Source: Candidatus Terraquivivens yellowstonensis | GTDB taxonomy: Archaea > Thermoproteota > Nitrososphaeria_A > Caldarchaeales > Wolframiiraptoraceae | Length of the DNA stretch: 64,000 nt | Direction of reading: 5' to 3' | Assembly: GCA_023539445.1 (NCBI GenBank) | Contig: JAKCEW010000001.1 | Coordinates: 75,484 to 139,483, forward strand | Shown here: positions 1-64,000 of the stretch, in pieces | How the letters are laid out: every line of letters starts with the position of its first letter | How positions within the stretch are numbered: the stretch's first letter is position 1 | The notes under the pieces: generated by a model | The model's database searches: none | Seen by the model: only the letters and a program-made list of their open reading frames with translations | Told to the model about the DNA's origin: nothing | Made by a program: the position numbers and the translations under genes

Positions 1-423
1 TTTATGAAAACTTTCTCACCCCTGCTTAGCCCAAGATCATTACCAATCTTATCAACAAAGGGCGCGGAGAGAAGAGCGCCGCCTGCTATGGGTAGAAGAC
101 CCAAGAATGAAGGAATCATCACCGCAATAAGTTTGGGTTTTCGAACCTTTCTTATGATGTAGGACTGAGCCTCGTCAATCATTTTTGTGGCAGAGTAGAT
201 ATTCACAAAGAAAACGATTTCTATCGAGATTATCAGTAGTAAAACAGTCGTTTCGTTGGTGAGTGTCAAAAACAATGTGTTCAGCATATTGGGAAACGGC
301 TGCGTTATGAAGCCGAAGAATAGAGTACCCAAAAACAGAGAGATGCCTATGTTTATCTTAAAGACGACGATTGCGATAAGTATTGCTACAAGCGTCACGA
401 TTAGGAAGATCAGTTGTTCCATG
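1..423 (-). CDS. Membrane protein, 5' part only; the gene runs off the window start
   Basis: The reverse strand is open from an ATG (complement of 421-423) to position 1. The translation MEQLIFLIVTLVAILIAIVVFKINIGISLF... is strongly hydrophobic and looks like a transporter or permease. It is not in the ORF track. Confidence 0.4.
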
Positions 424-453
424 CATTGGCTCCTTCTGCTCTTTTCCTGAACT

Positions 454-1287
454 TTAGGCTAAAATTTTTTCCAATTTTGAGTCAAGGGATAGTAGCGCCG
501 ATTTTGACCATATCACAAGCCTTGCGGGCTTTGCTCCGGGTGCTAAATGTAGTACGCTAAGCTCGCCCAACTTAGTAAATTCAACACCAGGAAGGCTTGA
601 AGCTGCCTTTTTAATGCCCCTGTCATTCATACAAACTATCAATGGGCCAACTTTACGTTTATACCTCCTACCTCTCCTCTTCCCCTTTCCAGCCCTAATT
701 TTCTTTTCTTCGCATCTTTCTAGCTCCTCCTTAAGGCCTAACAGCTCTAAGAATTTCTTCAAATCTTTCGCTTTGCTAATGCTCTCGATTTCGTCCGTAA
801 CGACTATCGGGAGCTTCAAATTATCGGGAAGTTTGTGACCCCTTGATTTTACCGCATCCGGTATGGCGGTGAACGCAATCGCTGAGAGTAATGAGGCGAG
901 CTTCTCTTTCTTGTTTAACTTCTTGTAGATTTTCTTTTCGGGTTTTGGCGGATGCGTAGGTCTGCCACCAACAGCGGAAGGCACAAAACCGCCTGACATC
1001 GCTTTTCCCGTACCGCCGCCCTTAACCCTCGATATCCTCGCCATACCGTAGCCTGCTCCCCACGATTCTACAGAATATTTGTGAGCAGAAGCCTTTGAAG
1101 CACCCTTTGGCTGAAGGGTGTGTGTCAACAAATGAATGTATGCTCTTTTGACCAAATCTTCACGCAGCGGCGTATCAAAGACCATCGGCAACTCCACAAA
1201 CTCGACCTCTTTACACTCAAGGTTCAATACCGGAACCTTGGGTCTTTGTCCCTTCTGGGATGTTAGCAAAGAAGATGTGACACTCAT
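454..1287 (-). CDS. rpl4: 50S ribosomal protein uL4 (L4/L1e family)
   Basis: 277 aa. It has a Gly-rich GAGYGMARISRVKGGGTGK segment typical of archaeal L4 and sits immediately downstream of uL3. Confidence 0.9.
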   Translation of the reverse strand: MSVTSSLLTSQKGQRPKVPVLNLECKEVEFVELPMVFDTPLREDLVKRAYIHLLTHTLQPKGASKASAHKYSVESWGAGYGMARISRVKGGGTGKAMSGGFVPSAVGGRPTHPPKPEKKIYKKLNKKEKLASLLSAIAFTAIPDAVKSRGHKLPDNLKLPIVVTDEIESISKAKDLKKFLELLGLKEELERCEEKKIRAGKGKRRGRRYKRKVGPLIVCMNDRGIKKAASSLPGVEFTKLGELSVLHLAPGAKPARLVIWSKSALLSLDSKLEKILA

Positions 1288-1291
1288 GCGC

Positions 1292-2284
1292 CTACACCTG
1301 TATTAATGTGATACGCGGGGGCTCTTGATGAGTAGGTGGCCTTGCAGCGACCCTTAACACAACGGGCCTTTTTGGCGTACCAGGAACGCTCCCTTCTAAC
1401 ACTATTGCGCTACTACGTAATATCCCAAACTTATGAAAACCGCTTTTCGGTGTGAGCTTCATCCCATCGCTTTCTAACTTGAGTATCCTTTTATTGAATT
1501 CCGTCCTACGATGAAAGCCCATCTGCCCAGATCTGGGAACGGTGTACATAACATATGACGGCTTCCAAGGTCCGATGGCACCGACGCCCCTTTTCGTCTT
1601 CCTAGACTTCCTGGGCAGTATCTTAACACCATACCGCTTAACTACGCCTTGAAATCCATGCCCAGTTGTGACAGCTATAACGTCCACAAACTCACCTTCC
1701 CGGAATACCTCAAGAGGTGACAACTCTTTGCCAAGTTTTGAAAGGGCATAATCCAAGCATTTTTGCACGTCGTCACCGCCAACCTTTATCTCTAATATGT
1801 CGGGTTTTTTCTTAGGAAGTCTGACAAGTCTAGGCTGGGATACTATTATCAGCCTGACCTCGGATACCTCTTTCTTGAATTCTTCTATACGACCCAGCAT
1901 TTCATCTTCGTTTGGCCTGAGCGTGGGTATCTTTCTTTTGATATCGGGAGGGAGGTTCTTGCTCCATATCTTTGCTAACTCGACCAACTTCCCTCCCTCA
2001 TTCTTGTAGAGGGTTATGCCTGCGACGATCACGGGCGGTGCCGAGAGTATTGTCGCAGGCTTCTGTACTTCAACCCCCTGAGTCGGAGAGTTGGGTGTTG
2101 TATCTATATAGTAAACTGAAGTTACGCCGGCCTTGTATGCCAAAAAGCCCAAAGGCCTAGGCTCACCCTTATACTCAGGCCAATACTTCACCCTAGGAAC
2201 TAGGCGGCTAGCCCTGCCCCTAGGTAAGAATGCCAGCGACCCCCTCCTTGGCGCAGAGTACTTCCTATGGCCCATCTCTAGCAC
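1292..2284 (-). CDS. rpl3: 50S ribosomal protein uL3
   Basis: 330 aa. The N-terminus MGHRKYSAPRRGSLAFLPRGRA is archaeal L3, and it pairs with uL4. Confidence 0.9.
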   Translation of the reverse strand: MLEMGHRKYSAPRRGSLAFLPRGRASRLVPRVKYWPEYKGEPRPLGFLAYKAGVTSVYYIDTTPNSPTQGVEVQKPATILSAPPVIVAGITLYKNEGGKLVELAKIWSKNLPPDIKRKIPTLRPNEDEMLGRIEEFKKEVSEVRLIIVSQPRLVRLPKKKPDILEIKVGGDDVQKCLDYALSKLGKELSPLEVFREGEFVDVIAVTTGHGFQGVVKRYGVKILPRKSRKTKRGVGAIGPWKPSYVMYTVPRSGQMGFHRRTEFNKRILKLESDGMKLTPKSGFHKFGILRSSAIVLEGSVPGTPKRPVVLRVAARPPTHQEPPRITLIQV

Positions 2285-2347
2285 CGGCCATCCGTTAAGG
2301 AAAGTTTATCGATAACACACCAAAAGGGGCAAGATAAATACTTTCTA

Positions 2348-2803
2348 TCAGCCCTCAGCCCTCAAGGGGTACCTTGGGTCTTCTTTTACTATACTCAACA
2401 CTAAATGCGTTAAGGTTCTTTCAACATAAGGCATCGAGAGGAGCCACTTCACGAACTTATTAAGCTCCTCCCTATTCTTAAACCTCGCAACGATTATAGA
2501 ATCGCTCTCGCCAGTTACATCGTATACGTTGCTCACGTTAGGTTTCTCAGCCACTTGGCGTTGAACCTCTATTAGTTTTCCTTTAGAGATCGTCAGTTCT
2601 ATTATGGCCGTTATTTCGTAACCCAGCTTTTCATAATCAACAAGGGCCGTGTAACCTTTGATTATGCCGCTTTTCTCCAAAGTCACCACTCTTGAAGCTA
2701 CAGTCGCAACAGATATTCCGAGTTTTTTTGCTAGGCTCCTATAGGATGCTCTTCCGTCTTTAACCAGTTCACGTATTATCGCCAAGTCCAACTCGTCCAG
2801 CAT
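2348..2803 (-). CDS. Lrp/AsnC family transcriptional regulator
   Basis: 151 aa. N-terminal HTH (DLAIIRELVKDGRASYRSLAKKLGISVATVASRV) followed by a C-terminal RAM domain. Confidence 0.85.
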   Translation of the reverse strand: MLDELDLAIIRELVKDGRASYRSLAKKLGISVATVASRVVTLEKSGIIKGYTALVDYEKLGYEITAIIELTISKGKLIEVQRQVAEKPNVSNVYDVTGESDSIIVARFKNREELNKFVKWLLSMPYVERTLTHLVLSIVKEDPRYPLRAEG

Positions 2804-2876
2804 ATATATGCCTAAAATTCTAGCTCTTGTTTGTTATAAAAGTCTTAGTGGAACCAAGATTAGGGGCAGGTGATAA

Positions 2877-3464
2877 ATGATGAGCTTATCGGGGGCTGAG
2901 CCGGAACATTTGCTGGAATTCCTCGAATATGTTTACACTTTAAAGGAGATAAGAAGGCGGGGTTGGATGAAGAAGGGGATACAAAGAGTTGAATCGGTCG
3001 CAGACCACTCTTTTAACCTTGCCTTGCTGTCTATGGTGATGGCTGACCTAAGGGGTCTTAACGTCGAAAGATCTGTCGGAATGGCGCTGCTACACGACCT
3101 TTGTGAGTCAATAGTCGGTGATTTAACACCAAAAGACAGGGCCAAACTTGGCATCGAAAAATCTGTAGAGGAAGAACATAAGGCAACAGAGCGTATCTTA
3201 TCGTTCTTACCACCTGCGCTTACCAAAAAATATTTTGAGTTGTGGGAGGAATACAAAACTGAGTCTACGGCCGAGGCGAAACTTGTAAAAGAGCTGGACC
3301 GCTTCGAAAGGGCCATGCAGGCTGTCAGATATGCAAAGAAGAATGACCGCCTTAGGAGGACCTTAAAGCACTTTTGGGAGGAGTTTTTAAAGGACTCACA
3401 AGACCAACTCCTTCGTGATGTTTTGCAGTATGCTATAAAGGCCCAAGGATTTAAGGGAACTTAA
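2877..3464 (+). CDS. HD-domain phosphohydrolase (YfbR-like 5'-deoxynucleotidase family)
   Basis: HD motif H...HDLCESIVGDLTPKD; 195 aa. Confidence 0.7.
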   Translation: MMSLSGAEPEHLLEFLEYVYTLKEIRRRGWMKKGIQRVESVADHSFNLALLSMVMADLRGLNVERSVGMALLHDLCESIVGDLTPKDRAKLGIEKSVEEEHKATERILSFLPPALTKKYFELWEEYKTESTAEAKLVKELDRFERAMQAVRYAKKNDRLRRTLKHFWEEFLKDSQDQLLRDVLQYAIKAQGFKGT

Positions 3465-3491
3465 ATATGCCCTTCAAGTTAGAATAAGGTA

Positions 3492-4559
3492 ATGAGCATC
3501 CTGCTAAGCCTTGAGATGATGGCGAAGTATCCCTTCACGAAGGCTGCCAAGGATTATGTTTCATCTCTTCATATAGACATAGAAAGTCTAGGAAATCCTG
3601 AATTCGCCCGCGTTTATGAAAGGGCGAAATTTAGAGTCGAAGAAGCGTTAGAAAGAGGTGGTAGGTCATATGAGGTCGGTGACGCAAGGGCTCTTATGGA
3701 TAGAGATTTAGAAGTTGAGCTTTTGTCGTTCCCGTTGGCCCTGTTCATGATTGCAGCTCTTGATGATGATTTCGCATCAAGAAGGTTTGGACTTGCTGAG
3801 GCCATCAGGGCCGAAACGCTCATCGCGAAGGAACGATTAGAGGTAGTCGAGGCTTTAGCTACAGAAGAACTGGGCTTTGACCTAAAGAGGGTAAGAAAGA
3901 AGCTTGACAGAGATTACGAGCTTGTGATACATTTTATGGATTACCTTAGAGAAGCATCTAGGTTTAACGCGAATGAGTGGAAGCTCGTCAATAGGTATTT
4001 GGAAAATGGTTATGTCTACATAACCCAGAGAGAGCTGGCAAGGCTGATGAGGAGCTCGATCGAGCGATACATAATAACAAGGGTAAAAACGATCGGTAGC
4101 GTTAGACCGCCAGATTACATGCGAGACTTCATCAAGGAGCAGAAGGATAAACTACTTGCGAGAAAATATAAGATAGAGGCGCTCGCCTCCGGTCTATCAC
4201 CAGATAGTTGGCCGCCATGCATGAAAGCACTTCACCAAAACCTCACTAAGGGGGAGAGCTTATCCCATTTTGCAAACTTTGCACTCGCATCATTTCTACT
4301 TAATATTGGTATGAGTGTGGATGACATCGTAAGCATCTATGCTAACAGGAGCGACTTTGACGAAAAGATTACGAGATACCAGATTGAACATATAGCAGGC
4401 ATGAGGGGTAGTAGGACGAAGTACACGTCACCCTCATGTAGCACAATGCAAACGCACGGTTTATGTATAGAACAGGGCAGATTTTGCGGTGGAATAAAAA
4501 ACCCGCTCTCCTACATCAAAAGATTCGGGCGACTCAAACCTAAAGTTACCAACAGCTAA
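3492..4559 (+). CDS. priL: DNA primase large subunit PriL
   Basis: 355 aa. C-terminal Fe-S domain with spaced Cys residues (CMKALHQN...SCSTMQTHGLC...FCGG); the length is typical of archaeal PriL. Confidence 0.7.
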   Translation: MSILLSLEMMAKYPFTKAAKDYVSSLHIDIESLGNPEFARVYERAKFRVEEALERGGRSYEVGDARALMDRDLEVELLSFPLALFMIAALDDDFASRRFGLAEAIRAETLIAKERLEVVEALATEELGFDLKRVRKKLDRDYELVIHFMDYLREASRFNANEWKLVNRYLENGYVYITQRELARLMRSSIERYIITRVKTIGSVRPPDYMRDFIKEQKDKLLARKYKIEALASGLSPDSWPPCMKALHQNLTKGESLSHFANFALASFLLNIGMSVDDIVSIYANRSDFDEKITRYQIEHIAGMRGSRTKYTSPSCSTMQTHGLCIEQGRFCGGIKNPLSYIKRFGRLKPKVTNS

Positions 4560-4633
4560 GTCATGCTTGATGTTGGCTCCCGTAAATGTTTGATCATCAT
4601 CAAATTTAAAATATTTGTTAAGAATCGAATTTT

Positions 4634-5116
4634 TTGTTGAAATTTAAAGTTACTCCAGGATTGTATAGTCCTGAAAAGGTCAAGAAGATTTCAAGAGATT
4701 TTTCTGGCGGCTACTTGCTGTTGATTGGGCTATCCAAGGCAGTCAGGGTAGTGTTCGGCTCTGTGGGTGCAAGACTCTTGGAGCCAGGCTACTATGTTTA
4801 CGCCGGCTCGGCCATAGGAAAAACTGGATGGAGACTCCTTCGGCACATAGGCCCTTTCAGAAGAAGACCTCATTGGCACATAGACAGGCTTTTGAACAAA
4901 CAGGCTGCAAAAGTCGTAGTTATAGGTATTCTACCGTCCAATAGGAGGATAGAGTGTTCCCTTTCACATATAGTATCCTCGATGGCAACCTATAGCTTGG
5001 CTGGCATAGGTTCGACCGACTGCAACTGCCCATCTCATCTACACTACTTCAAAAAGAGGTCAGACGCCGTGAAAGCCATCAAAAAAGCAATTGAGAGAGT
5101 AGGGAGAGACCATTAA
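4634..5116 (+). CDS. DUF123 / GIY-YIG-like putative endonuclease (true start probably downstream of the TTG at 4634)
   Basis: GYYVYAGSA...HWHIDRL signature of the DUF123 family. Confidence 0.5.
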   Translation: MLKFKVTPGLYSPEKVKKISRDFSGGYLLLIGLSKAVRVVFGSVGARLLEPGYYVYAGSAIGKTGWRLLRHIGPFRRRPHWHIDRLLNKQAAKVVVIGILPSNRRIECSLSHIVSSMATYSLAGIGSTDCNCPSHLHYFKKRSDAVKAIKKAIERVGRDH

Positions 5117-5174
5117 GTTATATGTTCCGAAAACTTTTTGTCCTAACCTCCACCGTAAGTATTTTGGTGATTGT

Positions 5175-5708
5175 ATGGCATGCGAAACTGAGCCGCGCAT
5201 AGAGCTTGTGAAAGGTGATATAACGGATTTGGATACTGATGCCATAGTTAATGCTGCCAACAGTAGCCTGAAGATGGGAGGGGGAGTGGCTGGTGCCATA
5301 CTCAGAAAAGGAGGTTATGAGATTCAAAGAGAGTGTGACGCGATAGGTTATTGTCCGGTAGGTGGTGCGGTCATTACAGGAGCTGGCAAGTTGAAGGCTA
5401 AATACGTGATACATGCCGTTGGTCCGAGATACGGCGAGGGCGATGAGGATAGGAAACTAAAAGATGCAACGCTTAATAGCCTTAGACTGGCGGATCGATA
5501 TGGTCTAAAGAGCATAGCATTTCCAGCAATATCAACTGGAATCTTCGGCTTTCCGAAGGAGAGGTGCGCCAGAATAATGGTGCCAACGGTCGCTGAATTC
5601 TTGGAAAAGGAGGCGAAGAACCTCAAGAAGGTTGTCTTTTGCCTTTACGATGACGAGACCTACAAGATCTTCGAGAAAGTGTTAGAAGAAGTTAGGGCGA
5701 AAAAGTAG
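5175..5708 (+). CDS. Macro-domain protein (ADP-ribose / O-acetyl-ADP-ribose binding or deacetylase)
   Basis: IELVKGDITDLDTDAIVNAANSSLKMGGGVAGAI...HAVGP is the classic macro-domain pattern. Confidence 0.85.
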   Translation: MACETEPRIELVKGDITDLDTDAIVNAANSSLKMGGGVAGAILRKGGYEIQRECDAIGYCPVGGAVITGAGKLKAKYVIHAVGPRYGEGDEDRKLKDATLNSLRLADRYGLKSIAFPAISTGIFGFPKERCARIMVPTVAEFLEKEAKNLKKVVFCLYDDETYKIFEKVLEEVRAKK

Positions 5709-5779
5709 GATAACACGGGCGGACCTGCTTACGTATGTTACAAAACTTTAGACAACCCTCTGTTGAGCTTAGCCAGCGG

Positions 5780-6970
5780 TTAATGTGCCCTCGAGACTGA
5801 CTCGACTATTCTGCGTATCTCCTCATTTAACGCAGCTGGTAAGCCAAACATGCTTACGTCCATGAAACCTCTGACGAGGAGAGCCTCCGCCTCTTCCTCA
5901 GACAATCCCCTAGCCATTAGGTATTCTATCTGTTCCTTCGCGATTTTTCCGATAGCCGCCTCATGGGTCAGCTCGACGCCCCTTATCTCTGCGTCCAACC
6001 TTGGGATGGCATGTATCGAAGCCTTATTTGAAAGCAATAAGCCCCTGCACTCGATATGTCCTTTACTATCTTCGCTTCTTCCAACGATCAATCCCCTTAA
6101 GTAAGCTTGAGCACTATCCGTAGCTATCACTCTAGATACTATCTCTCCCCGCGAGCCTTTGCCGTCGAGCACAATCTTCGCACCCACATCAACATAACTC
6201 CCATCTTTAACGTAGAGAATGGAGTTAAACCTGGCCCTAGCACCCTCTCCTACACAATGTGCCGCTGGAAACATCTGCAGGCTTCTGACGGGGCTTAGGC
6301 AGATATAGTTGCTGACAAATGTAGCCCCCTCTTCGACTAAAATAGCAGTTCTAGGTCTGGTGTCAAACTCAGGGGCCCAATTGTGTATCATAGTAAACGT
6401 TAACCTTGCACCCCGTTTAACATAGATCTCTGTGACGCCAATATGAAGGCCACGACTGACGCTTGGGTGAATGGTACAGCCGGTGATTATCTGCGCATCG
6501 GAGCCCGGCTCTGCGACTATGACGTTGTGGACATTTTGGTTGAATCTGTCTGTCGCGACAAACAAACATGCTTGGAGCGGGAGTGTTAGCTTTTGCCCCT
6601 CAAGAATTCTAACAAAGTATCCATCGTCCCAATCTCTGCCGGCAAGTTCTGTAAACTCATCCGCACTCTTGTCGATGAGCTGCCAAAAGTAGTCCTTAAG
6701 CCACTCGTGCCTTTGAAGTGCCTGCCTCATACTCCCCACCTCGACCTTTCCTTCAAAACCTTTCTTGATTCCATGAAATACGGGCACATCGTCCATTTGG
6801 AAGTATGTCCCGGATCTATCGCCCTCATCAGGTCTTATGCCGACCTGAAGGGAGCGCTTGGCAACATCGTCAGGAAGCTTCGTGAGGGGGCAGGGCGTCC
6901 ATTTTTTAACACCCCTGATAAATTCCTTTAAGTTCAGCGTTGGTACATTTTCTCCTTGTGAGGTATTCAA
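5780..6970 (-). CDS. sufD: Fe-S cluster assembly protein, SufB/SufD family
   Basis: 396 aa, with a SufBD-type beta-helix core and C-terminus. Its start overlaps the sufC stop. Confidence 0.8.
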   Translation of the reverse strand: MNTSQGENVPTLNLKEFIRGVKKWTPCPLTKLPDDVAKRSLQVGIRPDEGDRSGTYFQMDDVPVFHGIKKGFEGKVEVGSMRQALQRHEWLKDYFWQLIDKSADEFTELAGRDWDDGYFVRILEGQKLTLPLQACLFVATDRFNQNVHNVIVAEPGSDAQIITGCTIHPSVSRGLHIGVTEIYVKRGARLTFTMIHNWAPEFDTRPRTAILVEEGATFVSNYICLSPVRSLQMFPAAHCVGEGARARFNSILYVKDGSYVDVGAKIVLDGKGSRGEIVSRVIATDSAQAYLRGLIVGRSEDSKGHIECRGLLLSNKASIHAIPRLDAEIRGVELTHEAAIGKIAKEQIEYLMARGLSEEEAEALLVRGFMDVSMFGLPAALNEEIRRIVESVSRAH

Positions 6971-7695
6971 TGAAACTCCCCCTTACCTATTAAGAGACAC
7001 TTTTCACACCAACCATAACCTTCATGGAGTATCTGTGTAAGAATTTTTAGCGGGTTACCTGAACATGCTATCGTTCCGTTTATCATAACATGGCCTTTTG
7101 TCGCGTTAAGGTAGCGAAGAATGTGACCTGTGTGAGTTATAATTATACCTGTACCCCCGGTTAAGTACTCACTCAGGGCTTTCCCGATCCTCTCGAGGTT
7201 TTCGACATCAACGCCCGAATCCGGCTCATCGATTAGTGCAAAATCCGGTCTTTGGACAAGTAACTGGAGAATCTCCGAACGCTTCACCTCACCTCCTGAA
7301 AAGTCGACGTTTAGATCTCGTTCGAGAAATTCATGATTTAAGTTCAGCAACTTAGTGAATTTTCCTAAGTCATCTTTCGCTTGGCCGAGAACGTTGTTCA
7401 AGAGATCCTTTAGCTTGACGCCCCTGAGCGCTGGCGGATTTTGAAATACGACTCCTATACCAAGCTTTATCCTTTCATTTATAGGCATATCTGTGATATC
7501 CCTGTCCTTGAAGTATATCTTGCCCTTAACGACCTTATAGTTAGAGAAGCCAAGAATGGTCTTGATTAATGTAGACTTCCCCGAACCATTAGGGCCGAAG
7601 AGAACATGCACCTCTCCTTTGGGGACTTCTAGAGTGAGGTTTCTTATAACAGTCTTATCGGCAACCTCGACTGTTAGATTCTCGATCCGCAACAT
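6967..7695 (-). CDS. sufC: Fe-S cluster assembly ATPase SufC
   Basis: ABC ATPase with Walker A GPNGSGKST, ABC signature LSGGE and Walker B; 242 aa. Confidence 0.9.
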   Translation of the reverse strand: MLRIENLTVEVADKTVIRNLTLEVPKGEVHVLFGPNGSGKSTLIKTILGFSNYKVVKGKIYFKDRDITDMPINERIKLGIGVVFQNPPALRGVKLKDLLNNVLGQAKDDLGKFTKLLNLNHEFLERDLNVDFSGGEVKRSEILQLLVQRPDFALIDEPDSGVDVENLERIGKALSEYLTGGTGIIITHTGHILRYLNATKGHVMINGTIACSGNPLKILTQILHEGYGWCEKCLLIGKGEFH

Positions 7696-7836
7696 ATAGT
7701 TAACACCTGACTCGACGCAGACTTCGCTATTGAGTAATATGACACACCTAATATACCCTTTTATCCTAACCCTTAATTGGCGGCTTAACCATACAGATAA
7801 TTCCGCAGTTTGTATGGGGCAAAAAGAGCCGATATA

Positions 7837-8331
7837 TTAAGACATCCTTACCACTAATTCGTTTATTTCTTGACCTCTATACCCATATTCTCCCTTATCT
7901 TTGAATGGTCTCTTAATGCTGTGTTTAAAGCCCTTTCTTGGTGGATGCAGTCTGAAGAAAGGCTTCAGCCCCTTTTCTTTCAGTTGCGATAGCGTAACCT
8001 CTCCGGAGAATATCTTCTCGGCTAGCTCATCGAGTGAGTTAAAGCCTAGGGTTTTAACTTGTTCTTCATCGAGCTTTTTCCCGCCGCTCAACTCTCCCTT
8101 TTTCATTAAGAGCCTTTTTATGGTCTTCAGTGTAGGCTCACCCCAAGTCACGTAATGCTGAACCTTCCTCAACATGCCAAGATAACTTGGCGTGTTCTTA
8201 ACGATCGTGGCATAGTTAGCCCTTGGTAGATTCAATAGCTTTAGCGTTGCACGTTCTTCCTCACTCGCACCGACTGAACCTTTTATTCTAACCACTAAAA
8301 ACGTACTCGTACTCACCTCCAAAGCATACAC
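7837..8331 (-). CDS. rpl30: 50S ribosomal protein uL30
   Basis: 164 aa archaeal L30. It is the last gene of the spc-like block, and no L15 or secY follows. Confidence 0.85.
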   Translation of the reverse strand: MYALEVSTSTFLVVRIKGSVGASEEERATLKLLNLPRANYATIVKNTPSYLGMLRKVQHYVTWGEPTLKTIKRLLMKKGELSGGKKLDEEQVKTLGFNSLDELAEKIFSGEVTLSQLKEKGLKPFFRLHPPRKGFKHSIKRPFKDKGEYGYRGQEINELVVRMS

Positions 8332-8333
8332 CT

Positions 8334-8954
8334 CTAAACAGTCTTCCAGAGGGATGGTAAAACTATTTTATTCGTATTTTTGAGTGCCATATACGTTGCA
8401 CCGACTACGGAAAGTGTGGTCCTCGTTTCTCCAAAACTCCTAGTCCAACAGTCCTTTATCCCTGCCATCTCTAGGACGGCTTTCTGCATATCACCCGCCA
8501 CTATGCCTAATCCCTTTGGGGCGGGAATCAACACAATCCTTACACTCCCGTATTTTCCTTCAACCTTCGTTACGAGGCTGTGTAACTCGTTACATGCACA
8601 CTCCCAGCTTCCACACCCTCTCCTTACCGGGATTATGTTGATCTTTGCTTGGTTTATTGCCTTCTCTATGGCTGGTACGATGTGGACTGACTTTCCCGTC
8701 CCTATCCCAACGTATCCGTCTCTGTTCCCGACTACGACTATTGCTTTGTACCTTCTTTTCTCACCTGCATCCGTCTGTTTCTGGACGAGTTTTATGTCCA
8801 AGACTTCCTGTTCGAGATTTGGTAGAAGTATATCGACTATTTGTGGCTCAGTTATCTTATAATGATTTGAAAAGATTTCATCTATGGATGTTATTTTTCC
8901 ATCTCGCACAAGTCTGCCAAGCTCCGTTTTAGGTACCCATTCTGTCTCGCTCAC
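8334..8954 (-). CDS. rps5: 30S ribosomal protein uS5
   Basis: S5 dsRBD plus C-terminal domain (GYVGIGTGKSVHIVPAIEKAINQAK). Confidence 0.9.
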   Translation of the reverse strand: MSETEWVPKTELGRLVRDGKITSIDEIFSNHYKITEPQIVDILLPNLEQEVLDIKLVQKQTDAGEKRRYKAIVVVGNRDGYVGIGTGKSVHIVPAIEKAINQAKINIIPVRRGCGSWECACNELHSLVTKVEGKYGSVRIVLIPAPKGLGIVAGDMQKAVLEMAGIKDCWTRSFGETRTTLSVVGATYMALKNTNKIVLPSLWKTV

Positions 8955-9529
8955 TTTGATCCCTCCGAGAGAATTTTCTGCTTAACTTCTTCTACATGCT
9001 CTTCAAGCCTTGAATAAGCTTCCTTGTCAACTTTTGTAAAAATTTTAGCGAAAGGCTCTTGGGAGACTTTCTCAAAATACTCTCTTATATGTGTGCCTTT
9101 GAGGCGCTCCTCTGAGGGGAGCACATCTTCACTGACCGGTACTTCAATACCGGCATCCATTATGCCCTTGATAACGGCATATAACCTAGATGCCTTTGAA
9201 AATAGGCCTAGGTCGGCCACAAGCTTCTTTATACCTAATGCCTTTATCTTCATGCCTGCAAGAAGCCCTGTAAGATAAGCCGCGGGCGTGTTCTTCAGTC
9301 CTCCGTTCCAACCTAGTTTTCTGAGCTCTTTGGATACCACCGTCGTCAAGGTTCTATCACCGCCGGCCAGACTCTGGATCGCTTGAACTATTATGTACCT
9401 ATTCGTCCTTCTAATGACTAACCTCGGCAGGCCTGACTTTACTAGCTTTAACCTCTTCCTGTAGTTCGTTATACCCATGCGCCTTCTTTTTGGAGGTGTA
9501 CGTTTAAGCAGAGCTACGCAACCGCACAT
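8951..9529 (-). CDS. rpl18: 50S ribosomal protein uL18
   Basis: TNYRKRLKLVKSGLPRLVIRRTNRYIIVQ N-terminus. Confidence 0.9.
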   Translation of the reverse strand: MCGCVALLKRTPPKRRRMGITNYRKRLKLVKSGLPRLVIRRTNRYIIVQAIQSLAGGDRTLTTVVSKELRKLGWNGGLKNTPAAYLTGLLAGMKIKALGIKKLVADLGLFSKASRLYAVIKGIMDAGIEVPVSEDVLPSEERLKGTHIREYFEKVSQEPFAKIFTKVDKEAYSRLEEHVEEVKQKILSEGSK

Positions 9530-9969
9530 TACGCGAAAACCCTCCTTAACAGCTTGTTCTGCTTTAGGTATTCCATCATAGCGCTCACGGACTTGAAGGC
9601 TCCACTCTTTACCATCTTGTAAACCTTCCTATAAGCTCCTTCCACGAGCATCTTTGAATCCCTAAGCTTTTTCAGGGCTTTCCTCTGTGCTCTGACTTTC
9701 AGCATCCACTGCGTCTTTCTTGGAATTATGGAGTATTTTCCGCCTTTCCTGCTGCCTGGCCCTTTCCGCCTTTTTCGCTCCCGCAACCTTCCCTTACTTA
9801 TTCCCTTTTTCTGAATTTTGTATATTGCGCCATCTTCTATTAGCCGTTTTATTTCCTCGCGAGATATGGCTGCCTCTATCTCATCAAGCCTTTCTTCATC
9901 GAACCTAACCCTGCTCTCACCACACTTTAAGAGCTCCGCTGCCAGCCTCTTCTGAAGTGTAAGGCTCAT
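9529..9969 (-). CDS. rpl19e: 50S ribosomal protein eL19
   Basis: MSLTLQKRLAAELLKCGESRVRFD is the L19e N-terminus. Confidence 0.9.
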   Translation of the reverse strand: MSLTLQKRLAAELLKCGESRVRFDEERLDEIEAAISREEIKRLIEDGAIYKIQKKGISKGRLRERKRRKGPGSRKGGKYSIIPRKTQWMLKVRAQRKALKKLRDSKMLVEGAYRKVYKMVKSGAFKSVSAMMEYLKQNKLLRRVFA

Positions 9970-10436
9970 GTTTCTTCCTCCCTAAATTGCGGCGGTGGGT
10001 TTAGAATTTTTATACCTTTTTCAAGTGCTACTTCTGCTATACGAATCCTTTTTAACCTTCCAACACCAGCTGCAATTCTTATTGCCTGTCTACTTGGATC
10101 TATTCTCTCCAAGTCCTCCGGTCTACTAACTAGGACTTCCTCGAAACCGGATGGATGCAGTCCCCTGAAGTCCTTATCGCCCCTGTACCCTATCTTAACA
10201 AGAGGAGGTGCACCACTTTTTTGCAACCTCATCCTGCTATCTTTACCCCTAGGTCTGCGCCACGCCTCGTCCAGTCGCTTATATCTCCAACTCTCTTGTC
10301 TAACAAATTCTGGCCTTTCTCTTCTTTGCTCTATTACACGTAGTGGTAACTTTATGGTCGCCTTCTTTGTAACTGGTGTGCCCTCTGTCGATGTTGTGGC
10401 CGCTCCCTCTTGGGATTTAGGCACTTCTTCGCTCAA
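9966..10436 (-). CDS. rpl32e: 50S ribosomal protein eL32
   Basis: WRRPRGKDSRMR...GYRGDKDFRGLHPSG is L32e. Confidence 0.9.
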   Translation of the reverse strand: MSEEVPKSQEGAATTSTEGTPVTKKATIKLPLRVIEQRRERPEFVRQESWRYKRLDEAWRRPRGKDSRMRLQKSGAPPLVKIGYRGDKDFRGLHPSGFEEVLVSRPEDLERIDPSRQAIRIAAGVGRLKRIRIAEVALEKGIKILNPPPQFREEET

Positions 10437-10993
10437 GCCTCAAGCCCCTCCATCTTTTTATACACATATATGCCGTCAAGGAACTTCCTTGGGTCCTTTT
10501 TCTTGATACGCGTGGCGTTCTCTATGTTAGCGGCGGTTTGTCCAACAGCATATTTGTCTACGCCCGATACTATCACCTCCTCACCTTTTACGACAACCTT
10601 AGTATTACCAACAATCTTCGCACGTCTCTTGTATCTTTCACCTAAGAAGTTCTCGATTATCACCTCGTTCCCTGAAACCTTTACACTTATTGGAAAGTGT
10701 GAAGCAACGACCTTCATTTTGTACGTGAAACCTTTCGTGACGCCTGTTAGCATGTTTTCAATGATAGATACCGCGGTACCCAGCATCGCTCTTGACCTTC
10801 TTTTATTACCTGGTATCCTTACCACGATTTCTTTACCGTCTAAGGATAACCCTATGCCCATGTGCGAGAAGTCATACTCATTTGAACCCAGTTTTCCCGT
10901 AATTTTGAGCCTGAAACCCTCTAGGCTCACCTTCACATCGTCAGGTATCTGTATCCTTTCTTCGAGACTCTCTAGCTTAGTAGACATAGCCAA
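10433..10993 (-). CDS. rpl6: 50S ribosomal protein uL6
   Basis: 186 aa two-domain L6, in the expected position after uS8. Confidence 0.9.
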   Translation of the reverse strand: MAMSTKLESLEERIQIPDDVKVSLEGFRLKITGKLGSNEYDFSHMGIGLSLDGKEIVVRIPGNKRRSRAMLGTAVSIIENMLTGVTKGFTYKMKVVASHFPISVKVSGNEVIIENFLGERYKRRAKIVGNTKVVVKGEEVIVSGVDKYAVGQTAANIENATRIKKKDPRKFLDGIYVYKKMEGLEA

Positions 10994-11366
10994 GTAATCT
11001 CCCCCCTATTCCAAGAGACCTTGCCTCTGTATGCGCCATGACTCCTTTCGGCGTAGTTACTATAAGGATGCCTATATCCTTACCTGGTAGATACTGCTCC
11101 TCCCACTTTTCAAACTCATCTTTTCGAACGCTGAAATGAGGCTTTATAGGGGCCGACCTGTTAATCCTGCCGAGGAGCTGTATCCTAAACTTTCCACCTC
11201 TGCCGTCTTCTATGTATTCAAACGCGCCTATGTAACCATGTTTTTGAAGCACCTTTAACACGTTCGCGATAAGTTTTGAGGCTGGGTAGATGCATTCTCT
11301 CTTCCTTGCCATCTCGTTGTTCTGTAACGTTGTGAAAAGACCTGAAATTAAGTCGTGCCTTGTCAA
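10977..11366 (-). CDS. rps8: 30S ribosomal protein uS8
   Basis: HGYIGAFEYIEDGRGGKFRIQLLGRIN...TPKGVMAHTEAR is S8. Confidence 0.9.
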   Translation of the reverse strand: MTRHDLISGLFTTLQNNEMARKRECIYPASKLIANVLKVLQKHGYIGAFEYIEDGRGGKFRIQLLGRINRSAPIKPHFSVRKDEFEKWEEQYLPGKDIGILIVTTPKGVMAHTEARSLGIGGRLLGYVY

Positions 11367-11377
11367 AATCGTTCACC

Positions 11378-11539
11378 TCACTCGTAAACCTTGAAGCCCA
11401 TCTCAGGAGCCACTTCGTTTATGCAACGCCGGCATAGGTAGAGCTTATACTTCCTTATCACACCATCTGTCGTTCCGCAACGCCTGCACTTCACGACGCC
11501 CTTACCGAACTTTCTTTCCTTCGGTGGTTTATGCTTCAT
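11378..11539 (-). CDS. rps14: 30S ribosomal protein uS14, type Z (zinc-binding)
   Basis: It is absent from the ORF track because it is 53 aa. Reverse-strand translation gives MKHKPPKERKFGKGVVKCRRCGTTDGVIRKYKLYLCRRCINEVAPEMGFKVYE, with CxxC...CxxC, in the expected slot between uL5 and uS8. Confidence 0.8.
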   Translation of the reverse strand: MKHKPPKERKFGKGVVKCRRCGTTDGVIRKYKLYLCRRCINEVAPEMGFKVYE

Positions 11540-12071
11540 GCCCCTCACCCACTATCTTAACGTTAAAGTTCTGCTTAATGTACTCCATTGCCTCCTTTGG
11601 TGTTACTCTGTGGTTCTTGCCAACTTTGGACCTCGCCCTCCTCCTCAGCGAAACCCTGAGGCCGGGCCTCGAAATATGCACGCATATATCCATACCGATT
11701 GTTCCGAGTGCAGGATCATACTTTGTACCGGGGATGTCTAAGTGCTCCCTAATTCCGAAAGAAAAATTGCCGTTGGAATCAAAGTTAGATGCTTTGAGCG
11801 TATTGTTGACCGCTTTCAGCGCTCTCGTTAAAAACTCGACGGCCTTTTGCTTTCTTAGCGTAACCCTGAGAGCTATCGGCTCGCCTTTATGTATTCCGAA
11901 TCCCTTAACGGTCTTTTTTGCCTTTCTAATCTGAGGTTTCTGTCCAGTTAGGCTTTCGAGAATCTTGGCCGCTTTCTCCAGTTTGGCCCCACTCTCACCT
12001 ACTGAACAATTGACAGTAACCTTCTCTATTCTCAATCGCCTCATCACGTTGCTAACTTCTAACAAGCTCAT
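11529..12071 (-). CDS. rpl5: 50S ribosomal protein uL5
   Basis: 180 aa L5 (RIEKVTVNCSVGESGAKLEKA...). Confidence 0.9.
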   Translation of the reverse strand: MSLLEVSNVMRRLRIEKVTVNCSVGESGAKLEKAAKILESLTGQKPQIRKAKKTVKGFGIHKGEPIALRVTLRKQKAVEFLTRALKAVNNTLKASNFDSNGNFSFGIREHLDIPGTKYDPALGTIGMDICVHISRPGLRVSLRRRARSKVGKNHRVTPKEAMEYIKQNFNVKIVGEGHEA

Positions 12072-12787
12072 GCTAAGCTCACCATAGGAGCATCCTCACC
12101 AACCACCATAATGTACGAGAGAAGCGTCGTTACCTTTCCATCTTTGACGTCAAGGGTAACCATTGGTTTAGCAGGATAGGTGACGTCCTTCTTAATTTCG
12201 ATTATTCTGCCGTGCTTCCCCTCTTCTGGTCCTTTAATTACGAGGGCGTAATTGCCCTCGGAGAGCTTTAGATGTTTGACGATTTTTCTTTCAGGTAAAG
12301 ATATGACCAAAGAGTCTCCAGTTTTGTACGATAGTACATCAGCTCCAACTTCCTTAAACCTGAAGTTATTCCCATCATGAAGCGTTAATTGAAGATGACC
12401 CCCATTCACATGCATCTTTCTAATGATTTTACCTATTTTGAGAGTAGCCTCATCCTCTTGTATTTTGATTAAACCTAGACCTTTTCTATATGTTGGTATT
12501 ATGCGGAAGTGCTCGCCCGCTTCAGGTATTGAAACAACATCCATAAGACCGACCGGGAATTTGTGATCCGTTATAACCCTCCAGTCCACGAGTACCTTCC
12601 TTTCCTTGATTATTTTTCTAGCCTCGACCATAGTTTCTGCATACTTGAGATGATCTCTTAGCAGTATGCCAAGGGGTATGCACTCCTTTGCCGGATGAGG
12701 ACCTGGAGAGGGCTTGACGGCAAACTTTGCGGCTTTTACAGGTATCCTAAAATGTCGTGGGGCTGCATACCTTTTCAAGTGACCCAT
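12068..12787 (-). CDS. rps4e: 30S ribosomal protein eS4
   Basis: MGHLKRYAAPRHFRIPVKAAKF is the S4e N-terminus; 239 aa. Confidence 0.9.
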   Translation of the reverse strand: MGHLKRYAAPRHFRIPVKAAKFAVKPSPGPHPAKECIPLGILLRDHLKYAETMVEARKIIKERKVLVDWRVITDHKFPVGLMDVVSIPEAGEHFRIIPTYRKGLGLIKIQEDEATLKIGKIIRKMHVNGGHLQLTLHDGNNFRFKEVGADVLSYKTGDSLVISLPERKIVKHLKLSEGNYALVIKGPEEGKHGRIIEIKKDVTYPAKPMVTLDVKDGKVTTLLSYIMVVGEDAPMVSLA

Positions 12788-12793
12788 AACACT

Positions 12794-13168
12794 CTACCCC
12801 TCCTTGGGCAGTCTAGCCTCCAGGATTTGCTTTCTATACTTATCTTCGAGGTTCAGCGAGGTTATCATTACGTTTGATACATGTATGGGCCTCGGTTTAA
12901 CACGCCCGTCTGCCTTCTTTATCGTGACGTTCTCGACAAATACTCTCTGCCTTCTCCTATCAACACCCGTTACCTTCCCTTCAACGCCCTTAAACTCTCC
13001 TACAAGTATCTTAACAGTATCGCCCTTTCTTACAGGGAATGACCTTCTGCCATACTTTTCCCTCAGTTCAGGAGAAAGATGGGCCGACATGAGTTTAGAG
13101 AGTCTATGGAGCGGGGCATTATACAAAAACTTTCTTTGCTTTCTCGGTTTCTTTGATAAAACCTTCAT
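12794..13168 (-). CDS. rpl24: 50S ribosomal protein uL24
   Basis: KOW motif [20 protein letters not shown]. Confidence 0.9.
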
Positions 13169-13178
13169 ATTATATCAC

Positions 13179-13622
13179 CTACACTATGATGCTGGCGGCA
13201 TTTGCTATTCTCGGCCACCTCTCGGCCGCCTCCTTCGCCACAGGGCCTTTTATTTCAGTACCTTTTAACCCACCGTCCGGCGTCATCAAAACAGCAGCAG
13301 TGTCCTCGAAGAATATCCAAGTACCATCAGGCCTCCTGTAAGGCTTCTTCTGCCTTATTATAACCGCCTGCATGACCTTCTTTCTGAGGTCTATAGGTCC
13401 TTTTGCAACAGTGACCGAGACTAGGTCGCCTACACACGCGGCAGGTTGGCGTCTCAGTCTACCTTTATAACCATGCACTTGAATTATTTTTAAAATACGT
13501 GCCCCTGTGTTATCTGCACACACGACATGAGCTCCAACATTTATTGTCCTAGGTATGTTCGGCCTCCTTTCAAGGACACCTACCGCCGCGACTGCCCTAG
13601 ACTTCTTAGCCAACCTTACCAC
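13179..13622 (-). CDS. rpl14: 50S ribosomal protein uL14
   Basis: [17 protein letters not shown] is the L14 signature. Confidence 0.9.
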
Positions 13623-13950
13623 CTCCGAGCTTTTCTACGACTACAAAGCTGACGGTCTTGCTGATGGGTCTGCACTCAGCTATCTTCACTTGGTCACCCA
13701 CTTGAACTTCTATGCATGGTGGACAATGGGCTGGTATGTTGCTCCTCCTTCTCTCGTAACGCTTGTACTTTTTCACGTAATGTAAATAATCCCTCCTAAC
13801 AATTATCGTATTCTTCATCCTTTTCTTGTAAACTGTACCTGTAAGAATTATTCCTCTAACCTTAAGGTGGCCGTGAAATGGACATAACTGATCGTTACAG
13901 GTCCCCTCAGGAGGCTTCACTTGAATGCCTATATTTCTCACGTTTACCAC
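13606..13950 (-). CDS. rps17: 30S ribosomal protein uS17
   Basis: OB-fold S17 ([31 protein letters not shown]). Confidence 0.9.
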
Positions 13951-14234
13951 TTTCTCACCACCCTTTTCAACCTATCCTCAGGCCTTCCTACCAAAACGGC
14001 CCCGTCTACCTTCACACATGAGCCATCCGGAAGCTTAAATGAGAATATGCATGTTTCTTTCGGGAAATTTTTCTTCCCCTTAGTTAGTTGTACGCTGAGC
14101 ATGTTCCTACTTTCACCGACAACTATTCCAGAGAATTTCTGTTGCCTTCCGTTTTTCCACTCCACATCAACATTTAGACCTAGTAATTCATGCCTTATAA
14201 TGTTCTTTGCTGTAAGTTCAGCGTGCAATTGCAT
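13944..14234 (-). CDS. rnp1: RNase P protein component 1 (Rpp29/Pop4 homolog)
   Basis: 96 aa with an Sm-like core and the ...[18 protein letters not shown] motif. It sits at the conserved position between uL29 and uS17. Confidence 0.75.
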
Positions 14235-14406
14235 GCCCCTTCACCTTCCTTTCCCTAAGTATGGTAAGTATTCTAGCAATCCTCCTTCTGATATTGCGCG
14301 CTCTCGTTGGTTTTTCAACGGCTCCACCCGTCGCTATCTTAGTCATAAGGTCTCTATATTCTGCTCTCAGGTTGTTGAGTTCTTTTAACAATTCCTCGTC
14401 ACTCAT
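14218..14406 (-). CDS. rpl29: 50S ribosomal protein uL29. The frame is open to 14502, but the likely start is the ATG giving MSDEELLKEL, which avoids overlap with uS3.
   Basis: SDEELLKELNNLRAEYRDLMTKIATGG is L29. The upstream extension in the ORF track overlaps the end of uS3 and is probably not translated. Confidence 0.8.
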   Translation of the reverse strand: MSDEELLKELNNLRAEYRDLMTKIATGGAVEKPTRARNIRRRIARILTILRERKVKGHAIAR

Positions 14407-14419
14407 GCTTCTTAATTCT

Positions 14420-15058
14420 TTAAGCTCCTTGATCACTCCCCCCACCCGCCTTCTCCACCTGTGCAGGTTGAGCAATCTTAACCTCTTCCGGCAATGGAGC
14501 ATCCGGAGGATATATCGAGACCTTTATGCCATAAAGTCCCGTTTTAAGCAAAACACTAGCTGTACCTCTTTTAACATATTTTTCTGCAGGGTCACCAGAC
14601 TTAGGTATGATTCCTTCGCTATACTTTTCGCTCCTTGCCCTAGCCGATGTAAGCTTCCCGCTAATTTCTATTTCGGCACCTTTTGCGCCAGCATCCATAA
14701 TTCTTCTTAACGCCCAAAAAGCTACGCGTCTGTACCTTGCGCCCCTTTCAATAGCAGACGCTATACGTTGGGCCATGACGTAAGGATTAAGTTCCGGGAC
14801 CTCCACCTCGGCGACTGTTACCTGTGGATTCTCTACACCAAACCTACTCTCGAGCACGCTAGATATTTCTTTTATGACACGCCCCTTAGAACCTATAACA
14901 CGTCCGGGCCTCATAGCGTATATCGTAACCCTTGTGCCGATTGGGGTGAAGGCTATATCAACGCCACCGAATATAGCGTCTTTAAGCTCGTTCTTCAAAT
15001 ATTCTTCTATTTCCTGTTTTTGAATGCTTGTTCTAAGTAACTTCTTGATTGCAGACAT
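14420..15058 (-). CDS. rps3: 30S ribosomal protein uS3
   Basis: KH domain plus S3 C-terminal domain; 212 aa. Confidence 0.9.
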   Translation of the reverse strand: MSAIKKLLRTSIQKQEIEEYLKNELKDAIFGGVDIAFTPIGTRVTIYAMRPGRVIGSKGRVIKEISSVLESRFGVENPQVTVAEVEVPELNPYVMAQRIASAIERGARYRRVAFWALRRIMDAGAKGAEIEISGKLTSARARSEKYSEGIIPKSGDPAEKYVKRGTASVLLKTGLYGIKVSIYPPDAPLPEEVKIAQPAQVEKAGGGSDQGA

Positions 15059-15060
15059 GG

Positions 15061-15516
15061 CTACACCGCCTCACCTACTACCTCTATATGCACGAGTGTT
15101 TTGAAATATGGCGAAGACCTACCGAATGCCCTTTCAATGTACTTTTTTATGGTCCTGCCCTTGTGGGCAGCCGCGTGAATTATTTTGATATTCTCGGGCG
15201 ATAGACCCTTAAACTCAGCATTCGCTTCCAAACTCTCCAACAGCTTTAACATCTTACGTGCAATCTTAATTGGGTACCCACCGGGCCCCTTTGTGGCCCG
15301 TTTGTGGGCCCTTTTTTTCTTATAACGTCTGTAAGGAATCATGCGCTTTCCATTAATGACGTCTTCCATAAGTTGCTTTGCCTCACTAAGCTTTAGTCCT
15401 ACGATGGCTCTACAAACCTCCCTCGAAAATTTTGGAGATAGATCTACCTCTCTGAGGCTAGCCTTGACAGTCTTGTCCGGATCCAATCCTTGGATTGAAT
15501 ATCCCCATTCTGGCAT
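15061..15516 (-). CDS. rpl22: 50S ribosomal protein uL22
   Basis: 151 aa L22. It is the first gene of this block, and no uS19, uL2 or uL23 lies upstream. Confidence 0.9.
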   Translation of the reverse strand: MPEWGYSIQGLDPDKTVKASLREVDLSPKFSREVCRAIVGLKLSEAKQLMEDVINGKRMIPYRRYKKKRAHKRATKGPGGYPIKIARKMLKLLESLEANAEFKGLSPENIKIIHAAAHKGRTIKKYIERAFGRSSPYFKTLVHIEVVGEAV

Positions 15517-15656
15517 GACGTGCTAGTTGCCCTAGCGGAAAGTGGTAGTAATAAACCTTTTTAGCACAAAAACTTTAGAAAGCGGCCCTTTGCCCGAAAT
15601 GGGCTTTAGAGCCGAAAAACGTTTTTAGTAGGCTGTCACATATAAACTGGGAAATA

Positions 15657-16658
15657 ATGCCCTCCCACAAAAGGGTCTTACAGCTCACTGGCGGTGGATC
15701 ATACGCAATAACGCTCCCAAAGAGCTGGGTTAAGAGGCTGGATATTACAGAGGGTACTACGCTTAACGTCGAAGTACTAGAAGATGGCTCTCTACTCATA
15801 ACACCGGAGGACAGGAAGTTAACAAAGGACATGAGTGAGATAGTAATAGAAGATAGCCCGGCGATCGTGAGGGACATAGTAGGTAGCTATCTGATGGGCT
15901 TTAACATCATTAGGTTAAAATCATCAAAGCCATTTAAGATCGAGACAGTTAACGAAATAAGGAAATGTGTGAGAAGGCTGGCTGGGGCCGAGATAATTGA
16001 AGAGCTACCCAATAGCATGGAAATACAGATACTCCTTGACCCCGAAGCCGTAACTCCAGACAAGGTCCTAAGGCGTATGGGTTCACTTGTTAATAGCATG
16101 GTGTCAGATTCTTTCACCTCAGTTATGAATGGTGACTTAAATCTAGCCGAGAAAAGTTTGCAACGCGATGAAGAAGTCGACAGACATTACTTCACACTTG
16201 TTAGGATAGTGCGATTTGCGATAAGAGACCCAGAAATTGCTAAGAAAATAGGTCTCTCCCAACTCAGGTTAATGGACTTTAGACTCGTTGCAAAATTCCT
16301 CGAGGATAGTGGTGATCATGCCGCCTCGATATCTATGGAGGTGCTGAAAAATAAGGGGCCACAAATACCTGAAAATATGATGAACACTTTCATTCAGTTA
16401 AACGATATACTCACGAAGAATGGCACAGAATCGATAGAAGCTTTCATTTCAGAAGACGTTTCTTTAGCACTTAAGGTTTTGGAGAGAAGGGGCGAATATA
16501 GCAAGCTCTATGAAGCGATAATTTCTTCCTTAAACTACGCGCCTGATGACCTTCGAAACTATATGACAAAGATAATTTTGAACATTGAGAGGATAAATGA
16601 GAACAATGTTGACATAGCTGAGCTGACCGCCCCGATAACTGTTAAAGCTTTGCCATAA
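15657..16658 (+). CDS. PhoU-domain protein with an N-terminal AbrB/SpoVT-like DNA-binding domain (putative phosphate-uptake regulator)
   Basis: N-terminal LQLTGGGSYAITLPKSWVKRLDITEGTTL swapped-hairpin motif, then two PhoU-like helical repeats. Confidence 0.65.
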   Translation: MPSHKRVLQLTGGGSYAITLPKSWVKRLDITEGTTLNVEVLEDGSLLITPEDRKLTKDMSEIVIEDSPAIVRDIVGSYLMGFNIIRLKSSKPFKIETVNEIRKCVRRLAGAEIIEELPNSMEIQILLDPEAVTPDKVLRRMGSLVNSMVSDSFTSVMNGDLNLAEKSLQRDEEVDRHYFTLVRIVRFAIRDPEIAKKIGLSQLRLMDFRLVAKFLEDSGDHAASISMEVLKNKGPQIPENMMNTFIQLNDILTKNGTESIEAFISEDVSLALKVLERRGEYSKLYEAIISSLNYAPDDLRNYMTKIILNIERINENNVDIAELTAPITVKALP

Positions 16659-16705
16659 CTCAGCGATAGGAAATCTTAAATCTTATAAAATATAATGTAT
16701 ATAGC

Positions 16706-17374
16706 ATGGTAACGATAAAATGGCTTGGTCATGCGGCTTTTGAGATTAATATGGCTGATAAGATAGTTTTGATAGATCCATTCTTGAAGGATAATCCTAA
16801 GGCAGCGGTAAAGCCTGATGAAATCCCGAAAGTTGACGTGATAGTTGTAACGCATAATCACTTTGACCACTTTGCAGATGCCGTCGAGATTGCCAAGAAG
16901 CATGGTGCTAGTTTCGTTGCAGTTTACGAAACCGCTAACGCGGCAGCAGAACAGGGTGTTGAGAGGGTTGTTGGGCTTAACGTCGGTGGAACGGTGAAGA
17001 TTGATGGTTTGTCTATTACATTAACGCCCGCTTTCCATTCATGCACATCAAACCCATCCGGTGTCGTTCTATCTGACGGTAAAGTATCGATCTACCATGC
17101 TGGTGACACTTCGCTCTTTGGTGATATGAAGCTAATCGGCCAACTATACAAGCCTCGTGTGGCATTACTGCCAATCGGGGGTTTCTACACAATGGGCCCG
17201 TTAGAGGCGGCCGTTGCTACGGCACTCATAAAACCTAAGGTCGTGATACCGCACCACTATGGGACATTTGACCCCATAAACCAAGATCCGAACGAATTCG
17301 CAAAACTTGTACGAAGGAAGGCAAAAGGTGTAAAAGTTATAATATTGAAACCGGGAGAGTCTTACGAATTATAA
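16706..17374 (+). CDS. Metallo-beta-lactamase-fold metal-dependent hydrolase (UPF0173 family)
   Basis: MVTIKWLGHAAFEI...VVTHNHFDHF motif block. Confidence 0.8.
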   Translation: MVTIKWLGHAAFEINMADKIVLIDPFLKDNPKAAVKPDEIPKVDVIVVTHNHFDHFADAVEIAKKHGASFVAVYETANAAAEQGVERVVGLNVGGTVKIDGLSITLTPAFHSCTSNPSGVVLSDGKVSIYHAGDTSLFGDMKLIGQLYKPRVALLPIGGFYTMGPLEAAVATALIKPKVVIPHHYGTFDPINQDPNEFAKLVRRKAKGVKVIILKPGESYEL

Positions 17375-17505
17375 AAATGGATTGCGAGTTTTATCTCCCC
17401 ACATTTTTTGCTCTCTTAAAAAATATACATAGATGCAAAATTGTGGAGCTGACATAACGCTTAATTTTTTCCTAAAATTTCTTTGAAGTTTCAGGTTGGA
17501 GAGCC

Positions 17506-18513
17506 ATGTCCCTCCGCGACGTGGATGAGGAAGTATACGACATAACGATAGTCGGTGGCGGACCAGTTGGCTTATTCGCAACATTCTATTCGGGCATTAG
17601 GAACATGAAAACGAAACTGATTGAAGCACTCCCTCATCTCGGCGGTCAACTTTCGACACTTTATCCTGATAAATACATTCGCGACGTGCCCGGCTACACG
17701 AAGATACTTGCACGGGATTTTGTCAAAAAGTTAGAGGAACAGGCCATGCAATTCAACCCAACCATCAGGTTGAACGAAAAGGTCATCGCTTTAAGACGTT
17801 TGGATGAAAAACTCATAGAGCTGGAAACCACGAGAGGTCTTCATTACAGTAAAACAGTTTTGCTTGCGACCGGCATGGGTGCGATATCCATGAAGAAACT
17901 TGGGATACCGAGTGTTGATAGGTTTGAGGGAAGGGGTGTTTTCTACGCGGTCACGGATAAGTGGGCATTTAAGGGTAAAAAAGTCATGATAGTCGGTGGT
18001 GGTGATTCTGCGGTTGATTGGGCTTTAAATTTGAAAGACGTGGCCTCCGAAGTGATGCTTGTCCATCGTAGGGCAGGTTTTAGAGCGCAAGAAGCAAAAA
18101 TATCAGAACTCTTCCATTCAAATATTCGTGTATTTATTCCTTACGTCGTAAAGGATGCACATGGTACAGAAAGGCTGGAAGTTGTTACGTTAACCAATAT
18201 AGAGACAGGTGAAGAAATTACCTTAGAGATAGACTCTCTCATACCGCAGATTGGTTATGAAATGAACAACTCGTTCTATAAGAGTTGGGGGCTTGATGTG
18301 GATGAGCGTGGTATAAAGGTGAACGAAAAAATGGAGACTAGTGTGCCTGGCATTTTCGCGGCAGGAGATGTAGCAAGCCCAATAAACTCTATCAAACTAA
18401 ATTTAATAACTATGGGCCTCGCGCAGGCCATAATAGCTGTCAATTGTGCTAAGAACTACATAGAGCCTAGCGCCCCCATGTTCCCAGGATACACTGCTAA
18501 CTTAAGATTATAG
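17506..18513 (+). CDS. FAD-dependent pyridine-nucleotide disulfide oxidoreductase (thioredoxin reductase / ferredoxin-NADP reductase-like)
   Basis: Two Rossmann motifs, ITIVGGGPVGLFA and VMIVGGGDSAVDWA; 335 aa. Confidence 0.8.
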   Translation: MSLRDVDEEVYDITIVGGGPVGLFATFYSGIRNMKTKLIEALPHLGGQLSTLYPDKYIRDVPGYTKILARDFVKKLEEQAMQFNPTIRLNEKVIALRRLDEKLIELETTRGLHYSKTVLLATGMGAISMKKLGIPSVDRFEGRGVFYAVTDKWAFKGKKVMIVGGGDSAVDWALNLKDVASEVMLVHRRAGFRAQEAKISELFHSNIRVFIPYVVKDAHGTERLEVVTLTNIETGEEITLEIDSLIPQIGYEMNNSFYKSWGLDVDERGIKVNEKMETSVPGIFAAGDVASPINSIKLNLITMGLAQAIIAVNCAKNYIEPSAPMFPGYTANLRL

Positions 18514-18574
18514 TGAAATACATAAAACTTATTTAAAACGAGTGAGGCTCTAATCGGACAGTTAGGGCTGATGT

Positions 18575-19522
18575 ATGAAGGTATCAGGACATCTTGTAGG
18601 TCCGCAACCGCGCTCGGAAGAACTCATGAAAGTTTACAGAGAGTATGCAAAAGGTAAGCTCGCTAAGCAAGCTTTAGATGAAGTGATAAGAAAAGAGACT
18701 GAAGAGAACGTCAAGATCCAAATGGAAAATGATTTTACTGTAATCATAGATGGTATGTTGAATTGGCACGATCTTTTAAGACCGTTTGCGGAAAGGCTAA
18801 GCGGAGTAGAGGTTGGCGGTCTTGCTAGATGGTTTGATAACAACGTATTCTACAAACAACCTGTGATCGTAGGAAAGGTCGAAAGGACGAGGCCGTTACT
18901 TGAAAATATGATTTTTTATGACCTAGTGCCGCCAAGAAAGCTTAAGGTAATCGTTCCTGACCCATACACATTTTCAAAGCTTTCAGTTAATAAAAGTTAT
19001 AGAAGATTTGAAGACCTAGTTTACGATGTTGCTGAAGCTATGGCAGAAGAGATTCGCGTACTTCCTGCCGTACATGTTCAGTTAACAGCGCCCAGCTTAG
19101 TCTATGAAAAACTTCCTAAGGATGAGATAGAGTTGGCGATGAATGCTGTTGAGATTGTAAGAAGAAAATACGTAGGCACACTGTCTATCCATACTTGTTT
19201 TGGAAGTGTTGTTAACGCTATGCCCGAGCTTTTAGATTTTCCGGTTGACATCATTGGTGTAGATATGACAGTTACGTCATTCAAGGACTTGAAGGATTAC
19301 GACTTCACAAAAATTTTGGGAATAGGTTGCGTTGACGCTCGAAACACGGTAATTGAGACGCCGGACGAGATTGTCTCAACAGTCATGAGGGTCTTCTCAG
19401 AAACTTCGGTCAAACAAGTGTACGTAAGCCCGAGCGCTGGATTAGAGTTTTTACCAAACAACGTAGCAAACATAAAAATAAGGAACATAGGTTTTGCTCT
19501 AAAGCTCCTGAGGGAGGTGTGA
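18575..19522 (+). CDS. metE: Cobalamin-independent methionine synthase, N-terminal (non-catalytic) domain homolog
   Basis: MetE N-domain-like, with GGLARWFDNNVFYKQP resembling the MetE N-domain block MTKWFDTNYHY. It ends at a TGA at 19520-19522 and shares a reading frame with the next gene. Confidence 0.7.
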   Translation: MKVSGHLVGPQPRSEELMKVYREYAKGKLAKQALDEVIRKETEENVKIQMENDFTVIIDGMLNWHDLLRPFAERLSGVEVGGLARWFDNNVFYKQPVIVGKVERTRPLLENMIFYDLVPPRKLKVIVPDPYTFSKLSVNKSYRRFEDLVYDVAEAMAEEIRVLPAVHVQLTAPSLVYEKLPKDEIELAMNAVEIVRRKYVGTLSIHTCFGSVVNAMPELLDFPVDIIGVDMTVTSFKDLKDYDFTKILGIGCVDARNTVIETPDEIVSTVMRVFSETSVKQVYVSPSAGLEFLPNNVANIKIRNIGFALKLLREV

Positions 19523-19717
19523 CCTATAACTATCCATAGGTTATTCCCAACACAAGAAGTCGGGAGCCTCTCTAAAGCACCTTTCCTACGAAGGAGATTA
19601 TCTGAAGAGCATATAAGAATCTCAAGAGATTGGGCTATTCGCATAGGTGTAGAAAACTTTGAAGAGTTAATCGCACAACTTAAGCCCGGCATACAAAGCG
19701 ATGAGAAGTTAAAAAGC

Positions 19718-20662
19718 TTGGAAGATTGGGCATCGCTATACGGTATAAGGTTTCATGAATCGGCAGGGCTTGACATCGTCTACGATGGCGAGCAAAGAAG
19801 GGTCGAGATGTATGAATATCCCTTGATGCATGTAAGGGGATTCAGGTTCGTAGGTTATGTCAAAGTCTGGGATTTCGAAATTTTCAAAAAGGCCGCGGTT
19901 TTCGATAGACCATCGTTAATAAAACCTTACCATATAGAAGAATTCGAGTTTGCCAAAAAGAAGGCAAGGCGCGAGCTCAAGATTCCAATAACAGGACCAT
20001 ACACATTAGCGGACTGGTCTTTCGATGAGTATTATGTAAAAAGAAAGCTAGATGTCGATGATCCAATAGAAAGGAGAAGGATGAGTAAGCGCGACATGGT
20101 GCTCGACCTTGTAAAAGAGGTCATAAGGCCAAACTTGGAAGCACTCATAAGGGTCGGGGCCAAAAGGATTCAGATAGACGAACCTGCTGCCACGACGAAA
20201 CCAAATGAGGTTGACATATTCGTGGAAGGATTTAACGAAGCCGTGAAAGGACTTGACTGCATTTTTTCTGTTCATATATGTTACAGCGACTACAGACTCC
20301 TCTTTCCATACATACTGGACCTAAAGGCTGAGCATATATCGATCGAATGCGCTAATAGAGATACGAAGATGCTTGGCAGGGATGAAAGTTCCAGACCGGG
20401 ATACTCCGTGCTAAAATTGTTCAGGGAGTATGGAACAAAGATGAAGGTGGCGCCCGGCGTTATAGATGTGCATACGGACTTCATAGAATCGCCGGAACTC
20501 GTGAGGGATAGGCTACTGTATGCGGCCAAGTTATTAGATGACCCATCCAAGATAATAGCATCAAATGACTGCGGCCTCAGGACAAGGACGTGGGAGGTTG
20601 CTTACGAAAAAGAGAAAGCTTTAGTGGCAGGTGCAGAATTGGCTAGGAAAGAGTTTGAGTAG
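19718..20662 (+). CDS. metE: Cobalamin-independent methionine synthase, C-terminal catalytic domain. The track start is a TTG at 19718, but the frame is open back to 19523.
   Basis: Zn-ligand motifs VHICYSDY and SNDCGL, plus DGEQRR. The sequence between 19523 and 19718 (LFPTQEVGSLSKAP...) is already homologous to the start of the MetE C-domain. Confidence 0.75.
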   Translation: MEDWASLYGIRFHESAGLDIVYDGEQRRVEMYEYPLMHVRGFRFVGYVKVWDFEIFKKAAVFDRPSLIKPYHIEEFEFAKKKARRELKIPITGPYTLADWSFDEYYVKRKLDVDDPIERRRMSKRDMVLDLVKEVIRPNLEALIRVGAKRIQIDEPAATTKPNEVDIFVEGFNEAVKGLDCIFSVHICYSDYRLLFPYILDLKAEHISIECANRDTKMLGRDESSRPGYSVLKLFREYGTKMKVAPGVIDVHTDFIESPELVRDRLLYAAKLLDDPSKIIASNDCGLRTRTWEVAYEKEKALVAGAELARKEFE

Positions 20663-20680
20663 AGCTGCGATTTATTTTAC

Positions 20681-21154
20681 TTACTTTTTGCTTTCCTTTT
20701 CAGCGGCTTTGGCTGCTTTCCTCGATACTCCGACCGGGCCGCCTTTTCTGCCAGTTGTTCTGGTTCTCTGTCCCCTTACCTTAAGGCCTAACGAATGCCT
20801 AACGCCCCTCCAAGATTTTATCCTTATCTCCCTTTCTATATCTTCTTTGATCGCAAGCTCTAAGTCAGCGCCAAGAAGATGTTTCTTCTCTACCGGAGCC
20901 GGACTGTTTCTGTTTATCATCCAGTCTGGTATGCCATACTCTAAGGGATTTTTTGCAACAGCCTCTATGCGTTGTAGTTGTTGTTCTGTCAGATAACCAA
21001 TCCTTGTCTCGGTATCGAGTCCTAGAACTCTTGCTATGGCATATCCTAGGTTTATCCCTATGCCCTTTACCTTCGCAAGGGCATACGGTATTTTAAGTGT
21101 CCCATCCACGTCCGTGCCTAATATTCTAACGATGTACTTGAATTCTCCTGACAT
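20681..21154 (-). CDS. rps13: 30S ribosomal protein uS13
   Basis: MSGEFKYIVRILGTDVDGTLKIPYALAKVKGIG is the S13 N-terminus. It is isolated from its usual S13-S4-S11 neighbours. Confidence 0.9.
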   Translation of the reverse strand: MSGEFKYIVRILGTDVDGTLKIPYALAKVKGIGINLGYAIARVLGLDTETRIGYLTEQQLQRIEAVAKNPLEYGIPDWMINRNSPAPVEKKHLLGADLELAIKEDIEREIRIKSWRGVRHSLGLKVRGQRTRTTGRKGGPVGVSRKAAKAAEKESKK

Positions 21155-21249
21155 TTCTCAAGCATCAAAGCCTTTTACTTATATAAAAACATAAATGGAA
21201 ATGCGTAATCCTTTTTAGCAAGTTTTTGAAGATTCAACACGGAGTAACC

Positions 21250-21555
21250 ATGGCAATAGTTGGAGTAGAATGGATAATAATCATAATTATTATAGTGATA
21301 TTTCTCATATGGGGTCCAAGTAAGATACCTGAACTGGCAAGGTCATTGGGTAAGGCCAAGAAAGAGTTTGAGAAAGCCATGAAGGAAGCCGAGGAGATTA
21401 AGCAACAGGCCGCCTCGAGCATAGACGTTCAGGCGTTGAAGAATGACGTAGATATGCTTATTGATATAGCGAAGAAACTAGGCATACCGACAGAAGGAAG
21501 GACAAGAGCGGAAATATACAACGACGTAATGACAAAACTCGGAAAGAGCACTTAA
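21250..21555 (+). CDS. tatA: Twin-arginine translocase subunit TatA/E
   Basis: An N-terminal TM helix (the Ile-rich IIIIIIIVIFLIWGP) followed by the amphipathic WGPSKIPELARSLGKAKKEFEKA hinge motif. An alternative TTG start is at 21226. Confidence 0.7.
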   Translation: MAIVGVEWIIIIIIIVIFLIWGPSKIPELARSLGKAKKEFEKAMKEAEEIKQQAASSIDVQALKNDVDMLIDIAKKLGIPTEGRTRAEIYNDVMTKLGKST

Positions 21556-21758
21556 CAACCTTGCCTGTTGCCTCTATTAACGCCCCTTAACTAAACTATA
21601 AGCAATGTTTTAGATCAGGTGTTAAAATAAGGCCCCGTGGTTATGCAAAGCTTTTAAAAAGCTTTATAGAGTCTGAACATGGCTTTCTGGGCAGGAGCCT
21701 CCTCGGTGGCAACTATATATGGCAGTATTTTAAACGAGACTTCAGGTGTTGAAGGAAA

Positions 21759-23979
21759 ATGCCCAGAGTGAAGAAGATCAGTGAAGTCGTTGACATTCTG
21801 AAAAATAAAGATAGTATAAGGAACGTCGGCATCATAGCCCATACCTAAGGATGCTTTAATCCTTAGGGGGTAAGTAGATCACGGAAAGACAACCACGACG
21901 GATAGCCTTCTAGCGGCAGCGGGATTGCTTTCGCCATCTTTGGCCGGAAAAGCGTTAGCTCTGGATTATCTCGAAGAAGAACAGCAGCGCCAGATGACGA
22001 TCAAGGCAGCTAACATTAGCCTCTACTACGAAATGGACTCGAAACCTTACATAATAAACCTCATAGACACTCCTGGACACGTCGACTTTTCTGGAAGGGT
22101 CACGAGGGCTTTAAGAGCAATAGACGGCGCAGTCGTTGTGGTGGACGCAGTCGAAGGTGTCATGACTCAGACTGAGACGGTGATAAGGCAGGCGGTGCAA
22201 GAAAGGGTCAAGCCGGTCCTATACATAAACAAAATCGATAGGCTGGTTAAGGAACTGAAGCTGACCCCTGAGAGGATTCAAGAGACGTTGGGTAGGATAA
22301 TCATGGACGTCAACAGACTGATAGAGATGTACGCTGAACCAGAGTTTAGGGATAAGTGGAAGGTTAGTATGGCCGCCGGCAGCGTGGCGATAGGTAGTGC
22401 AAAAGACAGGTGGGGATTCACTTTACAACAAGCCCAGAAGAAGGGCATAAAGTTCAGCGATGTTATCAACGCGTTTGCGAAAGGCGATATAGATTGGCTC
22501 AGGGAAAACGCGCCGTTACATGAAGCGATTCTCGAGATGGTAATAAACCACCATCCGCCTCCGCACGTAGCTCAAAAGTACAGAATACCGAAAATATGGA
22601 AGGGCCCGCTAGATAGCGATGTTGGTAAGGCCATGATGGAATGCGATGAAAACGGTCCTACGGTGATGGCCGTAACGGATGTAAAGGTTGACCCGCAAGC
22701 TGGTGTAGTGGTGACGGGTAGGTTATTCAGCGGTACCGTAAGCGATGGTAATGTATTGTTGCTGGTCGGAAGGAACATCACAGAAAGGGTCCAACAAGTT
22801 GCGGTATACATGGGCCCCTCGAGGGAAATAGTCGGTAGCCTGCCAGCCGGCAACATACCTGCGCTTTTAGGTATAGAAAATGCAAGGGCAGGTGACACAC
22901 TCGCAACCGTAGATATGGTTCCATTCGAAACGTTGAAGTATGTGTCAGAACCTGTGGTTACGATATCGATAGAGCCGAAACATAGCAAGGATTTGCCGAA
23001 GCTTGTCGATTTCTTAAACAAGTTGAGCATAGAAGACCCAACACTGGTCACAACAGTAAGACCTGAGACCGGCGAGTATCTGATAAGCGGTATGGGTACT
23101 TTACATCTAGAGATAGCTTTAACATGGATAGCTAAGGCGGGTCTGGAAGTAGTTCCGAGCAAACCGATAATACTATACAGAGAATCTGTCCAGAAAGTAG
23201 GGAAGGTCTTTGAAGGCAAATCGCCGAACAAACACAACAGGATATACATTAGGGCAGAACCGCTGGAACCTGAAGTGATCGAGTTGATAAGATCGGGTGA
23301 ACTCTATGACGAAATGGATAGGAAGCAGGTGGCGAAGATATTGCGAGACCATGGATGGGATGCTGAAGAAGCTAGGAACGTTTGGTGTATCGACCCTAGG
23401 GGCAACATACTCGTTGACATGACGAAGGGAGCCCAGTATCTTCACGAATCTAAGATGATGATAATAGGCGGCTTCCAAAGGGTAGTCTCAGAAGGACCGC
23501 TTGCCGGAGAAGCCATGAGGGGGGTAAAGGCGGTTCTGGTTAACGTAGAACTACATGAAGACCCTGTACACAGAGGTTATGCCCAAATAGCGCCGGCGAC
23601 GTGGAGGAGCCTCTATGCCAGCATACTGAGCGCAGACCCTGTGTTGTTAGAACCCATACTAAAGTTGGAGGCAAAGGTATCGCCTGAATTCATGGGCGCT
23701 GTGACTAGTGTCATAAGCTCGAAAAGGGGAAAGGTTCTAGATATAAGACAAGCTGAGTACATAACGATAATACAGGGTGAAATTCCGGCCGCTGAGACCT
23801 TTGACCTGAGCGAGGTCATGAGGAGCGTTACGATGGGCAAGGCTTTCTGGGCGACCGAATTCTCTTCTTGGAAACCCGTTCCAGCGTCGATAAGGGATAA
23901 GGTCATAGCGGAGATAAGAAAGAGAAAGGGACTTCCGCCAGAAATACCGAAGATATCCGACTTTGTGGAAGAGGAATAG
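21759..23979 (+). CDS. fusA: Translation elongation factor 2 (aEF-2), interrupted by a 31-nt BHB-type intron. The mature CDS is join(21759..21842, 21874..23979).
   Basis: Exon 1 encodes MPRVKKISEVVDILKNKDSIRNVGIIAH, which matches the aEF-2 N-terminus, and then runs into a TAA. Exon 2 opens right after a TAA with VDHGKTTTTDSLLAAAG..., the remainder of the P-loop. The two pieces are in different frames, offset by 31 nt. Confidence 0.85.
21843..21873 (+). other. Putative BHB mRNA intron in the EF-2 gene (31 nt)
   Basis: Central 4-bp helix GCCC(21837-40)/GGGU(21868-71). The 3-nt bulges AUA (21841-43) and AAG (21872-74) lie on opposite strands. The inner 7-bp stem CCUAAGG/CCUUAGG closes a 10-nt loop. 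Cutting after the 2nd nt of each bulge joins CAU|GUA and gives AHVDHGKTT. Confidence 0.7.
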
Positions 23980-23988
23980 ACGCATAAT

Positions 23989-24636
23989 TTATCCTCTTCG
24001 CCCCAATTCTTCATTTGCTATCTTGTGGGCGGCGAGAATCGGCGACGGTATTTGGCCATTCTTTGTCAACCCCTTAACGATTTCTATGGCGGTGTTTAAG
24101 GATATTTTATGTCCAACGCTAACGTACACGTTCTTGAATACTTCTTCACCAACAACGTCGCCATTCAACATCACGACCCTTCTGCCACTCACTCTTTTAA
24201 CTTGACCACAAAGGAGTTTTTTCGCCACACCTATCGTTGGCTTATCCAGCACGATGCCGATGTAACATGCGATGCCAAACTTTCTGGGATGGAGTCTTCC
24301 GTTACCGTCGACGAGAAGCACATCAAAATCGCTCTTTAAACCTTTGATGGCATTAAGCATGGGTGGCGCCTCACGAAGGAAGAGAAGGCCTGGAACGTAA
24401 ACATGTCGAACAATGCATTTATGCTTGCTAACTTCAACTATGCGGCCGTCTTTGTCCTGTATGACGGCAACTGCGACGGCATTTTGGTTGGAATAAGCCA
24501 CGTCAACCCCGCAGAAGAGCTCGTAACTCTCCAAGACGTCATGCTCGGAGACCATGCTTGCCATCTCCAACTGAAGCTTGATCGCCTCATCGTACGTGAG
24601 CGACTCAAGATTCAAAAGGTGCGCCATTTCCCTCAT
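23989..24636 (-). CDS. nfi: Endonuclease V (deoxyinosine 3' endonuclease)
   Basis: GVDVAY...YVPGLLFLRE...GNGRLHPRKFGIACYIG...IGVAKK are the EndoV blocks. Confidence 0.85.
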   Translation of the reverse strand: MREMAHLLNLESLTYDEAIKLQLEMASMVSEHDVLESYELFCGVDVAYSNQNAVAVAVIQDKDGRIVEVSKHKCIVRHVYVPGLLFLREAPPMLNAIKGLKSDFDVLLVDGNGRLHPRKFGIACYIGIVLDKPTIGVAKKLLCGQVKRVSGRRVVMLNGDVVGEEVFKNVYVSVGHKISLNTAIEIVKGLTKNGQIPSPILAAHKIANEELGRRG

Positions 24637-24955
24637 TCGACCCTACAACCATAACTCACTCGGGACATCGTTAAATCTCTATGCTGCAGTTACACAAAGA
24701 ATCCGCGGAAAAAATTTTTTGAGGGTGCTGAACTAATTTCGTCCTACCGGCTAGGTTTGGGGCTTTATAATCCTTAGGCACTTGCAATTTTGTTTAAAAT
24801 TTTTTACAAGATGCTTAAGTTTCACATTAAAATTTTTTGACAAACTTTTTAAGCATATAAATTTATATTAAGGCAAATGGCCCTCTTTTCCGAAGAATTT
24901 GAGGTAGTGATGCCAGAAATTGCCGCCTGTTAAAACATCCGATTCTGATGTAGAG

Positions 24956-25780
24956 GTGCTCTATGATGTTCCGAGGATAGAAGAAAAGCTGATAATCAGG
25001 GCTTTAACAAATTTGGGAATAAAGCCTAAACTGACGCCCGTCAAGGATACGCCCTTGGTTTTTAATGAGAGTGCGCCGAAAATCTGCATTGTCAGGCCAA
25101 TGTCCATGTATAGGGCGGCGTACTCAGCCGCCGTTAGGGAGGCCTCCGGAAGTTTCACGATAAACAGCTCTGATACTATAATAACCTGCGGCGATAAAAT
25201 ATTGACACTTTCCAAACTGGCATCGGCCGGTTTAAGAATACCAAAAAGCATAGTGGCTTTAACGATACAGTCTGCAGAAGAGGCAGGCAAATTGATAGGT
25301 TTGCCGTTGGTCGATAAACCTCCGATTGGTGGATGGGGTAGGTTAGTCTCCCTTATCTCAGATGAGACTACCTACAGGAGTCTTTTGGAACACCGCGAAA
25401 TGATGACAAGCCAGCAGCTTAAGACGCATATAATCCAAGAATACATAAAGACGCCCGGAAGGGACGTAAGGGTAATAGTTTTAGATAATGAGGTCTTGGG
25501 CGCTATGTATAGGTACAAGCAGGAAAACGAGTGGAGATCAAACGTCGCACTCGGAGCAAAGGCTGTGGGTTTCAAGCCAGATGATGAACTTAGGGAGATC
25601 TGCATAAAAGCCGCAAACGCCGTCAAAGGTGTGTTTGTATCCATAGACGTACTCGAATCAAATGGATACTTCTTAAACGAGGTGAACGGTGTGCCGGAGT
25701 TTAGGGCTTTCATAGAAGCAACTAAAAGGAATGTGGCGGCAGATTTGGCCAATTACATAGTTAAGGTGCTTAAGCGATGA
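24956..25780 (+). CDS. RimK-family ATP-grasp ligase, LysX/ArgX type (amino-group carrier LysW ligase); possibly the ArgX paralog
   Basis: The LYDVPRIEEK N-terminus resembles the LysX N-terminus (IYDRIRWEEK). The likely start is the GTG at 24956; the track TTG start at 24920 is an alternative. Confidence 0.75.
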   Translation: MLYDVPRIEEKLIIRALTNLGIKPKLTPVKDTPLVFNESAPKICIVRPMSMYRAAYSAAVREASGSFTINSSDTIITCGDKILTLSKLASAGLRIPKSIVALTIQSAEEAGKLIGLPLVDKPPIGGWGRLVSLISDETTYRSLLEHREMMTSQQLKTHIIQEYIKTPGRDVRVIVLDNEVLGAMYRYKQENEWRSNVALGAKAVGFKPDDELREICIKAANAVKGVFVSIDVLESNGYFLNEVNGVPEFRAFIEATKRNVAADLANYIVKVLKR

Positions 25781-26835
25781 CGGTTAAGGTATCAGTAATA
25801 GGTGCCTCGGGTTACACCGGGGGCGAGCTTCTCAGATTGCTTGCAAACCATGATAAAGTAGAGCTGCTCTATGCAACATCTAGAGAATATGCAGGAAAGC
25901 CCCTAACATTGGTCCACCCAAACTTAAGAGGTTTCTTCTCAGGCATGAAGTTCTCGGACGTAAACATAGACAAGATCTCTTCAGACTCTGACCTAGTGTT
26001 TGTGAACACTCCTGCTGGTGTATCGGTAAATTATACTCCAAAATTGCTGGAGGTCGGTCTAAGGGTTATAGACTTAAGTCCCGACTTCAGGTTAAAGAAA
26101 ACAGAGGATTACGAACTCTGGTACGAAATGAAGCATCCGAAGCCAGAATTGCTCAAAGAGGCAGTATTCGGTCTACCGGAACTCCACCGGAGAGAGATAG
26201 CATCCGCAAAGCTCGTAGCATGTCCCGGTTGCAACTCCACAGCTGCCCTTCTCTCTCTTATACCTGCAGTTAAAGCTCACATCATAGACTTAGACCATAT
26301 AGCTGTTGATGTCAAAGTTGGAAGTAGCGAAGCAGGAAGAATACCGACGGCTGGAACGCACCATCCAGAGAGGGCTAACGTGATGAGACCGTACGAAGCA
26401 TCGGGACATAGACATGTGGCAGAAGTTGAACAAGAACTTTCACAAATAGCAGGTAGAGAATTAAGGATAGCATTCGTTCCACATGCTGTGGGAAGCGTAA
26501 GGGGTGCATTGGCAACTTCGCATGTTTGGCTCGTCGATCCTAACATGGATGAGCAAGATGTTTGGAAAGTTTACGCTGCTGAGTATGGAAAGGAACCCTT
26601 CGTTAGAATAGTCAGAGGTAAACCATACCAATATCCTGATCCAAAACACATCATAGGTAGCAATTTTGCGGATGTAGGTTTTGCTGTCGAAAAAAGAGTT
26701 GGTAGGGCTGCCCTTATGGCCGCAATCGACAACTTAGTAAAGGGTGCAGCAGGTCAAGCTATACAATGCATGAACATAATGTTAGGTTTCGATGAGAAAA
26801 CTGGCTTGAACTTTCCAGCCATCAGACCTGTTTGA
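25777..26835 (+). CDS. lysY: LysY/ArgC: [LysW]-aminoadipyl/glutamyl-phosphate reductase (N-acetyl-gamma-glutamyl-phosphate reductase family)
   Basis: VSVIGASGYTGGELLRLL Rossmann fold, with the catalytic Cys region LVACPGC. Confidence 0.85.
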   Translation: MTVKVSVIGASGYTGGELLRLLANHDKVELLYATSREYAGKPLTLVHPNLRGFFSGMKFSDVNIDKISSDSDLVFVNTPAGVSVNYTPKLLEVGLRVIDLSPDFRLKKTEDYELWYEMKHPKPELLKEAVFGLPELHRREIASAKLVACPGCNSTAALLSLIPAVKAHIIDLDHIAVDVKVGSSEAGRIPTAGTHHPERANVMRPYEASGHRHVAEVEQELSQIAGRELRIAFVPHAVGSVRGALATSHVWLVDPNMDEQDVWKVYAAEYGKEPFVRIVRGKPYQYPDPKHIIGSNFADVGFAVEKRVGRAALMAAIDNLVKGAAGQAIQCMNIMLGFDEKTGLNFPAIRPV

Positions 26836-26890
26836 AGAAGCCTCGCAACAAAAAATAATAACCAGTGTAGCATATGTACGACGAAGTACG

Positions 26891-27751
26891 ATGAAGGTAT
26901 TCCGGACTGTAAATGGGAAAGGTAAGATTAACACGTATGTTCAGAAAGATGATGAAATTTTTAGAGGAGCATACGATCCGTTAAACATTCTAGTAACCTT
27001 CAGGAAAGAAGGTAAGATAGTCCTTATTGAGAAGGTAAGTCTAACGTTAGAGGAACTGCTCAAGAATGAGAAGTTAATCACGCCTTACGATCCACCAGAA
27101 ATATGGGGTGCAGGCATAGTTTATGAAAGGGCTAGAGTCAGATACACGGAAGAGGACGTCGCGATGATCAAAGGTGAGAGCATTTATGAGATAGCTTATG
27201 TATCCGAGAGACCTGAGCTATTCTTCAAAGATGCCGGTGGAAAGCGCTCCGTAGGGCATGAAGATTTCATCAACATCCGAAGCGATTCTGCTTGGACGTT
27301 GCCCGAACCTGAACTCGGCATCGTGTTAGACTCAGATGGGTCGATCCTTGGCTATACTGTATGTAACGACGTGACGGCACGCGACATCGAAGCTCAGAAC
27401 CCTCTGTACTTACCACAAGCAAAAATCTATAAAGGCTGTTTTTCTTTCGGTCCGTTCGTAATAACCTCCGACGAAATTCCGGATCCGCATAACCTCACCA
27501 TAAAAATGAGGATTTTAAGGGATGGTGAAGTAGTGTTCTATGGCGAAACGAACACCTCAAAGATGAAGAAGAGGTTGGAAACTATAGTTGCATACTTGCT
27601 GAGAGATAATGTAATACCCTCTGGGACGCTAGTATCAACGGGTACGGGCATAATTCCGGGAAAAGATGTTCAGCTCAAAGATGGTGACAGGGTAGAAATC
27701 TACATCGAAAAGATAGGGACGTTGGTGAACTACGTAAGGAAACTTAAGTAA
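26891..27751 (+). CDS. Fumarylacetoacetate hydrolase (FAH) family protein (2-keto-pentenoate hydratase / keto-deoxy-sugar-acid dehydratase-like)
   Basis: FAH fold blocks such as GTGIIPGKDVQLKDGDRVEIYIEKIG. It is embedded in the lys cluster. Confidence 0.75.
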   Translation: MKVFRTVNGKGKINTYVQKDDEIFRGAYDPLNILVTFRKEGKIVLIEKVSLTLEELLKNEKLITPYDPPEIWGAGIVYERARVRYTEEDVAMIKGESIYEIAYVSERPELFFKDAGGKRSVGHEDFINIRSDSAWTLPEPELGIVLDSDGSILGYTVCNDVTARDIEAQNPLYLPQAKIYKGCFSFGPFVITSDEIPDPHNLTIKMRILRDGEVVFYGETNTSKMKKRLETIVAYLLRDNVIPSGTLVSTGTGIIPGKDVQLKDGDRVEIYIEKIGTLVNYVRKLK

Positions 27752-28509
27752 CGCCTTACCTTATCAACATTGGAACGGTAGGTCTTTGCCAAATCGAATA
27801 TATCGTAACCTATCGATACGAACTTAAAGCCCCTCTTGATGGCCTCCACAGCATCCTCAACGGAAAGCGCAGCCATCCCAGGCGCAACACCTTTTCTTTT
27901 ACACGAATTCAAAACTTTCTCGATAGCTGACTTAAACTTTGGGTGTTCAACGTCCCCAAACACTCCCAAATTTGCGGATAAATCGTACGGTCCTATGAAT
28001 GCTACATCGATGCCCTTGACCGAAAGTATTTCGTCGATATTATTGATCGCGTCCTCTGTCTCAATTTGAACGATCACAAGCATCTCATCACCAATTCTAT
28101 TAAAATACTCGGTGTTAGACTCTAGCCCATAATATACGGCCCTTCTAGGACCAAAACCTCTAATACCTTTTGGCGGATACATCACGGCTTTGATAACCGC
28201 CTCGGCCTCTTCACGCGTGTTAACCCATGGAACCATGACGCCGTATGCGCCCACGTCCAAAACTCTTTTGATGGTCACGAAATCGTTCCACGGAACCCTA
28301 ACAAGTGGGATGGTGTCTGTGCCATTAGTTGCAGGCAAAAGTCTTTGAACGTCATTTACCTCCAAAGAACCGTGCTCCATATCGAATAAAAGCCAATCAA
28401 GACCAACCTTGGATAAAGCTTCAACAACGTCTATGCTATTAATCGAAACCCAAGCACCTATGGCCACCTTACCATCATATAATAACTGCTTGACTTTGTT
28501 TTTTAACAC
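27730..28509 (-). CDS. HpcH/HpaI-family aldolase (2-keto-3-deoxy acid aldolase / citrate lyase beta-like). The start is set at the GTG giving (M)LKNKVKQLLYDGK.
   Basis: The family N-terminus matches QLLYDGKVAIGAWVSINSIDVVEALSKVGLDWLLFDMEHG. The 45-codon extension in the ORF track is AT-rich and probably not coding. Confidence 0.7.
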   Translation of the reverse strand: MLKNKVKQLLYDGKVAIGAWVSINSIDVVEALSKVGLDWLLFDMEHGSLEVNDVQRLLPATNGTDTIPLVRVPWNDFVTIKRVLDVGAYGVMVPWVNTREEAEAVIKAVMYPPKGIRGFGPRRAVYYGLESNTEYFNRIGDEMLVIVQIETEDAINNIDEILSVKGIDVAFIGPYDLSANLGVFGDVEHPKFKSAIEKVLNSCKRKGVAPGMAALSVEDAVEAIKRGFKFVSIGYDIFDLAKTYRSNVDKVRRYLSFLT

Positions 28510-28662
28510 GCGACTCACCGCTGTTATACTGTAGTATGTATGCGTTATCGCTAGAAATTTATAAGTCTTGGTGTAATGAGCGATAATATTGACGAATTTC
28601 CGAATGTGTAGGTTAGGGAAATGTATAATTGACAGCAGCATTTTCATGAGCTTGCGAGAAAC

Positions 28663-29475
28663 ATGATAGTGGTTAAGGCTGGCGGAAGAGCTCTGATGCA
28701 GAATAGGGACAAGATCTTAGATAGCATAGCTCTGAGGGCGAACAGGGGCATAATTTTTGTGCATGGCGGCGGCGATATAGTCTCAGAATACTCCAAGAGG
28801 ATGGGCATAGAACCTAAATTCGTTACATCGCCACAGGGCATAAGAAGCAGATACACCGACGAGAATGAAATGGACGTCTACAATATGGTGATGTCGGGTA
28901 AGCTTAACAAGGAGATAGTTTCGTATCTTGAAAAGCGAGGGGTCAGAACTGTTGGAATAAGTGGCGTTGATGCGGGTGTATTGAAGGCTGAGAGGAAGAA
29001 GAAAATAGTAGTGGTTGATGAGCGCGGAAGAAAGAGGATTATAGACGGTGGTTATACCGGGACAATAATTTCCGTGAATGAAGAGCTACCTCGGTTACTC
29101 GTAGAACAGGGGTATGTTGTTGTCATATCGCCAGTTGCGTTGGGCACCGAGGGGGAGCTCTTAAACGTTGACGGTGACCAAGCCGCCGCGGCGATAGCAA
29201 GGGCTTTGAGGGCTGAAGTCCTAGTGATACTGACGGACGTGGAGGGTCTGATTTTAGACGGACAGCTTATACGCGAGATAACACCCCGGGAAGCGCGTGA
29301 ACTTCTGCCCAAAATAGGTGCTGGCATGAACAGAAAGGTGATGTTGGCGGCCGAAGCCGTCGAGGCGGGCGTTGAGCGCTGTATAATATGCTCGGGTCTC
29401 GTCGAAGAACCCCTCTCCGTACTCGAGCACGAGCACGGTACGGTAGTAAGTATGCGCGACTTTCAGCAATTGTAG
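28663..29475 (+). CDS. lysZ: LysZ/ArgB: [LysW]-aminoadipate/glutamate kinase (acetylglutamate kinase family)
   Basis: MIVVKAGGRAL...IFVHGGG is the amino-acid kinase N-terminus. Confidence 0.85.
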   Translation: MIVVKAGGRALMQNRDKILDSIALRANRGIIFVHGGGDIVSEYSKRMGIEPKFVTSPQGIRSRYTDENEMDVYNMVMSGKLNKEIVSYLEKRGVRTVGISGVDAGVLKAERKKKIVVVDERGRKRIIDGGYTGTIISVNEELPRLLVEQGYVVVISPVALGTEGELLNVDGDQAAAAIARALRAEVLVILTDVEGLILDGQLIREITPREARELLPKIGAGMNRKVMLAAEAVEAGVERCIICSGLVEEPLSVLEHEHGTVVSMRDFQQL

Positions 29476-29613
29476 AATCCAATTACGCTTTATGTCGAAA
29501 ATATATCCGAATATCGTATTTTTAGTCCGAAATACTGGCCTCATTACATAAAAATTAAAACATTTATACAACTTTTGCTACGAAAAATGTAGCAACACTG
29601 CGGGGTTAGAAGT

Positions 29614-29787
29614 ATGGTAAAGGTTACGTGTCCGATATGTGGCGGTAAGTTGGACATACCCGAAGACTCCTTACCGGGCGAGCTCTTCGAGCATGAAGAG
29701 TGCGGTGCCCACCTAGAGCTTGTTATAAACGAAGGAAAGTTCGAGTTAAAGCTGGCCGAGGAGATAGCAGAAGACTGGGGACAGTGA
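29614..29787 (+). CDS. lysW: Amino-group carrier protein LysW
   Basis: It is absent from the ORF track because it is 57 aa. MVKVTCPICGGKLDIPEDSLPGELFEHEECGAHLELVINEGKFELKLAEEIAEDWGQ has the Zn ribbon CPxCG...CxxH and the C-terminal EDWGQ tail used for gamma-carboxyl attachment. Confidence 0.85.
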   Translation: MVKVTCPICGGKLDIPEDSLPGELFEHEECGAHLELVINEGKFELKLAEEIAEDWGQ

Positions 29788-29794
29788 AACTCTA

Positions 29795-30640
29795 TTGAGG
29801 GTTGGACTGGCATACGACATCATGAGATGGGAAGAGAAAGCCCTCGCGTATGCCGTCAAGGATTTAGGTTACACACTTGAACTCATCCACGTCCCAGAAT
29901 CTGTTTTCCACCTTACCGAACCTAACAACAAAGGACTCGATGTAGTCTTCGAAAGATGTGTAAGCTTCTACAGGGCTCTGGCCTCTTCGCTTACGTTACG
30001 GAATCAAGGAGTCACAGTTGTGAATGACTTCGAGATAATAAGGAACTGTGGCGATAAGATGTTTACAACGATGGTACTCGCAAATAAAGGTGTGCCCGTG
30101 CCAAGGACGATGATAGCTTTCGACAAGGTAAGGGCGCTTGAGGCTGCAAAGATGATAGGGTATCCTGTCGTGGTAAAGCCGATATATGGGAGCTGGGGTC
30201 GGATGATAGCTAAGGCCGATGACGAGTCCTCGTTACTAGATATACTGGATTTTAGGGAAAACATGCCCTCGCCACACTTTCAGATACACTACATCCAAGA
30301 GTTCATCAGAAAGCCTGGAAGGGACATAAGAGCTTACTATGTGTGGGGAGAAGTTCCCGTTGCCATCTACAGAGTAAGTCAGAATTGGAAGACGAACACG
30401 GCGCTTGGCGCGAGGGCAGAGCCAGCCAACTTGGACGAGAGTACTAAGGAATTAGTCATAAAGGCAGGCGAAGCGATGGGCGGTGGTGTTTTGGGTGTTG
30501 ACTTGATGGAGGACGAAGACGGCAGGATATTGGTATCCGAAGTGAACGCTGTGGTTGAGTTCAAGAACACGGTTAGGGTTACCGGCTACGATCTACCTCG
30601 CAAAATAGTATCCTCGACGGTAGAAGTGTTAAAAAGATGA
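29795..30640 (+). CDS. lysX: LysX: RimK-family alpha-aminoadipate-LysW ligase (TTG start)
   Basis: It lies immediately downstream of lysW and has the ATP-grasp fold. The N-terminus LAYDIMRWEEK matches LysX. Confidence 0.8.
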   Translation: MRVGLAYDIMRWEEKALAYAVKDLGYTLELIHVPESVFHLTEPNNKGLDVVFERCVSFYRALASSLTLRNQGVTVVNDFEIIRNCGDKMFTTMVLANKGVPVPRTMIAFDKVRALEAAKMIGYPVVVKPIYGSWGRMIAKADDESSLLDILDFRENMPSPHFQIHYIQEFIRKPGRDIRAYYVWGEVPVAIYRVSQNWKTNTALGARAEPANLDESTKELVIKAGEAMGGGVLGVDLMEDEDGRILVSEVNAVVEFKNTVRVTGYDLPRKIVSSTVEVLKR

Positions 30641-31827
30641 GTTTGAAGATAATTCCGTTTGCCAAGCCACGGCTCCTTAGGCTATCAAGGGCTTATGGAC
30701 AGTATGTATGGGATGAAGTAGGGAGGAGGTACTTGGACTGTCACACGGGGCACGGTGTTGCTTTTCTTGGCCATAGGAATCCAAAGGTGGTGGAGAGTAT
30801 AAAGCGTCAGATGGAACTCATCATGACGGCTACACCAGCTTTCCAGACAGACATCGCCGACGAGGCTTTGTCGAAGCTTTCGAAGATACTTCCGAGCGAT
30901 ATGGACTATGTGTTCTTTCTGAACAGTGGGAGCGAGGCTGTTGAGCTTGCCATGAAGATCGCACGTAAGGTGACTGGAAGGAAGCGCTTCATAGCATTCA
31001 GGAACTCTTTTCATGGGAGAACGATGGGTGCCCTATCGGTCACTTGGAACCCGAAGTACAGAGAAGGTTACGATCCATTCCCATGGGAGACGAGATTCGT
31101 CCCTTACAACGACGTTGATGCAATAACATCAGAGGTCGACGAAAGCGTTGCCGCTGTGTTGTTCGAACCTGTCCAAGGCGAGGGTGGCTTAACCCCTGCT
31201 ACGCAAGAATTTGCAAAGGCTTTGATGGAGGCCTGCGAGAAGGCTGGAGCATTTCTCATAGTTGACGAGGTTCAGGCTGGTTTTGGTAGGACTGGTAAGA
31301 TCTGGGCACATGAGCACTTGAATATAAGGCCCGATATAATGGTCGCGGGTAAGTCAATAGGTGGGGGCTTCCCAGTAAGCGTAGTGGCGGTTAAAACATC
31401 AATAGGTGAGAGATTACGTGAAGGTGAGCACGGCTCTACGCATGGTGGAAATCCATTAGCGTTGGCCGCAATCTCAGGGGGCATAGATGCTTTGATTGGC
31501 GACTCCGTCCCATTAAAGGCCTCGCTCTCGGGAGAAAAGTTGTCTACAGAGCTGAAAAAGGTAGTGGAGTGTTGCGCCCATGTAGCACGTGGCGTCAAGG
31601 GGAAGGGACTTATGCTAGGGATAGAGTTAAGATTTCCTCCGGATGAGGTCATACGCGAATTGCAGATGAAGGGTTTGTTGTGCCTAAAGGCTGGAACTTC
31701 GGTTTTAAGACTGCTACCTCCCTACTTGATAACCGATGAGGATATAAAATTCTGCTCAGAAACCATCAAAGAGGTTTTGTCAGCCTGGAAACACGAAAGG
31801 GAGGTTCCGAAGCATGATGTCTGTTAA
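30637..31827 (+). CDS. lysJ: LysJ/ArgD: class III aminotransferase ([LysW]-aminoadipate semialdehyde / acetylornithine transaminase)
   Basis: PLP-dependent AT-III with LIVDEVQAGFGRTGK...MVAGKSIGGGFP. Confidence 0.85.
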   Translation: MSLKIIPFAKPRLLRLSRAYGQYVWDEVGRRYLDCHTGHGVAFLGHRNPKVVESIKRQMELIMTATPAFQTDIADEALSKLSKILPSDMDYVFFLNSGSEAVELAMKIARKVTGRKRFIAFRNSFHGRTMGALSVTWNPKYREGYDPFPWETRFVPYNDVDAITSEVDESVAAVLFEPVQGEGGLTPATQEFAKALMEACEKAGAFLIVDEVQAGFGRTGKIWAHEHLNIRPDIMVAGKSIGGGFPVSVVAVKTSIGERLREGEHGSTHGGNPLALAAISGGIDALIGDSVPLKASLSGEKLSTELKKVVECCAHVARGVKGKGLMLGIELRFPPDEVIRELQMKGLLCLKAGTSVLRLLPPYLITDEDIKFCSETIKEVLSAWKHEREVPKHDVC

Positions 31828-32878
31828 CGAAGTAAGGGATATGTTCCTTCGGATTTTAGATATTTACACACCTTCTGGCGAAGAGTGGAAGCTACATGAA
31901 CCGCTCCAAGATATATGCTCACGTCTGGGTTACGAAAATTACGGCGTGGACAAGGTAGGCAATTTTATCGCAGAATACGGCTCCGGAAAAACTATCCTGC
32001 TTGCCGGCCACATGGATACAGTCCCAGGTAGGCTTGAGGTAAAAGTTTCAAACGATGAGGTCTGGGGCAGAGGTGCCGTCGATGCTAAGGGACCTCTTAT
32101 GGCAATGCTCCTAGGCGCTGCCAAGGCTAAAGACAGCGTTAAGGGTGTTAGAGTCGTTGTAGCATGTCTTGTCGATGAGGAAAGGGAAGGCAAGGGTGCA
32201 AATTATTTAGTAAATTCTGGCTTCAAGGCCGACCACATAATAATTGGCGAACCTACTGGGACTACCGGTGTTGCAATAGGTTATAGAGGGAGCCTAACGG
32301 TTAGAGTTAACGTATCAGCAAGCGGTGGTCACAGTAGCGCACCATATATGGGGGAATCAGCACTCGATAAGTTCTTCGCCCTTTGGGAAGAAATTAAGCG
32401 CAACTTCTCGGGCAGAGGTTATGACGAGACTTCGGCATGCATAACTGTTTTAGAGGCCGGAGATTGGCCGACGAAACTTCCAGAGTTCGTGAAGGCCGTT
32501 ATCAACATAAGGATTCCGTGTAATATGTTTTCGAAGCAAATATTGAGCAAACTTGAAGAGCTATGTTTGGAACATGGTTGCGAACTTTCAGTCCTAGAAA
32601 GGACAGAGCCTGTCAAGGTTAGCCTGTCCAGCCCAGTCCCTAGGTCTTTGATTAGGAGCATGTTGAAAATGGGTATGAAGCCGAAGGCCGTAATGAAGAC
32701 CGGGACGAGCGATATGAACGTAATCTACAAAATATCACCGGATATAGCGGCCTATGGGCCTGGAGACTCCCTTCTGGCACACACTACGTTGGAGAGAATC
32801 CCCATAAAGGATATTTTAACCGCAGCAGAAGTTTACAAGAATTGCATACTCGAACTCGCATCTATTGACCAAACCTGA
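31814..32878 (+). CDS. lysK: LysK/ArgE: M20-family [LysW]-lysine/ornithine hydrolase
   Basis: M20 peptidase metal ligands (AGHMDTVPG...GAVDAKG...EE). Confidence 0.8.
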   Translation: MMSVNEVRDMFLRILDIYTPSGEEWKLHEPLQDICSRLGYENYGVDKVGNFIAEYGSGKTILLAGHMDTVPGRLEVKVSNDEVWGRGAVDAKGPLMAMLLGAAKAKDSVKGVRVVVACLVDEEREGKGANYLVNSGFKADHIIIGEPTGTTGVAIGYRGSLTVRVNVSASGGHSSAPYMGESALDKFFALWEEIKRNFSGRGYDETSACITVLEAGDWPTKLPEFVKAVINIRIPCNMFSKQILSKLEELCLEHGCELSVLERTEPVKVSLSSPVPRSLIRSMLKMGMKPKAVMKTGTSDMNVIYKISPDIAAYGPGDSLLAHTTLERIPIKDILTAAEVYKNCILELASIDQT

Positions 32879-32965
32879 TGAGTAAGTGCCCATCACACAA
32901 GCCTTTTTTAGAAGTACTCACGACCTTGCTATGAAACTGCCAGTATTCAATGAGGGTGGCCTGCA

Positions 32966-34402
32966 TTGCACAGAAAAGGTAGAATCGAACGTGAGTTTGA
33001 CATAGATGCAGCCAAGTACATTTCATCACTTCACTTTGATAAGGAGATACTGGAAAGTGTTATCTTGGTAAACATAACGCATGTGAAGCTTCTGGAGAAA
33101 ATAGGTGTAATACCCTCGGACCTTGCTGAGAAAGCTGAAAGATATCTCCAAGAGATGTTAACAAAACCGCCAAGTCTGGATGATCCAAGATATGAGGATG
33201 TGCATATGGTGATTGAAGCCGAATTAACAAAATACGTACCTCAAATCGGTGCATCGCTTGCTCTCGGTAAGAGCAGAAACGACGCAGTCGTCACGGCAAT
33301 AAAGCTCAGACTTAAGGAGAGGCTTTTGAACTTTCATGAATGTTGTATAACGTTCTGCGAAGCTCTGTTGAGAAAAGCATTGGAAGAATCCGGGACGATA
33401 TTTCCCGTCTATACGCATTTGCAGAGGGCCGCACCAGCAACATTTGGATTCGTCATGCACTCTTATGCGATCAGGCTTCTTAAGGCACTCCAACATGTAA
33501 AAATGGTTTACGAATTGGTCGATGAATCACCACTTGGCTCGGCAGCAGTCGCGGGAACCAGCGTGCCTTTGGATAGAGAGTATGCGTCCTCGCTTCTGGG
33601 TTTCAGTAAGGTAAGTCAAAATGCACTCGAGTCCACGACATCAAGAGACTTTATAATAGAGGCACTCTCGTGCTTAAGTATTATCGCTCTCATATTGTCA
33701 TCCTTATCCGAAGAGTTGGTGGTCTTTAGCTCGGAAGAGTTTGGTCTTATAGAGTTCCCCGAAGAGTTCTCGGCTACAAGTAGCATCATGCCCCAGAAGC
33801 GTAACCCTGTGGTCGCGGAAATAGCAAGGACAAAAGTCTCAGAGTTATTGGGGCTATTAACATCTGTCGTCATGATGGGTACAAGGCAGGTTAGTGGTTA
33901 CAACCTTGATCTCCAGCAGATAACTCCAAAATTATGGCAGGCATTTGAAATTATGGAAGAAACTTTACATGTAATGACAAAACTCATACCAAACCTAAAA
34001 GTCAATGAGGATAGATGTATGGCCGCATGTAGCCCGCCGACGGGCATCGTGGAGGTTGCAAATCATCTCTCCTTAAAATACGGTGTGCCTTTCCGCAATG
34101 CCCATGCATTCGCAGGTAGGATCAGCAAGCTTATGTATGAGGGGGGCCTCAATGAAGCCTCGCTCCAAAAAACTAAAGCAGAATTTAACATAGAAGCTCC
34201 CCTAACCCTCGAGGATGTTATGAAACTAATGGAACCAATAAGGGTTGTGTACTCCTACACAACGATCGGCTCAGCCAACCCAGAGTTGGTAAAGCGCGCC
34301 GTGGAAGATAGCATGATGGACCTCGAGGAAGAAAAAAGATGGGCGCGAAATAAAAGGGCGCGCCTCGAATTTGCCTTAAATAAGTTAAAAGGACGGGATT
34401 AG
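32966..34402 (+). CDS. argH: Argininosuccinate lyase
   Basis: Fumarate-lyase signature SSIMPQKRNP plus GKSRNDAV; 478 aa. Confidence 0.9.
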   Translation: MHRKGRIEREFDIDAAKYISSLHFDKEILESVILVNITHVKLLEKIGVIPSDLAEKAERYLQEMLTKPPSLDDPRYEDVHMVIEAELTKYVPQIGASLALGKSRNDAVVTAIKLRLKERLLNFHECCITFCEALLRKALEESGTIFPVYTHLQRAAPATFGFVMHSYAIRLLKALQHVKMVYELVDESPLGSAAVAGTSVPLDREYASSLLGFSKVSQNALESTTSRDFIIEALSCLSIIALILSSLSEELVVFSSEEFGLIEFPEEFSATSSIMPQKRNPVVAEIARTKVSELLGLLTSVVMMGTRQVSGYNLDLQQITPKLWQAFEIMEETLHVMTKLIPNLKVNEDRCMAACSPPTGIVEVANHLSLKYGVPFRNAHAFAGRISKLMYEGGLNEASLQKTKAEFNIEAPLTLEDVMKLMEPIRVVYSYTTIGSANPELVKRAVEDSMMDLEEEKRWARNKRARLEFALNKLKGRD

Positions 34403-34518
34403 ACGCAAAAACTCTAATAACTGTTGGGACATGCTATTGAAGATTTATTAATAACCTAAGCTAGTTTCCAAACTTAGATTTGATAATTGATTTGTCCATC
34501 TCTGGAGGAGCATCATAG

Positions 34519-34794
34519 ATGACCGATAAGACTAAACCCTCAGAACAAGAAAAAACCCAAACATTTTCACCTACTAAACACGTTTTAGTTCCAAAACATG
34601 AAATAATGACAAAGGAAGAGGTGGAGGAACTGTTAAAGAAATACCGCATAACCCCTCAACAGCTTCCCTACATTCTGGCCTCGGACCCAATCGTTAGGGA
34701 AATAGGCGCAAAGCCGGGTGATGTAATAAGGATTATAAGACAGACCGAAACTGCTGGAAGGTCTGTCTATTATAGACTGGTTGTGAGGGAGTGA
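34519..34794 (+). CDS. rpoH: DNA-directed RNA polymerase subunit H (Rpo5)
   Basis: HVLVPKHEIMTKEEVEELLKKYRI...YILASDPIVREIGAKPGDVIRIIR is RpoH. Confidence 0.85.
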   Translation: MTDKTKPSEQEKTQTFSPTKHVLVPKHEIMTKEEVEELLKKYRITPQQLPYILASDPIVREIGAKPGDVIRIIRQTETAGRSVYYRLVVRE

Positions 34795-34797
34795 GAG

Positions 34798-37700
34798 ATG
34801 CAGAAAGAGAAAGACCACAAGCTTACCGTAGAAGATCTTTGGTACGTCGCTAGGAGTTTCATAGAAGAAGAAGGATTGGTTCAGCACCAAATCAGATCAT
34901 ACAACTATTTTGTTAGAAAGGGTCTCCAAGACCTTGTCAACTCTTTAGAAGTTCAGGAAATTAAGACGAAGCACGGAACGCTGACCTTCAAGTTTGGGAC
35001 GATAGAAATAGGCAAACCACGCATTATCGAAATAGACGGAACAATTAACGACAACATAACGCCTGCCGAATGTAGGCTTAGGAAGCTTACGTACGCGGCA
35101 CCGTTATACGCTAAGATGAATTTGTATTTAGACGGTAGGCTTCTGTCGTCGGAAAATGTAGAGGTTGGAATAATACCGGTGATGGTAAAGAGCGACATAT
35201 GCCCATTATCAAAGATGACCCACGAGGAGCTATTGGCTATAGGCGAAGACCCGATGGACCCAGGGGGTTATTTCATAATCAACGGCTCGGAGCGTGTAAT
35301 AGTTGCTATAGAGGATCTAGCACCTAACAAGATACTCGTAACGGAAAAGGACGTTGGCGGTAAGCCACAATACTCCGCTGTCGTGCTATCTTCTGCGTTT
35401 GGCAGACAGGCTAAAGTCGAGGTTACATACAGAGAGGGTGGCCCGATAAGGGTTTTCTTCTCAAGAATCTACAAAGGCATACCCATCATAATCCTTCTCA
35501 GAGCATTGGGTATGACAAACGACAGAGAGATCGTAAACTTCGTATCACCGGTGAAGGAAGTCCAAGAACTGCTGGAGCTCCCCTTCAAGGAAGCAGAAGG
35601 AATAGAGACCGTCGAGGATGCCCTGAAGTACATAGGCAACAAGATAGCATTTGGATATGCTGAAGAGTATAGGGTGCAAAGGGCTGAGCAGCTGATAGAC
35701 AACGTTCTGCTACCGCATATCGGGACGGATAAAGCATCGAGATATCTTAAGGCAATATTCTTATGCGACATGATGGGCAGGGTACTCGAGACCAGTTTGG
35801 GTCTTAGGAAGCCCAGTGATAAGGACCATTATGCCAACAAACGTGTGAAGCTCGCAACGCCCCTGTTAATGGAGCTGTATAGGATGGCATTCCTGAAGCT
35901 CATAAGGGATATAAGGTATCAGCTGGAAAAGTTGCTAACCATAAGACAGCCGACATCGATATCAACGTTTGTCAGGCCAGGAATAGTTGCCGACTTCGTT
36001 AAGCATGCCTTTGCAACCGGAAACTGGCCCGGTGGTAGGGTTGGTGTGACACAGTTGTTGAACAGGACCAACTACTTGGCGACATTGAGTCATCTGAGAA
36101 GGGTGCAGTCACCTTTGAGTAGAAGCCAGCCGCATTTTGAGGCAAGAGACCTCCACGGAACACATTGGGGTAGGATATGTCCTGCCGAGACGCCTGAAGG
36201 TAGTAACTGTGGTCTTGTCAAGAACCTAGCTCTATCGGCAGAGTTCTCATTCCCCATGAATAAGCGCGAAGTTTTGGACAAACTCTATACACTTGGTGTT
36301 ATGCCCTTAAGCGAAGCCATAAACAGGAAAAAATTCTTGCCTGCGAAGGTATTCGTTGATGGTTTGTTGGTGGGCTTCCATCCCAATGGGCAGGAACTCG
36401 TCACAGATCTCAGAAACCTGAGAAGGAATGGTGAGATAAACAATAACGTGAATGTTGCGCTTTATAATTACAAACACGTGCAAGAGGTCTGGATAAATAC
36501 CGATGAGGGTAGGGTTAGAAGACCGTTAATAATTGTCGAAAAAGGTGTGCCGAGACTAAACCGCAATCATGTAGAGGCTATAAAGAATAGAATATCTAGG
36601 TTCAGAGACCTCGTGTCAATGGGCATCATCGAATTCTTGGATGCGGAGGAAGAGGAGAATGCGTTTGTCGCATTAACGCCGGACGCTGTAACGCCTGAGC
36701 ATACTCATATGGAGATATCTCCTTACTTGATGTTAGGCATCGTTGCATCAATAATTCCGTACGCTCAACACAACCAGTCTCCAAGGAACGTTTATGAGTG
36801 TGCTATGGGAAAGCAGGCCTTAGGCTTCTTTGCCTCGAATTACGAGATAAGAACGGACTCTAGGATGCACCTGTTGGTCTATCCCCAGAAGCCCCTCGTT
36901 ACGACAAGATCCGTAGATTTGATAGGCCTTAACAATAGACCGATAGGCCAGAATATGGTGGTCGCGATACTGTCAGCTCAGGGCTACAACATGGAAGATG
37001 CCGTCGTACTCAATAAATCGTCCGTAGAGAGAGGGTTAGGTCTTTCCTTAAGTTACAGAACGTATGAGGTAGAATCGAGACAATACCTTGGTGGTCAGAA
37101 GGATAAATTTGGTATACCCGAACCCAGCGTAAGAGGCTATAAGGGTGAGCAATACTACAGAATATTGGACGCGGACGGTCTAGCCCATATAGAGGCCGAC
37201 GTGAGCGGGAATATGGTAATAGTTGGTGTCATAAGCCCGCCGAGGTTCATGGAGGAATACACGCGTGCACCGGCAAGGGAAATGGTTTGGAGGGATGCAT
37301 CCGAAGTTGTTAGGCAATCTGAGAGCGGCGTCGTCGACCAAATATTCATAACTAGGACGGATGAGGGTAACAAGCTTGTAAAGGCAAGGGTAAGGACCAC
37401 GTGCTTTGTTGAGATAGGTGACAAGTTTTCATCGAGGCACGGACAGAAGGGCGTCGTTGGTATGCTCTTCCCGCAAGAGGATATGCCATACACTGAGGAT
37501 GGTATAGTGCCCGATCTGATAATAAACCCGCATGCATTCCCCTCGAGAATGACAATCGGTCAACTTATCGAGAGTATAGCAGGAAAGGTCGCCGCTATAA
37601 AGGCTGAACCAGTTGATGGAACGCCCTTCCTTGGAAAGAAGCTTGAGGAATTAAGGGCAGAACTTGAGGCTTTAGGTTTCAAGAGCTCAGGGACATCTGT

Positions 37701-38154
37701 GATGTATGATGGCTTGACTGGTAAGAAGTTTGAAGCTGAAATCTTTATCGGTGTGGTTTACTATCAGAGATTACACCACCTCGTCAGGGATAAAATACAC
37801 GCGAGAGCACGTGGACAGGTGCAGCTATTGACTCGGCAGCCGACTGAGGGAAGGGCTAGGGGTGGTGGTTTGAAGTTTGGAGAGATGGAGCGTGACTGCC
37901 TAGTCGCACATGGAGCTGCCTACTTGCTTTTGGATAGATTACTCGAGCAATCCGACAAATACACCGCATACTTCTGTGAAAAATGTGGCTTACCTGCCTA
38001 CTACGACCTCAAACAAGAGCGTTTTGTATGCAAAGTGTGCGGAAAGGAGGCAAGCATAAAGCCCGTCGTTATGTCGTATGCGTTCTACCTTCTACTGAAC
38101 GAGTTGTTAAGCATGTGTATTTATCCAAAAGTGAAATTGGAGGAGTTGGTGTAG
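34798..38154 (+). CDS. rpoB: DNA-directed RNA polymerase subunit B (Rpo2), unsplit
   Basis: 1118 aa, full-length B including the C-terminal Zn ribbon CEKCG...CKVCG. Confidence 0.95.
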   Translation: MQKEKDHKLTVEDLWYVARSFIEEEGLVQHQIRSYNYFVRKGLQDLVNSLEVQEIKTKHGTLTFKFGTIEIGKPRIIEIDGTINDNITPAECRLRKLTYAAPLYAKMNLYLDGRLLSSENVEVGIIPVMVKSDICPLSKMTHEELLAIGEDPMDPGGYFIINGSERVIVAIEDLAPNKILVTEKDVGGKPQYSAVVLSSAFGRQAKVEVTYREGGPIRVFFSRIYKGIPIIILLRALGMTNDREIVNFVSPVKEVQELLELPFKEAEGIETVEDALKYIGNKIAFGYAEEYRVQRAEQLIDNVLLPHIGTDKASRYLKAIFLCDMMGRVLETSLGLRKPSDKDHYANKRVKLATPLLMELYRMAFLKLIRDIRYQLEKLLTIRQPTSISTFVRPGIVADFVKHAFATGNWPGGRVGVTQLLNRTNYLATLSHLRRVQSPLSRSQPHFEARDLHGTHWGRICPAETPEGSNCGLVKNLALSAEFSFPMNKREVLDKLYTLGVMPLSEAINRKKFLPAKVFVDGLLVGFHPNGQELVTDLRNLRRNGEINNNVNVALYNYKHVQEVWINTDEGRVRRPLIIVEKGVPRLNRNHVEAIKNRISRFRDLVSMGIIEFLDAEEEENAFVALTPDAVTPEHTHMEISPYLMLGIVASIIPYAQHNQSPRNVYECAMGKQALGFFASNYEIRTDSRMHLLVYPQKPLVTTRSVDLIGLNNRPIGQNMVVAILSAQGYNMEDAVVLNKSSVERGLGLSLSYRTYEVESRQYLGGQKDKFGIPEPSVRGYKGEQYYRILDADGLAHIEADVSGNMVIVGVISPPRFMEEYTRAPAREMVWRDASEVVRQSESGVVDQIFITRTDEGNKLVKARVRTTCFVEIGDKFSSRHGQKGVVGMLFPQEDMPYTEDGIVPDLIINPHAFPSRMTIGQLIESIAGKVAAIKAEPVDGTPFLGKKLEELRAELEALGFKSSGTSVMYDGLTGKKFEAEIFIGVVYYQRLHHLVRDKIHARARGQVQLLTRQPTEGRARGGGLKFGEMERDCLVAHGAAYLLLDRLLEQSDKYTAYFCEKCGLPAYYDLKQERFVCKVCGKEASIKPVVMSYAFYLLLNELLSMCIYPKVKLEELV

Positions 38155-38155
38155 T

Positions 38156-41100
38156 ATGTCCTACAGGGGTTCTGTGGCCGCTATAAAGTTTGGCATACTT
38201 TCGCCCGACCTCATCAGGAGAATGTCCGTAGCTGAAATACAAAACCCCGATACATACGGCGATGACGGTCTTCCGATACCCACGGGTGTAATGGATCCAA
38301 GGTTGGGGACCCTAGAGCCCGGCCAACGTTGTAAGACGTGCGGTAACACTTACCTTGGATGTCCAGGGCACTTCGGACACATAGAATTACCGGTTCCCGT
38401 TATACACGTTGGCTTTGTCAAAACTATACATACGCTCCTAAAAGCAACCTGCAGGTCATGTGGTAGGATACTTTTAAACGATGAAGAGATAAAGAGCTTT
38501 AAAGAAGAGTTAGAAAAGGAGAAACAGTCCGGGAGACCATACAGGCATATTTACTTCAAAGTAATACAGAAGGCCACATCGACACAGACTTGTCCGCACT
38601 GCGGCGAGAAGCAGCTAAAGATCGAATTGGAGAAGCCGACGACGTTTATAGAAGCGGCGGAGTCGGAGCTTGTAAGACTTCCAGCAAACGTTGTCAGAGC
38701 TAGGCTAGAGAGAATACCTGACGACGACCTAGTGTTGCTGGACATAGATCCTAAGAGCGCAAGACCAGAGTGGATGGTACTAACGGTCTTACCCGTACCG
38801 CCTGTTTATGTAAGGCCATCCATCACGCTTGAATCGGGTTTCAGGTCAGAAGATGACCTGACCCACAAGTTGGTAGACATACTCAGGGTTGCTCAAAGGC
38901 TTAGAGAAAACATAGCCGCCGGGTCTCCATCACCAGTCATAATGGAATTGTCAGACCTTCTCCAGTATCATGTAACAACTTACATTAATAATGAGGCGGT
39001 CGGAATATCGCCGTCTGTTCATAGGTCCGGCCGCGTACTAAAGACATTGGCGCAGAGATTGAAAGGCAAGGAAGGCAGGTTCAGGTTAAACCTTTCCGGC
39101 AAGAGGGTCGACTTCTCCGCCAGAACTGTCATATCCCCAGATCCCAACATTGGAATAAACGAGGTCGGAGTTCCCATAGAAATAGCGATGCAACTTACCG
39201 TACCAGAAAAAGTTACTGTATGGAACATTGAAAGATTAAGGGAATATGTAAGGAACGGTCCGGATAAGTATCCGGGCGCCAAGTACATAATCAGGCCGGA
39301 TGGTAAGACCATAAGGCTAAAACTTGCGCACGATTTAAACGAGCTGGCAAATGCTCTAGAGCCTGGCTACATAGTCGAGCGGCACCTCATCGACGGAGAT
39401 ATTGTGTTGTTCAACAGGCAGCCTTCGCTTCATAGAATGTCAATAATGGCCCATATAGTAAAGGTCCTTCCTTACAAGACATTCCGTCTCAATCTTGCGG
39501 TTTGCACACCATATAACGCGGACTTCGACGGTGACGAGATGAACCTACACGTTCCACAGAGCGAAGAAGCCCAAACCGAAGCTCGAATACTACTTTTAGT
39601 ACAGAATAATATAATATCTCCGCGCCACGGTACGCCCATAATCGGAGCCATTAGAGACTTCCTCACAGCTACCTACTTGTTGACAAAGGATGATACTTTG
39701 CTCAGCCTAAAAGAGCTGTCCTATTTGCTCTCAGCGATAGGGTATGACGGTGAGCTACCAGAGCCAGTGGTAACTACGCCGCAACCGTTATGGAGTGGCA
39801 AGCAGGTATTCAGCCTATTACTTCCAAAGGACTTTAGTCACAAATTCAGATCTACCTTTATGCCCGAGGAACCAGTCATAATACAGGATGGTAAGCTCAT
39901 AAAAGGTGTGATAGATAAAGGTGGCATAGGCGTAGAGAAAGCAAACAACATAATACATAGGTTAGTAAGAGACTACGGGCCTGATGTAGCTAGGGAATTC
40001 TTAGACAGAGTAGTGAGGCTTGCTAACACCTATCTGCGTATAAGGGGCTTCACTTTCACCATAGATGACCTAACGGTGCCAGCTGAAATTTACCGAGAAA
40101 TATCCAAACTTTTTGTAAAGATGGATGAAGAATTCAATAAACTTAAAGCGGACTATGAAAAGGGTAAAGCTCCTGTTTATCCAGGCGAGACGCCTGAACA
40201 ATCATTCGAATCTGTAATCTTATCGTTACTTTCAAAGACTAGGGATACTGCAGGCAAGATTGTGAGGCAAAGCATACCTCCATCGAATAATGCTCTGATA
40301 ATGATAAAGACTGGAGCGAGGGGCACATCACTTAACATCGACCAAATGATAGCTGTCGTCGGTCAACAGGCGGTTAGGAGGGAAAGGATCAAGAGAGGAT
40401 ACATGGACAGGGTTCTAACATTCTTTAAGCCAAAAGATCTGTCACCTAGGGCTAGAGGCTTTGTTTATAACTCGTTCATGAACGGCTTAGACCCGCTAGA
40501 ATTCTTCTTCCATATGGTGGGTGGAAGGGACGGTCTTGTTGACACGGCGGTGAGAACCCAGCAAAGCGGTTACATGCAGCGTAGATTGATAAACGCTCTA
40601 GAATCGCTGTACGTTGAGTACGACGGCACGGTAAGGACAACGGACGAAAAGAGAATAATACAATTCCAGTACGGTGAGGACGGTGTTGACCCTGCTAAGA
40701 GTGAACATGGACAGCCAGTTAACCCGACTCTGATCATAGAAAAGTTCATGAAGAGCTTGCCAGCAGACAAGCCCGCCTCCAACGAGTATATAATGTCAAA
40801 GTCTGAATGGTACAAGAAACTCATGCCTGAAAAGATTGTTGAAGAGTTGGCGAACGAACTCATAAAAGCGAAAGCTTCAGAACGTGTAGTTGATAACTCC
40901 TTTGAAGAAGCATATAGGGTTTATTTGAATTCTAGAGTAGAACCCGGTGATGCCGTAGGGGTCGTGACAGCTCAGTCAATAGGTGAACCGGGAACCCAGC
41001 TTACACTTAGGACGTTCCACTTTGCGGGTGTTAGGGAACAAAGCATACTGCTTGGTTTGCCAAGGTTAATTGAGATAGTCGACGCCCGTAAGGTCCCCTC

Positions 41101-41974
41101 CACACCTATAATGAGAATATATCTCCAGAAGGAATTCGCAAAAGATAAGGCCAAAGCGCAAAAAATCGCAAACCAAATACAACACACGGCTCTCAAAGAA
41201 ATAGTTTCCGAAGTGGTTATAAACTATAAGCGCGGTATTCTAACCGTTACGTTAGACACGGATGCGATGCATGAAAGGGGTGTCACTCTAAGTGACGTGA
41301 AAAATGCCCTGAAAGCTTACAAGCCAGAAGTGAAGGACACGAATATCGTCATCTTAAAGCCATCCGAGGACAGCGTACAAGCGCTCGAGAAGATTAGAGA
41401 CAAAATACTGATGGACGACAAAATGACGGTCAAGGGAATTAAGAAAATAACGAAAGCTCTGGTTGTACAGGAAAATGATGAGTACGTAATACTAACGGAG
41501 GGCTCAAACCTAAGAGAGGTTGTAAAGGTGCCTGGTGTTGATGCCACTAGGGTTATTACGAACGACATACATGAGATTGCAGAAGTCTTAGGAATAGAGG
41601 CTGCAAGGAACGCGATAATAAACGAGGCGAAGAACGTGCTACGCGAGCAAGGATTAGACGTCGACATTAGGCATCTTATACTCTTGGCAGATATGATGAC
41701 AGTCAGTGGTAGCGTAAGGCAGGTAGGTAGGCATGGTGTGATTAAGCTAAAAGAGAGCGTACTTGCTAGGGCGGCCTTTGAAATAAGCGTTCAAGTACTG
41801 CTTGATGCAGCGACCAGAGGTGAGGTGGATTACTTGAAAGGTAACGTTGAAAGGATACTTATGGGAAAGGAGATACCGGTGGGTACGGGCATGGTATCGT
41901 TGCTGATGGTGCATCAAGCTAACCAGTCGAATAACGAGGTCGGTGATAAGAATGAACATAAGGAAAGAACTTGA
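38156..41974 (+). CDS. rpoA: DNA-directed RNA polymerase subunit A: A' and A'' in one continuous 1272-aa frame
   Basis: N-terminal Zn motifs CKTCG/CPGHFGH, NADFDGDEMN at the catalytic centre, and the A''-type block GEPGTQLTLRTFHFAGV downstream. There is no stop codon at the position where most archaea split A'/A'' (around ...GEDGVDPAKSEHGQ / ...MPEKIVEEL). Confidence 0.9.
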   Translation: MSYRGSVAAIKFGILSPDLIRRMSVAEIQNPDTYGDDGLPIPTGVMDPRLGTLEPGQRCKTCGNTYLGCPGHFGHIELPVPVIHVGFVKTIHTLLKATCRSCGRILLNDEEIKSFKEELEKEKQSGRPYRHIYFKVIQKATSTQTCPHCGEKQLKIELEKPTTFIEAAESELVRLPANVVRARLERIPDDDLVLLDIDPKSARPEWMVLTVLPVPPVYVRPSITLESGFRSEDDLTHKLVDILRVAQRLRENIAAGSPSPVIMELSDLLQYHVTTYINNEAVGISPSVHRSGRVLKTLAQRLKGKEGRFRLNLSGKRVDFSARTVISPDPNIGINEVGVPIEIAMQLTVPEKVTVWNIERLREYVRNGPDKYPGAKYIIRPDGKTIRLKLAHDLNELANALEPGYIVERHLIDGDIVLFNRQPSLHRMSIMAHIVKVLPYKTFRLNLAVCTPYNADFDGDEMNLHVPQSEEAQTEARILLLVQNNIISPRHGTPIIGAIRDFLTATYLLTKDDTLLSLKELSYLLSAIGYDGELPEPVVTTPQPLWSGKQVFSLLLPKDFSHKFRSTFMPEEPVIIQDGKLIKGVIDKGGIGVEKANNIIHRLVRDYGPDVAREFLDRVVRLANTYLRIRGFTFTIDDLTVPAEIYREISKLFVKMDEEFNKLKADYEKGKAPVYPGETPEQSFESVILSLLSKTRDTAGKIVRQSIPPSNNALIMIKTGARGTSLNIDQMIAVVGQQAVRRERIKRGYMDRVLTFFKPKDLSPRARGFVYNSFMNGLDPLEFFFHMVGGRDGLVDTAVRTQQSGYMQRRLINALESLYVEYDGTVRTTDEKRIIQFQYGEDGVDPAKSEHGQPVNPTLIIEKFMKSLPADKPASNEYIMSKSEWYKKLMPEKIVEELANELIKAKASERVVDNSFEEAYRVYLNSRVEPGDAVGVVTAQSIGEPGTQLTLRTFHFAGVREQSILLGLPRLIEIVDARKVPSTPIMRIYLQKEFAKDKAKAQKIANQIQHTALKEIVSEVVINYKRGILTVTLDTDAMHERGVTLSDVKNALKAYKPEVKDTNIVILKPSEDSVQALEKIRDKILMDDKMTVKGIKKITKALVVQENDEYVILTEGSNLREVVKVPGVDATRVITNDIHEIAEVLGIEAARNAIINEAKNVLREQGLDVDIRHLILLADMMTVSGSVRQVGRHGVIKLKESVLARAAFEISVQVLLDAATRGEVDYLKGNVERILMGKEIPVGTGMVSLLMVHQANQSNNEVGDKNEHKERT

Positions 41975-42260
41975 GATAATAAACAGGACAGGGAAAGTCA
42001 TCCTAGGTTTCAGACAATCTTATCTATCGCTACTAAACGGTAAATCAAAACTTGTTTTACTGGCAAAGAACTGTCCGCCGAATATTGAGAAGAGGATTTA
42101 CATGGCCTCTAAGATGGTAGGTGTGCCTGTGATAAAGACGGAGCTGAGCTCAAACGAAATTGGCTATGTTCTCGGAAAACCATTCAGGGTATCAACGCTT
42201 TCCGTCTTGGATCCTGGCAGTTCAAACATACTCGAGGAGGTTGTACCAGAAGTTGAGTGA
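41952..42260 (+). CDS. rpl30e: 50S ribosomal protein eL30
   Basis: MNIRKELEIINRTGKVILGFRQS is the L30e N-terminus. The track start at 41943 (GTG) overlaps the rpoA end. Confidence 0.85.
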   Translation: MNIRKELEIINRTGKVILGFRQSYLSLLNGKSKLVLLAKNCPPNIEKRIYMASKMVGVPVIKTELSSNEIGYVLGKPFRVSTLSVLDPGSSNILEEVVPEVE

Positions 42261-42687
42261 AGGATTCAAACTTACAGAAAAAGAGATGAAATACATATCT
42301 TTGTTTGAGGCAGCAACCGGCGTAGCGGCTGTAGATTGTGTCGAGAGCGGTGACTTGGTGGTATTCGTTGTAAGGGAAGGTGACCTGAAGAAGGTCTTGA
42401 GTAAGGGTGGTAGCAAAATACAAGAATTCTCTAGGATAATCAAGAAGCGCGTCAAAGTAATTGAGCTTTCAGAGGACCCCAGTAATTTTGTCAAGAATGC
42501 CCTCATGCCGGCTAAACTTTCTGGGCCAGTCAGAATAGCTTTGAGACCCGACGGTAGGAAGATAGCAATAGCCTCAGTAGATCCAAAGGACAAGGGGCTT
42601 GCCATCGGCAAGAACGGCAAGACTATAGAGCTGGTCAGGCTTTTAGCCAAGAGACACTATAGCATAGACCACGTTACTATTCAGTAA
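42253..42687 (+). CDS. nusA: Archaeal NusA homolog (two KH domains)
   Basis: ...EKEMKYISLFEAATGVAAVDCV...GKNGKTIELVRLL KH motifs. The likely start is the TTG at 42253, which overlaps the eL30 stop; an alternative ATG is at 42286. Confidence 0.8.
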   Translation: MSEGFKLTEKEMKYISLFEAATGVAAVDCVESGDLVVFVVREGDLKKVLSKGGSKIQEFSRIIKKRVKVIELSEDPSNFVKNALMPAKLSGPVRIALRPDGRKIAIASVDPKDKGLAIGKNGKTIELVRLLAKRHYSIDHVTIQ

Positions 42688-42816
42688 ATCTTACGCTATC
42701 GCGGCTCTACTTTAATAATCTTGGATCAAAACTCAATTTAATACTCAAATAGCCCGAGAAAAGAGAAGGGTTTTTAAGTTGCTTACCAGAACCCCATTTT
42801 TAGCCGAGGATGGGCC

Positions 42817-43245
42817 ATGGGTAATGGGCTATTTGCAGCGAGGAAACTCATCCAAAACAGGAAGAAGTTTAGGTGGAGTCAGCGAAAGTACCGAATCAGA
42901 ATGCTCCAGCTTAAGCTGAAGACTGACCCGCTCGAGGGTGCACCCATGGCCCGTGGTATAGTTCTGCAGAAGATTGGGATAGAATCTAGGCAGCCGAACT
43001 CAGCCGTTAGAAAGGCTGTCAGGGTTCAATTGATTAAGAATGGTAAGGTCGTTACGGCCTTCTTACCAGGTGACGGTGCCCTAAACGTCGTTGATGAGCA
43101 CGATGAGGTGATAATCAGCGGTATAGGTGGCTCCATGGGCAAAAGCTATGGCGACCTCCCGGGCGTTAGATACAAGGTAGAGTTGGTGAACGGCGTTCCG
43201 CTTAACCTGTTAGTTACCGGCAAGGTCAAAAAGCCTAAGAGGTGA
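42817..43245 (+). CDS. rps12: 30S ribosomal protein uS12
   Basis: [28 protein letters not shown] is S12. Confidence 0.9.
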
Positions 43246-43811
43246 CGTTTTTGGTAAGTTTCAAGATATTCGATAAATGGAGTACGGATGGTATCGAGAT
43301 AAAGGACCCCGGTCTACAGCGCTATATTTGCCTTAAACCGATGGTACACTCTGGTGGAAGACACGAACATAGGAGGTTTGGAAAAGCTAACGTCAGCATA
43401 ATCGAACGTCTTGCAAACATGCTTATGAGGCCTGGGAGGAACGGTGGAAAGAAATCTAAAGCCCTTAAAATCGTGCGTAATGCTCTTGAAATAATACATT
43501 TGAGAACCGGAGCAAATCCTGTAGAGGTTTTGGTGAGGGCGCTCGAGAATGCCGCACCAAGAGAAGACGTAACGAGACTCAGCTACGGAGGGATAGTGTA
43601 CTTCAAGGCGGTTGATATATCCCCCCAGAGAAGGTTGGACTTAGCGCTCAGGTATATAACAACGGCCGCCCGCGAAGCCAGTTTCAGGAGCAGGAAAACC
43701 GTGGACGAGTGTTTAGCCGACGAAATAATACTAGCCTCACAGAACGATAGCAAGAGTTATGCCATAAAGAAGAAGCTTGAATTAGAGAGAATAGCCTTGG
43801 CGTCAAGGTAA
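43242..43811 (+). CDS. rps7: 30S ribosomal protein uS7
   Basis: 189 aa S7 in the str-cluster position. Confidence 0.9.
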
Positions 43812-43916
43812 GAAACCGCGATATCAAACATAAAAAGTTTTAGAAAAAGGCCCCTACAAGCTTATATATACCCAATCCAAAAACGTTGAACGTAAATAGT
43901 AAGCGGTGGAAGTAGG

Positions 43917-45212
43917 ATGTCTACCAAACCACACCTAAACTTGGTAGTCATAGGGCATGTGGACCATGGAAAGTCAACAACGATGGGTCATCTACTGTAT
44001 AAACTGGGCGCCGTTGACGAGAGAACAATTCAGATGTACGAGGAAGAGGCGAAAAAACTTAGAAAGGAGACGTTTAAGTATGCATGGATACTCGACAGGG
44101 TTAAAGAAGAGCGAGAAAGGGGGCTAACAATAGACCTTGCGTTCCAGAAATTCGAGACCAAAAAATACTATTTCACACTGATTGACGCTCCCGGCCACAG
44201 GGACTTCGTGAAAAACATGATAACCGGAGCAAGCCAAGCGGATGCTGCAATTTTGGTAGTTTCTGCAAAGAAGGGCGAATATGAGGTAGGAATAGCGCCC
44301 GGTGGACAGACAAGGGAACATGCCTTCCTAGCATTCATGCTGGGCATAAGGCAACTGGTTGTCGCAATCAACAAGATGGACGATAGCACGGTTAACTGGT
44401 CCCAAGAAAGATACAATGAAGTAAAACAAGGTGTGCAGGACCTGTTAAAGCGTGTCGGCTACGACGTCTCAAAGATACACTTCGTACCTATCTCTGGATG
44501 GTTGGGCGATAACCTCGTAGAAAGAAGCAAAAACCTTCCGTGGTACAACGGGCCAACCTTAATAGAGGCCTTGGACACGTTCCAAGAGCCACCGAAACCA
44601 ATTGACAAGCCTTTGAGGATACCGATACAGGCAGTTTACTCCATTAAGGGTGTAGGAACAGTGCCTGTAGGAAGGGTTGAAACTGGTGTTCTGAAACCTG
44701 GTGATACCGTTGTTATCATGCCGCCTAACATAAAGGCTGAAGTCAAGAGTATAGAGATGCACCACCAGCCTTTGCAACAGGCAATACCTGGTGACAACAT
44801 AGGCTTTAACCTGAAGGGTGTAGAAAGATCCCAGCTTGCAAGGGGGATGGTTGTCAGCCATCCGGACAATCCGTGTAGCGTAGCGAAGGAATTCATTGGC
44901 CAGATAGTGGTGATATACCACCCGACGGCTATAGCAGTTGGCTATACGCCAGTCATGCACATACATACTGCACAAGTAGCTGTAAAGTTCGTTGAACTGA
45001 TAGCAAAGATAGACCCAAGGACCGGACAGGTTGTAGAGAAGAACCCGCAATTCCTCAAGACGGGAGATATAGCGCTCGTGAGGCTTGCACCGTTACAACC
45101 GACGGCGCTCGAACCGTACTCCCAGTTCCCCGAGTTAGGCAGGTTTGCAATCAGAGATAGTGGTATGACAATAGCTGCTGGCATAGTCAAGGAGATAACG
45201 CAGAAGGCTTAG
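43917..45212 (+). CDS. tuf: Translation elongation factor 1-alpha (aEF-1A)
   Basis: GHVDHGKST, DAPGHRDF and NKMD G-motifs; 431 aa. Confidence 0.95.
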   Translation: MSTKPHLNLVVIGHVDHGKSTTMGHLLYKLGAVDERTIQMYEEEAKKLRKETFKYAWILDRVKEERERGLTIDLAFQKFETKKYYFTLIDAPGHRDFVKNMITGASQADAAILVVSAKKGEYEVGIAPGGQTREHAFLAFMLGIRQLVVAINKMDDSTVNWSQERYNEVKQGVQDLLKRVGYDVSKIHFVPISGWLGDNLVERSKNLPWYNGPTLIEALDTFQEPPKPIDKPLRIPIQAVYSIKGVGTVPVGRVETGVLKPGDTVVIMPPNIKAEVKSIEMHHQPLQQAIPGDNIGFNLKGVERSQLARGMVVSHPDNPCSVAKEFIGQIVVIYHPTAIAVGYTPVMHIHTAQVAVKFVELIAKIDPRTGQVVEKNPQFLKTGDIALVRLAPLQPTALEPYSQFPELGRFAIRDSGMTIAAGIVKEITQKA

Positions 45213-45243
45213 TAATCCAGCATGAGTAGGGGCAGTATCTTCG

Positions 45244-45555
45244 ATGCCTCAGATGATACGCGTTAAGCTTACCAGCACGGACTTGGAAAAGCTAGAGAGG
45301 GTTTGTAGGGAAATAAAAGACATAGCGGACAAGACGGGTACGAAGATTTCTGGCCCAATACCCCTACCTAGGAAAAGGCTCGTCCTTCCGGTCAGGAAAT
45401 CTCCATGTGGCGAAGGGACAAAGACTTGGCGTAAGCATGAATTGAGGATTTACAGAAGATTGATAGACATGAGCATAAGTGATCAGAGAGTTCTTCGCCA
45501 AATAATGAGGATACAAATACCGGACGAAGTAAGCGTTGAAATGACTGTTAAGTAA
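45244..45555 (+). CDS. rps10: 30S ribosomal protein uS10
   Basis: IRVKLTSTDLEKLERVCREIKDIADKTGTKISGPIPLP is S10. Confidence 0.9.
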   Translation: MPQMIRVKLTSTDLEKLERVCREIKDIADKTGTKISGPIPLPRKRLVLPVRKSPCGEGTKTWRKHELRIYRRLIDMSISDQRVLRQIMRIQIPDEVSVEMTVK

Positions 45556-45558
45556 AAA

Positions 45559-46470
45559 TCACACGAATCCCATAACTTTATTTACGAAGAACGAAAAGTA
45601 AAGTAGCGAAAAGCTAACCATCGCGGCGCTTTGCCACTTTATGTTTTTAGCGTAAGATATACCAGCGGTCATCAAAATTATGGTTATGCCCTGTGAGATT
45701 AGCAGTAGCACATCTCTGACTACAAAATAGTTACCAGTACCTGGAGGTGGCATTAAGTTAAACTTGAAAAGCCTATCTATTGTTATGATCCCGGGCACTA
45801 TCGCGAGTGGTAGGAGTGATAGTAACAGACACAATAAAAACTTGATATGCTCCGCATAGTTGCTCTTGAACCAATCCTTTATACGAGACAAAGAACCTTT
45901 CCCACTCGTTACTCTAAAAGTTTTCACACCACCTGCTACAAACCAGCTCATGATCGTTGTGTAGATGTAGACTATAATAACGCTGACGAGAAAATTTACA
46001 CCGAAATCCAGAACGGTAAAGCGTGGTCTCTCCAACACATGAAGTATGAACGGAACGAATTTTGCATAGATCATCAGAGCGCTAATAACGGAGATCGAGA
46101 GTAAAGGAAGGAAGATCCTCATGGCCATGTTTTCATATAGAGGGGTAAAAAGGCTGATCGGGAAGAATATATTCGAAAGCACAGAAACTACTTTGCTGGG
46201 GGGCTCTTTACTAAGCAACTCTTCAGGCTCCATCCGCTCCATCAAAGCTTTGTAAACTCTCTGCCCCTCTGGGGTCAGCGTATAGTTTCTCTTGTTATCT
46301 TGTTGGACTAGCCCTCCTAGTTGGCGCAAGTTGTAATAAAGCGAACCGGTGCTTATTCCCAACTTATCACGAAGGGCTGTGGCGCCTATCTTGCCCGCTT
46401 CGCCTATGGCCAAGATTATCCTGCGCCTGTTTTTGTGTCTGAGGAGCCATATTATGTCCTCTTCTTCCAA
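45559..46470 (-). CDS. Membrane-anchored winged-helix (ArsR-like) transcriptional regulator
   Basis: N-terminal HTH (RRRIILAIGEAGKIGATALRDKLGISTGSLYYNLRQL) followed by about 6 predicted TM segments. Confidence 0.5.
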   Translation of the reverse strand: MEEEDIIWLLRHKNRRRIILAIGEAGKIGATALRDKLGISTGSLYYNLRQLGGLVQQDNKRNYTLTPEGQRVYKALMERMEPEELLSKEPPSKVVSVLSNIFFPISLFTPLYENMAMRIFLPLLSISVISALMIYAKFVPFILHVLERPRFTVLDFGVNFLVSVIIVYIYTTIMSWFVAGGVKTFRVTSGKGSLSRIKDWFKSNYAEHIKFLLCLLLSLLPLAIVPGIITIDRLFKFNLMPPPGTGNYFVVRDVLLLISQGITIILMTAGISYAKNIKWQSAAMVSFSLLYFSFFVNKVMGFV

Positions 46471-46633
46471 TGTTTAGTGCCCCCGCATACTAAGGTTAAA
46501 GTTAGGCACATTAATATAAATAGTTGGGGTGGTTTTCGTAAAGTTTCGGGGCTAAAGCCACAAATTCCAAGAAAAACAAATTGTACTGAAATATTACAGA
46601 GATACGTTTAAAGCATTACATGCGTACTAAAAA

Positions 46634-47242
46634 TTGGGGGAAATGTCGCAAAATCAAAAGAAGGATGCGCCCGAATGGGTGGAGGATAGTGTGGTTTTTA
46701 GGGGCGTGATAAGACGAAGCGGAAATAGTTTAGCGATAACGATTCCCGCAGAGTTGCTTCAAAGGTTTCTTTTAAAGGAAGGACAGGAATTCGTGATGTT
46801 GGGAATGAGCAGGTCTAGGCCAGATTTCGAGGGAGCCATCCAAGTTTATTTGGGCTATTTCATCGTTTATGAAAAAGCGTTTGGGATTTCCCTTACACTC
46901 TCTGTTGATGAGAAGCTTAACGAAGTTTTAAAAACCCTTGAGCATCTAATCACAAAGTACGGTGCGACTAAATACACAAAACGCATTCTTGAGGAGAGTA
47001 GGTTGGAAATTAAAGCGACATTTGGTATGATAGCTGATGGGAGCTTTAAGAGGATGAGGTCAAAAGAGGAGGTAGAATCCATAATGACAGATATGCTGGC
47101 TGAGTTGCTTAGCATGGGTGTAAAAGTCGAATCATCCAACGTCTTCGAAGAGATACTTGAATGGAGAAACGTAGACCCGTCCATGATATCCAAGCTTCCG
47201 CACAAGACGATGGAAATGATACGATGGAAATGGGAAATATGA
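46634..47242 (+). CDS. Hypothetical protein with an AbrB/MazE-like N-terminal domain
   Basis: RRSGNSLAITIPAELL swapped-hairpin-like motif; the remainder has no recognisable family. Confidence 0.35.
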   Translation: MGEMSQNQKKDAPEWVEDSVVFRGVIRRSGNSLAITIPAELLQRFLLKEGQEFVMLGMSRSRPDFEGAIQVYLGYFIVYEKAFGISLTLSVDEKLNEVLKTLEHLITKYGATKYTKRILEESRLEIKATFGMIADGSFKRMRSKEEVESIMTDMLAELLSMGVKVESSNVFEEILEWRNVDPSMISKLPHKTMEMIRWKWEI

Positions 47243-47276
47243 TTGATGAAGCTTACAGGTTGGAGAAGGGCAGCGC

Positions 47277-48569
47277 TTGAGAATATATGCTGATTTACAC
47301 ATTCACAGCTATTATTCTGGTGCAACCTCAAGGAACATGAATCTGGAAGAGATTGCCCGATATGCCATAATAAAGGGTCTAGGGTTGCTGGGAACAGGCG
47401 ATGCTCTTCATCCGGGATGGTTTAAGGAATTGAGCGAACGCTTAGAGGAGATTGACAACACCGGAATCTATAGATTGAGGTTCTCCGAAAGCCCTGTACA
47501 CTTCATATTCCAAACTGAGGTTGCTACTGTGCACCAATATAAAGAAAAGGCAAGAAGAATTCATCACGTCATCTTAATACCATCGAAGGATGTGTCCATG
47601 CAGCTTGCAGATAGGCTCTCAACATATGGTGACTTGGCATCTGACGGTAGGCCGGTCCTTACGATGGCGCCCGCCGAGCTTGTTGATGTAGTCTTGGAAA
47701 CTGAAAAGAGATGCCTGATATTCCCAGCGCATGCTTGGACACCATGGTGGTCGGTATTCGGGAGCTTCAGCGGTGTTGATTCTTTAGAGGAAGCCTATGA
47801 AGACCGGGCTAAAGATATTTGCGCTTTAGAAACTGGACTTAGCAGCGACCCTCCCATGAACTGGAGGGTCAGCAGCTTGGACAGGCTCACATTAGTAAGT
47901 GCTAGTGATGCGCATAGTCCTTATCCATTCAGGCTTGGAAGGGAAGCTGTCGTGTTTGAATTGGACAAGCTCACTTACGATGAGGTTACCGATGCCATTA
48001 GAAAGAAGGACAGAAAGAGGATAGTTATGACGGTAGAGGTTCCGCCAGCATACGGCAAATATCACTGGTCAGGGCACAGAAACTGTAACGTCGGCCCTCT
48101 ATCACCAGAGGATGCTAAGAATGTGGGATACAAGTGTGTTGTTTGTGGCAAAAAATTGACAAAAGGTGTTGATGATAGGGTTAACGAGCTTGCGGACAGG
48201 CCTCCAGGCTACATACCGGAGGGCTCTATAGGCTTTAAATACGCTATACCCCTCCAAGAACTTATAGCAGTCTCAGAAGGCATAGACCTAGAATCCGAAC
48301 ACAGACTCACGTCTGGCAGGGTTTGGAAGGAGTACGCTAGGATAATATCCATCCTAGGTGACGAGTTTAGGGTAATGTTCGAAGCATCGGAAGAGGAGCT
48401 TAAAAGTGTGATGGAGCCTCAGCTAGTAAATCTCATAATGGCCGTGAGGCAGAACAGAATCAGGATAATTCCAGGGTTTGATGGGGTATATGGTCGAATA
48501 ATATTCGGCGCAGAAGAAAAGGTAGAAGAGCGAAAACACGTCAGTAAAAGGTTAGAAGATTTTTTCTGA
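47277..48569 (+). CDS. PHP-domain nuclease, endonuclease Q (EndoQ)-like
   Basis: DLHIHSYYS...GTGDALHP...FPAHAWTPW...SASDAHSP PHP motifs, plus a CxxC...CVVCGKK Zn finger. The overall length and block order match EndoQ as recalled from Pyrococcus furiosus. Confidence 0.65.
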   Translation: MRIYADLHIHSYYSGATSRNMNLEEIARYAIIKGLGLLGTGDALHPGWFKELSERLEEIDNTGIYRLRFSESPVHFIFQTEVATVHQYKEKARRIHHVILIPSKDVSMQLADRLSTYGDLASDGRPVLTMAPAELVDVVLETEKRCLIFPAHAWTPWWSVFGSFSGVDSLEEAYEDRAKDICALETGLSSDPPMNWRVSSLDRLTLVSASDAHSPYPFRLGREAVVFELDKLTYDEVTDAIRKKDRKRIVMTVEVPPAYGKYHWSGHRNCNVGPLSPEDAKNVGYKCVVCGKKLTKGVDDRVNELADRPPGYIPEGSIGFKYAIPLQELIAVSEGIDLESEHRLTSGRVWKEYARIISILGDEFRVMFEASEEELKSVMEPQLVNLIMAVRQNRIRIIPGFDGVYGRIIFGAEEKVEERKHVSKRLEDFF

Positions 48570-48572
48570 AAT

Positions 48573-49469
48573 TTACAATTTCAATCCTAAGAACCTTGCC
48601 GCGTTTTTCCATAATATCCCTTCAATTTCTTCGTAGGTTAGCGTTGGCCATCCAGCTCTCTCTGCGATTTGGTTTACTTTGCTTTTGATGAGCTCTACTA
48701 AGTTCTTCCGAGGACCGAACAGTGGATAATCGCTACCGAACATCAACTTATGCATAACGCCGTATTCCTTCGCCTTAACGAGGTTCCATGTAAGGATCGT
48801 TGGTCTAACTACAGCACTCACATCCATGTACATGTTCGGTGACTTTCGCACTAACAACAGCGCCTCCTCTGTCCACGGGAATGCCATATGCGATATGCAT
48901 ATTTTTAATTTTGGAAAATCCATCACAACATCTTCCAAATACATAGGGTGGCCGTATTTCATACGCGCCGCAGTACTCCCGACCGCTGCTGAATGGAACA
49001 TTACAGGAACGTTCAGCTCCAAGGCTTTCTCATAAAAAGGATATGCCCTTCTGTCGTTGGGGAAGAAAAAGTTGTAGACTGGTAAAAATTTCAGGCCCCT
49101 AAACCCGTATTCGGTAACGGCTTTTTCAAAGTCTAAGATGCCCTTGGCATTAAATTCGTTCCTACTATCCACGGGTTGGACACAAGAAAAACCTATGAAC
49201 CTATCTGGATTGTTTTTAATAAAATTGTAAACATATTCGTCGGGCACAAAGGTTGATGTTGAATAGTGAACGAATCCCATGACCACTGATATCTTAACAC
49301 CCGCCTCATCCATATCTCTCAAAATTTTTTCTTTGTCAAGAGGGAATTGTTGTAAAACCGACTTCAGGGGGTCGCCTACAAGGTGTGCATAGGAATCAAA
49401 CCATTCTTGAGTCCACTGCCTAGGATATTCGCCTACATGAGAATGTACATCTATTATCATGAATTTCAC
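48573..49469 (-). CDS. Amidohydrolase-2 family metal-dependent hydrolase (TIM barrel)
   Basis: IIDVHSHVG N-terminal metal-binding motif; 298 aa. Confidence 0.7.
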   Translation of the reverse strand: MKFMIIDVHSHVGEYPRQWTQEWFDSYAHLVGDPLKSVLQQFPLDKEKILRDMDEAGVKISVVMGFVHYSTSTFVPDEYVYNFIKNNPDRFIGFSCVQPVDSRNEFNAKGILDFEKAVTEYGFRGLKFLPVYNFFFPNDRRAYPFYEKALELNVPVMFHSAAVGSTAARMKYGHPMYLEDVVMDFPKLKICISHMAFPWTEEALLLVRKSPNMYMDVSAVVRPTILTWNLVKAKEYGVMHKLMFGSDYPLFGPRKNLVELIKSKVNQIAERAGWPTLTYEEIEGILWKNAARFLGLKL

Positions 49470-49642
49470 GCGAATGTCTAGATAATGTAGTAAATTTTAA
49501 GTTTTAAAGCACCTTGAAGTTTGCAAAGTGGATGAGAATGAAATATGGCAAACCTCTCCAAATATGAAATCGGGGGCTCCTTAAATCGGTAAAAAATTCT
49601 AAGATAAGAACCTCCCAAGGGATAAAAACCAGAGCTAGCTCC

Positions 49643-49918
49643 TCATTTCTTGAATATTTTTAATTCAAGAACAATTATCCCGATTATGAGTATTGTCTGC
49701 CATATCGCGATATCTATGAGCAGCATTGTTGGTTCGACCATCCAGCGGTCCGATGGGCCTGTAAACGTTATCAGCGTATGAGTTGCCCACTTAACTGGGA
49801 AGCCATAATCCACGTGCACAAAATCAGGCCAATCATACTTTATACCCCATCCCGCTCCCATAATTGTCAAAATTGAACAAACAATCACCCAGGCCGATCT
49901 TATAAACAAACCCTTCAT
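49643..49918 (-). CDS. Small hypothetical membrane protein
   Basis: 91 aa with two hydrophobic segments and no family assignment. Confidence 0.3.
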   Translation of the reverse strand: MKGLFIRSAWVIVCSILTIMGAGWGIKYDWPDFVHVDYGFPVKWATHTLITFTGPSDRWMVEPTMLLIDIAIWQTILIIGIIVLELKIFKK

Positions 49919-50128
49919 ACGATAACAAAGAAGACGCTATTTTATTAACACTTAGCATTCCGGTTTGCTCTACAGGTTAAGACATCCGTTAGCATAAAAT
50001 ACTGACCTTTCTATCAGGTTTAGATTCTGAGTGGAAGGTTGTATTCTAGGAAACTCAAATATTGCTCTATCATACTTATGAACGACCTAGAAGTATTTCT
50101 TAAGGTGTTCTGGATTGTGCGCTTGGGA

Positions 50129-50207
50129 GGGCCCGTCGCCTAGCAAGGATAGGGCGCTGGCCTCCGGAGCCAGTATTGCCTGGGTTCGAGTCCCAGCGGG
50201 CCCGCCA
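50129..50207 (+). tRNA. tRNA-Arg (anticodon CCG), CCA encoded
   Basis: Manual cloverleaf: acceptor GGGCCCG/CGGGCCC, anticodon stem CTGGC/GCCAG with loop CTCCGGA, T-arm CTGGG-TTCGAGT-CCCAG. The variable loop appears to be 6 nt, which is unusual. Confidence 0.8.
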
Positions 50208-50256
50208 ACTTTGGTTGTGCTGAAGGTTGACGATTTACGGGGTACTCTAAATGCGC

Positions 50257-51660
50257 TTAAGGCGATGGTTGCAAGGAGAATACGCGAGTTCTTAGGTATT
50301 TTGTCACAGCTTTAATTGTGCGCTTTATGATGTAAAACTGTTTTTGCCTGAACAATCTCCAAAGCATTTTAGGCCTCACGTAGAAGGTTAGATAGGCCTT
50401 CTCAAGTAGGGATTTTAGCTGCGTTGGGGTTATATTCTTCAATTTCATTACAGGCTCTATGGCAGTGAATTTAGACCAGTCCCTCGTCAGCAGCATGTTG
50501 TTCTGTTTTGCATATTCATAAAGTGGCGTTCCTGGATATGGTGTTAAAATCGAGAATTGTGCATAATCTAAGTCAAGTTTTTTTGCTAAAGTTATCGTCT
50601 GTTCAGCTGTTTCAATGGTTTCTTCAGGAAAGCCTAAGATGAACGAACCTAAAACCTTGATACCTGCCTCTTTCAATATCCTAACAGCTTTCGCAATTTG
50701 GTTCATAGTTATTCTCTTGCCTGTTGCGTCCAGTATTTCTTGAGACGCAGACTCTATGCCCAAGTACACTACCCAACATCCGGCTCTTCTCATTTTCTCG
50801 GCCAGTTCCCTGTTAACGGAGTCAACCCTCGAGGAGGCGCCCCATGAAATATCGAGACGTTCCCTTAAAATTTCGTCACAAATTTCTTCAACCCTTCTTT
50901 CATTTAACGTGAAGGTATCATCCACAAACTCAATGTTTTTTACTCCGAATTTGTCGTGTATGAGCTTAATCTCCTCGACAACATTTCTGGGACTTCTGCC
51001 GCGCCAGTAACCTCCAAAAATGCGTGATGAAGCGCAAAAATAACATCTAAACGGACATCCCCTGCTACTGATTACTGACATGTATCTAACCCCTTGGAGT
51101 TCATACTTATCCATTGGTAGCATGTCGAAACTTGGGAAAGGAATTTTGTCCAGATCTTTGATAAGGGGTCTCGGCTTCGTGACAAATGTTTTCTCGTTTT
51201 TCCTAAAGGCTATGCCCTTCACATCCTCTAGCGGATCCCCACGGTCTATCACATTGATGAGTTCTCGGAAAGTTTCTTCACCTTCACCTAAAACAACAAT
51301 GTCGATGCTTTTACATTCCATGAGGACTTCATCTGGAAGAAAGGTTGCATGGGGGCCGCCCATAATAACAATGCAGTCTTCCCTCACACTTTTAGCGAGA
51401 TCAGCAACCTTGTAGGCCTCATAAATTGACGGTGTCACGGAAGTTATGCCAACGACGTCTGGATCAAAATTTTTCATTTCCCTTCTAACATCATCAAAAC
51501 TATAGTTAAGAACATTTGAGTCAATTATCTTAACCTCGTGTTCATCCCTAATCATAGAAGCCAAGTAAGCAAGCCCTAACGGTGGAGAGCTAACACCGAC
51601 AACATACTTGACGGCCGACATGTATGGTGGAGAGACGAGGCAGACCCTCAACGCAACCAC
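50257..51660 (-). CDS. B12-binding-domain radical SAM protein (class B radical SAM)
   Basis: N-terminal cobalamin-binding Rossmann region, then the radical SAM core CPFRCYFC. Confidence 0.8.
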   Translation of the reverse strand: MVALRVCLVSPPYMSAVKYVVGVSSPPLGLAYLASMIRDEHEVKIIDSNVLNYSFDDVRREMKNFDPDVVGITSVTPSIYEAYKVADLAKSVREDCIVIMGGPHATFLPDEVLMECKSIDIVVLGEGEETFRELINVIDRGDPLEDVKGIAFRKNEKTFVTKPRPLIKDLDKIPFPSFDMLPMDKYELQGVRYMSVISSRGCPFRCYFCASSRIFGGYWRGRSPRNVVEEIKLIHDKFGVKNIEFVDDTFTLNERRVEEICDEILRERLDISWGASSRVDSVNRELAEKMRRAGCWVVYLGIESASQEILDATGKRITMNQIAKAVRILKEAGIKVLGSFILGFPEETIETAEQTITLAKKLDLDYAQFSILTPYPGTPLYEYAKQNNMLLTRDWSKFTAIEPVMKLKNITPTQLKSLLEKAYLTFYVRPKMLWRLFRQKQFYIIKRTIKAVTKYLRTRVFSLQPSP

Positions 51661-52043
51661 CTATAGGGGCCTTCTAACAAACACTTGTTTTGAAGTTATC
51701 TGAGAAACTCCACTCTATTATCACATCGATTTTGGATACGCAAAAAGGCACCATTTTGAGCATTGAGAAGATCTTAAGCCACGCCGTCAGTGCTTTTGCA
51801 CACATCGCACCCATATTATGAAAATCCCATTTTTTATAAAATATAAACGTTAAAGTTTGTCAGGCATCAGTTACTTACTTGTAAAAGCACGATAGTTGCA
51901 ATTTACTTGACGTATATTCTGTCCGAAGACAACGACAACCCCCTTCTTCAACCATACCTTAAGCTCGTCTCAATCCTTTTATTGGTCATGTGTTATCAAT
52001 AATCTACCTACACAAATAAATCGGGTCTAGGGTGAGGGAATAA

Positions 52044-53339
52044 TTGCGCATAGCTATATTCGAAGATGAGGCGTATCGGAACTTCTTTCCCTTAACGTTA
52101 ACGAGGCCTGTATACGAGCTGATCGTCGGTACCTCAACTATTAGAGAAAAGATAATCAAGAACGTCGCAAGTTTAGGAGAAGTGATCTTTTTTTGCAGAA
52201 GCTATCTTTGTGACGTTCTGAAGGAGAGGTTACCGAGTAGTTATGTAAACGATTTCTCAACAACAGATGATGACGTCCTTTTAATTAATGGCTTGCTTGT
52301 AGCAAATGAGTTCTTGAATAATGTGCTACAAAAGCTTTCGAAAGTGGGCACGGTTGTCCTACAAAAAGGAAGGATTATAGCGGCACGTATTGGGCGTGAG
52401 TTTTTGGAACTTCCAGAAATCCAAACGGCAATGACCTCGGCCGAGAACGTGACGGAGACAATCTTGAAGGTTGCGACAGAAAAATTACATGCTGAGAAAT
52501 TACATTTGTTAGAATATCCATGGGAGCTGATAGAGCTTAACCCCAAATTAATCACAGCCGAGCTTAGGGGAATCAAAGATAAGGAATTGAGGGGCAGGAT
52601 AGAACCTTCTGTAACGGTATACGGAAGTGAGGAGAGCGTATTTATAGCTGAGAATGCTTTTCTTGAGGCCGGTACGGTTCTCGATACAAGGAATGGGCCC
52701 ATATACATTGGCGAGAACACATATGTGCAATCACCGACACGAATATCCGGTCCGGCCTACATAGGAAGGAACTGCATAATATATGGAGGACAAATCAGAG
52801 AGGGCTGTAGCATAGGTGATGTTTGCAGGATAGGCGGCGAGATCGAAGGATCGATCTTTCATGGATACTCTAACAAGAGGCATTATGGTTTCATCGGTCA
52901 TTCCTACATAGGTGAGTGGGTAAATCTTGGTGCCGGGACAACCAACTCAGACTTAAAGAACACCTATGGAACGATAAAAATGGACGTTGGGGGACGATTG
53001 CGCGATACTGGTAGCATGTTCGTTGGCATATTCGTTGGCGACCATGCAAAGGCAGCCATTGGTACGCATATATTCAGCGGGAAGAAGATAGGCGTCTCTA
53101 GCCACTTATATGGAATAGTGCCGGAGGACGTTCCGTCCTTCACGGCTTACGCGAGGATGCTGGGTGCCAAACTGACTGAAATCTACCTTGAATCAGCGAT
53201 AGAGACTGCCCGTAGGATGATGCGTCGCAGAAACGTCCAACTATCTAACGCATATGAAGATATGCTCAAGAGAGTTTTTGAGTTAACTGAGCAGGAACGG
53301 AGCAGGGCGAACGTCATAAAAGGTAAGTTTTCAATCTGA
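52044..53339 (+). CDS. GlmU-like left-handed beta-helix protein (putative sugar nucleotidyltransferase/acyltransferase family)
   Basis: N-terminal MRIAIFEDEAYRNFFPLTLTRPVYEL, then hexapeptide repeats (IGENTYV...IGRNCII...IGDVCRIGGE...). Confidence 0.55.
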   Translation: MRIAIFEDEAYRNFFPLTLTRPVYELIVGTSTIREKIIKNVASLGEVIFFCRSYLCDVLKERLPSSYVNDFSTTDDDVLLINGLLVANEFLNNVLQKLSKVGTVVLQKGRIIAARIGREFLELPEIQTAMTSAENVTETILKVATEKLHAEKLHLLEYPWELIELNPKLITAELRGIKDKELRGRIEPSVTVYGSEESVFIAENAFLEAGTVLDTRNGPIYIGENTYVQSPTRISGPAYIGRNCIIYGGQIREGCSIGDVCRIGGEIEGSIFHGYSNKRHYGFIGHSYIGEWVNLGAGTTNSDLKNTYGTIKMDVGGRLRDTGSMFVGIFVGDHAKAAIGTHIFSGKKIGVSSHLYGIVPEDVPSFTAYARMLGAKLTEIYLESAIETARRMMRRRNVQLSNAYEDMLKRVFELTEQERSRANVIKGKFSI

Positions 53340-53443
53340 TTGTGAAAAATATGCGGCCGGAATAATGAAAATGCATCCGACCGGTCTGGTAAAAGGAAAG
53401 AGGAATGGCTATATCCTAAAAGGCTAAGAATATTACGCACATC

Positions 53444-54511
53444 TTGATGAGCGAAACATCGTTGGCAGTGGTTGCTAAGAAGTACAAGGCTGAGATTGTT
53501 AGGCGTAGGCTTGCAACTCTTGGGATTCTAAGAACGTCCATGAAAGTATTTTCAGACGATGAATACGTTTACTTTCCGGTTGAGCGGCCACCAAATCCAG
53601 ACGAGTTGCCAGAGCTGATAACTGGTGATGCAAAAATTCAGGAAGCTACTTTCAACAAACTTGTACTCAAGCCAAAGACACTGAAGGAAGCCATGATGGG
53701 TACTTTGGACGAAGAACTCATAAAACTTGTTCCTAGATCCTTCGACATTATAGGCAATGTGGCGATCCTTGAACTGGATGAGAGGTTAAGACCTTTCGCT
53801 AAAGACATTGCCTCTGCGCTGAAACTCGTCCATAAGCATGTGGATACAGTACTCCTAAAGGCAGGCCCTTCGACTGGAGAGTACAGAACAAGACCATACA
53901 AGGTTATAGCTGGCTCCGGAAACACGCTGACGGAGCATATAGAGCACGGGTGTAGATACAGACTCGACGTAAGGGAGGTATTCTTCACACCGAGACTTTC
54001 TGGCGAAAGGTTGAGAGTTGCATCCCAGGTTAGACCTAATGAGTGCGTTGCAGATATGTTTGCCGGTGTCGGTCCCTTTTCTATAACGATTGCTAAAATG
54101 CAGCCCAGTTGCAAAGTTTATGCATTCGAGATAAACCCTGTGGCCTACAAATTCCTTGAAGAAAATATTAGGCTAAATAAGGTTGAGGATAGGGTTACGG
54201 CAATTTTCGGTGATGTTAGGCATAATTATGGGATTTTAGAAAAAAGGGCCGACAGGTTAATAATGAACCTTCCATTTTCCGCGGAGAAGTACCTTGACGT
54301 GGCTACAAAACTTGCTAAGCCGTCAGGTGCCATCATGCATTTTTATGGCGCTGCAGAAGATGAAAATGCAGTAGAGACAGTCAAGTTTAACGTCAGCTCA
54401 ATCATACGCTCGTTAGGTTTCGATGCCAAATTCCTCTGGGCTAAAGAATTGAAGGAAGTAGCTCCAAGGAAAGTCGTGGTTGCATTGGATATTGCTATAT
54501 CTATGCGCTAA
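53444..54511 (+). CDS. tRNA (guanine37-N1)-methyltransferase, Trm5/Taw2 (Met-10+) family
   Basis: Class I SAM MTase fold with DMFAGVGPFSI...AFEINP and NLP motifs. Confidence 0.75.
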   Translation: MMSETSLAVVAKKYKAEIVRRRLATLGILRTSMKVFSDDEYVYFPVERPPNPDELPELITGDAKIQEATFNKLVLKPKTLKEAMMGTLDEELIKLVPRSFDIIGNVAILELDERLRPFAKDIASALKLVHKHVDTVLLKAGPSTGEYRTRPYKVIAGSGNTLTEHIEHGCRYRLDVREVFFTPRLSGERLRVASQVRPNECVADMFAGVGPFSITIAKMQPSCKVYAFEINPVAYKFLEENIRLNKVEDRVTAIFGDVRHNYGILEKRADRLIMNLPFSAEKYLDVATKLAKPSGAIMHFYGAAEDENAVETVKFNVSSIIRSLGFDAKFLWAKELKEVAPRKVVVALDIAISMR

Positions 54512-54547
54512 AGCTATATTTATGGAAAAATCATAGATTACCCAGAT

Positions 54548-56602
54548 ATGGGTCTTGCGAAGCTGTCTAAGATCTCCATAATAGCGCCGAAGGCAGAGGT
54601 CGAAGACGTCATCAAAGAGCTTTTCAAATTTGGAGATTTCCATCCGGTAGAGCAGGAGCACGAATCCGTTGATAAAAATTTGGAGGAAATGTTGGACAGG
54701 GTCAAGAAGATTGGGTTGGCACTTGATACGATAGTCAATGATTTTGGAATAAAGTCGGAGATTGGTGTCATTGACTCAATAATAAAAGGGGTCAAGGTTG
54801 AGCGACATACAATCGAGGCCGAGGATGTGAAGGGACTCGTGGACGCGTTAGAGTCCGAAGCAGGACCAATTATATCGGAGCTTAAGGAACTCTCATCAAA
54901 AATCGATTCAATAACGAAAGAGATACAGAAGAATGAAACACTCCTTGCTGCCCTAAGACTCTTGAAAGACTTACGCATAGCACCATCGGCGCTTTCAACT
55001 TTAAGGAGAACTTATGCAGTCTTTGCCGTAGTGCCGACTAGGGATCTTCAAGAGATAAAGAGGAGCCTTCCAGAGGCCGCAATACTTCATGTAACCCTAA
55101 CCAAGGCGTTAAGTGCCGCTCTTTTTGTGGCATCCTCTGGGGATGCAGAAAGGGTCGAGAGGGTTCTTAAGGGATTCGGCGTAAAGCCATTCACCATACC
55201 AGAGTGGTTGCCCGGAACAATCCCTGAGGCATACGCAACCGTTGAATCTAAGTTGGTCGAACTCAACGCAGAACTATCCGATGTTAGACAAAAGTTGAAC
55301 TTGATATTAGAAAATTCAAAGGGAAAGATCCTGTCACTAAAGGAGGGTGCAAGCATTCTTAAAGAATCGTTAGAAAGGCTGAAGAGTACGGGTAGGCTGA
55401 AGAGGTTTGCTACGATAGAGGGCTATGTGCCCTATGATAAAAGCAGCGAGCTTGTTAAAATGTTTGGCGAAAAATATCCTGTTTACGTTTCAGAAGTGGA
55501 AACAACACATATGGTTGAACATGGTGCAGCTCGCACCGAAAACCCGCCTACGCTGCTCCGCAATAGAGGCATCGTAAAGGCCTTTGAGAACGTTACGAAC
55601 ATACAAGGGTTGCCCGCTCATGGCGAAATAGATCCAACACCCTTTGTCGCGCTTTTCTTCTCTATCTTCTACGGAATAATGTTCGCAGACTTCGGCCAAG
55701 GACTTGTACTCATGATTTTCGGGCTCTTCATGAGGATGAGAACTAAAGGTAGGCTAAGAGATTGGGGTACGCTTTTAGCCGTGCTTGGTTTGTCTTCCAG
55801 TATTGCAGGCTTTCTGCTAGGCGAGTGCTTCGGTTTCAAACTGTCCAACTGGGGCATAGCCTCACCAGAACTTGTGCACCTAGTGGAGGAGCATGCTGGC
55901 GTCAAGGAGCTTAATTTGGCAGCAGTCCAAAAACTTCTACAATTTACGATAATGCTTGGTGTCGTGCACTTGGCCCTCGGCTACTCCCTTAGCGCATATA
56001 AGCACATCAAGAACCGGGAATACTTGGAAGCTTTCACATCTAAAATTCCGACGATACTCATGTACATCTTCGGTGTGCTCTTCGCTCTTGCGTTCTTTGG
56101 CGCTGGGGGCATCTCGCAGATGTTAACATCCCAAAATCCAGCACCTTTCATAGGTCTTCCATCCTCACTAGTCGGGACGATTGGTATGGGGGGCGGTATC
56201 GCGTGCATTTTCATCTTAATCTTGGGAAGGCCTATCGCGAACATGTTAACCCGGAAGGGCGGTTTTGTGGGTGCTGCTGGTATGGGTCTGCTCGAGGTCT
56301 TAGAAAACATAATCCACTTCCTATCGAACACGATATCTTACGCTAGGCTTACGATATTGCTGCTCGTGCACATAGCTCTACTGATGCTCTTAAACAATGT
56401 TTGGTACGCGCTCGGTTTGTTGTCCTTACCAATACTCATAGTAGGAAACTTGGGCATAATGGCCCTAGAGGGTCTGATAGTCTTCATACAATCCCTAAGG
56501 CTCCACCTTTACGAGTTCTTCACGAAGTTCTTCGAAGGAAATGGCAAGCCCTTTAAAAGTCTAAGGCCTGAGACGACATACGTCAACATAAGGATAAAGT
56601 GA
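54548..56602 (+). CDS. atpI: A-type (A1AO) ATP synthase subunit I (a-subunit)
   Basis: 684 aa: an N-terminal soluble coiled-coil region and a C-terminal membrane domain with 7-8 TM helices including the conserved Arg. Confidence 0.85.
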   Translation: MGLAKLSKISIIAPKAEVEDVIKELFKFGDFHPVEQEHESVDKNLEEMLDRVKKIGLALDTIVNDFGIKSEIGVIDSIIKGVKVERHTIEAEDVKGLVDALESEAGPIISELKELSSKIDSITKEIQKNETLLAALRLLKDLRIAPSALSTLRRTYAVFAVVPTRDLQEIKRSLPEAAILHVTLTKALSAALFVASSGDAERVERVLKGFGVKPFTIPEWLPGTIPEAYATVESKLVELNAELSDVRQKLNLILENSKGKILSLKEGASILKESLERLKSTGRLKRFATIEGYVPYDKSSELVKMFGEKYPVYVSEVETTHMVEHGAARTENPPTLLRNRGIVKAFENVTNIQGLPAHGEIDPTPFVALFFSIFYGIMFADFGQGLVLMIFGLFMRMRTKGRLRDWGTLLAVLGLSSSIAGFLLGECFGFKLSNWGIASPELVHLVEEHAGVKELNLAAVQKLLQFTIMLGVVHLALGYSLSAYKHIKNREYLEAFTSKIPTILMYIFGVLFALAFFGAGGISQMLTSQNPAPFIGLPSSLVGTIGMGGGIACIFILILGRPIANMLTRKGGFVGAAGMGLLEVLENIIHFLSNTISYARLTILLLVHIALLMLLNNVWYALGLLSLPILIVGNLGIMALEGLIVFIQSLRLHLYEFFTKFFEGNGKPFKSLRPETTYVNIRIK

Positions 56603-56684
56603 ATCTAATGTTGAGCATGCCTTAACGGACCATTTTTGAGAAATAACATAAATGGCATCTTATGGCCTGAACTTGGAAGCGTCC

Positions 56685-57437
56685 TCATAAAAAGATCGTG
56701 TCAAGTATCATCATGGTGATGAAACCTATGAGAAAGCCGAACGTGGCCTCCAATTCATGACCTTGTCTGTGACTTTCTGGAATCACTTCACCGCTTACTA
56801 CGTAAACCATGGCGCCTGCTGCAAAAGCCAAAGCCAGCGGAAGTACCTGAACCATGAAGGTGACTGTTAGAACGCCCACGATACCTCCAATAGGCTCAGC
56901 TAGACCGCTAAGTAGTGCGTATAAAGATGCTTTCCCCCTCCTTAGACCAACGCTCATTAACGGAAAGGCTATCGCCATGCCCTCAGGTATGTTCTGCAGT
57001 GCTATAGCTATGGCTATCGTCATGGCCAGTGCTAGATCCCCCGAACCGAAACCAACACCGACCGCAAGACCCTCTGGAAAATTATGTATGGTTACTGCAA
57101 GCACCATGAGGCTTACCGTAGAAAGCTTACTCACTGGCCCTTCTGCACCCTTTATGATATGGGTGTGGGGTACGTGCTTATCTAAGATATAGACAAACGC
57201 ACTACCAAAAACAAAACCTATCACGGCAATTAATATGCCTCCTGCATCTATCGCGGGAACGAGTAAGCTGAAAACAGAAGCCGCTATCATAACACCGCCA
57301 GCGAAACCTAATGCGGAATCAGTTATCTTATGCGATATTGTTTTAAAGAATAAAACGGGTATGGCACCTATCCCAGTCGCTAAGCCAACGACGAGGCTTG
57401 CTAAAATTCCTAGCTGTATTAGCTCGATTTGCAACAT
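56685..57437 (-). CDS. ZIP-family zinc/metal transporter (ZupT-like)
   Basis: HNFPEGLAVGVG and IALQNIPEGMA ZIP signatures. Confidence 0.85.
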   Translation of the reverse strand: MLQIELIQLGILASLVVGLATGIGAIPVLFFKTISHKITDSALGFAGGVMIAASVFSLLVPAIDAGGILIAVIGFVFGSAFVYILDKHVPHTHIIKGAEGPVSKLSTVSLMVLAVTIHNFPEGLAVGVGFGSGDLALAMTIAIAIALQNIPEGMAIAFPLMSVGLRRGKASLYALLSGLAEPIGGIVGVLTVTFMVQVLPLALAFAAGAMVYVVSGEVIPESHRQGHELEATFGFLIGFITMMILDTIFL

Positions 57438-57468
57438 TATACATCAACCATTTGCATTTTATTACCCT

Positions 57469-59037
57469 CTAACCGAGGCTCCGTCGGAGCTTAGCGGCCG
57501 TAACCAGCGCTTGTTTTGCCTCGTCCATTTTACCCTCTGAGAATAAAATTATGAAATCGTTCGTGTAGTTCTCGTGCCTTTTTGCAACAGAGCTGCTTGG
57601 GCCTATCTTTAACCCCATAACCTCCTCTGCTACTTTAACGTCCTCAATCAGCAACGGAAGTGCAAACTTTTTGAACTCTTTATCAAAAGCCTCGCTCTCG
57701 CGAATGACCTCCAAATTTCTCCATGAGAAAAATTCTGCTGCAGCCCTCAAGTCTTCCTTTATGTTCCTATACGCATCCAAGAGCGCACATTGTTCCTCTT
57801 CTTTTAAAGTTCTAAAAACCCTTAAACCTATGAATTCAGGCGGCAGGCCCAAGGAGTAAAAGGAGGCCGTAAATGGTATAGCCCTTGGTAGAATTACGTC
57901 ACCTACCATCCTATTGTAGCCGAATAAGCCGATGTGCAACCTTCTGGCCCTCCTTGCTGGTACAAGCCTTGAGATATTTTCGATGACCTTCGCGGCATGT
58001 AGCAAAAACTCATAGTATGCATCTTTAAACTTAGATGCAATGGATAGGAGCATTTGCTCTATTTGCGAAAAATCTTCAGCCTCGCCTATTGGTAGGTTTC
58101 TGTTCAGATACTCTACAACAGCCTTCGAATCGCTTTCAGGGTAGTCGTACTTGAGTCCGCATTGTATCGTAATCGTGCTCACACCTTTATACTCTCTAAC
58201 AAAGTTTTCTAGATTACTCGGCGAGAGATGGCCCCTGAAGGGCAAACTACCAACGCCTATTATAGGATGTATATCCACACCTTCTTTTTTGATGAGTGCT
58301 CTGATTTTAGAGAGTGCGATTTTTACTAGAATTACCGCTGGCACGAGTCCATAATGGAGGGCGGGGTCAGACCTAGCGAGAAATACGCGCAGATATTTTG
58401 GGGAAGTTGCCTCCAAGAGTTTAAAAAGCAAGCTGTCCAAGCTTACCAAGCTCGACCATTCTTCGAACAAGGGTATCACGTTTATGGATTTTGGCTGAAT
58501 TTCTCCTACTAGTTCTAGCAGTGTAACGTCTGGAAAGTCGATCTTTACTTTTTCTATATTGACCACGGCCTCAGAATATGTCCTCAAAACCCTTACGACA
58601 TCCTTATGGCTACTGGTAAAAGGTAGTATAACCTCAAAGACAGGCGCGTATTCTCCGTTTCCGTAAAATTGTTTGGCCACGTCAAAATGTTTGGGTATTG
58701 CCTGAAGGGTTTCCAAGAATACTTTTTTCTCCACCTTTTCTAGCATCGGGTTTGGAACCCTGTACGTGAGGAATATGTCTCTACCGAGAATTTTCTCTTT
58801 AAAGAAGTCAGGATAGCTTGTCAAAAGTTTCCTGACGACATGCGGATCTATGTCTTTCCCCTCAGAATCCCACATAACCTCCTGACAACCTAGTTTGCTA
58901 TAGGCGTAGTACGCTTCGTAGACTTCCTTTTCACCTTCTATTACGTCTGAGTCGCACCAAGGAGGAATGGATGCGTTGTCGGGATGTTGTGTTGACATGG
59001 TTTTTGGTATTAACCTTTGCTCGCTCAAGCCGTCCAC
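57469..59037 (-). CDS. ppcA: Archaeal-type phosphoenolpyruvate carboxylase (PepcA)
   Basis: IPKTMSTQHPDN hallmark; about 520 aa, collinear with PepcA of Sulfolobus. Confidence 0.85.
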   Translation of the reverse strand: MDGLSEQRLIPKTMSTQHPDNASIPPWCDSDVIEGEKEVYEAYYAYSKLGCQEVMWDSEGKDIDPHVVRKLLTSYPDFFKEKILGRDIFLTYRVPNPMLEKVEKKVFLETLQAIPKHFDVAKQFYGNGEYAPVFEVILPFTSSHKDVVRVLRTYSEAVVNIEKVKIDFPDVTLLELVGEIQPKSINVIPLFEEWSSLVSLDSLLFKLLEATSPKYLRVFLARSDPALHYGLVPAVILVKIALSKIRALIKKEGVDIHPIIGVGSLPFRGHLSPSNLENFVREYKGVSTITIQCGLKYDYPESDSKAVVEYLNRNLPIGEAEDFSQIEQMLLSIASKFKDAYYEFLLHAAKVIENISRLVPARRARRLHIGLFGYNRMVGDVILPRAIPFTASFYSLGLPPEFIGLRVFRTLKEEEQCALLDAYRNIKEDLRAAAEFFSWRNLEVIRESEAFDKEFKKFALPLLIEDVKVAEEVMGLKIGPSSSVAKRHENYTNDFIILFSEGKMDEAKQALVTAAKLRRSLG

Positions 59038-59095
59038 CTCTCTATATTACGTCCCCTTTTTAACATTACTTTACTCGAGTTTAAGAAAGAATTGT

Positions 59096-59205
59096 TGGCG
59101 GGCCCGGTGGGATTCGAACCCACGACCTATGGGTTACTCCGTTTAAACAAACCTAAGAGCCCACCGCTTTAGGCGGAACCCCCTACCTGGCTGAGCTACG
59201 GGCCC
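59096..59205 (-). tRNA. tRNA-Lys (anticodon CTT) with two introns, CCA encoded
   Basis: The 110-nt pre-tRNA has acceptor GGGCCCG/CGGGCCC and T-arm GTGGG-TTCGAAT-CCCAC. A canonical 19-nt intron follows position 37 (fwd 59135-59153) in a perfect BHB. A second 14-nt intron sits in the D-arm at 22/23 (fwd 59169-59182); removing it gives the canonical D-arm GCTC-AGCCAGGTA-GAGC. Confidence 0.8.
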
Positions 59206-59317
59206 CAGCTTTGGTGTTTTTACACCTCAATTATAAACTTATCCGAAGCATATAAGAAAAAATCTGGATAATGGCCAACCCAAGATGTATATACTGCCTC
59301 TTAGGCCTCGTGACTAG

Positions 59318-59716
59318 GTGCGTATGGTCTTAGTCTTGATTGAATTTAAAGGACTCGGTAGCGTTAAGGCTGAATTTATCGAACATTTGAACCCTAAGAC
59401 AATCGATGCTATATTGAAAAGATTGCCTATAGAATCCAATGCGATGAGGTGGGGGGATGAAGTATATTTTGAAACACCAGTATCTGTTGACGAAGAGAAC
59501 ACAAAAACCCTCATGGAAGTTGGTGAAGTAGCATACTGGCCACCAGGAAGGGCCATAGCAATATTCTTTGGACCTACACCTGTCAGTCAGTCTGGTGAAC
59601 CACGTGCATACAGCCCATGCAACCCTATAGGCAAAGTCGTCGAAGAAATTGAGATTCTTAAGAGGGTAAAAAGTGGAACACCAGTAAAAGTTATGATGCT
59701 GCGTGAAGAGAGATGA
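59318..59716 (+). CDS. Small conserved protein, possibly cyclophilin-like fold (COG2164/TM1367-like)
   Basis: 132 aa; the family assignment rests on weak recall only. It is translationally coupled (ATGA overlap) to the downstream NUDIX gene. Confidence 0.35.
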   Translation: MRMVLVLIEFKGLGSVKAEFIEHLNPKTIDAILKRLPIESNAMRWGDEVYFETPVSVDEENTKTLMEVGEVAYWPPGRAIAIFFGPTPVSQSGEPRAYSPCNPIGKVVEEIEILKRVKSGTPVKVMMLREER

Positions 59717-60252
59717 GCGACGAAGTGTATGAGAAAGTCATAGAAAGCAAGCTTGCCTATAAGGGCAGACTGTTCAATGTAAGGGTTGATAAAGTATCTA
59801 CGTCATGGGGCAGATTAACCACTAGGGAGATAGTCGAGCATCCGGGTGCAGTCGTTATAATCCCGCTACTTGACAATGACTCAGTTGTTTTAGTTAGCCA
59901 ATATAGGCATGCGGTCAGGAAAGTTCTCTTGGAGTTGCCCGCTGGAACGCTGGAAGTTGGGGAACGTCCTGAAAGATGTGCGCATAGGGAGCTTGAGGAG
60001 GAGACGGGTTTTATCGCTGGCAAAATGGAGAAAATAACTGCATTATATCTAGCACCTGGCTATAGTACGGAGAAAGTCCACATCTACGTGGCTTCCGACC
60101 TGAAAAAAGTCGGCCAGAAGCTTGAACCCGACGAAAAGATAAGGACTGTAATCCTAAAAATAGATGAAGTCGTGGATATGATCGTAAAAGGTGAAATAGA
60201 GGATGCAAAAACGGTCGCGGGCATTATGCTACTGAAGAGACTTATTTCTTAA
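59713..60252 (+). CDS. NUDIX hydrolase (ADP-ribose pyrophosphatase-like)
   Basis: Nudix box GTLEVGERPERCAHRELEEETGF. Confidence 0.8.
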   Translation: MSDEVYEKVIESKLAYKGRLFNVRVDKVSTSWGRLTTREIVEHPGAVVIIPLLDNDSVVLVSQYRHAVRKVLLELPAGTLEVGERPERCAHRELEEETGFIAGKMEKITALYLAPGYSTEKVHIYVASDLKKVGQKLEPDEKIRTVILKIDEVVDMIVKGEIEDAKTVAGIMLLKRLIS

Positions 60253-61227
60253 AAAATGATCCCATCCTTTATATTCGATTGATATGCGCCTCCCTTCCCA
60301 GATGGCAGTTATCCCCTCCGATCTGGGAACTACCTTACCAATCTCTATCAGTTCTCTGTTGATCGAGGCTAATGCCTTCTTTGCTGCTTCGAGGTTATCA
60401 CGACTAACGGTAAATACTAATTCGTACTCTTCACCACCATAGAATACTAGGTTGAAAATATCTAACCCGTGTTTTTCAGCAAACTTTTTCGCCGTCATGT
60501 CGACTGGAGGTGCAGTTACCTCAAAACCTACGCCGCTTTGCTTTGCTAGTTCGTGAAGAGATGTAGCTAACCCATCGCTCGAATCTATGCATGAGGTTGC
60601 ATACTTTGCTAAAATCGGCCCCTCCTTGGACCTGGCCATTGGTCTTAGAACTGCGTGCTTTAACGATTCGTCAACATCTTCGATACCCATAAGTAAAGCA
60701 TTAAGACCAGCCGCGGACCTACCAAATAACCCTGTCGTCGCCAAAACATCCCCGACACGTGCACCACGTCTTGGCACGACCCTTTCCGCGAAACCTATGC
60801 CAACACAAGATACGATGACCTCTTGAGCTTCGTTAGTATCGCCTCCGGCTATCGTACCACCGTAATAATGTGCGGCCTTTTCCAAACCGTTCCAAAATGC
60901 CTCGAATTGCTCAAGGGTCATGCTCCTCGGAAGGCCGAGAGAAATTAGGTAAAGCATAGGCGTCGCACCCTTAGCCGCAAGGTCACTTACTACCATCGTA
61001 AGGGCTTTCCAACCAACGCTCTCCATGTCCATGCCAGGTGGAACGTCCGTTGACTCCACCAGCATATCTGTAGATACAACAAGCTTTCCCATGAAATCGA
61101 CTGCTACGGCATCATCACCTTTTGGGAGTACGTGGTGTGGGCCTAAAGTTATCCTTGAGAGTATCCGTTCAACAAGACTTTTCTCACCGATATCGTGAAG
61201 CGTTTTGGACAAACTCGAATCGACCAT
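60229..61227 (-). CDS. thiL: Thiamine-monophosphate kinase (ThiL; PurM-like superfamily)
   Basis: GDDAVAV...VVSTDMLVE...AKGATPM blocks. Confidence 0.8.
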   Translation of the reverse strand: MVDSSLSKTLHDIGEKSLVERILSRITLGPHHVLPKGDDAVAVDFMGKLVVSTDMLVESTDVPPGMDMESVGWKALTMVVSDLAAKGATPMLYLISLGLPRSMTLEQFEAFWNGLEKAAHYYGGTIAGGDTNEAQEVIVSCVGIGFAERVVPRRGARVGDVLATTGLFGRSAAGLNALLMGIEDVDESLKHAVLRPMARSKEGPILAKYATSCIDSSDGLATSLHELAKQSGVGFEVTAPPVDMTAKKFAEKHGLDIFNLVFYGGEEYELVFTVSRDNLEAAKKALASINRELIEIGKVVPRSEGITAIWEGRRISIEYKGWDHFLRNKSLQ

Positions 61228-61272
61228 AAAAAAGCCTCGTCAACCTCGTTATAACGTTGACTTTTAAACAAA

Positions 61273-62022
61273 CTAATCAGCCCTAAATACCCTCGCTAGC
61301 ATAGTTTTAATGCACCACTTGAAGAACCTCCAAAACTCGGCTATACCAAGCTTGGATTTCCCTCGGAGCCTCGGCATGAAAACAAATGGACACTCTACGA
61401 TCTTGAATCCGTTCTTTACTAACTCGTAAATTATCTGGACTTGAAAAACGTATCCATGATCCAAATCTTCAAGCTTGACACGTCTCAGCACATCAGCTCT
61501 ATATACCCTATAACCAGACGTCACGTCTTTCAGCTTAATACCCGTCGCCAATCTCGCCAGTAAGTTAGCGCCCTTACTTACTATGGTCCTGCTAAGAGAT
61601 TCCCATCCCCAACCTCCACCTTCCACATATCTCGATGCTATGACGCAGTCGGCATTTTTCTCCAATAAGAAGTCAAGCATAAGGGGCAACTTTTCTGGTG
61701 GATGTGACCCATCAGCATCCATTTCTGCTATGTATTCAACTTTTAGCTTTTCTAAAGCTAGAGTGAAACCATCTTTGTAAGCAGAACCAAGCCCTAACTT
61801 TTGCGGCCTTCTTATGACTATAATTTTGCCGTATTTTTCTTTAAGAGATTCAGCGACATCTGCAGTACCGTCTGGACTATTATCATCGACTACGATTACC
61901 CAGCCATCCATATTACTGTCCGATATTGAGGCGAACACCGATTCCAAGACTGTGCCTATATTTTCCGCCTCATTATAGGTTGGTATGACCACTGCGATGT
62001 TTCGTCCTTTCAAGTCCACCAC
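61273..62022 (-). CDS. GT2-family glycosyltransferase, dolichol-phosphate mannose synthase-like
   Basis: VVIPTYNEAENI...VVDDNSPDGT...EMDADGSHPP (DXD). Confidence 0.85.
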   Translation of the reverse strand: MVDLKGRNIAVVIPTYNEAENIGTVLESVFASISDSNMDGWVIVVDDNSPDGTADVAESLKEKYGKIIVIRRPQKLGLGSAYKDGFTLALEKLKVEYIAEMDADGSHPPEKLPLMLDFLLEKNADCVIASRYVEGGGWGWESLSRTIVSKGANLLARLATGIKLKDVTSGYRVYRADVLRRVKLEDLDHGYVFQVQIIYELVKNGFKIVECPFVFMPRLRGKSKLGIAEFWRFFKWCIKTMLARVFRAD

Positions 62023-62108
62023 GTTCGCCCAAGCTTAAGTTTAAGAATATCCGTCTATTGTGAAAATACTGGTAAATTAATAAGTTTCCATGCTGAACTC
62101 GTTAAAAG

Positions 62109-62183
62109 GCCCCGGTAGCTCAGCCCGGTCGGAGCGGCCGCCTCGTAAGCGGCATGTCGCGGGTTCGAATCCCGCCCGGGGCT
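62109..62183 (+). tRNA. tRNA-Thr (anticodon CGT), CCA not encoded
   Basis: Acceptor GCCCCGG/CCGGGGC, D-arm GCTC...GAGC, anticodon stem GCCGC/GCGGC with loop CTCGTAA, T-arm GCGGG-TTCGAAT-CCCGC, discriminator U. Confidence 0.85.
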
Positions 62184-62230
62184 TCTATACAACATCGCTT
62201 AATCAGAATTCGTCTAGAACCTTTTGGAAG

Positions 62231-62638
62231 TCATATGTTTGATGCTATGACTTTCTTAGGTATGAGTTTTATTATGACAGACTCGCCTTCCTCTATGGGA
62301 GCCATCCTTTCATACTGTTTATACTTTCTATAAAGCAGACGTCTTGCGTATGCAAATTCTTCACCACCCTCGCAAATCTCAGCGGTACCTTGAACCATGA
62401 GACTTTTTAGCCGATTCCAATTTTCATAATACACATCAACGAGCAACGTGGCCGATGGGTTCTTCTTCAGATTCTTAACCTTTTTAGAGTTAGCCTCCGT
62501 ACCTATGTATATTGCCTTTCCGTCAAACGCATAACATATGGGAACCAAATGAATCGTTCCGTCTTCGGATATCGTTCCCAACCTTCCGACCCTCTGTTTT
62601 TTAAGAAAGCTCGCATATTTTCTTTTCAATTCTAGCAA
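62231..62638 (-). CDS. Pyridoxamine 5'-phosphate oxidase-like FMN-binding split-barrel protein
   Basis: 135 aa of the PNPOx/F420-dependent family (GRLGTISEDGTIHLVPICYAFDGKAIYIG). Confidence 0.7.
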   Translation of the reverse strand: MLELKRKYASFLKKQRVGRLGTISEDGTIHLVPICYAFDGKAIYIGTEANSKKVKNLKKNPSATLLVDVYYENWNRLKSLMVQGTAEICEGGEEFAYARRLLYRKYKQYERMAPIEEGESVIIKLIPKKVIASNI

Positions 62639-62705
62639 GATCAGTCAACCCCTTTATATGGTTGTAAAAATATTATATTTATAAAACCATCGTAAAGAGT
62701 CTAGC

Positions 62706-63437
62706 ATGATGCTTACGGAAAGGGAACTAAAAAGGTATGACAGACAAATTAGGCTCTTTGGCGTAGAAGGTCAAAATAAGCTGAAAGCTGCGAAGGTGCT
62801 TGTGGCAGGAGTTGGGGGTCTTGGTACTGCGGCAGCTCTTTACTTGGCGGCGGCAGGTGTGGGCAAGCTTGTGCTTGTTGATAAAGATGTAGTTGAACTC
62901 AGCAATTTGAACCGTCAAATCCTATACACCACAGAGGATTTAGGAAAACCAAAGGCAGAGGTCGCAGCTAAGAGGTTGAACTCGTTAAATCCTGAAATCT
63001 CTGTAGAAGCTTTAACGATTGAGATAAACGAAGAGAATGCACCTGAAATCGTAAAGGGATGCAACGTCGTAGTAGATGGCCAAGATAACTATGCGACTAG
63101 ATATGCGCTAAACGATGCGTGCATTGTACATAAGATTCCCTTTGTACATGCATCCGTGCATGCGTATGAAGGTAGGCTGATGACTATTCTGCCGGGCAAA
63201 GGACCATGTTATAGGTGTCTTATACCCGTACCGCCACCAGAAGCTAAGGGTTTTCCGATACTTGGCACGGTTCCAGGAACTATCTCTACGCTACAAGCTA
63301 CAGAAGTGATAAAAATCGTACTTGGTATAGGAAAACTTTGCGTTGGAAAGTTGCTCGTATACGATGCTCTCGATATGACGTTCTACGAGATAAAGATCGA
63401 AAGAAATCCTGAGTGCCCTTCATGCAGACTGCTTTAA
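62706..63437 (+). CDS. MoeB/ThiF-family E1-like adenylyltransferase
   Basis: VLVAGVGGLGTAAALYLAAAGVGKLVLVDKDVVELSNLNRQ, with C-terminal CYRC. Confidence 0.85.
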   Translation: MMLTERELKRYDRQIRLFGVEGQNKLKAAKVLVAGVGGLGTAAALYLAAAGVGKLVLVDKDVVELSNLNRQILYTTEDLGKPKAEVAAKRLNSLNPEISVEALTIEINEENAPEIVKGCNVVVDGQDNYATRYALNDACIVHKIPFVHASVHAYEGRLMTILPGKGPCYRCLIPVPPPEAKGFPILGTVPGTISTLQATEVIKIVLGIGKLCVGKLLVYDALDMTFYEIKIERNPECPSCRLL

Positions 63438-63485
63438 AAAAACGTTTATAAACATCAAAACTGAAAAATTATACCGTGAGTAAAT

Positions 63486-63744
63486 ATGCCAAAAGCATTT
63501 GTCTTGGTGAACACTGAGATACCCCGATAAAATAAGGGGCTCAAAAGGTTCTGAGGAAGAAGTGGTTAACGAGTTAAGAAAGATCGACGCGGTTAAGGAG
63601 GCATTTATTGTCTATGGTGTTTATGACGTGATAGTAAAGGTTGAAGCAGATAGCATGGACAAGCTTAAGGAAATAGTTTCATGGAAGATAAGAAGATTGG
63701 ATAAGGTCAGGAGTACACTCACGATGCTTGTGATCAGCGAGTGA
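63486..63744 (+). CDS. Stand-alone RAM (Lrp/AsnC C-terminal) domain protein, interrupted by a 25-nt BHB-type intron. The mature CDS is join(63486..63520, 63546..63744).
   Basis: Exon 1 (MPKAFVLVNTEI) runs into a TAA. Exon 2, in the +1 frame, encodes GSEEEVVNELRKIDAVKEAFIVYGVYDVIVKVEADSMDKLKEIV..., which matches stand-alone RAM-domain proteins (MxKAFVLIKTEPGKEEEV...). Confidence 0.65.
63521..63545 (+). other. Putative BHB mRNA intron in the RAM-domain gene (25 nt)
   Basis: Central 4-bp helix UGAG(63515-18)/CUCA(63540-43) with perfect Watson-Crick pairs. The 3-nt bulges are AUA (63519-21) and AAA (63544-46). The inner stem CCCC/GGGG closes a 10-nt loop. Cutting after the 2nd bulge nucleotide joins AU|A GGU and gives ...TEIGSEEE... 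Confidence 0.65.
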
Positions 63745-64000
63745 CTCTAACCGCTTAAAATAATACTCAAAGCCTAATCGCATCGCCTTAAATGGTCTTG
63801 GCATCATAAGGGCTCACGGTAGAGCTTGTGAGATAGCGGCAATAAGGCACACGTAATTACAAAATTTCTCTCACACTTCGGTACGAGCTTATGACAAAAG
63901 ATGAGGTTTTATAAAGACGATACCAAAATTCACATGCCGGACATCATCGGTTTATTTACCTAGAGCTTTAGGTGGTTTTGGCGGTTACGCGCTTGAAAAC

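Follow-up and report, generated by a model that had tools for sequence, protein, structure and literature searches.

In the 64,000-nucleotide stretch of DNA analysed here (the window), two halves of a MetE-type methionine synthase lie in the same reading frame, parted by a TGA codon, and no ATG, GTG or TTG follows this TGA in frame before TTG 19718. The locus therefore raises the question of whether one interrupted protein or two proteins are encoded, and of how translation of the catalytic half begins. An earlier note had proposed three answers: (i) initiation at an unusual codon or by termination-reinitiation, (ii) readthrough of the TGA into a two-domain enzyme, and (iii) a fresh nonsense mutation or a sequencing error. 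Its description of the layout, namely an N-domain ORF running from ATG 18575 to TGA 19520-19522 with the catalytic half in the same frame, was confirmed, as was the lack of canonical starts, in a frame scan. As a whole its interpretation was partly supported. The locus is an ordinary split MetE operon of the archaeal type, in a Terraquivivens-like representative of the Wolframiiraptoraceae (Caldarchaeales, previously called Aigarchaeota). It consists of two co-transcribed genes separated by a real stop codon, with an ATA homologous to the ATG of relatives and coding selection from this ATA onward. The catalytic gene, which has no ATG, likely initiates at the near-cognate ATA 19526-19528, probably in a manner coupled to translation of the upstream gene.

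Gene content of the locus

The features of the locus are listed in Table 1. The ORF of the N-terminal-domain subunit matches the Pfam families Meth_synt_2 (1.8e-21) and Meth_synt_1 (1e-13), and its matches to the NCBIfam methionine synthase families lie below cut-off. Its frame is intact (about 316-324 codons) in every close relative in which the whole gene is on the contig; in L008 it counts only 160 codons, being ended by the contig end. The TATA-like box TTATTTAAAA, situated about 41 nt 5' of the ATG of this gene, may serve as promoter of the bicistronic unit; a scan for sigma-70 promoters and intrinsic terminators is uninformative for an archaeal host.

Table 1. Coordinates of the features of the split MetE locus in the window
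Feature	Position	Strand	Basis
Putative promoter of the bicistronic unit, A/T-rich TATA-like box TTATTTAAAA	18529..18538	+	read from sequence, inferred
Gene of the split-MetE N-terminal-domain subunit, from ATG to TGA, 315 aa	18575..19522	+	Pfam
Shine-Dalgarno (SD) motif GGGAGGTG, within the last codons (R-E-V) of the N-subunit gene	19512..19519	+	sequence, conservation
Genuine TGA stop of the N-subunit gene	19520..19522	+	TAG/TAA at the same position in relatives
3-nt intergenic spacer CCT	19523..19525	.	varies among relatives
Putative near-cognate start (ATA) of the catalytic gene	19526..19528	+	aligns with ATG of relatives
First 64 codons of the catalytic gene, without canonical start, including invariant E11, G13, S14 and W36	19526..19717	+	
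Split-MetE catalytic subunit gene, 378 codons + TAG	19526..20662	+	Pfam, NCBIfam, orthologs
TTG, first canonical start in frame; rejected as true start	19718..19720	+	mechanical ORF start

Beyond the TGA, the frame is open without a stop up to TAG 20660-20662. The catalytic ORF matches Pfam Meth_synt_2 (4.7e-29), and its best NCBIfam matches are PRK04326 (1e-76) and PRK01207 (8e-70), both below cut-off. In an alignment of 38 sequences, H250, C252, C349, S14, E89 and D218 are invariant, and E274 is present in the motif SIECANRD; the zinc-ligand motifs (HxC, E, C) and the homocysteine-binding Ser, Glu and Asp thus appear to be kept. Judged by motif, these residues would correspond to H641, C643, E665, C726, S433, E484 and D599 of Escherichia coli MetE, the Ser of the catalytic subunit being the presumable equivalent of the homocysteine-binding Ser433 (PMC7857596).

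In thermophilic archaea the methionine synthase is usually a split MetE, often with no other such enzyme beside it (Price, Deutschbauer and Arkin 2021, PLoS Genet, PMC7857596), and the suggestion that a two-domain arrangement is remarkable in an archaeon was therefore mistaken. As in that system (PMC7857596; P. furiosus PF1268/PF1269), two adjacent co-directional genes are found in a thermophilic archaeal host, the first of Meth_synt_1 type and the second coding for a Meth_synt_2 catalytic barrel with His-x-Cys, Glu and Cys, and the synteny of the N-domain and catalytic genes is conserved in 85 related junctions. The present locus differs in that an ATA occupies the orthologous start, with no ATG, GTG or TTG; start codons are not discussed in PMC7857596. 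The two-domain MetE of bacteria and eukaryotes (TIGR01371; PDB 1T7L, 1U1J and others) shares both homologous barrels and their N-to-C order, but there they form one polypeptide of about 750 aa, whereas here they are parted by a conserved stop and score well under the fused family (TIGR01371/PRK05222), with 92.5 and 78.8 bits for TIGR01371 against a cut-off of 930. Nor does the locus belong to the core methionine synthases MesA-MesD, whose catalytic domain stands alone, as an N-domain homolog lies immediately upstream and is syntenic.

The junction in related archaea

The two halves are separate genes in all 85 distinct related junctions, and the 120 best matches to the catalytic half are all stand-alone proteins. 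Full-length calls of catalytic orthologs have about 370-388 aa, with a query coverage of 98-99%, and the orthologs whose sequences were read open with M(T/K)E(R/K)LFPTQEVGS. With such orthologs of 372-377 aa, the alignment runs from the first catalytic codon. The peptide encoded directly after the TGA (PITIHRLFPTQEVGSLSKAPFL) is indeed, as the earlier note had recognized, the conserved catalytic N-terminus (M(K/T)E(R/K)LFPTQEVGSL in orthologs, with E11, G13 and S14 invariant, n=38).

In brief, the junctions read: (i) GGGAGGTG TGA cct ATA in the window and in L012, (ii) AGGAGGTG TAG tct ATA in the L001 type (L001, L002, L013, L014, L019), (iii) TAG cct ATA in L007 and L008, (iv) TAA cct ATA in L015 and L020 (Ca. 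T. tengchongensis), (v) TAG ctt ATG in L003-L005 and TAG cct ATG in L006, (vi) TAG at ATG in L021, where the genes are out of frame, and (vii) an ATGA overlap in L009 and L010. The spacer is accordingly CCT, TCT, CTT or, in L021, the 2-nt AT. This comparison with orthologs, which the earlier note had called for, returned TGA, TAG and TAA stops between two separate genes, and no sense codon. The shared frame of the two genes is without meaning, because it has a one-in-three chance of occurring and because relatives with a 2-nt spacer or with ATGA or CTGA overlaps differ in frame. What goes beyond chance is that a canonical start is missing. Since the stop alternates between TGA, TAG and TAA and some relatives are out of frame, an error, a fresh nonsense mutation, selenocysteine insertion and recoding are excluded. 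A code in which TGA is a sense codon was likewise rejected, given TAG or TAA as the orthologous codon in close relatives and the common use of TGA as a stop in the window, where it ends 20 of the 63 long ORFs.

Readthrough of the stop codon would yield a fused two-domain MetE of about 694-695 aa, in which the in-frame layout would be functional and the ATA an internal Ile codon. That the N and C halves can work as one covalent chain is known from bacterial MetE (PDB matches), and the stop, one codon and the ATA are in frame with the upstream gene in all five ATA lineages, for which low-level readthrough is therefore formally conceivable. This explanation is nevertheless very unlikely. Across the ATA lineages the stop is TGA, TAG or, in Ca. 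T. tengchongensis, the tight TAA, and the spacer codes for P or S. No fusion occurs among the 120 best matches, and the orthologs are all proteins of their own, of about 375 aa. Moreover, the in-frame layout is inherited, as the ATG-bearing L003 has it, whereas the ATG-bearing L021 of the same clade is out of frame. In the CTG-bearing lineages, too, no canonical start is present, and there the -4 overlaps put the genes in different frames. There is no selenocysteine or pyrrolysine context, TGA being a normal stop in the window.

In favour of a sequencing or assembly error, or of a recent inactivation (by a nonsense mutation in a fused gene, or by a start loss leading to a pseudogene), a single G-to-A change turns ATG into ATA, and a single window cannot exclude an error. 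The probability of this explanation is negligible in view of the relatives: TGA-cct-ATA is also present in L012, an independent 558-kb metagenome contig with three synonymous SNPs in the gene, and ATA recurs in four further diverged lineages from other samples. The catalytic genes of the ATA lineages are intact (377-378 codons), with a dN/dS of 0.03-0.05 at a dS of 0.5 to >2, and a stop at this place is a family-wide feature. The independent assemblies, together with the conservation of the stop, thus refute both a fresh nonsense mutation and a sequencing error.

ATA as the candidate start codon

In alignments, the ATA at 19526 falls on the ATG of L003-L006 and L021 and coincides with the N-termini of orthologous proteins. 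It lies 3 nt 3' of the stop and 6 nt 3' of the strong SD motif GGGAGGTG, and is found at the start position in five diverged Terraquivivens-like lineages represented by independent assemblies. The SD motif is conserved as (A/G)GGAGGTG in all clade members and, in the window, five of the six other GAGGTG motifs preceding long ORFs are followed by a start exactly 6 nt downstream. Between the stop and the LFPTQ motif, ATA is the sole near-cognate codon that is conserved. As the ATA lineages are not monophyletic, ATG and ATA have been exchanged at least twice. At the same position, CTG is found (as a CTGA overlap) in three other archaeal lineages and ACG in one; the CTGA overlap puts the genes out of frame, and therefore only near-cognate initiation, and not readthrough, explains expression there.

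Purifying selection on the catalytic gene is strong from the ATA onward. Over the 63 codons from ATA to TTG, the window and its nearest lineage, L001, differ by 19 synonymous and no nonsynonymous changes, and across the clade the first 64 catalytic codons show a dN/dS of 0.03-0.12. The homologous position, the proper SD motif and the onset of coding constraint at the ATA are what would be expected of a near-cognate start. Of the three answers proposed at the outset, the first is thus supported by an ATA where orthologs have ATG, by the SD spacing, by the recurrence in five lineages and by purifying selection.

Another start codon is unlikely, whether a non-canonical one near the junction (e.g. 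ATC 19532) or TTG 19718, which lies 65 codons 3' of the TGA and would give an enzyme of 314 aa. ATC 19532 is 12 nt from the SD motif and is also a table-11 start, but it is confined to the lineages of the window and of L001, the others having GAA or AAA. TTG 19718 is the mechanical start of the ORF, and automatic callers chose downstream starts in relatives (P0002, P0003, P0004); these downstream canonical codons, however, differ by lineage (LR(R/K)(R/K)L in P0002 and P0003, MIAQL in P0004), and the 63 codons 5' of the TTG are under strong purifying selection and hold E11, G13, S14 and W36.

The standard genetic code applies. Reassignment of ATA to Met was ruled out, as inside genes ATA is the codon most used for Ile and stands where orthologs have I, V or L. 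A-to-I editing of AUA to AUI was set aside because archaea are not known to have TadA-type mRNA or wobble editing. The catalytic gene is the only real gene of the 64-kb window without a canonical start, and a scan of all long open frames and all SD-like motifs of the window gave no second case of an ATA start. A look-alike, the ABC ATPase frame at 6967-7836 (-), in frame with an L30 gene, begins at a normal ATG (7695), with 141 nt between the genes. The truncated protein call P0049 (L101) was rejected as a further case, as it has a normal TTG start that was missed by the caller.

The ATT of infC is a conserved non-canonical start codon of bacteria. The present ATA resembles such starts in being a near-cognate codon at an orthologous start, conserved across species and served by a good SD motif; it differs in that the host is an archaeon, that the product is a metabolic enzyme subunit with no known autoregulatory logic, and that ATG and ATA were exchanged at least twice within one genus. 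Against initiation at the ATA counts the weakness of near-cognate starts, ATA being similarly weak to ATT, as MetE is usually an abundant enzyme. In the 64-codon start survey of Hecht 2017 (cited in PMC10666635), ATT in E. coli reached about 0.3% of the efficiency of ATG. Initiation at AUA, AUC and AUU in E. coli is attributed to Romero and Garcia 1991 (cited in PMC6080066), and near-cognate initiation sites were found in Haloferax volcanii by ribosome profiling (PMC7261190).

Translational coupling and gene annotation

The ATA would be the codon used, with Met as first residue, in a translation coupled to that of the upstream gene. Ribosomes that have just terminated on the N-subunit gene, or 30S subunits retained at the SD motif, could restart at the ATA with the initiator tRNA and produce a 378-aa protein with the N-terminus Met-Thr-Ile-His-Arg-Leu-Phe-Pro; the N-terminal peptide expected is (M)TIHRLFPTQEVGSLSK, with the Met kept or with Thr first after Met removal. 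Termination-reinitiation is recognized by a start lying -8 to +10 nt from the stop and, in most cases, by an SD motif inside the upstream ORF (PMC10666635, PMC6728339), and such distances predict it and are enriched in heteromeric complexes (PMC10666635). Here the distance is +3 nt, as in the coupled pairs galT/galK and rplK/rplA of E. coli (reviewed in PMC12548453), and GGGAGGTG forms the last 8 nt of the upstream ORF before the stop. As in the systems studied (Huber et al. 2019, PMC6728339; PMC10666635), the SD motif lies at the 3' end of the upstream ORF and the two proteins presumably assemble into a heteromeric complex; the Pyrococcus halves PF1268/PF1269, the only pair for which this is known, are cited as forming a complex and using a methyl-pterin donor (in PMC7857596). 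The cases studied restart at ATG, GTG or TTG, whereas a near-cognate ATA would be used here (CTG or ACG in other lineages), and a literature search for near-cognate restart codons in prokaryotic coupling gave no direct precedent. A gene pair of Sulfolobus whose stop and start codons adjoin, cited as uncoupled in vitro (in PMC6728339), counts against coupling, which we consider probable; independent SD-driven initiation looks alike computationally. No conserved RNA structure enforcing coupling or gating initiation was found at the junction (RNAalifold consensus only -9.8 kcal/mol, single-sequence z-score -0.79), and no riboswitch or other known RNA nearby was matched in Rfam, the only matches being three tRNAs elsewhere in the window.

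Gene callers shorten the catalytic gene because ATA replaces the ATG start. Indeed, the automatic calls in the ATA and CTG lineages (P0002-P0004, P0047, P0057) are all truncated, by 8 to 47 residues, and these models lack the invariant EVGS motif or most of it. Because of this loss, pathway tools could score methionine synthesis as defective in Wolframiiraptoraceae genomes.

In summary, there is no longer reason to assume a two-domain MetE that is recoded or interrupted. It may be, as we tentatively suggest, that the archaeal split-MetE junction is a hot spot of repeated canonical-start loss (to ATA at least twice in Terraquivivens, to CTG in three other lineages and to ACG in one) at which the downstream catalytic gene is still under strong purifying selection. 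Near-cognate starts that are conserved have hardly been described for archaea. This junction, with its +3 or -4 spacing of stop and start, is a case that evolution has replicated in nature, and with it one could test directly whether start-codon selection is relaxed when archaeal ribosomes reinitiate. If the suggestion is true, archaeal ribosomes reinitiating after termination, helped by an SD motif, would accept near-cognate codons well enough to express a housekeeping enzyme. Termination-reinitiation would then be less stringent in its choice of start codon, and such genes would be systematically mis-annotated by gene callers.

Two separate MetE genes

In the window, a 315-codon open reading frame (ORF) is closed by a TGA after which the frame stays open, and the first ATG, GTG or TTG past this TGA is a TTG located 65 codons downstream, as an earlier note had pointed out. 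Pfam matches were found in the upstream half (Meth_synt_2 and Meth_synt_1) and in the downstream half (Meth_synt_2, 4.7e-29). The headline reading of the earlier note, an interrupted or recoded two-domain MetE, is not supported. The two halves are separate ORFs in 85/85 distinct junction sequences, and the comparison of orthologous junctions shows two separate genes, the upstream stop being TAG or TAA in close relatives and TGA in the independent contig L012. In addition, (i) the post-TGA translation, used as a database query, retrieved 3,762 relatives, the best 120 of which, from Nitrososphaerota, Aigarchaeota, Caldarchaeales and Bathyarchaeia, are all stand-alone proteins with no fused MetE among them; the full-length calls in this set have ~370-388 aa and 98-99% query coverage, the shorter entries being truncated calls or contig ends, and the full-length sequences inspected have M(K/T)E(R/K)LFPTQEVGSL at the N-terminus; (ii) gene order is kept in the DNA of close relatives (PhoU-like, metallo-beta-lactamase fold, Pyr_redox_2, MetE N-half, MetE catalytic half, S13 on the opposite strand, TatA, EF-2); and (iii) the spacer of L021 is 2 nt long, and stop and start overlap as ATGA in L009-L011 and in many distant relatives, so that it is incidental that the two genes of the window lie in one frame. 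The host, a hot-spring archaeon, belongs to the Wolframiiraptoraceae (Caldarchaeales / Nitrososphaerota) and is Terraquivivens-like.

The separate ORFs in the 85 junctions, the alternation of TGA, TAG and TAA, and the common use of TGA as a stop in the window (20 of its 63 long ORFs) rule out a sequencing error, a fresh nonsense mutation, selenocysteine and a code in which TGA is sense. The assemblies L003 and L006, both encoding the identical protein P0001, have the 3-nt spacers ctt vs cct, which shows that this spacer can vary freely even among very close strains.

No second gene lacking a canonical start was found in the 64-kb window when long open frames and Shine-Dalgarno (SD)-like motifs were scanned. 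The gene for ribosomal protein L30 and the ABC-ATPase gene downstream of it share one frame with a single stop between them, and the first ATG follows only after 47 open codons; this pair was rejected as a similar case, having a normal 141-nt intergenic region and an ABC domain that begins right after this ATG.

ATA at the start position of the catalytic gene

A near-perfect SD lies immediately 5' of the TGA, within the last codons of the upstream ORF. The codons after the TGA are cct ATA act atc cat agg tta ttc cca (P I T I H R L F P), with 3 nt between stop and ATA and 6 nt between GAGGTG and ATA; five of the six other GAGGTG motifs preceding a long ORF in the window have TTG or ATG exactly 6 nt downstream. 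In the junction alignment, the ATG start of relatives (e.g. L003, L021) aligns exactly with this ATA, the L003 junction reading GGAGGTG TAG ctt ATG acc gag agg tta ttt. ATA occupies this position in five distinct lineages. From the stop to LFPTQ it is the only near-cognate codon that is conserved: ATC is found in two lineages only, and the Leu codon varies between TTA, CTA, CTG and CTT. Automatic calls of ATA-type genes are truncated, to 358 aa starting LR(R/K)(R/K)L (P0002, P0003) or 331 aa starting MIAQL (P0004). Reassignment of ATA was rejected, ATA being the dominant internal Ile codon and aligned with I/V/L in orthologs.

Coordinates in the window and junctions in relatives
Feature or locus	Position (strand)	Codons or motif	Remarks
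N-subunit gene	18575-19522 (+)	ATG 18575; TGA 19520-19522
Catalytic gene	19526-20662 (+)	ATA 19526-19528; TAG 20660-20662
SD	19512-19519	GGGAGGTG
Downstream codons	19532; 19718	ATC; TTG
A/T-rich motif	19474-19483	AAAAATAAGG
Extra codon	19523-19540	ATC CAT	replaces GAA, AAA or GAG
L30/ABC-ATPase	6967-7836 (-)	stop 7837-7839; ATG 7695
GAGGTG/TTG genes	43239-43253 (+); 13625-13611 (-); 59040-59026 (-); 8334-8320 (-)		listed GTG starts: 43242; 13622; 59037; 8331
tRNA match	59099-59205 (-)
Window / L012		TGA cct ATA	L012: independent 558-kb metagenome contig, 3 synonymous SNPs apart in catalytic gene
L001-type		TAG tct ATA	L001: Great Boiling Spring 77 °C sediment; other JGI metagenome contigs; GTDB species representative (L019)
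L008		TAG cct ATA	SRR7039830
L015 / L020		TAA cct ATA	Candidatus Terraquivivens tengchongensis
L007		TAG cct ATA	JGI 3300005800
L001/L002/L013/L014/L019, L003-L006, L007, L008		stop TAG	junction alignment (TGA: window, L012; TAA: L015/L020)
L099	1486-1500	CTG (CTGA for ATGA)	Geocrenenecus-like MAG; same sequence in independent ENA assembly L100
L102	~36 nt upstream of 1501	CTG (CTGA)	Logan contig
L070	~15 nt upstream of 2504	CTG (CTGA)	Thermoplasmata MAG
L089	~12 nt upstream of 2504	ACG GAT AAG	Bathyarchaeia, CAZUFK010000021.1; relatives ATG GAT AAG

Pairwise dN/dS (Nei-Gojobori) is 0.03-0.05 among the ATA lineages, with dS from 0.5 to saturation. Over the 63 codons that follow ATA and precede the first canonical start, dN/dS is 0.03-0.12 over the clade, and the window and L001 differ by 19 synonymous and 0 nonsynonymous changes. 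This stretch holds E11, G13, S14 and W36, all invariant in a 38-sequence alignment; S14 would correspond, by motif, to Ser433 of E. coli MetE, which binds homocysteine (PMC7857596). These data and those on the ATA above show that the catalytic gene is functional from ATA onward. A sequencing error or a pseudogene is refuted by the independent assemblies and by dN/dS and retains practically no likelihood; the fresh nonsense mutation considered in the earlier note falls with it. Initiation at the downstream ATC or TTG is, for both together, unlikely, since neither codon is conserved and the codons upstream of them are under constraint. Even less probable is readthrough of the stop into a 694-aa fused MetE: the halves are in frame in five of five ATA lineages, but three different stop codons occur at the junction, the spacer codon is variable, relatives have the halves out of frame, and homologues are never fused (best 120 of 3,762).

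In the window and L001 lineages, one extra codon creates an inverted repeat, CCTAT-N8-ATAGG, which places ATA within a short stem rich in A and U; the other ATA lineages lack this repeat, and by folding it is not significant (z = -0.79). Neither a conserved RNA structure nor an Rfam element was found at the MetE junction.

Several operon-internal genes of the window carry GAGGTG, exactly 6 nt, then TTG, and a mechanical ORF list places their starts 3 codons too early, at the GTG within the SD; in this genome, true starts appear often to be TTG. An Rfam tRNA match (107 nt, 47.7 bits), not called by ARAGORN, is probably an intron-containing archaeal tRNA.

Recurrence of non-canonical starts

In a neighbour-joining tree of the concatenated N and C proteins (500 bootstraps), L003 (ATG) grouped with L007 (ATA) with 86% support, and L021 (ATG) with L008, L015, L001 and the window (all ATA) with 94% support. 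None of the 500 replicates recovered the ATA lineages as monophyletic; therefore, ATG and ATA were exchanged at least twice in this genus-level clade. In three archaeal lineages outside this clade, CTG stands at the orthologous start and overlaps the upstream stop as CTGA; such genes are truncated by gene callers (P0047, 366 aa; P0057, 349 aa), and readthrough is unable to explain their expression because the MetE halves are out of frame there. ACG occupies the start in L089, a single lineage in which an error is possible and an in-frame TTG 12 codons upstream could be the start; the TAA of the upstream gene overlaps codons 2-3 of the ACG-type frame. Canonical starts are lacking in 9/85 distinct junctions, some of them fetched because protein calls looked truncated, and in 4/80 loci among the matches listed in an unbiased scan of GTDB species representatives.

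Proposed translation and relation to known systems

The locus comprises two genes with a real stop, an SD embedded where the upstream ORF ends, an ATA homologous to ATG and constraint from this ATA, in support of the unusual start codon or reinitiation that the earlier note had offered. Because the stop-start gap is only 3 nt and a promoter would not fit into it, the catalytic gene would be translated off a bicistronic mRNA, either by just-terminated ribosomes (termination-reinitiation) or by SD-recruited subunits; the initiator tRNA would pair with AUA through a third-position mismatch and insert Met. ATA may either lower the output of the catalytic subunit or be merely tolerated via coupling and a strong SD. 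The A/T-rich motif, on K-I-R codons near the 3' end of the N-subunit gene and ~45-50 nt upstream of ATA, has nearly invariant nucleotides in 7 lineages despite saturated synonymous sites; it could be an internal TATA-like promoter for a separate leadered catalytic-gene mRNA, or mere codon bias (AAA, ATA and AGG preferred).

In Haloferax and E. coli, a distance between -8 and +10 nt is predictive of termination-reinitiation, and gene pairs in this range are several-fold enriched for subunits of heteromeric complexes (PMC10666635; PMC6728339); galT/galK and rplK/rplA are classic coupled +3-nt pairs (PMC12548453). Judged by sequence, the window junction has the features of such pairs. In H. volcanii, ~30% of the novel initiation sites found by ribosome profiling are near-cognate codons (PMC7261190).

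Split MetE is described as the methionine synthase that thermophilic archaea usually have, often as their only one (Price et al. 2021, PMC7857596), so the suggestion of the earlier note that a two-domain layout is in itself notable in archaea is not supported; P. furiosus PF1268 and PF1269 form a complex, as cited in that paper. The window pair shares the domains of both halves, the invariant residues and the separate adjacent genes of this family, of which it is, on these features, a member. It differs from fused MetE (TIGR01371; 92.5 bits vs a cut-off of 930) and, having an N-domain partner gene, falls outside the core Mes-type synthases.

In summary, the operon is ordinary, with one real oddity, open to testing, in how translation starts: the putative near-cognate ATA start adds a new instance to a known phenomenon, the alternative starts of table 11, and is notable for being archaeal, kept across synonymous-site saturation, recurrent and systematically mis-annotated.

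What the first reader, a model, noticed from the sequence alone, without database searches (positions are those of the whole stretch)
21759..23979. Elongation factor 2 gene split inside its GTPase P-loop by a 31-nt insertion that folds as a textbook bulge-helix-bulge intron
The N-terminal 28 codons of aEF-2 (…NVGIIAH) end in a TAA. The rest of the protein (VDHGKTTTT…) resumes 31 nt later in a different frame, immediately after another TAA. The intervening sequence, 21843-21873, forms a 7-bp stem (CCUAAGG/CCUUAGG) with a 10-nt loop. That stem is flanked by two 3-nt bulges (AUA and AAG) on opposite strands, separated by a 4-bp helix (GCCC/GGGU). This is the geometry recognised by the archaeal tRNA-splicing endonuclease. 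I validated the same cut rule on the canonical intron of the tRNA-Lys in this window. Applying the canonical cut sites joins CAU|GUA and regenerates the universally conserved AHVDHGKTT motif in frame. A sequencing error would not produce a 31-nt hairpin with matched bulges. EF-2 is essential, so the transcript must be repaired. BHB-type splicing of a protein-coding mRNA is established in archaea only for cbf5. An intron in fusA at the P-loop would be a new and striking case, and it implies that translation capacity depends on the tRNA splicing endonuclease and RtcB ligase.
Basis: partly seen in the sequence, partly recalled or inferred. Interest (0 to 1): 0.9.

Follow-up and report, generated by a model that had tools for sequence, protein, structure and literature searches.

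The report
Spliced mini-intron inside elongation factor 2
The essential translation factor EF-2 of this hot-spring archaeon is interrupted inside its GTP-binding loop by a 31-base hairpin shaped like the introns cut out of archaeal tRNAs, and comparison with relatives suggests such introns are common in archaeal EF-2 genes, where they seem not to have been reported.

Summary
Window 21759-23979 encodes aEF-2 in two pieces separated by 31 nt (21843-21873). All three reading frames have stops inside the insertion. Removing it gives a 729-aa protein that matches the aEF-2 equivalog model end to end.

The insertion forms a canonical bulge-helix-bulge (BHB): 4-bp helix GCCC/GGGU, 3-nt bulges AUA and AAG, a 9-bp inner stem, and a weak 2-bp outer helix. 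The cut rule that excises the 37/38 intron of the window's tRNA-Lys lands exactly on CAU|GUA.

A BHB shape alone is not rare in this window. The support comes from comparison:
- 33 other loci (21 distinct sequences, at least 7 unrelated hairpins) carry an insertion at the same junction.
- The exon-intron helix shows compensatory changes.
- Within Ca. Terraquivivens, 24 intron positions are invariant while the loop is scrambled.
- dN/dS of the spliced frame is 0.012-0.028.

BHB insertions also occur at five other EF-2 sites in other archaeal lineages.

The best explanation is a pre-mRNA intron removed by the tRNA-splicing endonuclease and an RNA ligase, as for cbf5. I found no RNA-level evidence, and no paper describing it. 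It is a new member of a known kind.

The parts
21759..21842 (+). aEF-2 exon 1: 28 codons, MPRVKKISEVVDILKNKDSIRNVGIIAH, ending in the first half of the P-loop
   Evidence: tblastn of the spliced protein gives a 100% match of residues 1-28 at 21759-21842.
21843..21873 (+). 31-nt BHB-type intron ACCUAAGGAUGCUUUAAUCCUUAGGGGGUAA, with stop codons in all three frames
   Evidence: Strict BHB scanner. It is the only BHB-compatible excision that restores the N-terminus. Stops in all frames. MFE fold.
21874..23979 (+). aEF-2 exon 2: 701 codons plus stop, starting VDHGKTTTT
   Evidence: The spliced product matches TIGR00490 aEF-2 at 861.7 bits, profile positions 2-720 of 720.
21837..21840 (+). Central 4-bp helix H, 5' strand (GCCC, in exon 1: Ala codon plus the first base of the His codon)
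   Evidence: It pairs with 21868-21871. The third Ala-codon base co-varies with the intron: C-G in 8 sequences, G-C in 7.
21841..21843 (+). 5' bulge AUA. Predicted cleavage after the second base (21842|21843).
   Evidence: The same rule gives the 37/38 junction in the window's tRNA-Lys.
21844..21867 (+). Inner hairpin: 9-bp stem (21844-52 with 21859-67) and 6-nt loop (21853-58)
   Evidence: The stem is invariant and the loop hypervariable among five Terraquivivens variants. The structure is still the MFE at 60-80 C.
21868..21871 (+). Central 4-bp helix H, 3' strand (GGGU, in the intron)
21872..21874 (+). 3' bulge AAG. Predicted cleavage after the second base (21873|21874).
21835..21836 (+). 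Outer helix, 5' strand (UA), pairing with UA at 21875-21876. It is weak: 2 bp, extended by 3 bp past a bulged A only in the 37 C fold.
   Evidence: The outer helix is paired in only 51% of cells across relatives and melts at 60 C and above.
59099..59205 (-). tRNA-Lys(CUU) with two introns: a canonical 19-nt one at 59135-59153 and a 14-nt D-arm one at 59169-59182. It is an in-window indication that the organism needs BHB splicing, including at a non-canonical position.
   Evidence: Rfam tRNA hit at 47.7 bits. The scanner recovers the 37/38 intron. ARAGORN calls tRNA-Lys(ctt) only after both insertions are removed. Coordinates.

Best explanation
The 31 nt at 21843-21873 is an archaeal bulge-helix-bulge intron in the pre-mRNA of the essential, apparently single-copy aEF-2 gene of a Candidatus Terraquivivens (Caldarchaeales) archaeon.

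Proposed mechanism:
1. In the transcript, the last bases of exon 1 (GCCC) pair with GGGU near the 3' end of the intron. This forms the 4-bp helix, flanked by two 3-nt bulges on opposite strands and closed by a 9-bp hairpin.
2. The tRNA-splicing endonuclease (EndA) cuts after the second base of each bulge.
3. An RtcB-type ligase joins CAU to GUA. This restores the contiguous P-loop AHVDHGKT and a 729-aa EF-2. The intron is released, probably as a circle.

Unspliced transcripts can only give a 29-aa peptide, because every frame has a stop inside the intron.

What is shown: the sequence, the fold, exact agreement of the geometry-defined cuts with the protein-defined junction, conservation and covariation of the structure, purifying selection on the spliced frame, and the need for BHB splicing elsewhere in the same window.

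What is inferred: that EndA and a ligase act on this mRNA, and any regulatory consequence.
For: 1. A strict BHB lies at the exact junction, under the same rule that excises the window's tRNA-Lys 37/38 intron. It is the only BHB-compatible excision that restores the N-terminus.
2. The fold is the MFE (z = -3.46), and its core survives at 60-80 C.
3. All three frames are closed inside the insertion. The spliced product is a full-length aEF-2 equivalog, while the largest unspliced ORF lacks profile positions 1-44, including the P-loop.
4. The same junction is occupied in 33 other loci, with 21 distinct sequences and at least 7 unrelated hairpins of 30-46 nt.
5. On a junction-anchored alignment, 79.5% of cells pair against 64.5% in shuffles (0/500). 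The covariation score is 0.441 against 0.157 (0/500). Slid registers give 28-49%. The exon Ala third base and its intron partner swap C-G and G-C, and all 6 inner-stem pairs show double changes.
6. Among five Terraquivivens variants, 24 intron positions are invariant while the 7-9-nt loop is scrambled, at pS 0.27-0.56. The chance that 24 neutral sites stay unchanged is 3e-9 to 5e-4 per pair.
7. dN/dS is 0.012-0.028 across both exons at dS 0.34-1.03.
8. Five further EF-2 sites in other lineages show the same geometry and covariation.
9. The tRNA-Lys in the window needs two BHB excisions, one at a non-canonical position.
10. The precedent, cbf5 pre-mRNA, is spliced by this machinery (PMC2738675).
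Against: - There is no RNA-level evidence. No junction-spanning peptide above 92% identity exists for this species, or above 84% for the two-intron lineage, in a 5.8-billion-protein database that includes assemblies of public sequencing runs.
- BHB-shaped motifs are as common in the real window as in shuffles, so the shape alone proves nothing.
- The outer helix is only 2 bp here, is poorly conserved and melts at growth-like temperatures.
- EndA and RtcB genes were not looked for; only 64 kb of the genome was available.
- In archaea translation can start on nascent RNA. How splicing outcompetes ribosomes 84 nt into the ORF is unexplained.
Confidence: 0.87

Rival explanations
1. Translational bypassing or programmed frameshifting: ribosomes skip or shift over the 31 nt without any RNA processing, as in phage T4 gene 60 or the mitochondrial 'byp' elements.
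For: A stop codon sits two codons after the break, and a stable hairpin begins right after the take-off region. Superficially this resembles the gene 60 coding gap.
Against: - All three frames contain stops inside the insertion, so no simple frameshift reads through.
- Bypassing requires matching take-off and landing codons. Here the take-off codon is CAU and the codon before GUA is UAA, and no CAU or CAC lies at the landing site.
- Bypassing does not explain the conserved 4-bp exon-intron helix with compensatory changes, or the fixed 3-nt bulges.
- It does not explain the same geometry at five other EF-2 sites with different codons.
Confidence: 0.03
2. Decaying pseudogene or a gene split into two polypeptides: the insertion really disrupts EF-2, and function is supplied by another copy or by two separately translated fragments.
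For: Gene callers annotate only a truncated 679-684-aa product (P0001). Only 64 kb of the genome could be inspected for a second copy.
Against: - dN/dS is 0.012-0.028 over both exons at dS up to 1.0.
- The insertion is retained, with invariant stems, in five diverged Terraquivivens assemblies.
- No start codon precedes VDHGKT. The first in-frame start is the TTG at 21925, and that ORF lacks the P-loop.
- The window has no second EF-2, and each Terraquivivens genome gave only one locus in the genome scan.
Confidence: 0.04
3. Sequencing or assembly artefact: the 31 nt is not in the real genome.
For: The source is metagenome-assembled. Two other fragmented EF-2 genes that I sampled (L157, L158) are plain 1-nt frameshifts typical of assembly errors.
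Against: - The insertion is present at the same place in independent assemblies from different projects: L006, L007, L009, L010, L087, L088, L101, L113, L117.
- These copies carry natural variation confined to the loop, and one has a 33-nt variant.
- An artefact would not produce a structured hairpin that co-varies with the exon.
Confidence: 0.01
4. A small mobile palindromic insertion that happens to be tolerated because it mimics a BHB. On this view it is a selfish element that spreads between conserved GTPase motifs, not an intron with a host function.
For: - Distribution is patchy. The window EF-2 is 94.6% identical to intron-less T. tikiterensis and 94.4% to intron-bearing T. ruidianensis.
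- L001 and L051 have 96.9%-identical proteins but unrelated hairpins at the same junction.
- All six sites lie in the most conserved G-domain motifs.
- The P-loop site (GCC CAU|GUA GAU) and the DTPGH|VDF site (GGC CAU|GUG GAU) share sequence context.
Against: This concerns origin. It is compatible with removal by BHB splicing and is not a true alternative mechanism. No integrase, target-site duplication or repeated copies of the 31-mer were seen, and the Rfam scan found only tRNAs in the window.
Confidence: 0.3

Closest known systems
cbf5 pre-mRNA BHB intron of Crenarchaeota (Watanabe et al. 2002; Yokobori et al. 2009, PMC2738675)
   Same: - A short BHB-type intron inside a protein-coding ORF of a housekeeping gene.
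- Removed, or predicted to be removed, by the tRNA-splicing endonuclease plus a ligase.
- Patchy gain and loss among related lineages.
- Mis-annotated by gene callers as a truncated or frameshifted gene.
   Different: - The host gene is aEF-2, not the pseudouridine synthase cbf5.
- The host lineages are Caldarchaeales, Bathyarchaeia and other Thermoproteota, plus one Asgard MAG, not Sulfolobales or Desulfurococcales.
- At least six insertion sites occur in one gene, with up to four in a single gene (L133). cbf5 has one site.
- The cbf5 motif is often relaxed. The window's H-B-h' core is canonical.
- cbf5 splicing has been confirmed experimentally. This case has not.
Archaeal tRNA BHB introns at canonical 37/38 and non-canonical positions (Marck and Grosjean 2003; reviewed in PMC6379350, PMC4090602)
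   Same: Identical 3-4-3 geometry and cut positions. An example 35 kb away in the same window obeys the same rule. Similar size: tRNA introns span 11-175 nt (PMC2738675).
   Different: It lies in an mRNA with no tRNA body to help recognition. The outer helix is formed by coding sequence, which ties synonymous codon choice to intron sequence.
Haloferax volcanii HVO_1309 5'-UTR BHB intron (PMC7714728)
   Same: An mRNA substrate of the archaeal splicing endonuclease, shown there in vivo and in vitro.
   Different: It lies in the 5' UTR, so it does not interrupt the reading frame. It is a single case in a euryarchaeon.
Unconventional HAC1/XBP1 mRNA splicing in eukaryotes (Ire1 plus RtcB or Trl1)
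   Same: Non-spliceosomal removal of a small intron from an ORF by a protein endonuclease that cuts at paired stem-loop sites, followed by a tRNA ligase. It changes the reading frame of the product.
   Different: The endonuclease (Ire1) and the recognition motif differ, and it is stress-regulated. Nothing here shows regulation.

Membership tests
Archaeal BHB (hBHBh') intron | Two 3-nt bulges on opposite strands separated by a 4-bp helix (PMC6379350) | tested here: met
   GCCC/GGGU, with one G-U and three C-G pairs, flanked by AUA and AAG. This is the MFE structure. The H helix is paired in 91.7% of cells across 15 distinct relatives.
Archaeal BHB (hBHBh') intron | Inner helix h' closing the intron side | tested here: met
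   A 9-bp stem at 21844-52 with 21859-67. All 6 tested pairs show compensatory double changes across relatives.
Archaeal BHB (hBHBh') intron | Outer helix h on the exon side | tested here: inconclusive
   Only 2 bp directly adjacent (UA/UA), with 3 more past a bulged A in the 37 C fold. It is lost at 60 C and above and is paired in 51% of cells across relatives. The motif may act as a partly relaxed HBh' form.
Archaeal BHB (hBHBh') intron | Symmetric cleavage within the bulges yields functional joined exons | tested here: met
   Cutting after the second bulge base gives CAU|GUA and an in-frame AHVDHGKT. The same rule gives position 37/38 in the window's tRNA-Lys. In 21 of 21 distinct P-loop-site sequences the geometry-defined cut equals the protein-defined junction.
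Archaeal BHB (hBHBh') intron | Actual cleavage by EndA and ligation (RtcB), giving spliced RNA and a circular intron | not testable with these tools
   No RNA data were available. Database searches for spliced products were negative.
Archaeal BHB (hBHBh') intron | The host organism has a splicing endonuclease able to act outside the canonical tRNA position | tested here: met
   Indirect. tRNA-Lys(CUU) in the window is recognisable only after a 14-nt D-arm insertion is removed as well as the 37/38 intron. The EndA gene itself was not sought.
aEF-2 (TIGR00490) for the spliced product | Full-length match above the curated cut-off | tested here: met
   861.7 bits against a cut-off of 738.45, profile positions 2-720 of 720. 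It is 82-86% identical to 729-aa EF-2 proteins of Caldarchaeales MAGs.
Translational bypass element (T4 gene 60 type) | Matching take-off and landing codons flanking the coding gap | tested here: not met
   The take-off codon is CAU. The codon before the resumption point is UAA, and there is no His codon at the landing site.

The most novel reading that the evidence does not exclude
aEF-2 is a hot spot for BHB introns across Thermoproteota and at least one Asgard lineage.

At least six sites are involved: IRN|IG, AH|VD, RQ|MT, DTP|GH, GH|VDF and EEV|MVQ. Up to four occur in one gene. All lie in the most conserved G-domain motifs.

The introns behave like mobile elements. They are gained, lost or replaced on short evolutionary timescales, and they may move between sites that share the CAU|GUNGAU context.

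If so, protein-coding BHB introns are a widespread, overlooked class. They make gene callers truncate a universal marker gene, and they tie EF-2 production to the tRNA-splicing machinery.
Probability: 0.55. Interest if true: 0.85.

Novelty: new member of a known kind. Interest (0 to 1): 0.78.

Why it matters
- **A new host gene.** In the literature I could search, through 2025, archaeal pre-mRNA BHB splicing rests on one ORF (cbf5) and one 5' UTR. An intron in EF-2, a universal, essential and highly expressed translation GTPase, would show that cbf5 is not a curiosity. The multi-site, multi-lineage pattern points the same way.
- **An open mechanistic problem.** Translation can begin on nascent RNA in archaea. 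It is unclear how an mRNA intron 84 nt into an ORF gets removed in time.
- **A practical consequence.** Gene callers truncate these EF-2 genes (679-695 aa instead of about 729). aEF-2 is, to my knowledge, widely used as a phylogenetic and completeness marker.
- **A system to study intron dynamics.** The patchy distribution and hairpin turnover offer a way to study intron gain, loss and possible mobility in archaea. This bears on ideas about the origin of protein-spliced introns.

Tried and rejected
1. **Enrichment of BHB motifs in the window.** None: 750 hits against 766 in shuffles. The motif count carries no weight on its own.
2. **Other split genes in the window, found by fusing ORFs across BHB hits.** The loose filter mostly fused neighbouring genes. 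The best-looking hit, 57444-57474 on the minus strand, is just the spacer between a PEP-carboxylase-like ORF and a ZIP-family transporter.
3. **Spliced transcripts or intron-less alleles.** Three attempts found nothing above 92%, 95% and 84% identity across the junctions.
4. **First versions of the exon-reconstruction search.** One timed out. One was trapped by spurious branches. One had a wrong pruning rule. Only one search is used for counts. L133's upstream site was still mis-called there, and I resolved it by eye.
5. **Short EF-2 fragments on long contigs as extra intron cases.** Two of the four sampled (L157, L158) are plain 1-nt frameshifts.
6. **ARAGORN on the window.** It missed the tRNA-Lys. 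Rfam found it.
7. **Literature.** Seven searches and seven papers gave no report of an EF-2 BHB intron. The 'predicted introns in other protein-coding genes' cited in PMC2738675 refer to SIRV1 and Sulfolobus rearrangements.
8. **Fungal hits in the metagenome scan** (L089, L110, L112, L153). These are GTATGT...AG spliceosomal introns, not BHB.
Full report
**What is in the sequence.**
Window 21759-21842 encodes MPRVKKISEVVDILKNKDSIRNVGIIAH. One more codon (ACC) and a TAA follow. The reading frame of the rest of aEF-2 (VDHGKTTTT...) starts at 21874, straight after another TAA, and runs to 23979. Removing 21843-21873 (ACCTAAGGATGCTTTAATCCTTAGGGGGTAA, 31 nt) gives an uninterrupted 729-aa protein. 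That protein matches the NCBIfam aEF-2 equivalog TIGR00490 at 861.7 bits (cut-off 738.45) over profile positions 2-720 of 720. The longest unspliced ORF (684 aa, TTG at 21925) covers only positions 45-720, so it lacks the P-loop. All three frames have stop codons inside the 31 nt. The window contains no second EF-2. The neighbours are uS13, a TatA-family protein and endonuclease V.

**The fold and the cut rule.**
RNAfold on 21822-21890 gives helix-bulge-helix-bulge-helix as the MFE: -21.5 kcal/mol, z = -3.46, with 1 of 200 shuffles as stable.
- The central helix is GCCC (21837-40) / GGGU (21868-71).
- The bulges are AUA (21841-43) and AAG (21872-74).
- The inner stem has 9 bp and a 6-nt loop.
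- The outer helix has only 2 bp directly adjacent.

The core (H, first bulge, inner stem) remains the MFE at 60, 70 and 80 C, but the outer helix does not.

I wrote a strict scanner that cuts after the second base of each bulge. It recovers the 19-nt 37/38 intron of the window's tRNA-Lys, with the anticodon stem GUGGG/CCCAU as outer helix and H = CUCU/GGAG. In EF-2 it calls exactly 21843-21873. The 3-4-3 geometry is the published definition of the canonical BHB (PMC6379350).

**Is it more than chance?**
On shape alone, no. The window has 750 strict BHB hits on both strands, against 766 +/- 27 in dinucleotide shuffles. What matters is that the protein alignment fixes the position and length independently, and the junction cannot slide. 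The hit rate per (position, length) pair is about 6e-5 for any strict BHB and about 7e-7 for an inner stem of at least 9 bp. A protein-scored beam search that allows only BHB-compatible excisions finds this single excision as the solution for the window.

**The organism, and the same junction elsewhere.**
The spliced protein is 82-86% identical to full-length EF-2 of Caldarchaeales ('Aigarchaeota') MAGs. The closest genomes are Candidatus Terraquivivens, and contig Ga0078972_1000023 is 100% identical.

Gene callers in public databases report N-terminally truncated EF-2 for this and several other lineages. Fetching their DNA shows insertions at the same AH|VD junction.
- A genome-collection scan found the insertion in 4 of 5 Terraquivivens species-level genomes and in 2 other lineages. 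It was absent from about 70 other Caldarchaeales, Bathyarchaeia and Sulfolobales.
- A metagenome scan for ...IAH-(25-55 nt)-VDHGKT... added more.

Altogether 33 loci plus the window carry a P-loop-site insertion of 30-46 nt. That amounts to 21 distinct sequences with at least 7 unrelated hairpins, in hosts 58-100% identical to the window protein. One more locus (L125) has the insertion shifted by 1 nt. The metagenome set is biased, because its search pattern required ATA-GCN-CAY.

**Covariation.**
I anchored every sequence on the protein-defined junction as a fixed-length mini-BHB, which aligned without gaps. Results for the canonical structure:

| Measure | Observed | Shuffles |
|---|---|---|
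| Cells forming a standard pair | 79.5% | 64.5% (0/500 reach observed) |
| Covariation score | 0.441 | 0.157 +/- 0.028 (0/500) |
| Pairing with the register slid | 28-49% | n/a |

- The H helix is 91.7% paired.
- The pair between the third base of the Ala codon (exon) and an intron base is C-G in 8 sequences and G-C in 7.
- All six inner-stem pairs show double changes.
- The outer helix is paired in only 51% of cells.

The shuffle control does not correct for relatedness. However, the families have unrelated hairpins, and the slid-register control does keep relatedness.

**Selection.**
The five distinct Terraquivivens introns share the first 9 and last 15 nt without a single change. The 7-9-nt loop differs at 2-6 of 7 positions. 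Synonymous sites of the same genes differ at 27-56%, so the chance that 24 neutral sites stay unchanged is 3e-9 to 5e-4 per pair. dN/dS over the spliced frame is 0.012-0.028 at dS 0.34-1.03. This rules out a pseudogene. The independent assemblies, with natural variation confined to the loop, rule out an artefact.

**The organism needs BHB splicing anyway.**
The Rfam tRNA hit at 59099-59205 on the minus strand becomes a recognisable tRNA-Lys(CUU) only after two insertions are removed. One is the 19-nt 37/38 intron (59135-59153). The other is a 14-nt D-arm insertion (59169-59182) with H = AGGU/GCCU and almost no inner helix, which is a relaxed motif. According to PMC6379350, only (alpha-beta)2 and epsilon2 endonucleases cut relaxed motifs efficiently. 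I did not look for the enzyme genes.

**A wider pattern.**
The same reconstruction over 113 EF-2 loci, plus two sampled fragment genes, shows BHB-compatible insertions at five further sites (window numbering):

| Site | Position | Where seen | Exon/intron helix |
|---|---|---|---|
| IRN\|IG | inside the Asn21 codon | 17 loci, 14 sequences, mostly Bathyarchaeia | 100% paired; UCCG/CGGA, UUCG/CGAA, UGCG/CGCG |
| RQ\|MT | Gln68\|Met69 | L095, L128, L133 | CGUC/GACG, CGAC/GUUG |
| DTP\|GH | Pro95\|Gly96, and inside the Thr94 codon in L133 | L095, L128, L133 | ACGC/GCGU, CGAC/GUCG |
| GH\|VDF | His97\|Val98 | an Asgard Jordarchaeaceae MAG (L155) | strict BHB GGCC/GGCU; spliced ORF 733 aa |
| EEV\|MVQ | inside the Met125 codon | L159 | 3 of 4 pairs; spliced ORF 728 aa |

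For the IRN|IG site the covariation score is 0.477 against 0.171 in shuffles. Some genes carry two (L002-like), three (L095, L128) or four (L133) insertions within the first 100 codons. The fourth, in L133, I resolved by eye. All sites lie in the conserved G-domain motifs. The window gene has only the P-loop intron.

**Evolutionary pattern.**
The window EF-2 is 94.6% identical to intron-less T. tikiterensis (L008) and 94.4% to intron-bearing T. ruidianensis (L010). L001 and L051 have 96.9%-identical proteins, the same H helix (GCGC/GCGU) and the same 3' end, but completely different hairpins. This indicates loss, gain or hairpin replacement on short timescales, as described for cbf5 (PMC2738675).

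**Rivals.**
- *Frameshifting* is excluded by stops in all frames.
- *Bypassing* lacks matching take-off and landing codons, and it does not explain exon-intron covariation or the same geometry at other sites.
- *Pseudogene, split gene and artefact* are addressed above.
- *A selfish-element origin* is plausible, but it is compatible with BHB splicing as the removal mechanism.

**What is missing.**
There is no direct evidence of splicing. Searches of the 5.8-billion-protein collection with junction-spanning peptides found nothing above 92% identity for this species, or above 84% for the two-intron lineage. None of the fetched proteins matched a spliced N-terminus above 95%.

**Literature.**
Seven full-text searches and seven papers gave no description of a BHB intron in EF-2.
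- PMC7714728 (2020) states that only cbf5 had been reported, and adds one Haloferax 5'-UTR case.
- PMC12397907 (2025) still cites only the cbf5 papers.
- PMC6143161, on aEF-2 evolution, and PMC9246946, which named Terraquivivens, do not mention it.
- The library is incomplete, so prior description elsewhere cannot be excluded.

**Verdict.**
It is a new member of a known kind (archaeal protein-coding BHB introns), and it appears to be one instance of a broader, undescribed phenomenon in aEF-2.

Noticed in passing
window 59099-59205 (minus strand); introns at 59135-59153 and 59169-59182: tRNA-Lys(CUU) carries two introns: a canonical 19-nt one at 37/38, and a 14-nt D-arm one with a relaxed BHB (H = AGGU/GCCU, almost no inner helix). 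ARAGORN in default mode misses the gene, and with introns enabled it mis-calls it as tRNA-Stop.
   Followed up: yes
L002/L054, L003-L005, L057-L059, L063, L066, L072, L080, L081, L103, L104, L134, L150 (about 20 nt upstream of the P-loop codons): A second recurrent BHB insertion site in aEF-2, inside the Asn codon of IRN|IG. It is widespread in Bathyarchaeia. The exon-intron helix is fully paired and co-varies (UCCG/CGGA, UUCG/CGAA, UGCG/CGCG).
   Followed up: yes
L095 and L128 (three insertions), L133 (four insertions): Some uncultured lineages have aEF-2 genes with 3-4 BHB insertions in the first 100 codons, at AH|VD, RQ|MT and DTP|GH, plus IRN|IG in L133. These break up the G1, G2 and G3 motifs.
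   Followed up: partly
L155/L156 3792-3822 (Logan SRR28530378 and SRR28530382; NCBI names the product Candidatus Jordarchaeaceae): An Asgard-lineage aEF-2 has a strict 31-nt BHB insertion at DTPGH|VDF. Its exon context (GGC CAU|GUG GAU) and intron 3' end (GGCUAA) resemble those of the P-loop site (GCC CAU|GUA GAU; GGGUAA). This hints at site-to-site spread.
   Followed up: partly
L159 3874-3904 (JGI 3300013128): A 31-nt BHB-like insertion (H 3 of 4) inside the Met codon of DAVEEV|MVQTETV. The N-terminal fragment P0164 stands for 22 member sequences on at least 8 contigs.
   Followed up: partly
L089, L110, L112, L153 (metagenome contigs): GTPase genes that look fungal, judging by their intron signals, have GTATGT...AG spliceosomal introns at almost the same spot (CATG|...|TC, one base into the Val codon of AH|VDHGKT). 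That is the same phase as the shifted archaeal insertion in L125. It is probably coincidence.
   Followed up: no
L157 about 3800-3830; L158 about 3840-3860 (GCA_001316005.1): These fragmented EF-2 genes are plain 1-nt frameshifts, not introns. L158's EF-2 is in four pieces, which suggests a low-quality assembly. Not every split EF-2 call is an intron.
   Followed up: yes
P0132, P0143, P0171, P0269, P0285, P0292, P0303, P0304, P0307: Many further 108-231-aa EF-2 N-terminal fragments lie on contigs of 43-894 kb from diverse archaea. They may mark additional interruption sites further into the gene. They were not examined.
   Followed up: no
P0069 (672 aa, JGI), residues about 470-510: This EF-2 homologue contains a stretch (PIVALLMASLRSKVSAAGISP...) that resembles the antisense translation of the EF-2 3' region (compare the window minus-strand ORF 23613-24014). 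This suggests an inverted or chimeric assembly.
   Followed up: no
window 43938-44207 and downstream: A second translational GTPase with a contiguous ...IGHVDHGK... P-loop, probably aEF-1alpha. It has no insertion, so the intron is specific to EF-2 in this window.
   Followed up: partly

Follow-up and report, generated by a model that had tools for sequence, protein, structure and literature searches.

[quoted passage not shown] The window, the whole 64,000-nt stretch of DNA analysed here, carries a frame that appears to span both. This raises the questions of whether the frame is genuine, whether it is peculiar to this genome and whether it is eukaryote-like, as the initial annotation had it.

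A single gene for the largest RNA polymerase subunit

Positions 38156..41974 (plus strand, as for all genes of the cluster below) form one ATG-to-stop ORF of 1272 aa with zero internal stops. The uninterrupted frame first described from the sequence is thus borne out by the ORF list, the translation and the matches to A′ and A″ models. A 1272-codon open frame in DNA of 45-47% GC cannot have arisen by chance. Rpb1 domains 1-5 (Pfam PF04997, PF00623, PF04983, PF05000 and PF04998) follow each other in order, and the catalytic Mg-binding motif NADFDGDEMN is seen in the translation at residues 454-463 (39515..39544); ordered domains together with the NADFDGD motif place the protein among archaeal Rpo1. 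The NCBIfam equivalogs of both halves score above their cut-offs: for A′, NF006336 with 1266.7 bits (cut-off 819, residues 6-866) and TIGR02390 with 1253.2 bits (cut-off 1042.55); for A″, TIGR02389 with 456.8 bits (cut-off 420.65, residues 890-1251). The A′ (Rpo1N)-homologous part occupies residues 1-866 (38156..40753), of which the PDB A′ chains 2waq_A, 2pmz_A and 36rp_A cover residues 6-864. The A″ (Rpo1C)-homologous part extends over residues 876-1251 (40781..41908), all covered by chains 2waq_C, 2pmz_C and 36rp_C, and is followed by a hydrophilic tail of 21 residues (41909..41971). The largest subunit is thus confirmed to be encoded by one genuine gene.

The gene lies in a complete, canonical str/L30e cluster, whose gene order in the window is that described in PMC10833476. 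The cluster opens with rpoH (Rpo5; 34519..34794; Pfam RNA_pol_Rpb5_C, E=1.6e-34), followed by an unsplit rpoB (Rpo2; 34798..38154; 1118 aa), with Rpb2 domains 1-7 recognised on the identical gene of loci L001 and L002. The rpoB stop is 1 nt from the rpoA ATG. The start of the ribosomal protein L30e gene (41952..42260; Pfam Ribosomal_L7Ae; called gene 6797-7105 in L001) overlaps the 3′ end of rpoA by 23 nt. Genes for an archaeal NusA-like KH protein (42253..42687; Pfam KH_5) and, by Pfam matches, for S12, S7, EF-1alpha and S10 (42817..45555) complete the cluster.

The A′/A″ junction

The initial annotation bracketed the usual split point with two peptides and saw no stop or restart between them. 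Both were located, YGEDGVDPAKSEHGQ at residues 839-853 (nt 40670-40714) and MPEKIVEELANEL at residues 890-902 (nt 40823-40861); the frame is open from one to the other, and the two remaining frames are crowded with stops over the junction. The position homologous to the split does sit within this bracket, but it is narrower: in a multiple alignment, the stop and ATG of split lineages stand opposite residues ~866-872 (nt ~40751-40771). Residues 813-875 of Sulfolobus A′ (880 aa) pair with residues 801-864 of the window protein, and residues 10-96 of A″ with residues 876-960. When split A′/A″ pairs and Rpb1 are aligned to the protein, as had been proposed, A′ thus reaches ~864 and A″ begins at 876, the two abutting, and Rpb1 is less similar. 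Between them lies the junction proper, residues ~865-875 (MKSLPADKPAS; 40748..40780), where fused relatives differ from one another in both length and sequence; the stretch across it, residues ~860-880, includes FMKSLPADKPASNEYIMSK. The end of A′ runs straight into the start of A″ through this short, poorly conserved hydrophilic segment, a head-to-tail concatenation. The length argument holds exactly, 880 (2pmz_A) plus 392 (2pmz_C) giving 1272, and the alignment to split pairs supports a direct fusion, in keeping with the suggested loss or absence of the split.

The split enzymes (Sulfolobus/Saccharolobus, Thermococcus, Pyrococcus; PDB 2waq, 2pmz, 4qiw, 8cro) have the same domains, which tile the window protein, and the same catalytic motif, but are made from two genes as two polypeptides, with a stop, an SD and an ATG where the window gene reads through. 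At this spot split lineages carry the A′ stop, a GGAGGTG-like ribosome-binding site within the 3′ end of A′, and the A″ ATG 0-5 codons past the stop, usually in-frame. The junction alignment shows no ATG or SD remnant of such a restart in the window gene. The split point is positionally identical in Hadarchaeota, Methanosarcinales, Woesearchaeota, Hodarchaeota and Desulfurococcales, which favours one ancient split. Since the split state amounts to an in-frame stop and an ATG within 0-5 codons, one or two point changes would suffice to pass from either state to the other, by loss of the stop or by gain of a stop near an ATG.

Judged from its gene, the catalytic subunit in this clade would be a single ~143-kDa polypeptide, with no separate A′ and A″ subunits. 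The architecture of the enzyme is probably unchanged by the fusion, as the ends of A′ and A″ meet at the enzyme surface, in the homologue of the Rpb1 foot. Functionally, the fusion would be expected to do no more than impose a 1:1 stoichiometry and co-translational assembly, in place of translational coupling.

Distribution of fused rpoA

The best 120 protein relatives of the window RpoA measure 1247-1288 aa, save one partial sequence of 1065 aa, and bear the names Aigarchaeota, Caldarchaeum, Wolframiiraptor, Nitrososphaerota and Bathyarchaeia. A survey of the lineage for the same fusion, also proposed at the outset, was carried out on 80 named genomes chosen for their resemblance to the query, a sample with few Thermoprotei and no Korarchaeia or Methanomethylicia, separate anchor codons for the A′ end and the A″ start being used to call fused and split genes. 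The 81 classifiable loci comprise 70 fused genes, two of which come from the species of the window itself, and 11 split ones. All 70 loci from Caldarchaeales, Nitrososphaeria, Bathyarchaeia and Geothermarchaeota are fused, including L030, a 1294-aa frame whose HSP overran the real stop; the 11 split loci belong to other lineages. Split genes were found in Euryarchaeota-type lineages, DPANN, Asgard (represented by Hodarchaeota) and Thermoprotei, at the same alignment position. Asgard genomes have also been described as carrying rpoA1-rpoA2 (PMC10833476).

In a neighbour-joining tree (1233 columns; a crude method), all 66 fused sequences are monophyletic, with no split sequence inside; the window RpoA clusters with Caldarchaeales, and the fused clade is nested beside Hodarchaeota and Desulfurococcales. 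The window protein belongs to this clade both by its stop-free frame across the A′-end/A″-start homology and by its grouping with fused proteins. It is 64-73% identical to named Aigarchaeota, Caldarchaeum, Wolframiiraptor and Geocrenenecus proteins and ~50% identical to those of ammonia oxidisers, with a lineage-specific linker sequence. Beyond its own species nothing exceeds 73% identity for RpoA or 86% for EF-2, and the window represents a Caldarchaeales-like lineage without a close sequenced representative.

Fused archaeal genes have long been on record. Table 1 of Nunoura et al. 2011 (PMC3082918) has the entry 'RpoA: fusion' for Ca. Caldiarchaeum subterraneum, Thaumarchaeota and Korarchaeota, and PMC4084955, citing Spang et al. 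2010, gives the gene as fused in Thaumarchaeota. On this point PMC7289017 says no more than that Rpo1/Rpo2 are split 'in many archaea', and a 2026 article on archaeal RNAP subunit evolution (PMC13257274) does not discuss Rpo1 fusion or splitting. Like the window gene, those of Ca. Caldiarchaeum subterraneum, Thaumarchaeota (Nitrosopumilus, Cenarchaeum, Nitrososphaera) and Korarchaeota are single ORFs. Fused-RpoA archaea share with the window a length of ~1250-1290 aa, Rpb1 domains 1-5, the junction position, the rpoH-rpoB-rpoA-L30e-nusA cluster and the RpoA clade. Our survey widens the fused state to Bathyarchaeia and Geothermarchaeota. In this lineage (Aigarchaeota/Thaumarchaeota/Bathyarchaeota) a fused gene is the rule, as already published, and no peculiarity of this genome. 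We therefore hold with high confidence that the locus is the ordinary rpoA (rpo1) of an uncultured Caldarchaeales-related archaeon ('Aigarchaeota', class Nitrososphaeria), fused as in the rest of its clade.

Comparison with eukaryotic Rpb1

Eukaryotic Rpb1, Rpc1 and Rpa190 resemble the window RpoA in running as a single polypeptide with domains 1-5 over the homologous point. The likeness described by the initial annotation is true for gene count only. The translation, ending 21 residues past the A″ homology, has no heptad CTD (YSPTSPS); Pfam detected domains 1-5 but not Rpb1 domains 6/7; and the foot is not expanded, the distance between the conserved blocks on either side of the junction being ~70 residues (850-921) in the window protein against ~170 (879-1051) in yeast Rpb1. 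With all three absent, a specific eukaryote-likeness is rejected, and the Asgard gene is itself split. Archaeal A′ alone scores higher against the window protein (~1045 bits) than whole Rpb1 does (~870-910 bits), and no eukaryote-specific sequence was found in the alignment of the junction.

Origin of the fusion

In the GTDB taxonomy, Bathyarchaeia and Nitrososphaeria lie within TACK, and their sister groups are split. The distribution would be accounted for by a single fusion event in the ancestor shared by Bathyarchaeia and Nitrososphaeria (Korarchaeota, too, are listed as fused in the literature), acting on an ancestrally split archaeal gene and independent of the unsplit eukaryotic Rpb1. 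We lean modestly towards this derived, single-origin re-fusion, marking Bathyarchaeia and Nitrososphaeria (with Korarchaeia) and not a primitive eukaryote-like trait; its polarity rests on parsimony, the crude tree and the 80 similarity-chosen genomes. As the state can flip by a single nucleotide change, fused rpoA may deserve less trust as a deep marker than it has been given.

Conversely, the unsplit gene could be the ancestral form in archaea and eukaryotes, still kept by Thaumarchaeota, Aigarchaeota, Bathyarchaeota and Korarchaeota, with later splitting in the other archaea. Bacterial β′ and eukaryotic Rpb1 are indeed unsplit at this point, and PMC4084955 reports the suggestion, attributing an 'early-branching, eukaryote-like' reading to Spang et al. 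2010. However, with the split at one position in Euryarchaeota-type lineages, DPANN, Asgard and Thermoprotei, retention requires either that the gene was split repeatedly and independently at the same place or that the fused clade branches outside the rest of the archaea. The fused sequences form one clade, nested in the RpoA tree as described above, and the Asgard representative is split, which weakens the ancestral reading, as does the junction, devoid of eukaryote-specific sequence. We consider retention unlikely. A recent fusion confined to this organism, having arisen separately from the one in Thaumarchaeota and Bathyarchaeota, would be mechanistically easy given interconversion by one or two point mutations, but is highly improbable: all genomes sampled from Caldarchaeales, Nitrososphaeria and Bathyarchaeia have the fused gene, in one clade, and no split gene was seen in close Caldarchaeales relatives among the 70 fused loci.

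The same open rpoA is present in two further public assemblies, ENA ERZ27247226 (257-kb contig) and JGI 3300029977 (80-kb contig). They differ from the window gene at 12 nt. Of these changes, 9 are synonymous; the other 3 are non-synonymous and include the strain difference A870V, within the junction. With both assemblies open and ~120 relatives all of fused length, a missed stop is very unlikely. That the gene is truly split, an error of sequencing or assembly having erased a stop or frameshift near 40750-40830, is hardly conceivable: nothing was found in its support, independent assemblies concur while differing from the window mainly at synonymous sites, same-clade relatives down to ~50% identity are all fused and of equal length, and the junction lacks a restart remnant.

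A candidate mini-intron in the EF-2 gene

Elsewhere in the window, the P-loop codons of the EF-2 gene (21759-23979) are broken by a 31-nt insert (21843-21873), which is predicted to fold as a bulge-helix-bulge intron. The predicted cuts, after U21842 and A21873, would join position 21842 to 21874 and thereby …ATAGCCCAT to GTAGATCAC…. Related lineages have similar mini-introns, at three sites. Since none of the three frames is open across the 31 nt, ribosomal frameshifting is excluded; bypassing of the T4-gene-60 type is unlikely, as take-off and landing codons do not match (CAU vs GUA); and six assemblies rule out an assembly error. Pattern matches in metagenomes numbered 14, including 4 chance matches retained as a negative control, and an 80-aa EF-2 query returned mainly short fragments of limited value. 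If the prediction is right, an essential translation GTPase would carry one or two P-loop mini-introns in several uncultured thermophilic lineages, enlarging the mini-intron class and accounting for truncated EF-2 gene calls in metagenome-assembled genomes. The insert could matter more than the rpoA fusion.

Significance of the fused gene

Unsplit rpoA has been a textbook marker for the Nitrososphaeria/Bathyarchaeia group since 2008-2011. Its proposed use as a phylogenetic marker is therefore already established. Our additions are small: a residue-level map of the junction, the observation that split ORFs mostly share one frame, a stop and a few codons apart, and the single clade of the sampled fused sequences set against a split Asgard representative. 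For the organism of the window, the unsplit gene helps assignment to the Nitrososphaeria/Bathyarchaeia group.

The rpoA gene and its product

The rpoA gene occupies positions 38156-41974 of the window (+ strand). From ATG to TAA it forms a single uninterrupted frame of 1272 residues both in the ORF list and on translation, as the initial annotation had claimed. Rpb1 domains 1-5 are all present in the product, in order (Pfam). The NCBIfam equivalog models for A' match residues 6-866 with 1266.7 and 1253.2 bits and the model for A'' matches residues 890-1251 with 456.8 bits, all above the curated cut-offs. In comparison with solved structures, the Sulfolobus/Saccharolobus A' chains (880 aa) span residues 6-864 and the A'' chains (392-395 aa) residues 876-1251. 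The two peptides quoted in the annotation were located at residues 839-853 and 890-902, and the fused length is exactly the sum it had proposed (880+392 = 1272). The observation of a fused gene is confirmed and its interpretation is supported. Upstream, the rpoB stop lies 1 nt ahead of the rpoA ATG; downstream, the L30e gene starts within rpoA and shares 23 nt with its 3' end. This is an ordinary rpoA, from an uncultured archaeon related to Caldarchaeales.

Two further contigs, one of 257 kb (ENA) and one of 80 kb (JGI), also encode the 1272-aa product, in a version that differs from the window's by three amino-acid substitutions. Within rpoA, their DNA departs from that of the window at 12 positions, 9 of them synonymous and 3 non-synonymous; one of the latter, A870V, falls within the junction. 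Such a pattern is the one expected when a region is translated and purifying selection acts on it. Over the junction, each of the other two frames contains multiple stops.

The junction between the A' and A'' parts

When residues 801-960 were used alone as a query, Sulfolobus A' 813-875 matched residues 801-864, with 5 A' residues remaining, and A'' 10-96 matched residues 876-960, with 9 A'' residues remaining. Since the unaligned ends amount to only a few residues, both termini project onto the same ~10 residues, 865-875 (MKSLPADKPAS, nt 40748-40780), and the Sulfolobus chains tile the window protein on either side of them. The A' and A'' parts are directly concatenated, without an added linker domain.

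Fused and split genes from named genomes were then aligned across the junction. In Hadarchaeota, Methanosarcinales, Hodarchaeota, Woesearchaeota and Desulfurococcales, the A' stop and A'' ATG line up with window residues ~866-872. Of the split junctions sampled (L036, L062, L064, L066, L068, L075, L077 and L080), most have an A'' frame that opens straight after the A' stop and in phase with A', with its ATG 0-5 codons downstream; at one Desulfurococcales locus the two frames overlap instead. In most split loci a GGAGGTG-like sequence is found inside the A' end, for example GGGAAGGAGGTGGAATAAATG. Fused lineages carry a short, variable, hydrophilic stretch at the junction. Because the split state consists of a stop and a nearby in-frame ATG, one or two point mutations are enough to switch states, and the two differ by as little as one nucleotide.

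Distribution of the fused gene

Protein relatives were drawn from a database of 5.8 billion sequences. The best 120 are full-length (1247-1288 aa), except for one partial sequence of 1065 aa. Among them, relatives at 63-73% identity are named Aigarchaeota, Caldarchaeum, Caldarchaeales, Wolframiiraptor, Nitrososphaerota or Thaumarchaeota, and Bathyarchaeia relatives stand at 55-59%; one NCBI record bears the name 'subunit A'/A'''. The lineage survey called for by the initial annotation was carried out on 80 loci, with one genome per GTDB species, plus two loci of the window's own species. A locus was scored as fused when A' and A'' homology fell within one stop-free frame. By this test 70 loci are fused, including the two of the window's own species, and they comprise every Caldarchaeales/'Aigarchaeota', Bathyarchaeia, Nitrososphaeria (Nitrosocaldus, Nitrososphaera, Nitrosopumilus and Cenarchaeum included) and Geothermarchaeota locus in the scan. 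Eleven are split (three Hadarchaeota, four Methanosarcinales, two Desulfurococcales, one Hodarchaeota, one Woesearchaeota) and one is incomplete. A neighbour-joining tree of RpoA (77 sequences, 1233 columns) unites all 66 fused sequences in one clade without any split member and places the window with Caldarchaeales.

Two Bathyarchaeia-like rpoA contigs, L016 (DATKOK010000090.1) and L082 (QMPS01000169.1), belong to MAGs titled 'Methylomirabilota bacterium' and 'Aquificota bacterium', respectively. Binning contamination of these public records is likely.

Evolutionary history of the fused gene

The unsplit state of Cenarchaeum and Nitrosopumilus is reportedly a point already made by Kwapisz et al. 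in 2008 and by Brochier-Armanet et al. in the same year. Table 1 of Nunoura et al. 2011 (PMC3082918) gives RpoA as a fusion for Ca. Caldiarchaeum subterraneum, Thaumarchaeota and Korarchaeota, and as split in Crenarchaeota and Euryarchaeota. The Thaumarchaeota fusion is repeated in the Nitrososphaera evergladensis genome paper (PMC4084955), which names Spang et al. 2010 as the source of the suggestion that the split lineages branched later. A review describes both Rpo1 and Rpo2 as split 'in many archaea' (PMC7289017), and Asgard genomes carry rpoA1-rpoA2 (PMC10833476). Given the published lineage tabulations, the rpoA fusion is an already described lineage character; it is known and ordinary for this lineage.

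The term 'eukaryote-like', applied to the arrangement by the initial annotation, holds for gene count only. Neither a CTD nor Rpb1 domains 6/7 were found in the product by translation and Pfam, and archaeal A' gives the protein a better score than any eukaryotic subunit does. The conserved blocks on either side of the junction are ~70 residues apart here and ~170 apart in yeast Rpb1.

In the representatives of Euryarchaeota-type lineages, DPANN, Asgard and Thermoprotei, the split falls at one and the same position. Together with the monophyly of the fused sequences, this makes one ancient split followed by one re-fusion the most parsimonious history. Within a limited sample and a crude tree, the re-fusion would have occurred in the stem of Bathyarchaeia and Nitrososphaeria, independently of eukaryotes. 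That the unsplit gene is instead an ancestral state retained in this clade seems to us unlikely, set beside a split position common to such different groups.

Other features of the window and the organism

The organism lacks a close sequenced representative. In the GTDB species set its nearest RpoA, that of Ca. Geocrenenecus arthurdayi, is 70% identical; in the protein database the top match, labelled 'Aigarchaeota archaeon', reaches 73%. For EF-2, the best identity outside the window's own species is 86%. By these identities (entries L003, P0002 and P0242) the organism is probably an undescribed lineage of Caldarchaeales at genus level or higher. Several metagenomes of hot-spring type contain it.

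A LysX/ArgX-type amino-group-carrier biosynthesis cluster (24920-34402, +) lies immediately upstream of rpoH and contains two RimK/LysX ATP-grasp genes, a semialdehyde dehydrogenase, an amino-acid kinase, a class-III aminotransferase and an M20 peptidase, followed by argininosuccinate lyase. Directly downstream of the ribosomal cluster is a 430-aa ORF without a Pfam family (47277-48569, +), preceded by a 202-aa ORF with only an AbrB/MazE-type N-terminal domain (46634-47242, +). A 107-nt interrupted tRNA (59099-59205, -) is complete to the Rfam tRNA model and missed by ARAGORN. It carries an intron sequence of ~30 nt, which may sit at a non-canonical position, and indicates an organism that relies on intron splicing.

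Short inserts in the EF-2 gene

The match of the listed EF-2 ORF (21925-23979) to the Pfam GTPase profile begins only at profile position 42. The missing N-terminus was located upstream, where an ATG at 21759 opens MPRVKKISEVVDILKNKDSIRNVGIIAH, so that the gene spans 21759-23979 (+). It is interrupted at 21843-21873 (+) by a 31-nt insert, ACCTAAGGATGCTTTAATCCTTAGGGGGTAA, which closes all three frames; after it VDHGKTTTTD… resumes in the +1 frame. The site is inside the P-loop codons (IIAH|VDHGKTT), and exact deletion of the 31 nt yields a 729-aa EF-2 with a canonical AHVDHGKT P-loop. The RNA folds into a 4-bp helix (GCCC/GGGU) between the bulges AU^A and AA^G, with an inner 9-bp hairpin and a weak outer helix of 1-2 bp. 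This modelled fold has the bulge-helix-bulge (BHB) geometry of archaeal tRNA-splicing endonuclease substrates, with cuts predicted between the second and third nucleotides of each bulge. Six assemblies from different samples carry the window-type insert, in one case with an additional G inside it. We consider it a candidate endonuclease-spliced mRNA intron. The gene (fusA) lies outside the str/L30e cluster, as opposed to its canonical archaeal place between S7 and EF-1alpha; it is ~14 kb upstream of rpoA and adjoins tatA, S13 and endonuclease V.

Close relatives (EF-2 78-86% identical) have intact 728-729-aa genes without the insert, which is therefore sporadic (gain and loss). More distant relatives with truncated EF-2 gene calls hold analogous inserts, at three sites in the first ~35 codons: after …IR, at IIAH|VDHGK, and inside the Lys codon of GK(T). 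Locus L089 has 30 nt (~1084-1113) at the window's site, with a helix GCGC/GCGU that shows a compensatory change relative to the window, and L090 has 21 nt (~48-68) inside the Lys codon. L091 and L093 have two inserts each, 30 nt after …IR (restoring IRNIG) and 33 nt at the P-loop site, and L092 a single one of 32 nt at the …IR site, all within the first ~120 nt of EF-2. Compensatory changes occur in the central and inner helices. With one fixed geometry applied, 7 of the 8 cases have a fully paired central helix and the remaining one has 3/4 of it paired; the predicted splice restores the consensus sequence in all eight.

A metagenome pattern scan requiring an 18-40-nt gap between two EF-2 exon ends gave 14 matches. 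Ten are genuine EF-2 (L095-L098, L100, L102, L104-L107), with 4/4 central helices, inner hairpins and 30-36-nt inserts of at least 5 distinct sequences; the remaining four arose by chance, have 1-3/4 pairing without a hairpin, and provide an internal control. Across related uncultured lineages the inserts measure 21-36 nt and share the same geometry.

EF-2 N-terminal fragments of 58-108 aa are called complete inside 15-320 kb contigs (P0146, P0147, P0162, P0180, P0181, P0204, P0205, P0207, P0218, P0219, P0228 and P0232), some named Lokiarchaeota, Promethearchaeota or Jordarchaeaceae. They hint that other archaeal groups, too, have an interrupted EF-2, with the break further downstream and due to an intron, intein, frameshift or error.

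In the searchable literature, archaeal protein-coding introns are described only in cbf5 (PMC2738675), a 2025 paper cites only cbf5 introns, and no paper combined BHB introns with EF-2. For Ca. C. subterraneum, non-canonical tRNA introns have been reported, as has a splicing endonuclease that is heterotetrameric. The candidate EF-2 mini-introns deserve separate attention.

Follow-up and report, generated by a model that had tools for sequence, protein, structure and literature searches.

A small gene on the forward strand of the window (the whole 64-kb stretch of DNA analysed here) very probably carries a 25-nt archaeal BHB intron after the second base of codon 12, and we infer both its splicing and the enzymes involved. 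The gene, at 63486–63744, begins with an ATG start codon at 63486–63488, from which frame 0 reads MPKAFVLVNTEI-PR before it meets a TAA at 63528–63530, inside the putative intron. Exon 1 (63486–63520) runs from the start codon through codon 11 and two bases into codon 12 (MPKAFVLVNTE plus AU). The intron (63521–63545) reads A CCCC GAUAAAAUAA GGGG CUCA AA, and exon 2 (63546–63744) supplies the last base of codon 12, codons 13–77 and the TGA stop at 63742–63744, all three segments lying on the forward strand. Removal of 63521–63545 creates the junction ...VNTEIGSEEEVVNEL... and a 77-aa RAM-domain protein that reads ...NTE-I-GSEEEVVNEL... across the splice; because an A stands at both ends, excision of 63522–63546 is equivalent. 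This is the anatomy given by the initial annotation, which had described a 25-nt insertion in a RAM-domain gene, with a stop in frame 0 and the rest of the protein in the +1 frame. A TATA-like box read from the sequence, TTTATAAA (63445–63452, forward strand), lies about 34–41 nt 5′ of the exon-1 ATG and is the probable promoter of the interrupted gene. The block TTTATAAACATCAAAACTGAAAAAT recurs 5′ of the ATG in related loci with few base changes, leaving this promoter region largely conserved.

The interrupted gene is predicted to encode a 77-aa stand-alone RAM-domain (Lrp/AsnC ligand-binding domain) protein. Pfam PF01037 (AsnC_trans_reg) matches the spliced product with E = 1.1e-15 over the entire profile (1–73 of 73), while the 60-aa ORF predicted by gene callers from a GTG start at 63562 (63562–63744, +1 frame) covers only profile positions 16–73. 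The spliced product aligns from residue 1, and without a gap, to 21 uninterrupted homologs of 77–81 aa drawn from Caldarchaeales/Aigarchaeota, Nitrososphaerota and Bathyarchaeota (74–81% identity). The junction residues E11, I12 and G13, which are invariant among the 21 homologs, are restored, and the earlier expectation that canonical cleavage would yield the family sequence is thus borne out. Residues 1–75 of PDB 2zbc are matched to residues 1–75 of the spliced product (E = 9e-24), and PDB 2cvi and 2e1a align residue for residue from residue 2. The AF2 model of the spliced product (pLDDT 95) adopts the β-α-β-β-α-β fold, with elements E3–10, H15–22, E28–33, E39–45, H49–60 and E66–75. Strand β1 corresponds to residues 3–10 of this model and is therefore encoded wholly by exon 1.

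These alignments bear on a reading in which the two parts are never joined: exon 1 would be a small leader or upstream peptide (MPKAFVLVNTEIPR), and the 60-aa ORF from GTG 63562 the true protein. Public annotations for the clade all call the 60-aa ORF and nothing longer, and this ORF still matches PF01037. The 60-aa product would, however, lack strand β1 of the fold, exon 1 is recognisable as the N-terminus of the family, and codons 13–17 (63547–63561), which lie 5′ of GTG 63562, already vary in the manner of coding sequence, including the S/A exchange also found in homologs. We consider two separate products very unlikely. Comparison with orthologs, which had been proposed as a check on whether the upstream 12 codons belong to this protein, places them within it: homologs and PDB structures align from the N-terminus, and the codons evolve under a pN/pS of 0.047.

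The RNA around the insert folds as a BHB-like element. This fold is the MFE structure of 63505–63556 at 37 °C, its core is still the MFE structure at 75 °C, and the same fold is the RNAalifold consensus of seven variants; in the longer piece 63500–63565 other hairpins are lower in energy (z = −1.6). In the central helix H, UGAG of exon 1 (63515–63518) forms four Watson-Crick pairs with CUCA of the intron (63540–63543), and this UGAG/CUCA helix appears in both the MFE structure and the alignment consensus and is invariant in seven distinct sequences. The AUA at 63519–63521 is a 3-nt bulge in the MFE structure, flanked there and in the consensus by the UGAG helix and the CCCC/GGGG helix, and the predicted 5′ cut falls between 63520 and 63521. 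The inner hairpin h′ (63522–63539) contains four G-C pairs, CCCC 63522–63525 with GGGG 63536–63539, closing a 10-nt loop at 63526–63535. On the 3′ side, AAA (63544–63546, AGA in relatives) forms a bulge or loop in which the second cut is predicted between 63545 and 63546. It is followed by a single C63514–G63547 pair, a 1-nt bulge and then GAAC/GUUC. The outer helix is thus irregular, its 5′ strand (GAAC + A + C, 63509–63514) pairing with G63547 and with GUUC 63548–63551, and the MFE draws a 2×4 internal loop in this region. One variant loses the outer pair A63510–U63550, which becomes A-G. All of these elements lie on the forward strand. The motif fits a relaxed (HBh′/BHL-like) form rather than the strict hBHBh′. 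The initial annotation was therefore right about UGAG/CUCA, the AUA bulge, CCCC/GGGG and the 10-nt loop; its AAA bulge is less regular than claimed, being closed by one C-G pair or lying in a 2×4 loop.

The archaeal splicing endonuclease cuts after the second of the three bulge bases on each strand. In the RAM gene, the cuts predicted by this rule fall exactly at the excision demanded by homology, and the product has E-I-G at the junction and the full family length. We checked the rule on a tRNA gene of the same window, tRNA-Lys(CUU), located on the reverse strand at 59096–59205 and bearing two BHB introns, one of 14 nt in the D-stem 3′ strand (59169–59182) and one of 19 nt at position 37/38 (59135–59153). 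Applied twice, the rule produces a perfect 77-nt tRNA-Lys, and it works equally for seven EF-2 intron instances. The 19-nt intron at 37/38 is a textbook BHB. The 14-nt D-stem intron resembles the RAM intron in its AAA 3′ bulge and in an outer helix of 1 bp, equally weak in the RAM element, yet to judge from the gene this D-arm intron must be spliced. With its two introns, the tRNA gene shows that the splicing system operates in this genome. The tRNA-Lys was detected by Rfam only. ARAGORN, with its own intron model, called a tRNA-Stop(tta) here, a call that we rejected, the BHB rule applied by hand giving tRNA-Lys.

The BHB motif by itself amounts to no more than chance, and the informative fact is that its cuts coincide with the excision fixed by homology. 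A loose BHB pattern finds about 2,600 matches per strand in the 64-kb window. A 4-bp helix H, a 3-nt bulge and an inner helix of 4 bp or more occur at one prescribed position pair with a background rate of 3.9e-4 if G-U pairs count, and of 1.7e-5 if, as in the RAM intron, all pairs are Watson-Crick. When frame-restoring BHB matches in the window were compared between the canonical cut and shifted cuts, there was no excess at the canonical cut. Stricter scans combining BHB and ORF information returned 83 candidates for the window itself and hundreds across the full set of loci, of which only EF-2 and RAM are convincing; the window thus yielded no convincing mRNA intron beyond these two. The motif [H]ATACC...GG[H']ARR matches just the two introns in 128 kb, a specificity that is not independent evidence because the motif was derived from them. 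A plain BHB pattern scan of the window, with thousands of matches per strand, is undiscriminating when used alone. The idea in the initial annotation that such introns are widespread in this genome finds little backing in just two convincing cases in 64 kb.

We then turn to the occurrence of the insert in relatives. DNA identical throughout, insert included, is present in an independent Logan assembly. Among 80 loci recovered by a GTDB scan, L015 alone is an interrupted ortholog; the remaining matches run without a break from the first few residues. With the 60-aa ORF as query, seven 60-aa variants were found at 97–100% identity; the next matches, at about 81%, are nearly all near full length. 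Loci came from JGI, ENA, NCBI MAGs and Logan, including hot-spring metagenomes such as Great Boiling Spring, and from a metagenome pattern scan. Together, about 35 loci represent 10 distinct gene sequences that are 89–99.6% identical and fall into at least five species-level groups of Caldarchaeales/Aigarchaeota. The 25-nt insert has the same position in all 10 DNA variants. The metagenome scan revealed no intron-less allele among close relatives: four loci were found, each with the insert.

Variation among these sequences separates the exons from the insert. Exon 1 varies at 2/12, 0/12 and 4/11 of its first, second and third codon positions, and exon 2 at 3/66, 2/66 and 32/67, with third positions holding 36 of the 43 variable exon sites. 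The resulting pN/pS values (0.047 in exon 1 and 0.028 in exon 2) show purifying selection on both exons and, with the distribution of variable sites, indicate that each is translated in the frame required by the splice and that the gene is no pseudogene. In the intron, the stems are invariant (0/12 sites), the loop varies at 5/10 sites, all confined to 63530–63534, and the second base of the 3′ bulge is A or G. Pairs of sequences differ on average by 0.00 in the stems, by 0.16 in the loop and by 0.20 at the bulge bases, compared with a pS of 0.31–0.37. This pattern points to constraint on the insert as RNA helices, rather than as codons. RNAalifold detected no compensatory changes among the seven variants (0/12 pairs vary), and the RAM intron is without covariation because its stems never vary.

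The same data weigh on the reading of the locus as a decaying pseudogene, inactivated by a random 25-nt insertion. The reading frame is indeed broken, and a 63-aa truncated homolog elsewhere (P0133/L098), tried as an intron candidate and rejected, owes its truncation to a simple 1-nt frameshift. Decay, however, sits poorly with a pN/pS of 0.03–0.05 for either exon in at least five species-level lineages, with exons free of further indels, with invariant stems in the insert and with a promoter block that is largely kept; we regard it as highly improbable. The recurrence of one and the same insert in about 35 assemblies, made from different samples with different pipelines, excludes an assembly or sequencing artefact. 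Together with such an artefact we place translational bypassing (hopping) over the insert, a pair of accounts to which we attach almost negligible weight. As in T4 gene 60, the take-off region is followed by a hairpin and a stop, both in the insert, and CUGAG is repeated at 63514–63518 and 63551–63555. A hop from GAG to GAG would nevertheless delete the invariant I12-G13-S14, and there are no matching take-off and landing codons that give EIG.

The main and serious rival to splicing is a programmed +1 frameshift at CCC-CGA-UAA, in which the ribosome would slip on CCC-C (63522–63525) at the rare CGA before the UAA. The product would be an 85-aa protein with PDKIRGSK between I12 and G13, giving the peptide AFVLVNTEIPDK. 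The local sequence has the features of known programmed +1 sites (prfB, Ty1, antizyme), where a rare codon or a stop comes after a slippery codon and the downstream frame is open: the exon-2 frame is open from 63511 on, through the insert, CGA is one of the least used codons (2.0 per 1000), and every variant retains CCCCGA with a stop (UAA or UAG) behind it. Under frameshifting, however, four of the six variable sites in the insert would be non-synonymous, against 36 of 43 variable exon sites at third positions, and conservation follows the RNA helices. The 8-aa insert that this product would carry is foreign to the family, no aligned homolog or solved structure having an insertion at this site, and the match between the BHB-rule excision and the family sequence would be left unexplained. 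Furthermore, the look-alike element in EF-2 is unable to work in this way, since a UAA at 21871–21873 in the exon-2 frame puts it beyond rescue. We therefore find frameshifting unlikely, and favour excision of the 25 nt as a BHB intron.

The EF-2 gene of the window (21759–23979, forward strand) contains a putative 31-nt BHB intron at 21843–21873. The insert follows GIIAH and reads GCCC AUA CCUAAGGAU-GCUUUA-AUCCUUAGG GGGU AAG. Splicing by the same rule gives GIIAH/VDHGKTT and a product of 729 aa, the length of uninterrupted homologs. A UAA closes frame 0 at 21846–21848, two codons into the insert, and the UAA at 21871–21873 closes the exon-2 frame; with stops in both frames, frameshifting cannot rescue this essential gene. 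The companion intron named in the initial annotation is thus real, the rule restoring AHVDHGKTT and all 729 aa with frameshifting excluded by the stops. A common origin of the two introns, proposed from the shared AUA bulge and 10-nt loop, is weakly founded, as the EF-2 inner helix can be extended to 9 bp with a 6-nt loop.

EF-2 introns extend to other lineages. Many EF-2 homologs in databases are 684–695 aa long, as against 728–729 aa, and all five short homologs checked at the DNA level (P0161, P0231, P0251, P0274 and P0236) have BHB introns. Two sites are occupied, the H/V site in L112, L116 and L118, and an R/N site eight codons upstream of it in L113–L115, L117 (Bathyarchaeia) and L118, so that L118 has introns at both. 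For every EF-2 intron of L112–L118, excision by this cleavage rule brings back both the reading frame and the G1 motif. At either site RNAalifold recovers helix H, the 3-nt bulge and the inner helix, and compensatory changes affect 7 of 13 pairs at one and 9 of 15 at the other. These EF-2 data suggest that mRNA BHB introns may be widespread across uncultured Thermoproteota. That gene callers miss such introns, as had been proposed, is confirmed by calls of 60 aa in place of 77 for RAM and 679–695 aa in place of 729 for EF-2. A collection of about 15 billion proteins holds no match to the exact spliced RAM or EF-2 protein, and hence no cDNA-type evidence.

We propose a model in which a pre-mRNA would be transcribed from the promoter just 5′ of ATG 63486, and exon UGAG would pair with intron CUCA to form the 4-bp central helix, while the CCCC/GGGG hairpin of the intron provides the inner helix. 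The tRNA-splicing endonuclease (EndA) would then cut two bases 3′ of each central-helix strand, after 63520 and after 63545, and an RtcB-type ligase would join the exons. The mature mRNA would read ...NTE-I-GSEEEV..., with the junction peptide AFVLVNTEIGSEEEVVNELR, and an unspliced mRNA would give a 14-aa peptide only. Aigarchaeota have the broad-specificity heterotetrameric form of EndA. In the Aigarchaeota relative C. subterraneum, tRNA introns occur at non-canonical positions and the endonuclease is heterotetrameric (PMC3082918), a combination that fits processing of a relaxed motif. EndA and RtcB are absent from the 10 window ORFs scanned with Pfam.

In the open literature searched, the only confirmed archaeal mRNA BHB intron is the one in the cbf5 pre-mRNA of Crenarchaeota (Watanabe 2002; Yoshinari 2006; Yokobori 2009), for which relaxed motifs are typical (PMC2738675), other mRNA introns being just predicted (PMC2738675, PMC12397907). 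The reviews covered, and a structural paper of 2025, cite the cbf5 case alone, and we found no report of EF-2 or RAM introns in the open-access literature. Like the RAM and EF-2 elements, the cbf5 intron is a short, frame-breaking BHB type in a protein-coding gene, often with a relaxed motif, and is present or absent by lineage in organisms with a hetero-oligomeric broad-specificity endonuclease. The host genes (RAM and EF-2) and lineages (Caldarchaeales/Aigarchaeota and Bathyarchaeia) are different here, and cbf5 splicing was shown experimentally, whereas we infer that of RAM and EF-2.

The RAM element also shares features with archaeal tRNA introns (hBHBh′, relaxed HBh′), which have a 4-bp helix, 3-nt bulges and a cut after the second bulge base; in both the tRNA and the mRNA cases the exon pairs with the intron and the length is 14–34 nt. 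The substrate in the present case, in contrast, would be an mRNA without a tRNA body, and the splice must keep the reading frame. In eukaryotes, HAC1/XBP1 mRNAs, cut by Ire1 and ligated by RtcB in metazoa or Trl1 in yeast, likewise contain a short, spliceosome-independent intron at stem-loops whose removal changes the reading frame and whose exons are joined by a tRNA-splicing ligase. The endonuclease and its recognition motif differ, however, and HAC1/XBP1 splicing is a regulated stress switch.

In the open literature searched, cbf5 has been the sole archaeal protein-coding gene with confirmed BHB splicing since 2002. One 64-kb window would now add two further host genes, one of them the essential translation GTPase EF-2, which has introns at two recurrent sites in several uncultured lineages. 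The substrate range of the archaeal splicing endonuclease would be widened accordingly. Truncated gene calls of this kind affect annotation, EF-2-based marker-gene phylogenies and pseudogene counts in metagenome-assembled genomes. An enrichment culture exists of a Caldarchaeales organism, probably related, and may offer a testable system in which the competition between splicing and coupled transcription-translation and the origin of mRNA introns could be addressed. We see an even chance that mRNA BHB introns are a regular, overlooked trait of uncultured Thermoproteota (Caldarchaeales/Aigarchaeota, Bathyarchaeia and relatives), with several genes affected per genome and recurrence at two conserved sites in the EF-2 G-domain. 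If so, this would imply ancient introns or site-specific spread, and core genes of these archaea would rely on the tRNA-splicing machinery for their expression, in an archaeal parallel to HAC1/XBP1-type splicing.

The EF-2 gene of the window (21759-23979, + strand) contains a 31-nt BHB (bulge–helix–bulge) intron at 21843-21873, which splits the P-loop at GIIAH/VDHGKTT and whose removal gives a protein of 729 aa. Because stop codons are present in both frames of this intron, rescue by frameshifting is ruled out. In the public annotation, a protein of ~679 aa is called for this gene. BHB introns are also found in EF-2 of other uncultured lineages (64–73% identical), either at this H/V site or at an R/N site located eight codons upstream. 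They lie at ~522-560 in loci L113–L115, ~514-550 in L116, ~520-560 in the Bathyarchaeia locus L117 and ~461-550 in L118, where both sites are occupied. Many further truncated EF-2 proteins of 684–695 aa occur among the database homologs.

The intron of the 77-aa RAM-domain gene (63486-63744, + strand; intron 63521-63545) carries a frame 0 stop codon in its loop (63528-63530) that is retained in all variants, as UAA or, where 63530 is G, as UAG, while the rest of the loop varies freely. Retention of this stop possibly reflects selection for fast termination on unspliced mRNA. AUA-CC on the 5′ side and GG-NNNN-AAR on the 3′ side are common to the RAM intron and the EF-2 introns at the H/V site of the window clade (the window and L112) and of L116. 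The 5′ element lies at 63519-63523 in the RAM gene and at 21841-21845 in EF-2, and the full pattern has no match elsewhere in the 64-kb window. This likeness could stem from an endonuclease preference or from common origin, the sample being too small to choose between the two.

A truncated 63-aa RAM homolog, P0133, is encoded at ~940-1010 of L098, a locus on a 402-kb contig. Here a single extra base (ATGCCAAGT-C-GCCTTC), rather than an intron, accounts for the truncation; this base probably reflects either an error of assembly or a genuine frameshift. A hairpin with a 9-bp stem and BHB-like flanks (4636-4700, + strand), which overlaps the start of a 160-aa ORF (4634-5116), is probably not an intron, since its excision yields no sensible protein.

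The tRNA-Lys(CUU) gene (59096-59205, − strand) is interrupted by two BHB introns (59169-59182 and 59135-59153), in the D stem and at 37/38, and was not detected by default ARAGORN. In intron mode the same interval was called as tRNA-Stop, a call we reject, as removing both introns leaves a perfect 77-nt tRNA-Lys(CUU).

For a 430-aa ORF (47277-48569, + strand), Pfam gives no hit at E ≤ 1e-5. A single 1272-aa ORF (38156-41974, + strand) comes after a 1118-aa ORF taken as RpoB, and the RNA polymerase A subunit thus appears unsplit, both identities being assigned from size and position only. An unsplit A subunit has been reported for Thaumarchaeota, and its presence here would fit the taxonomic placement of the window.
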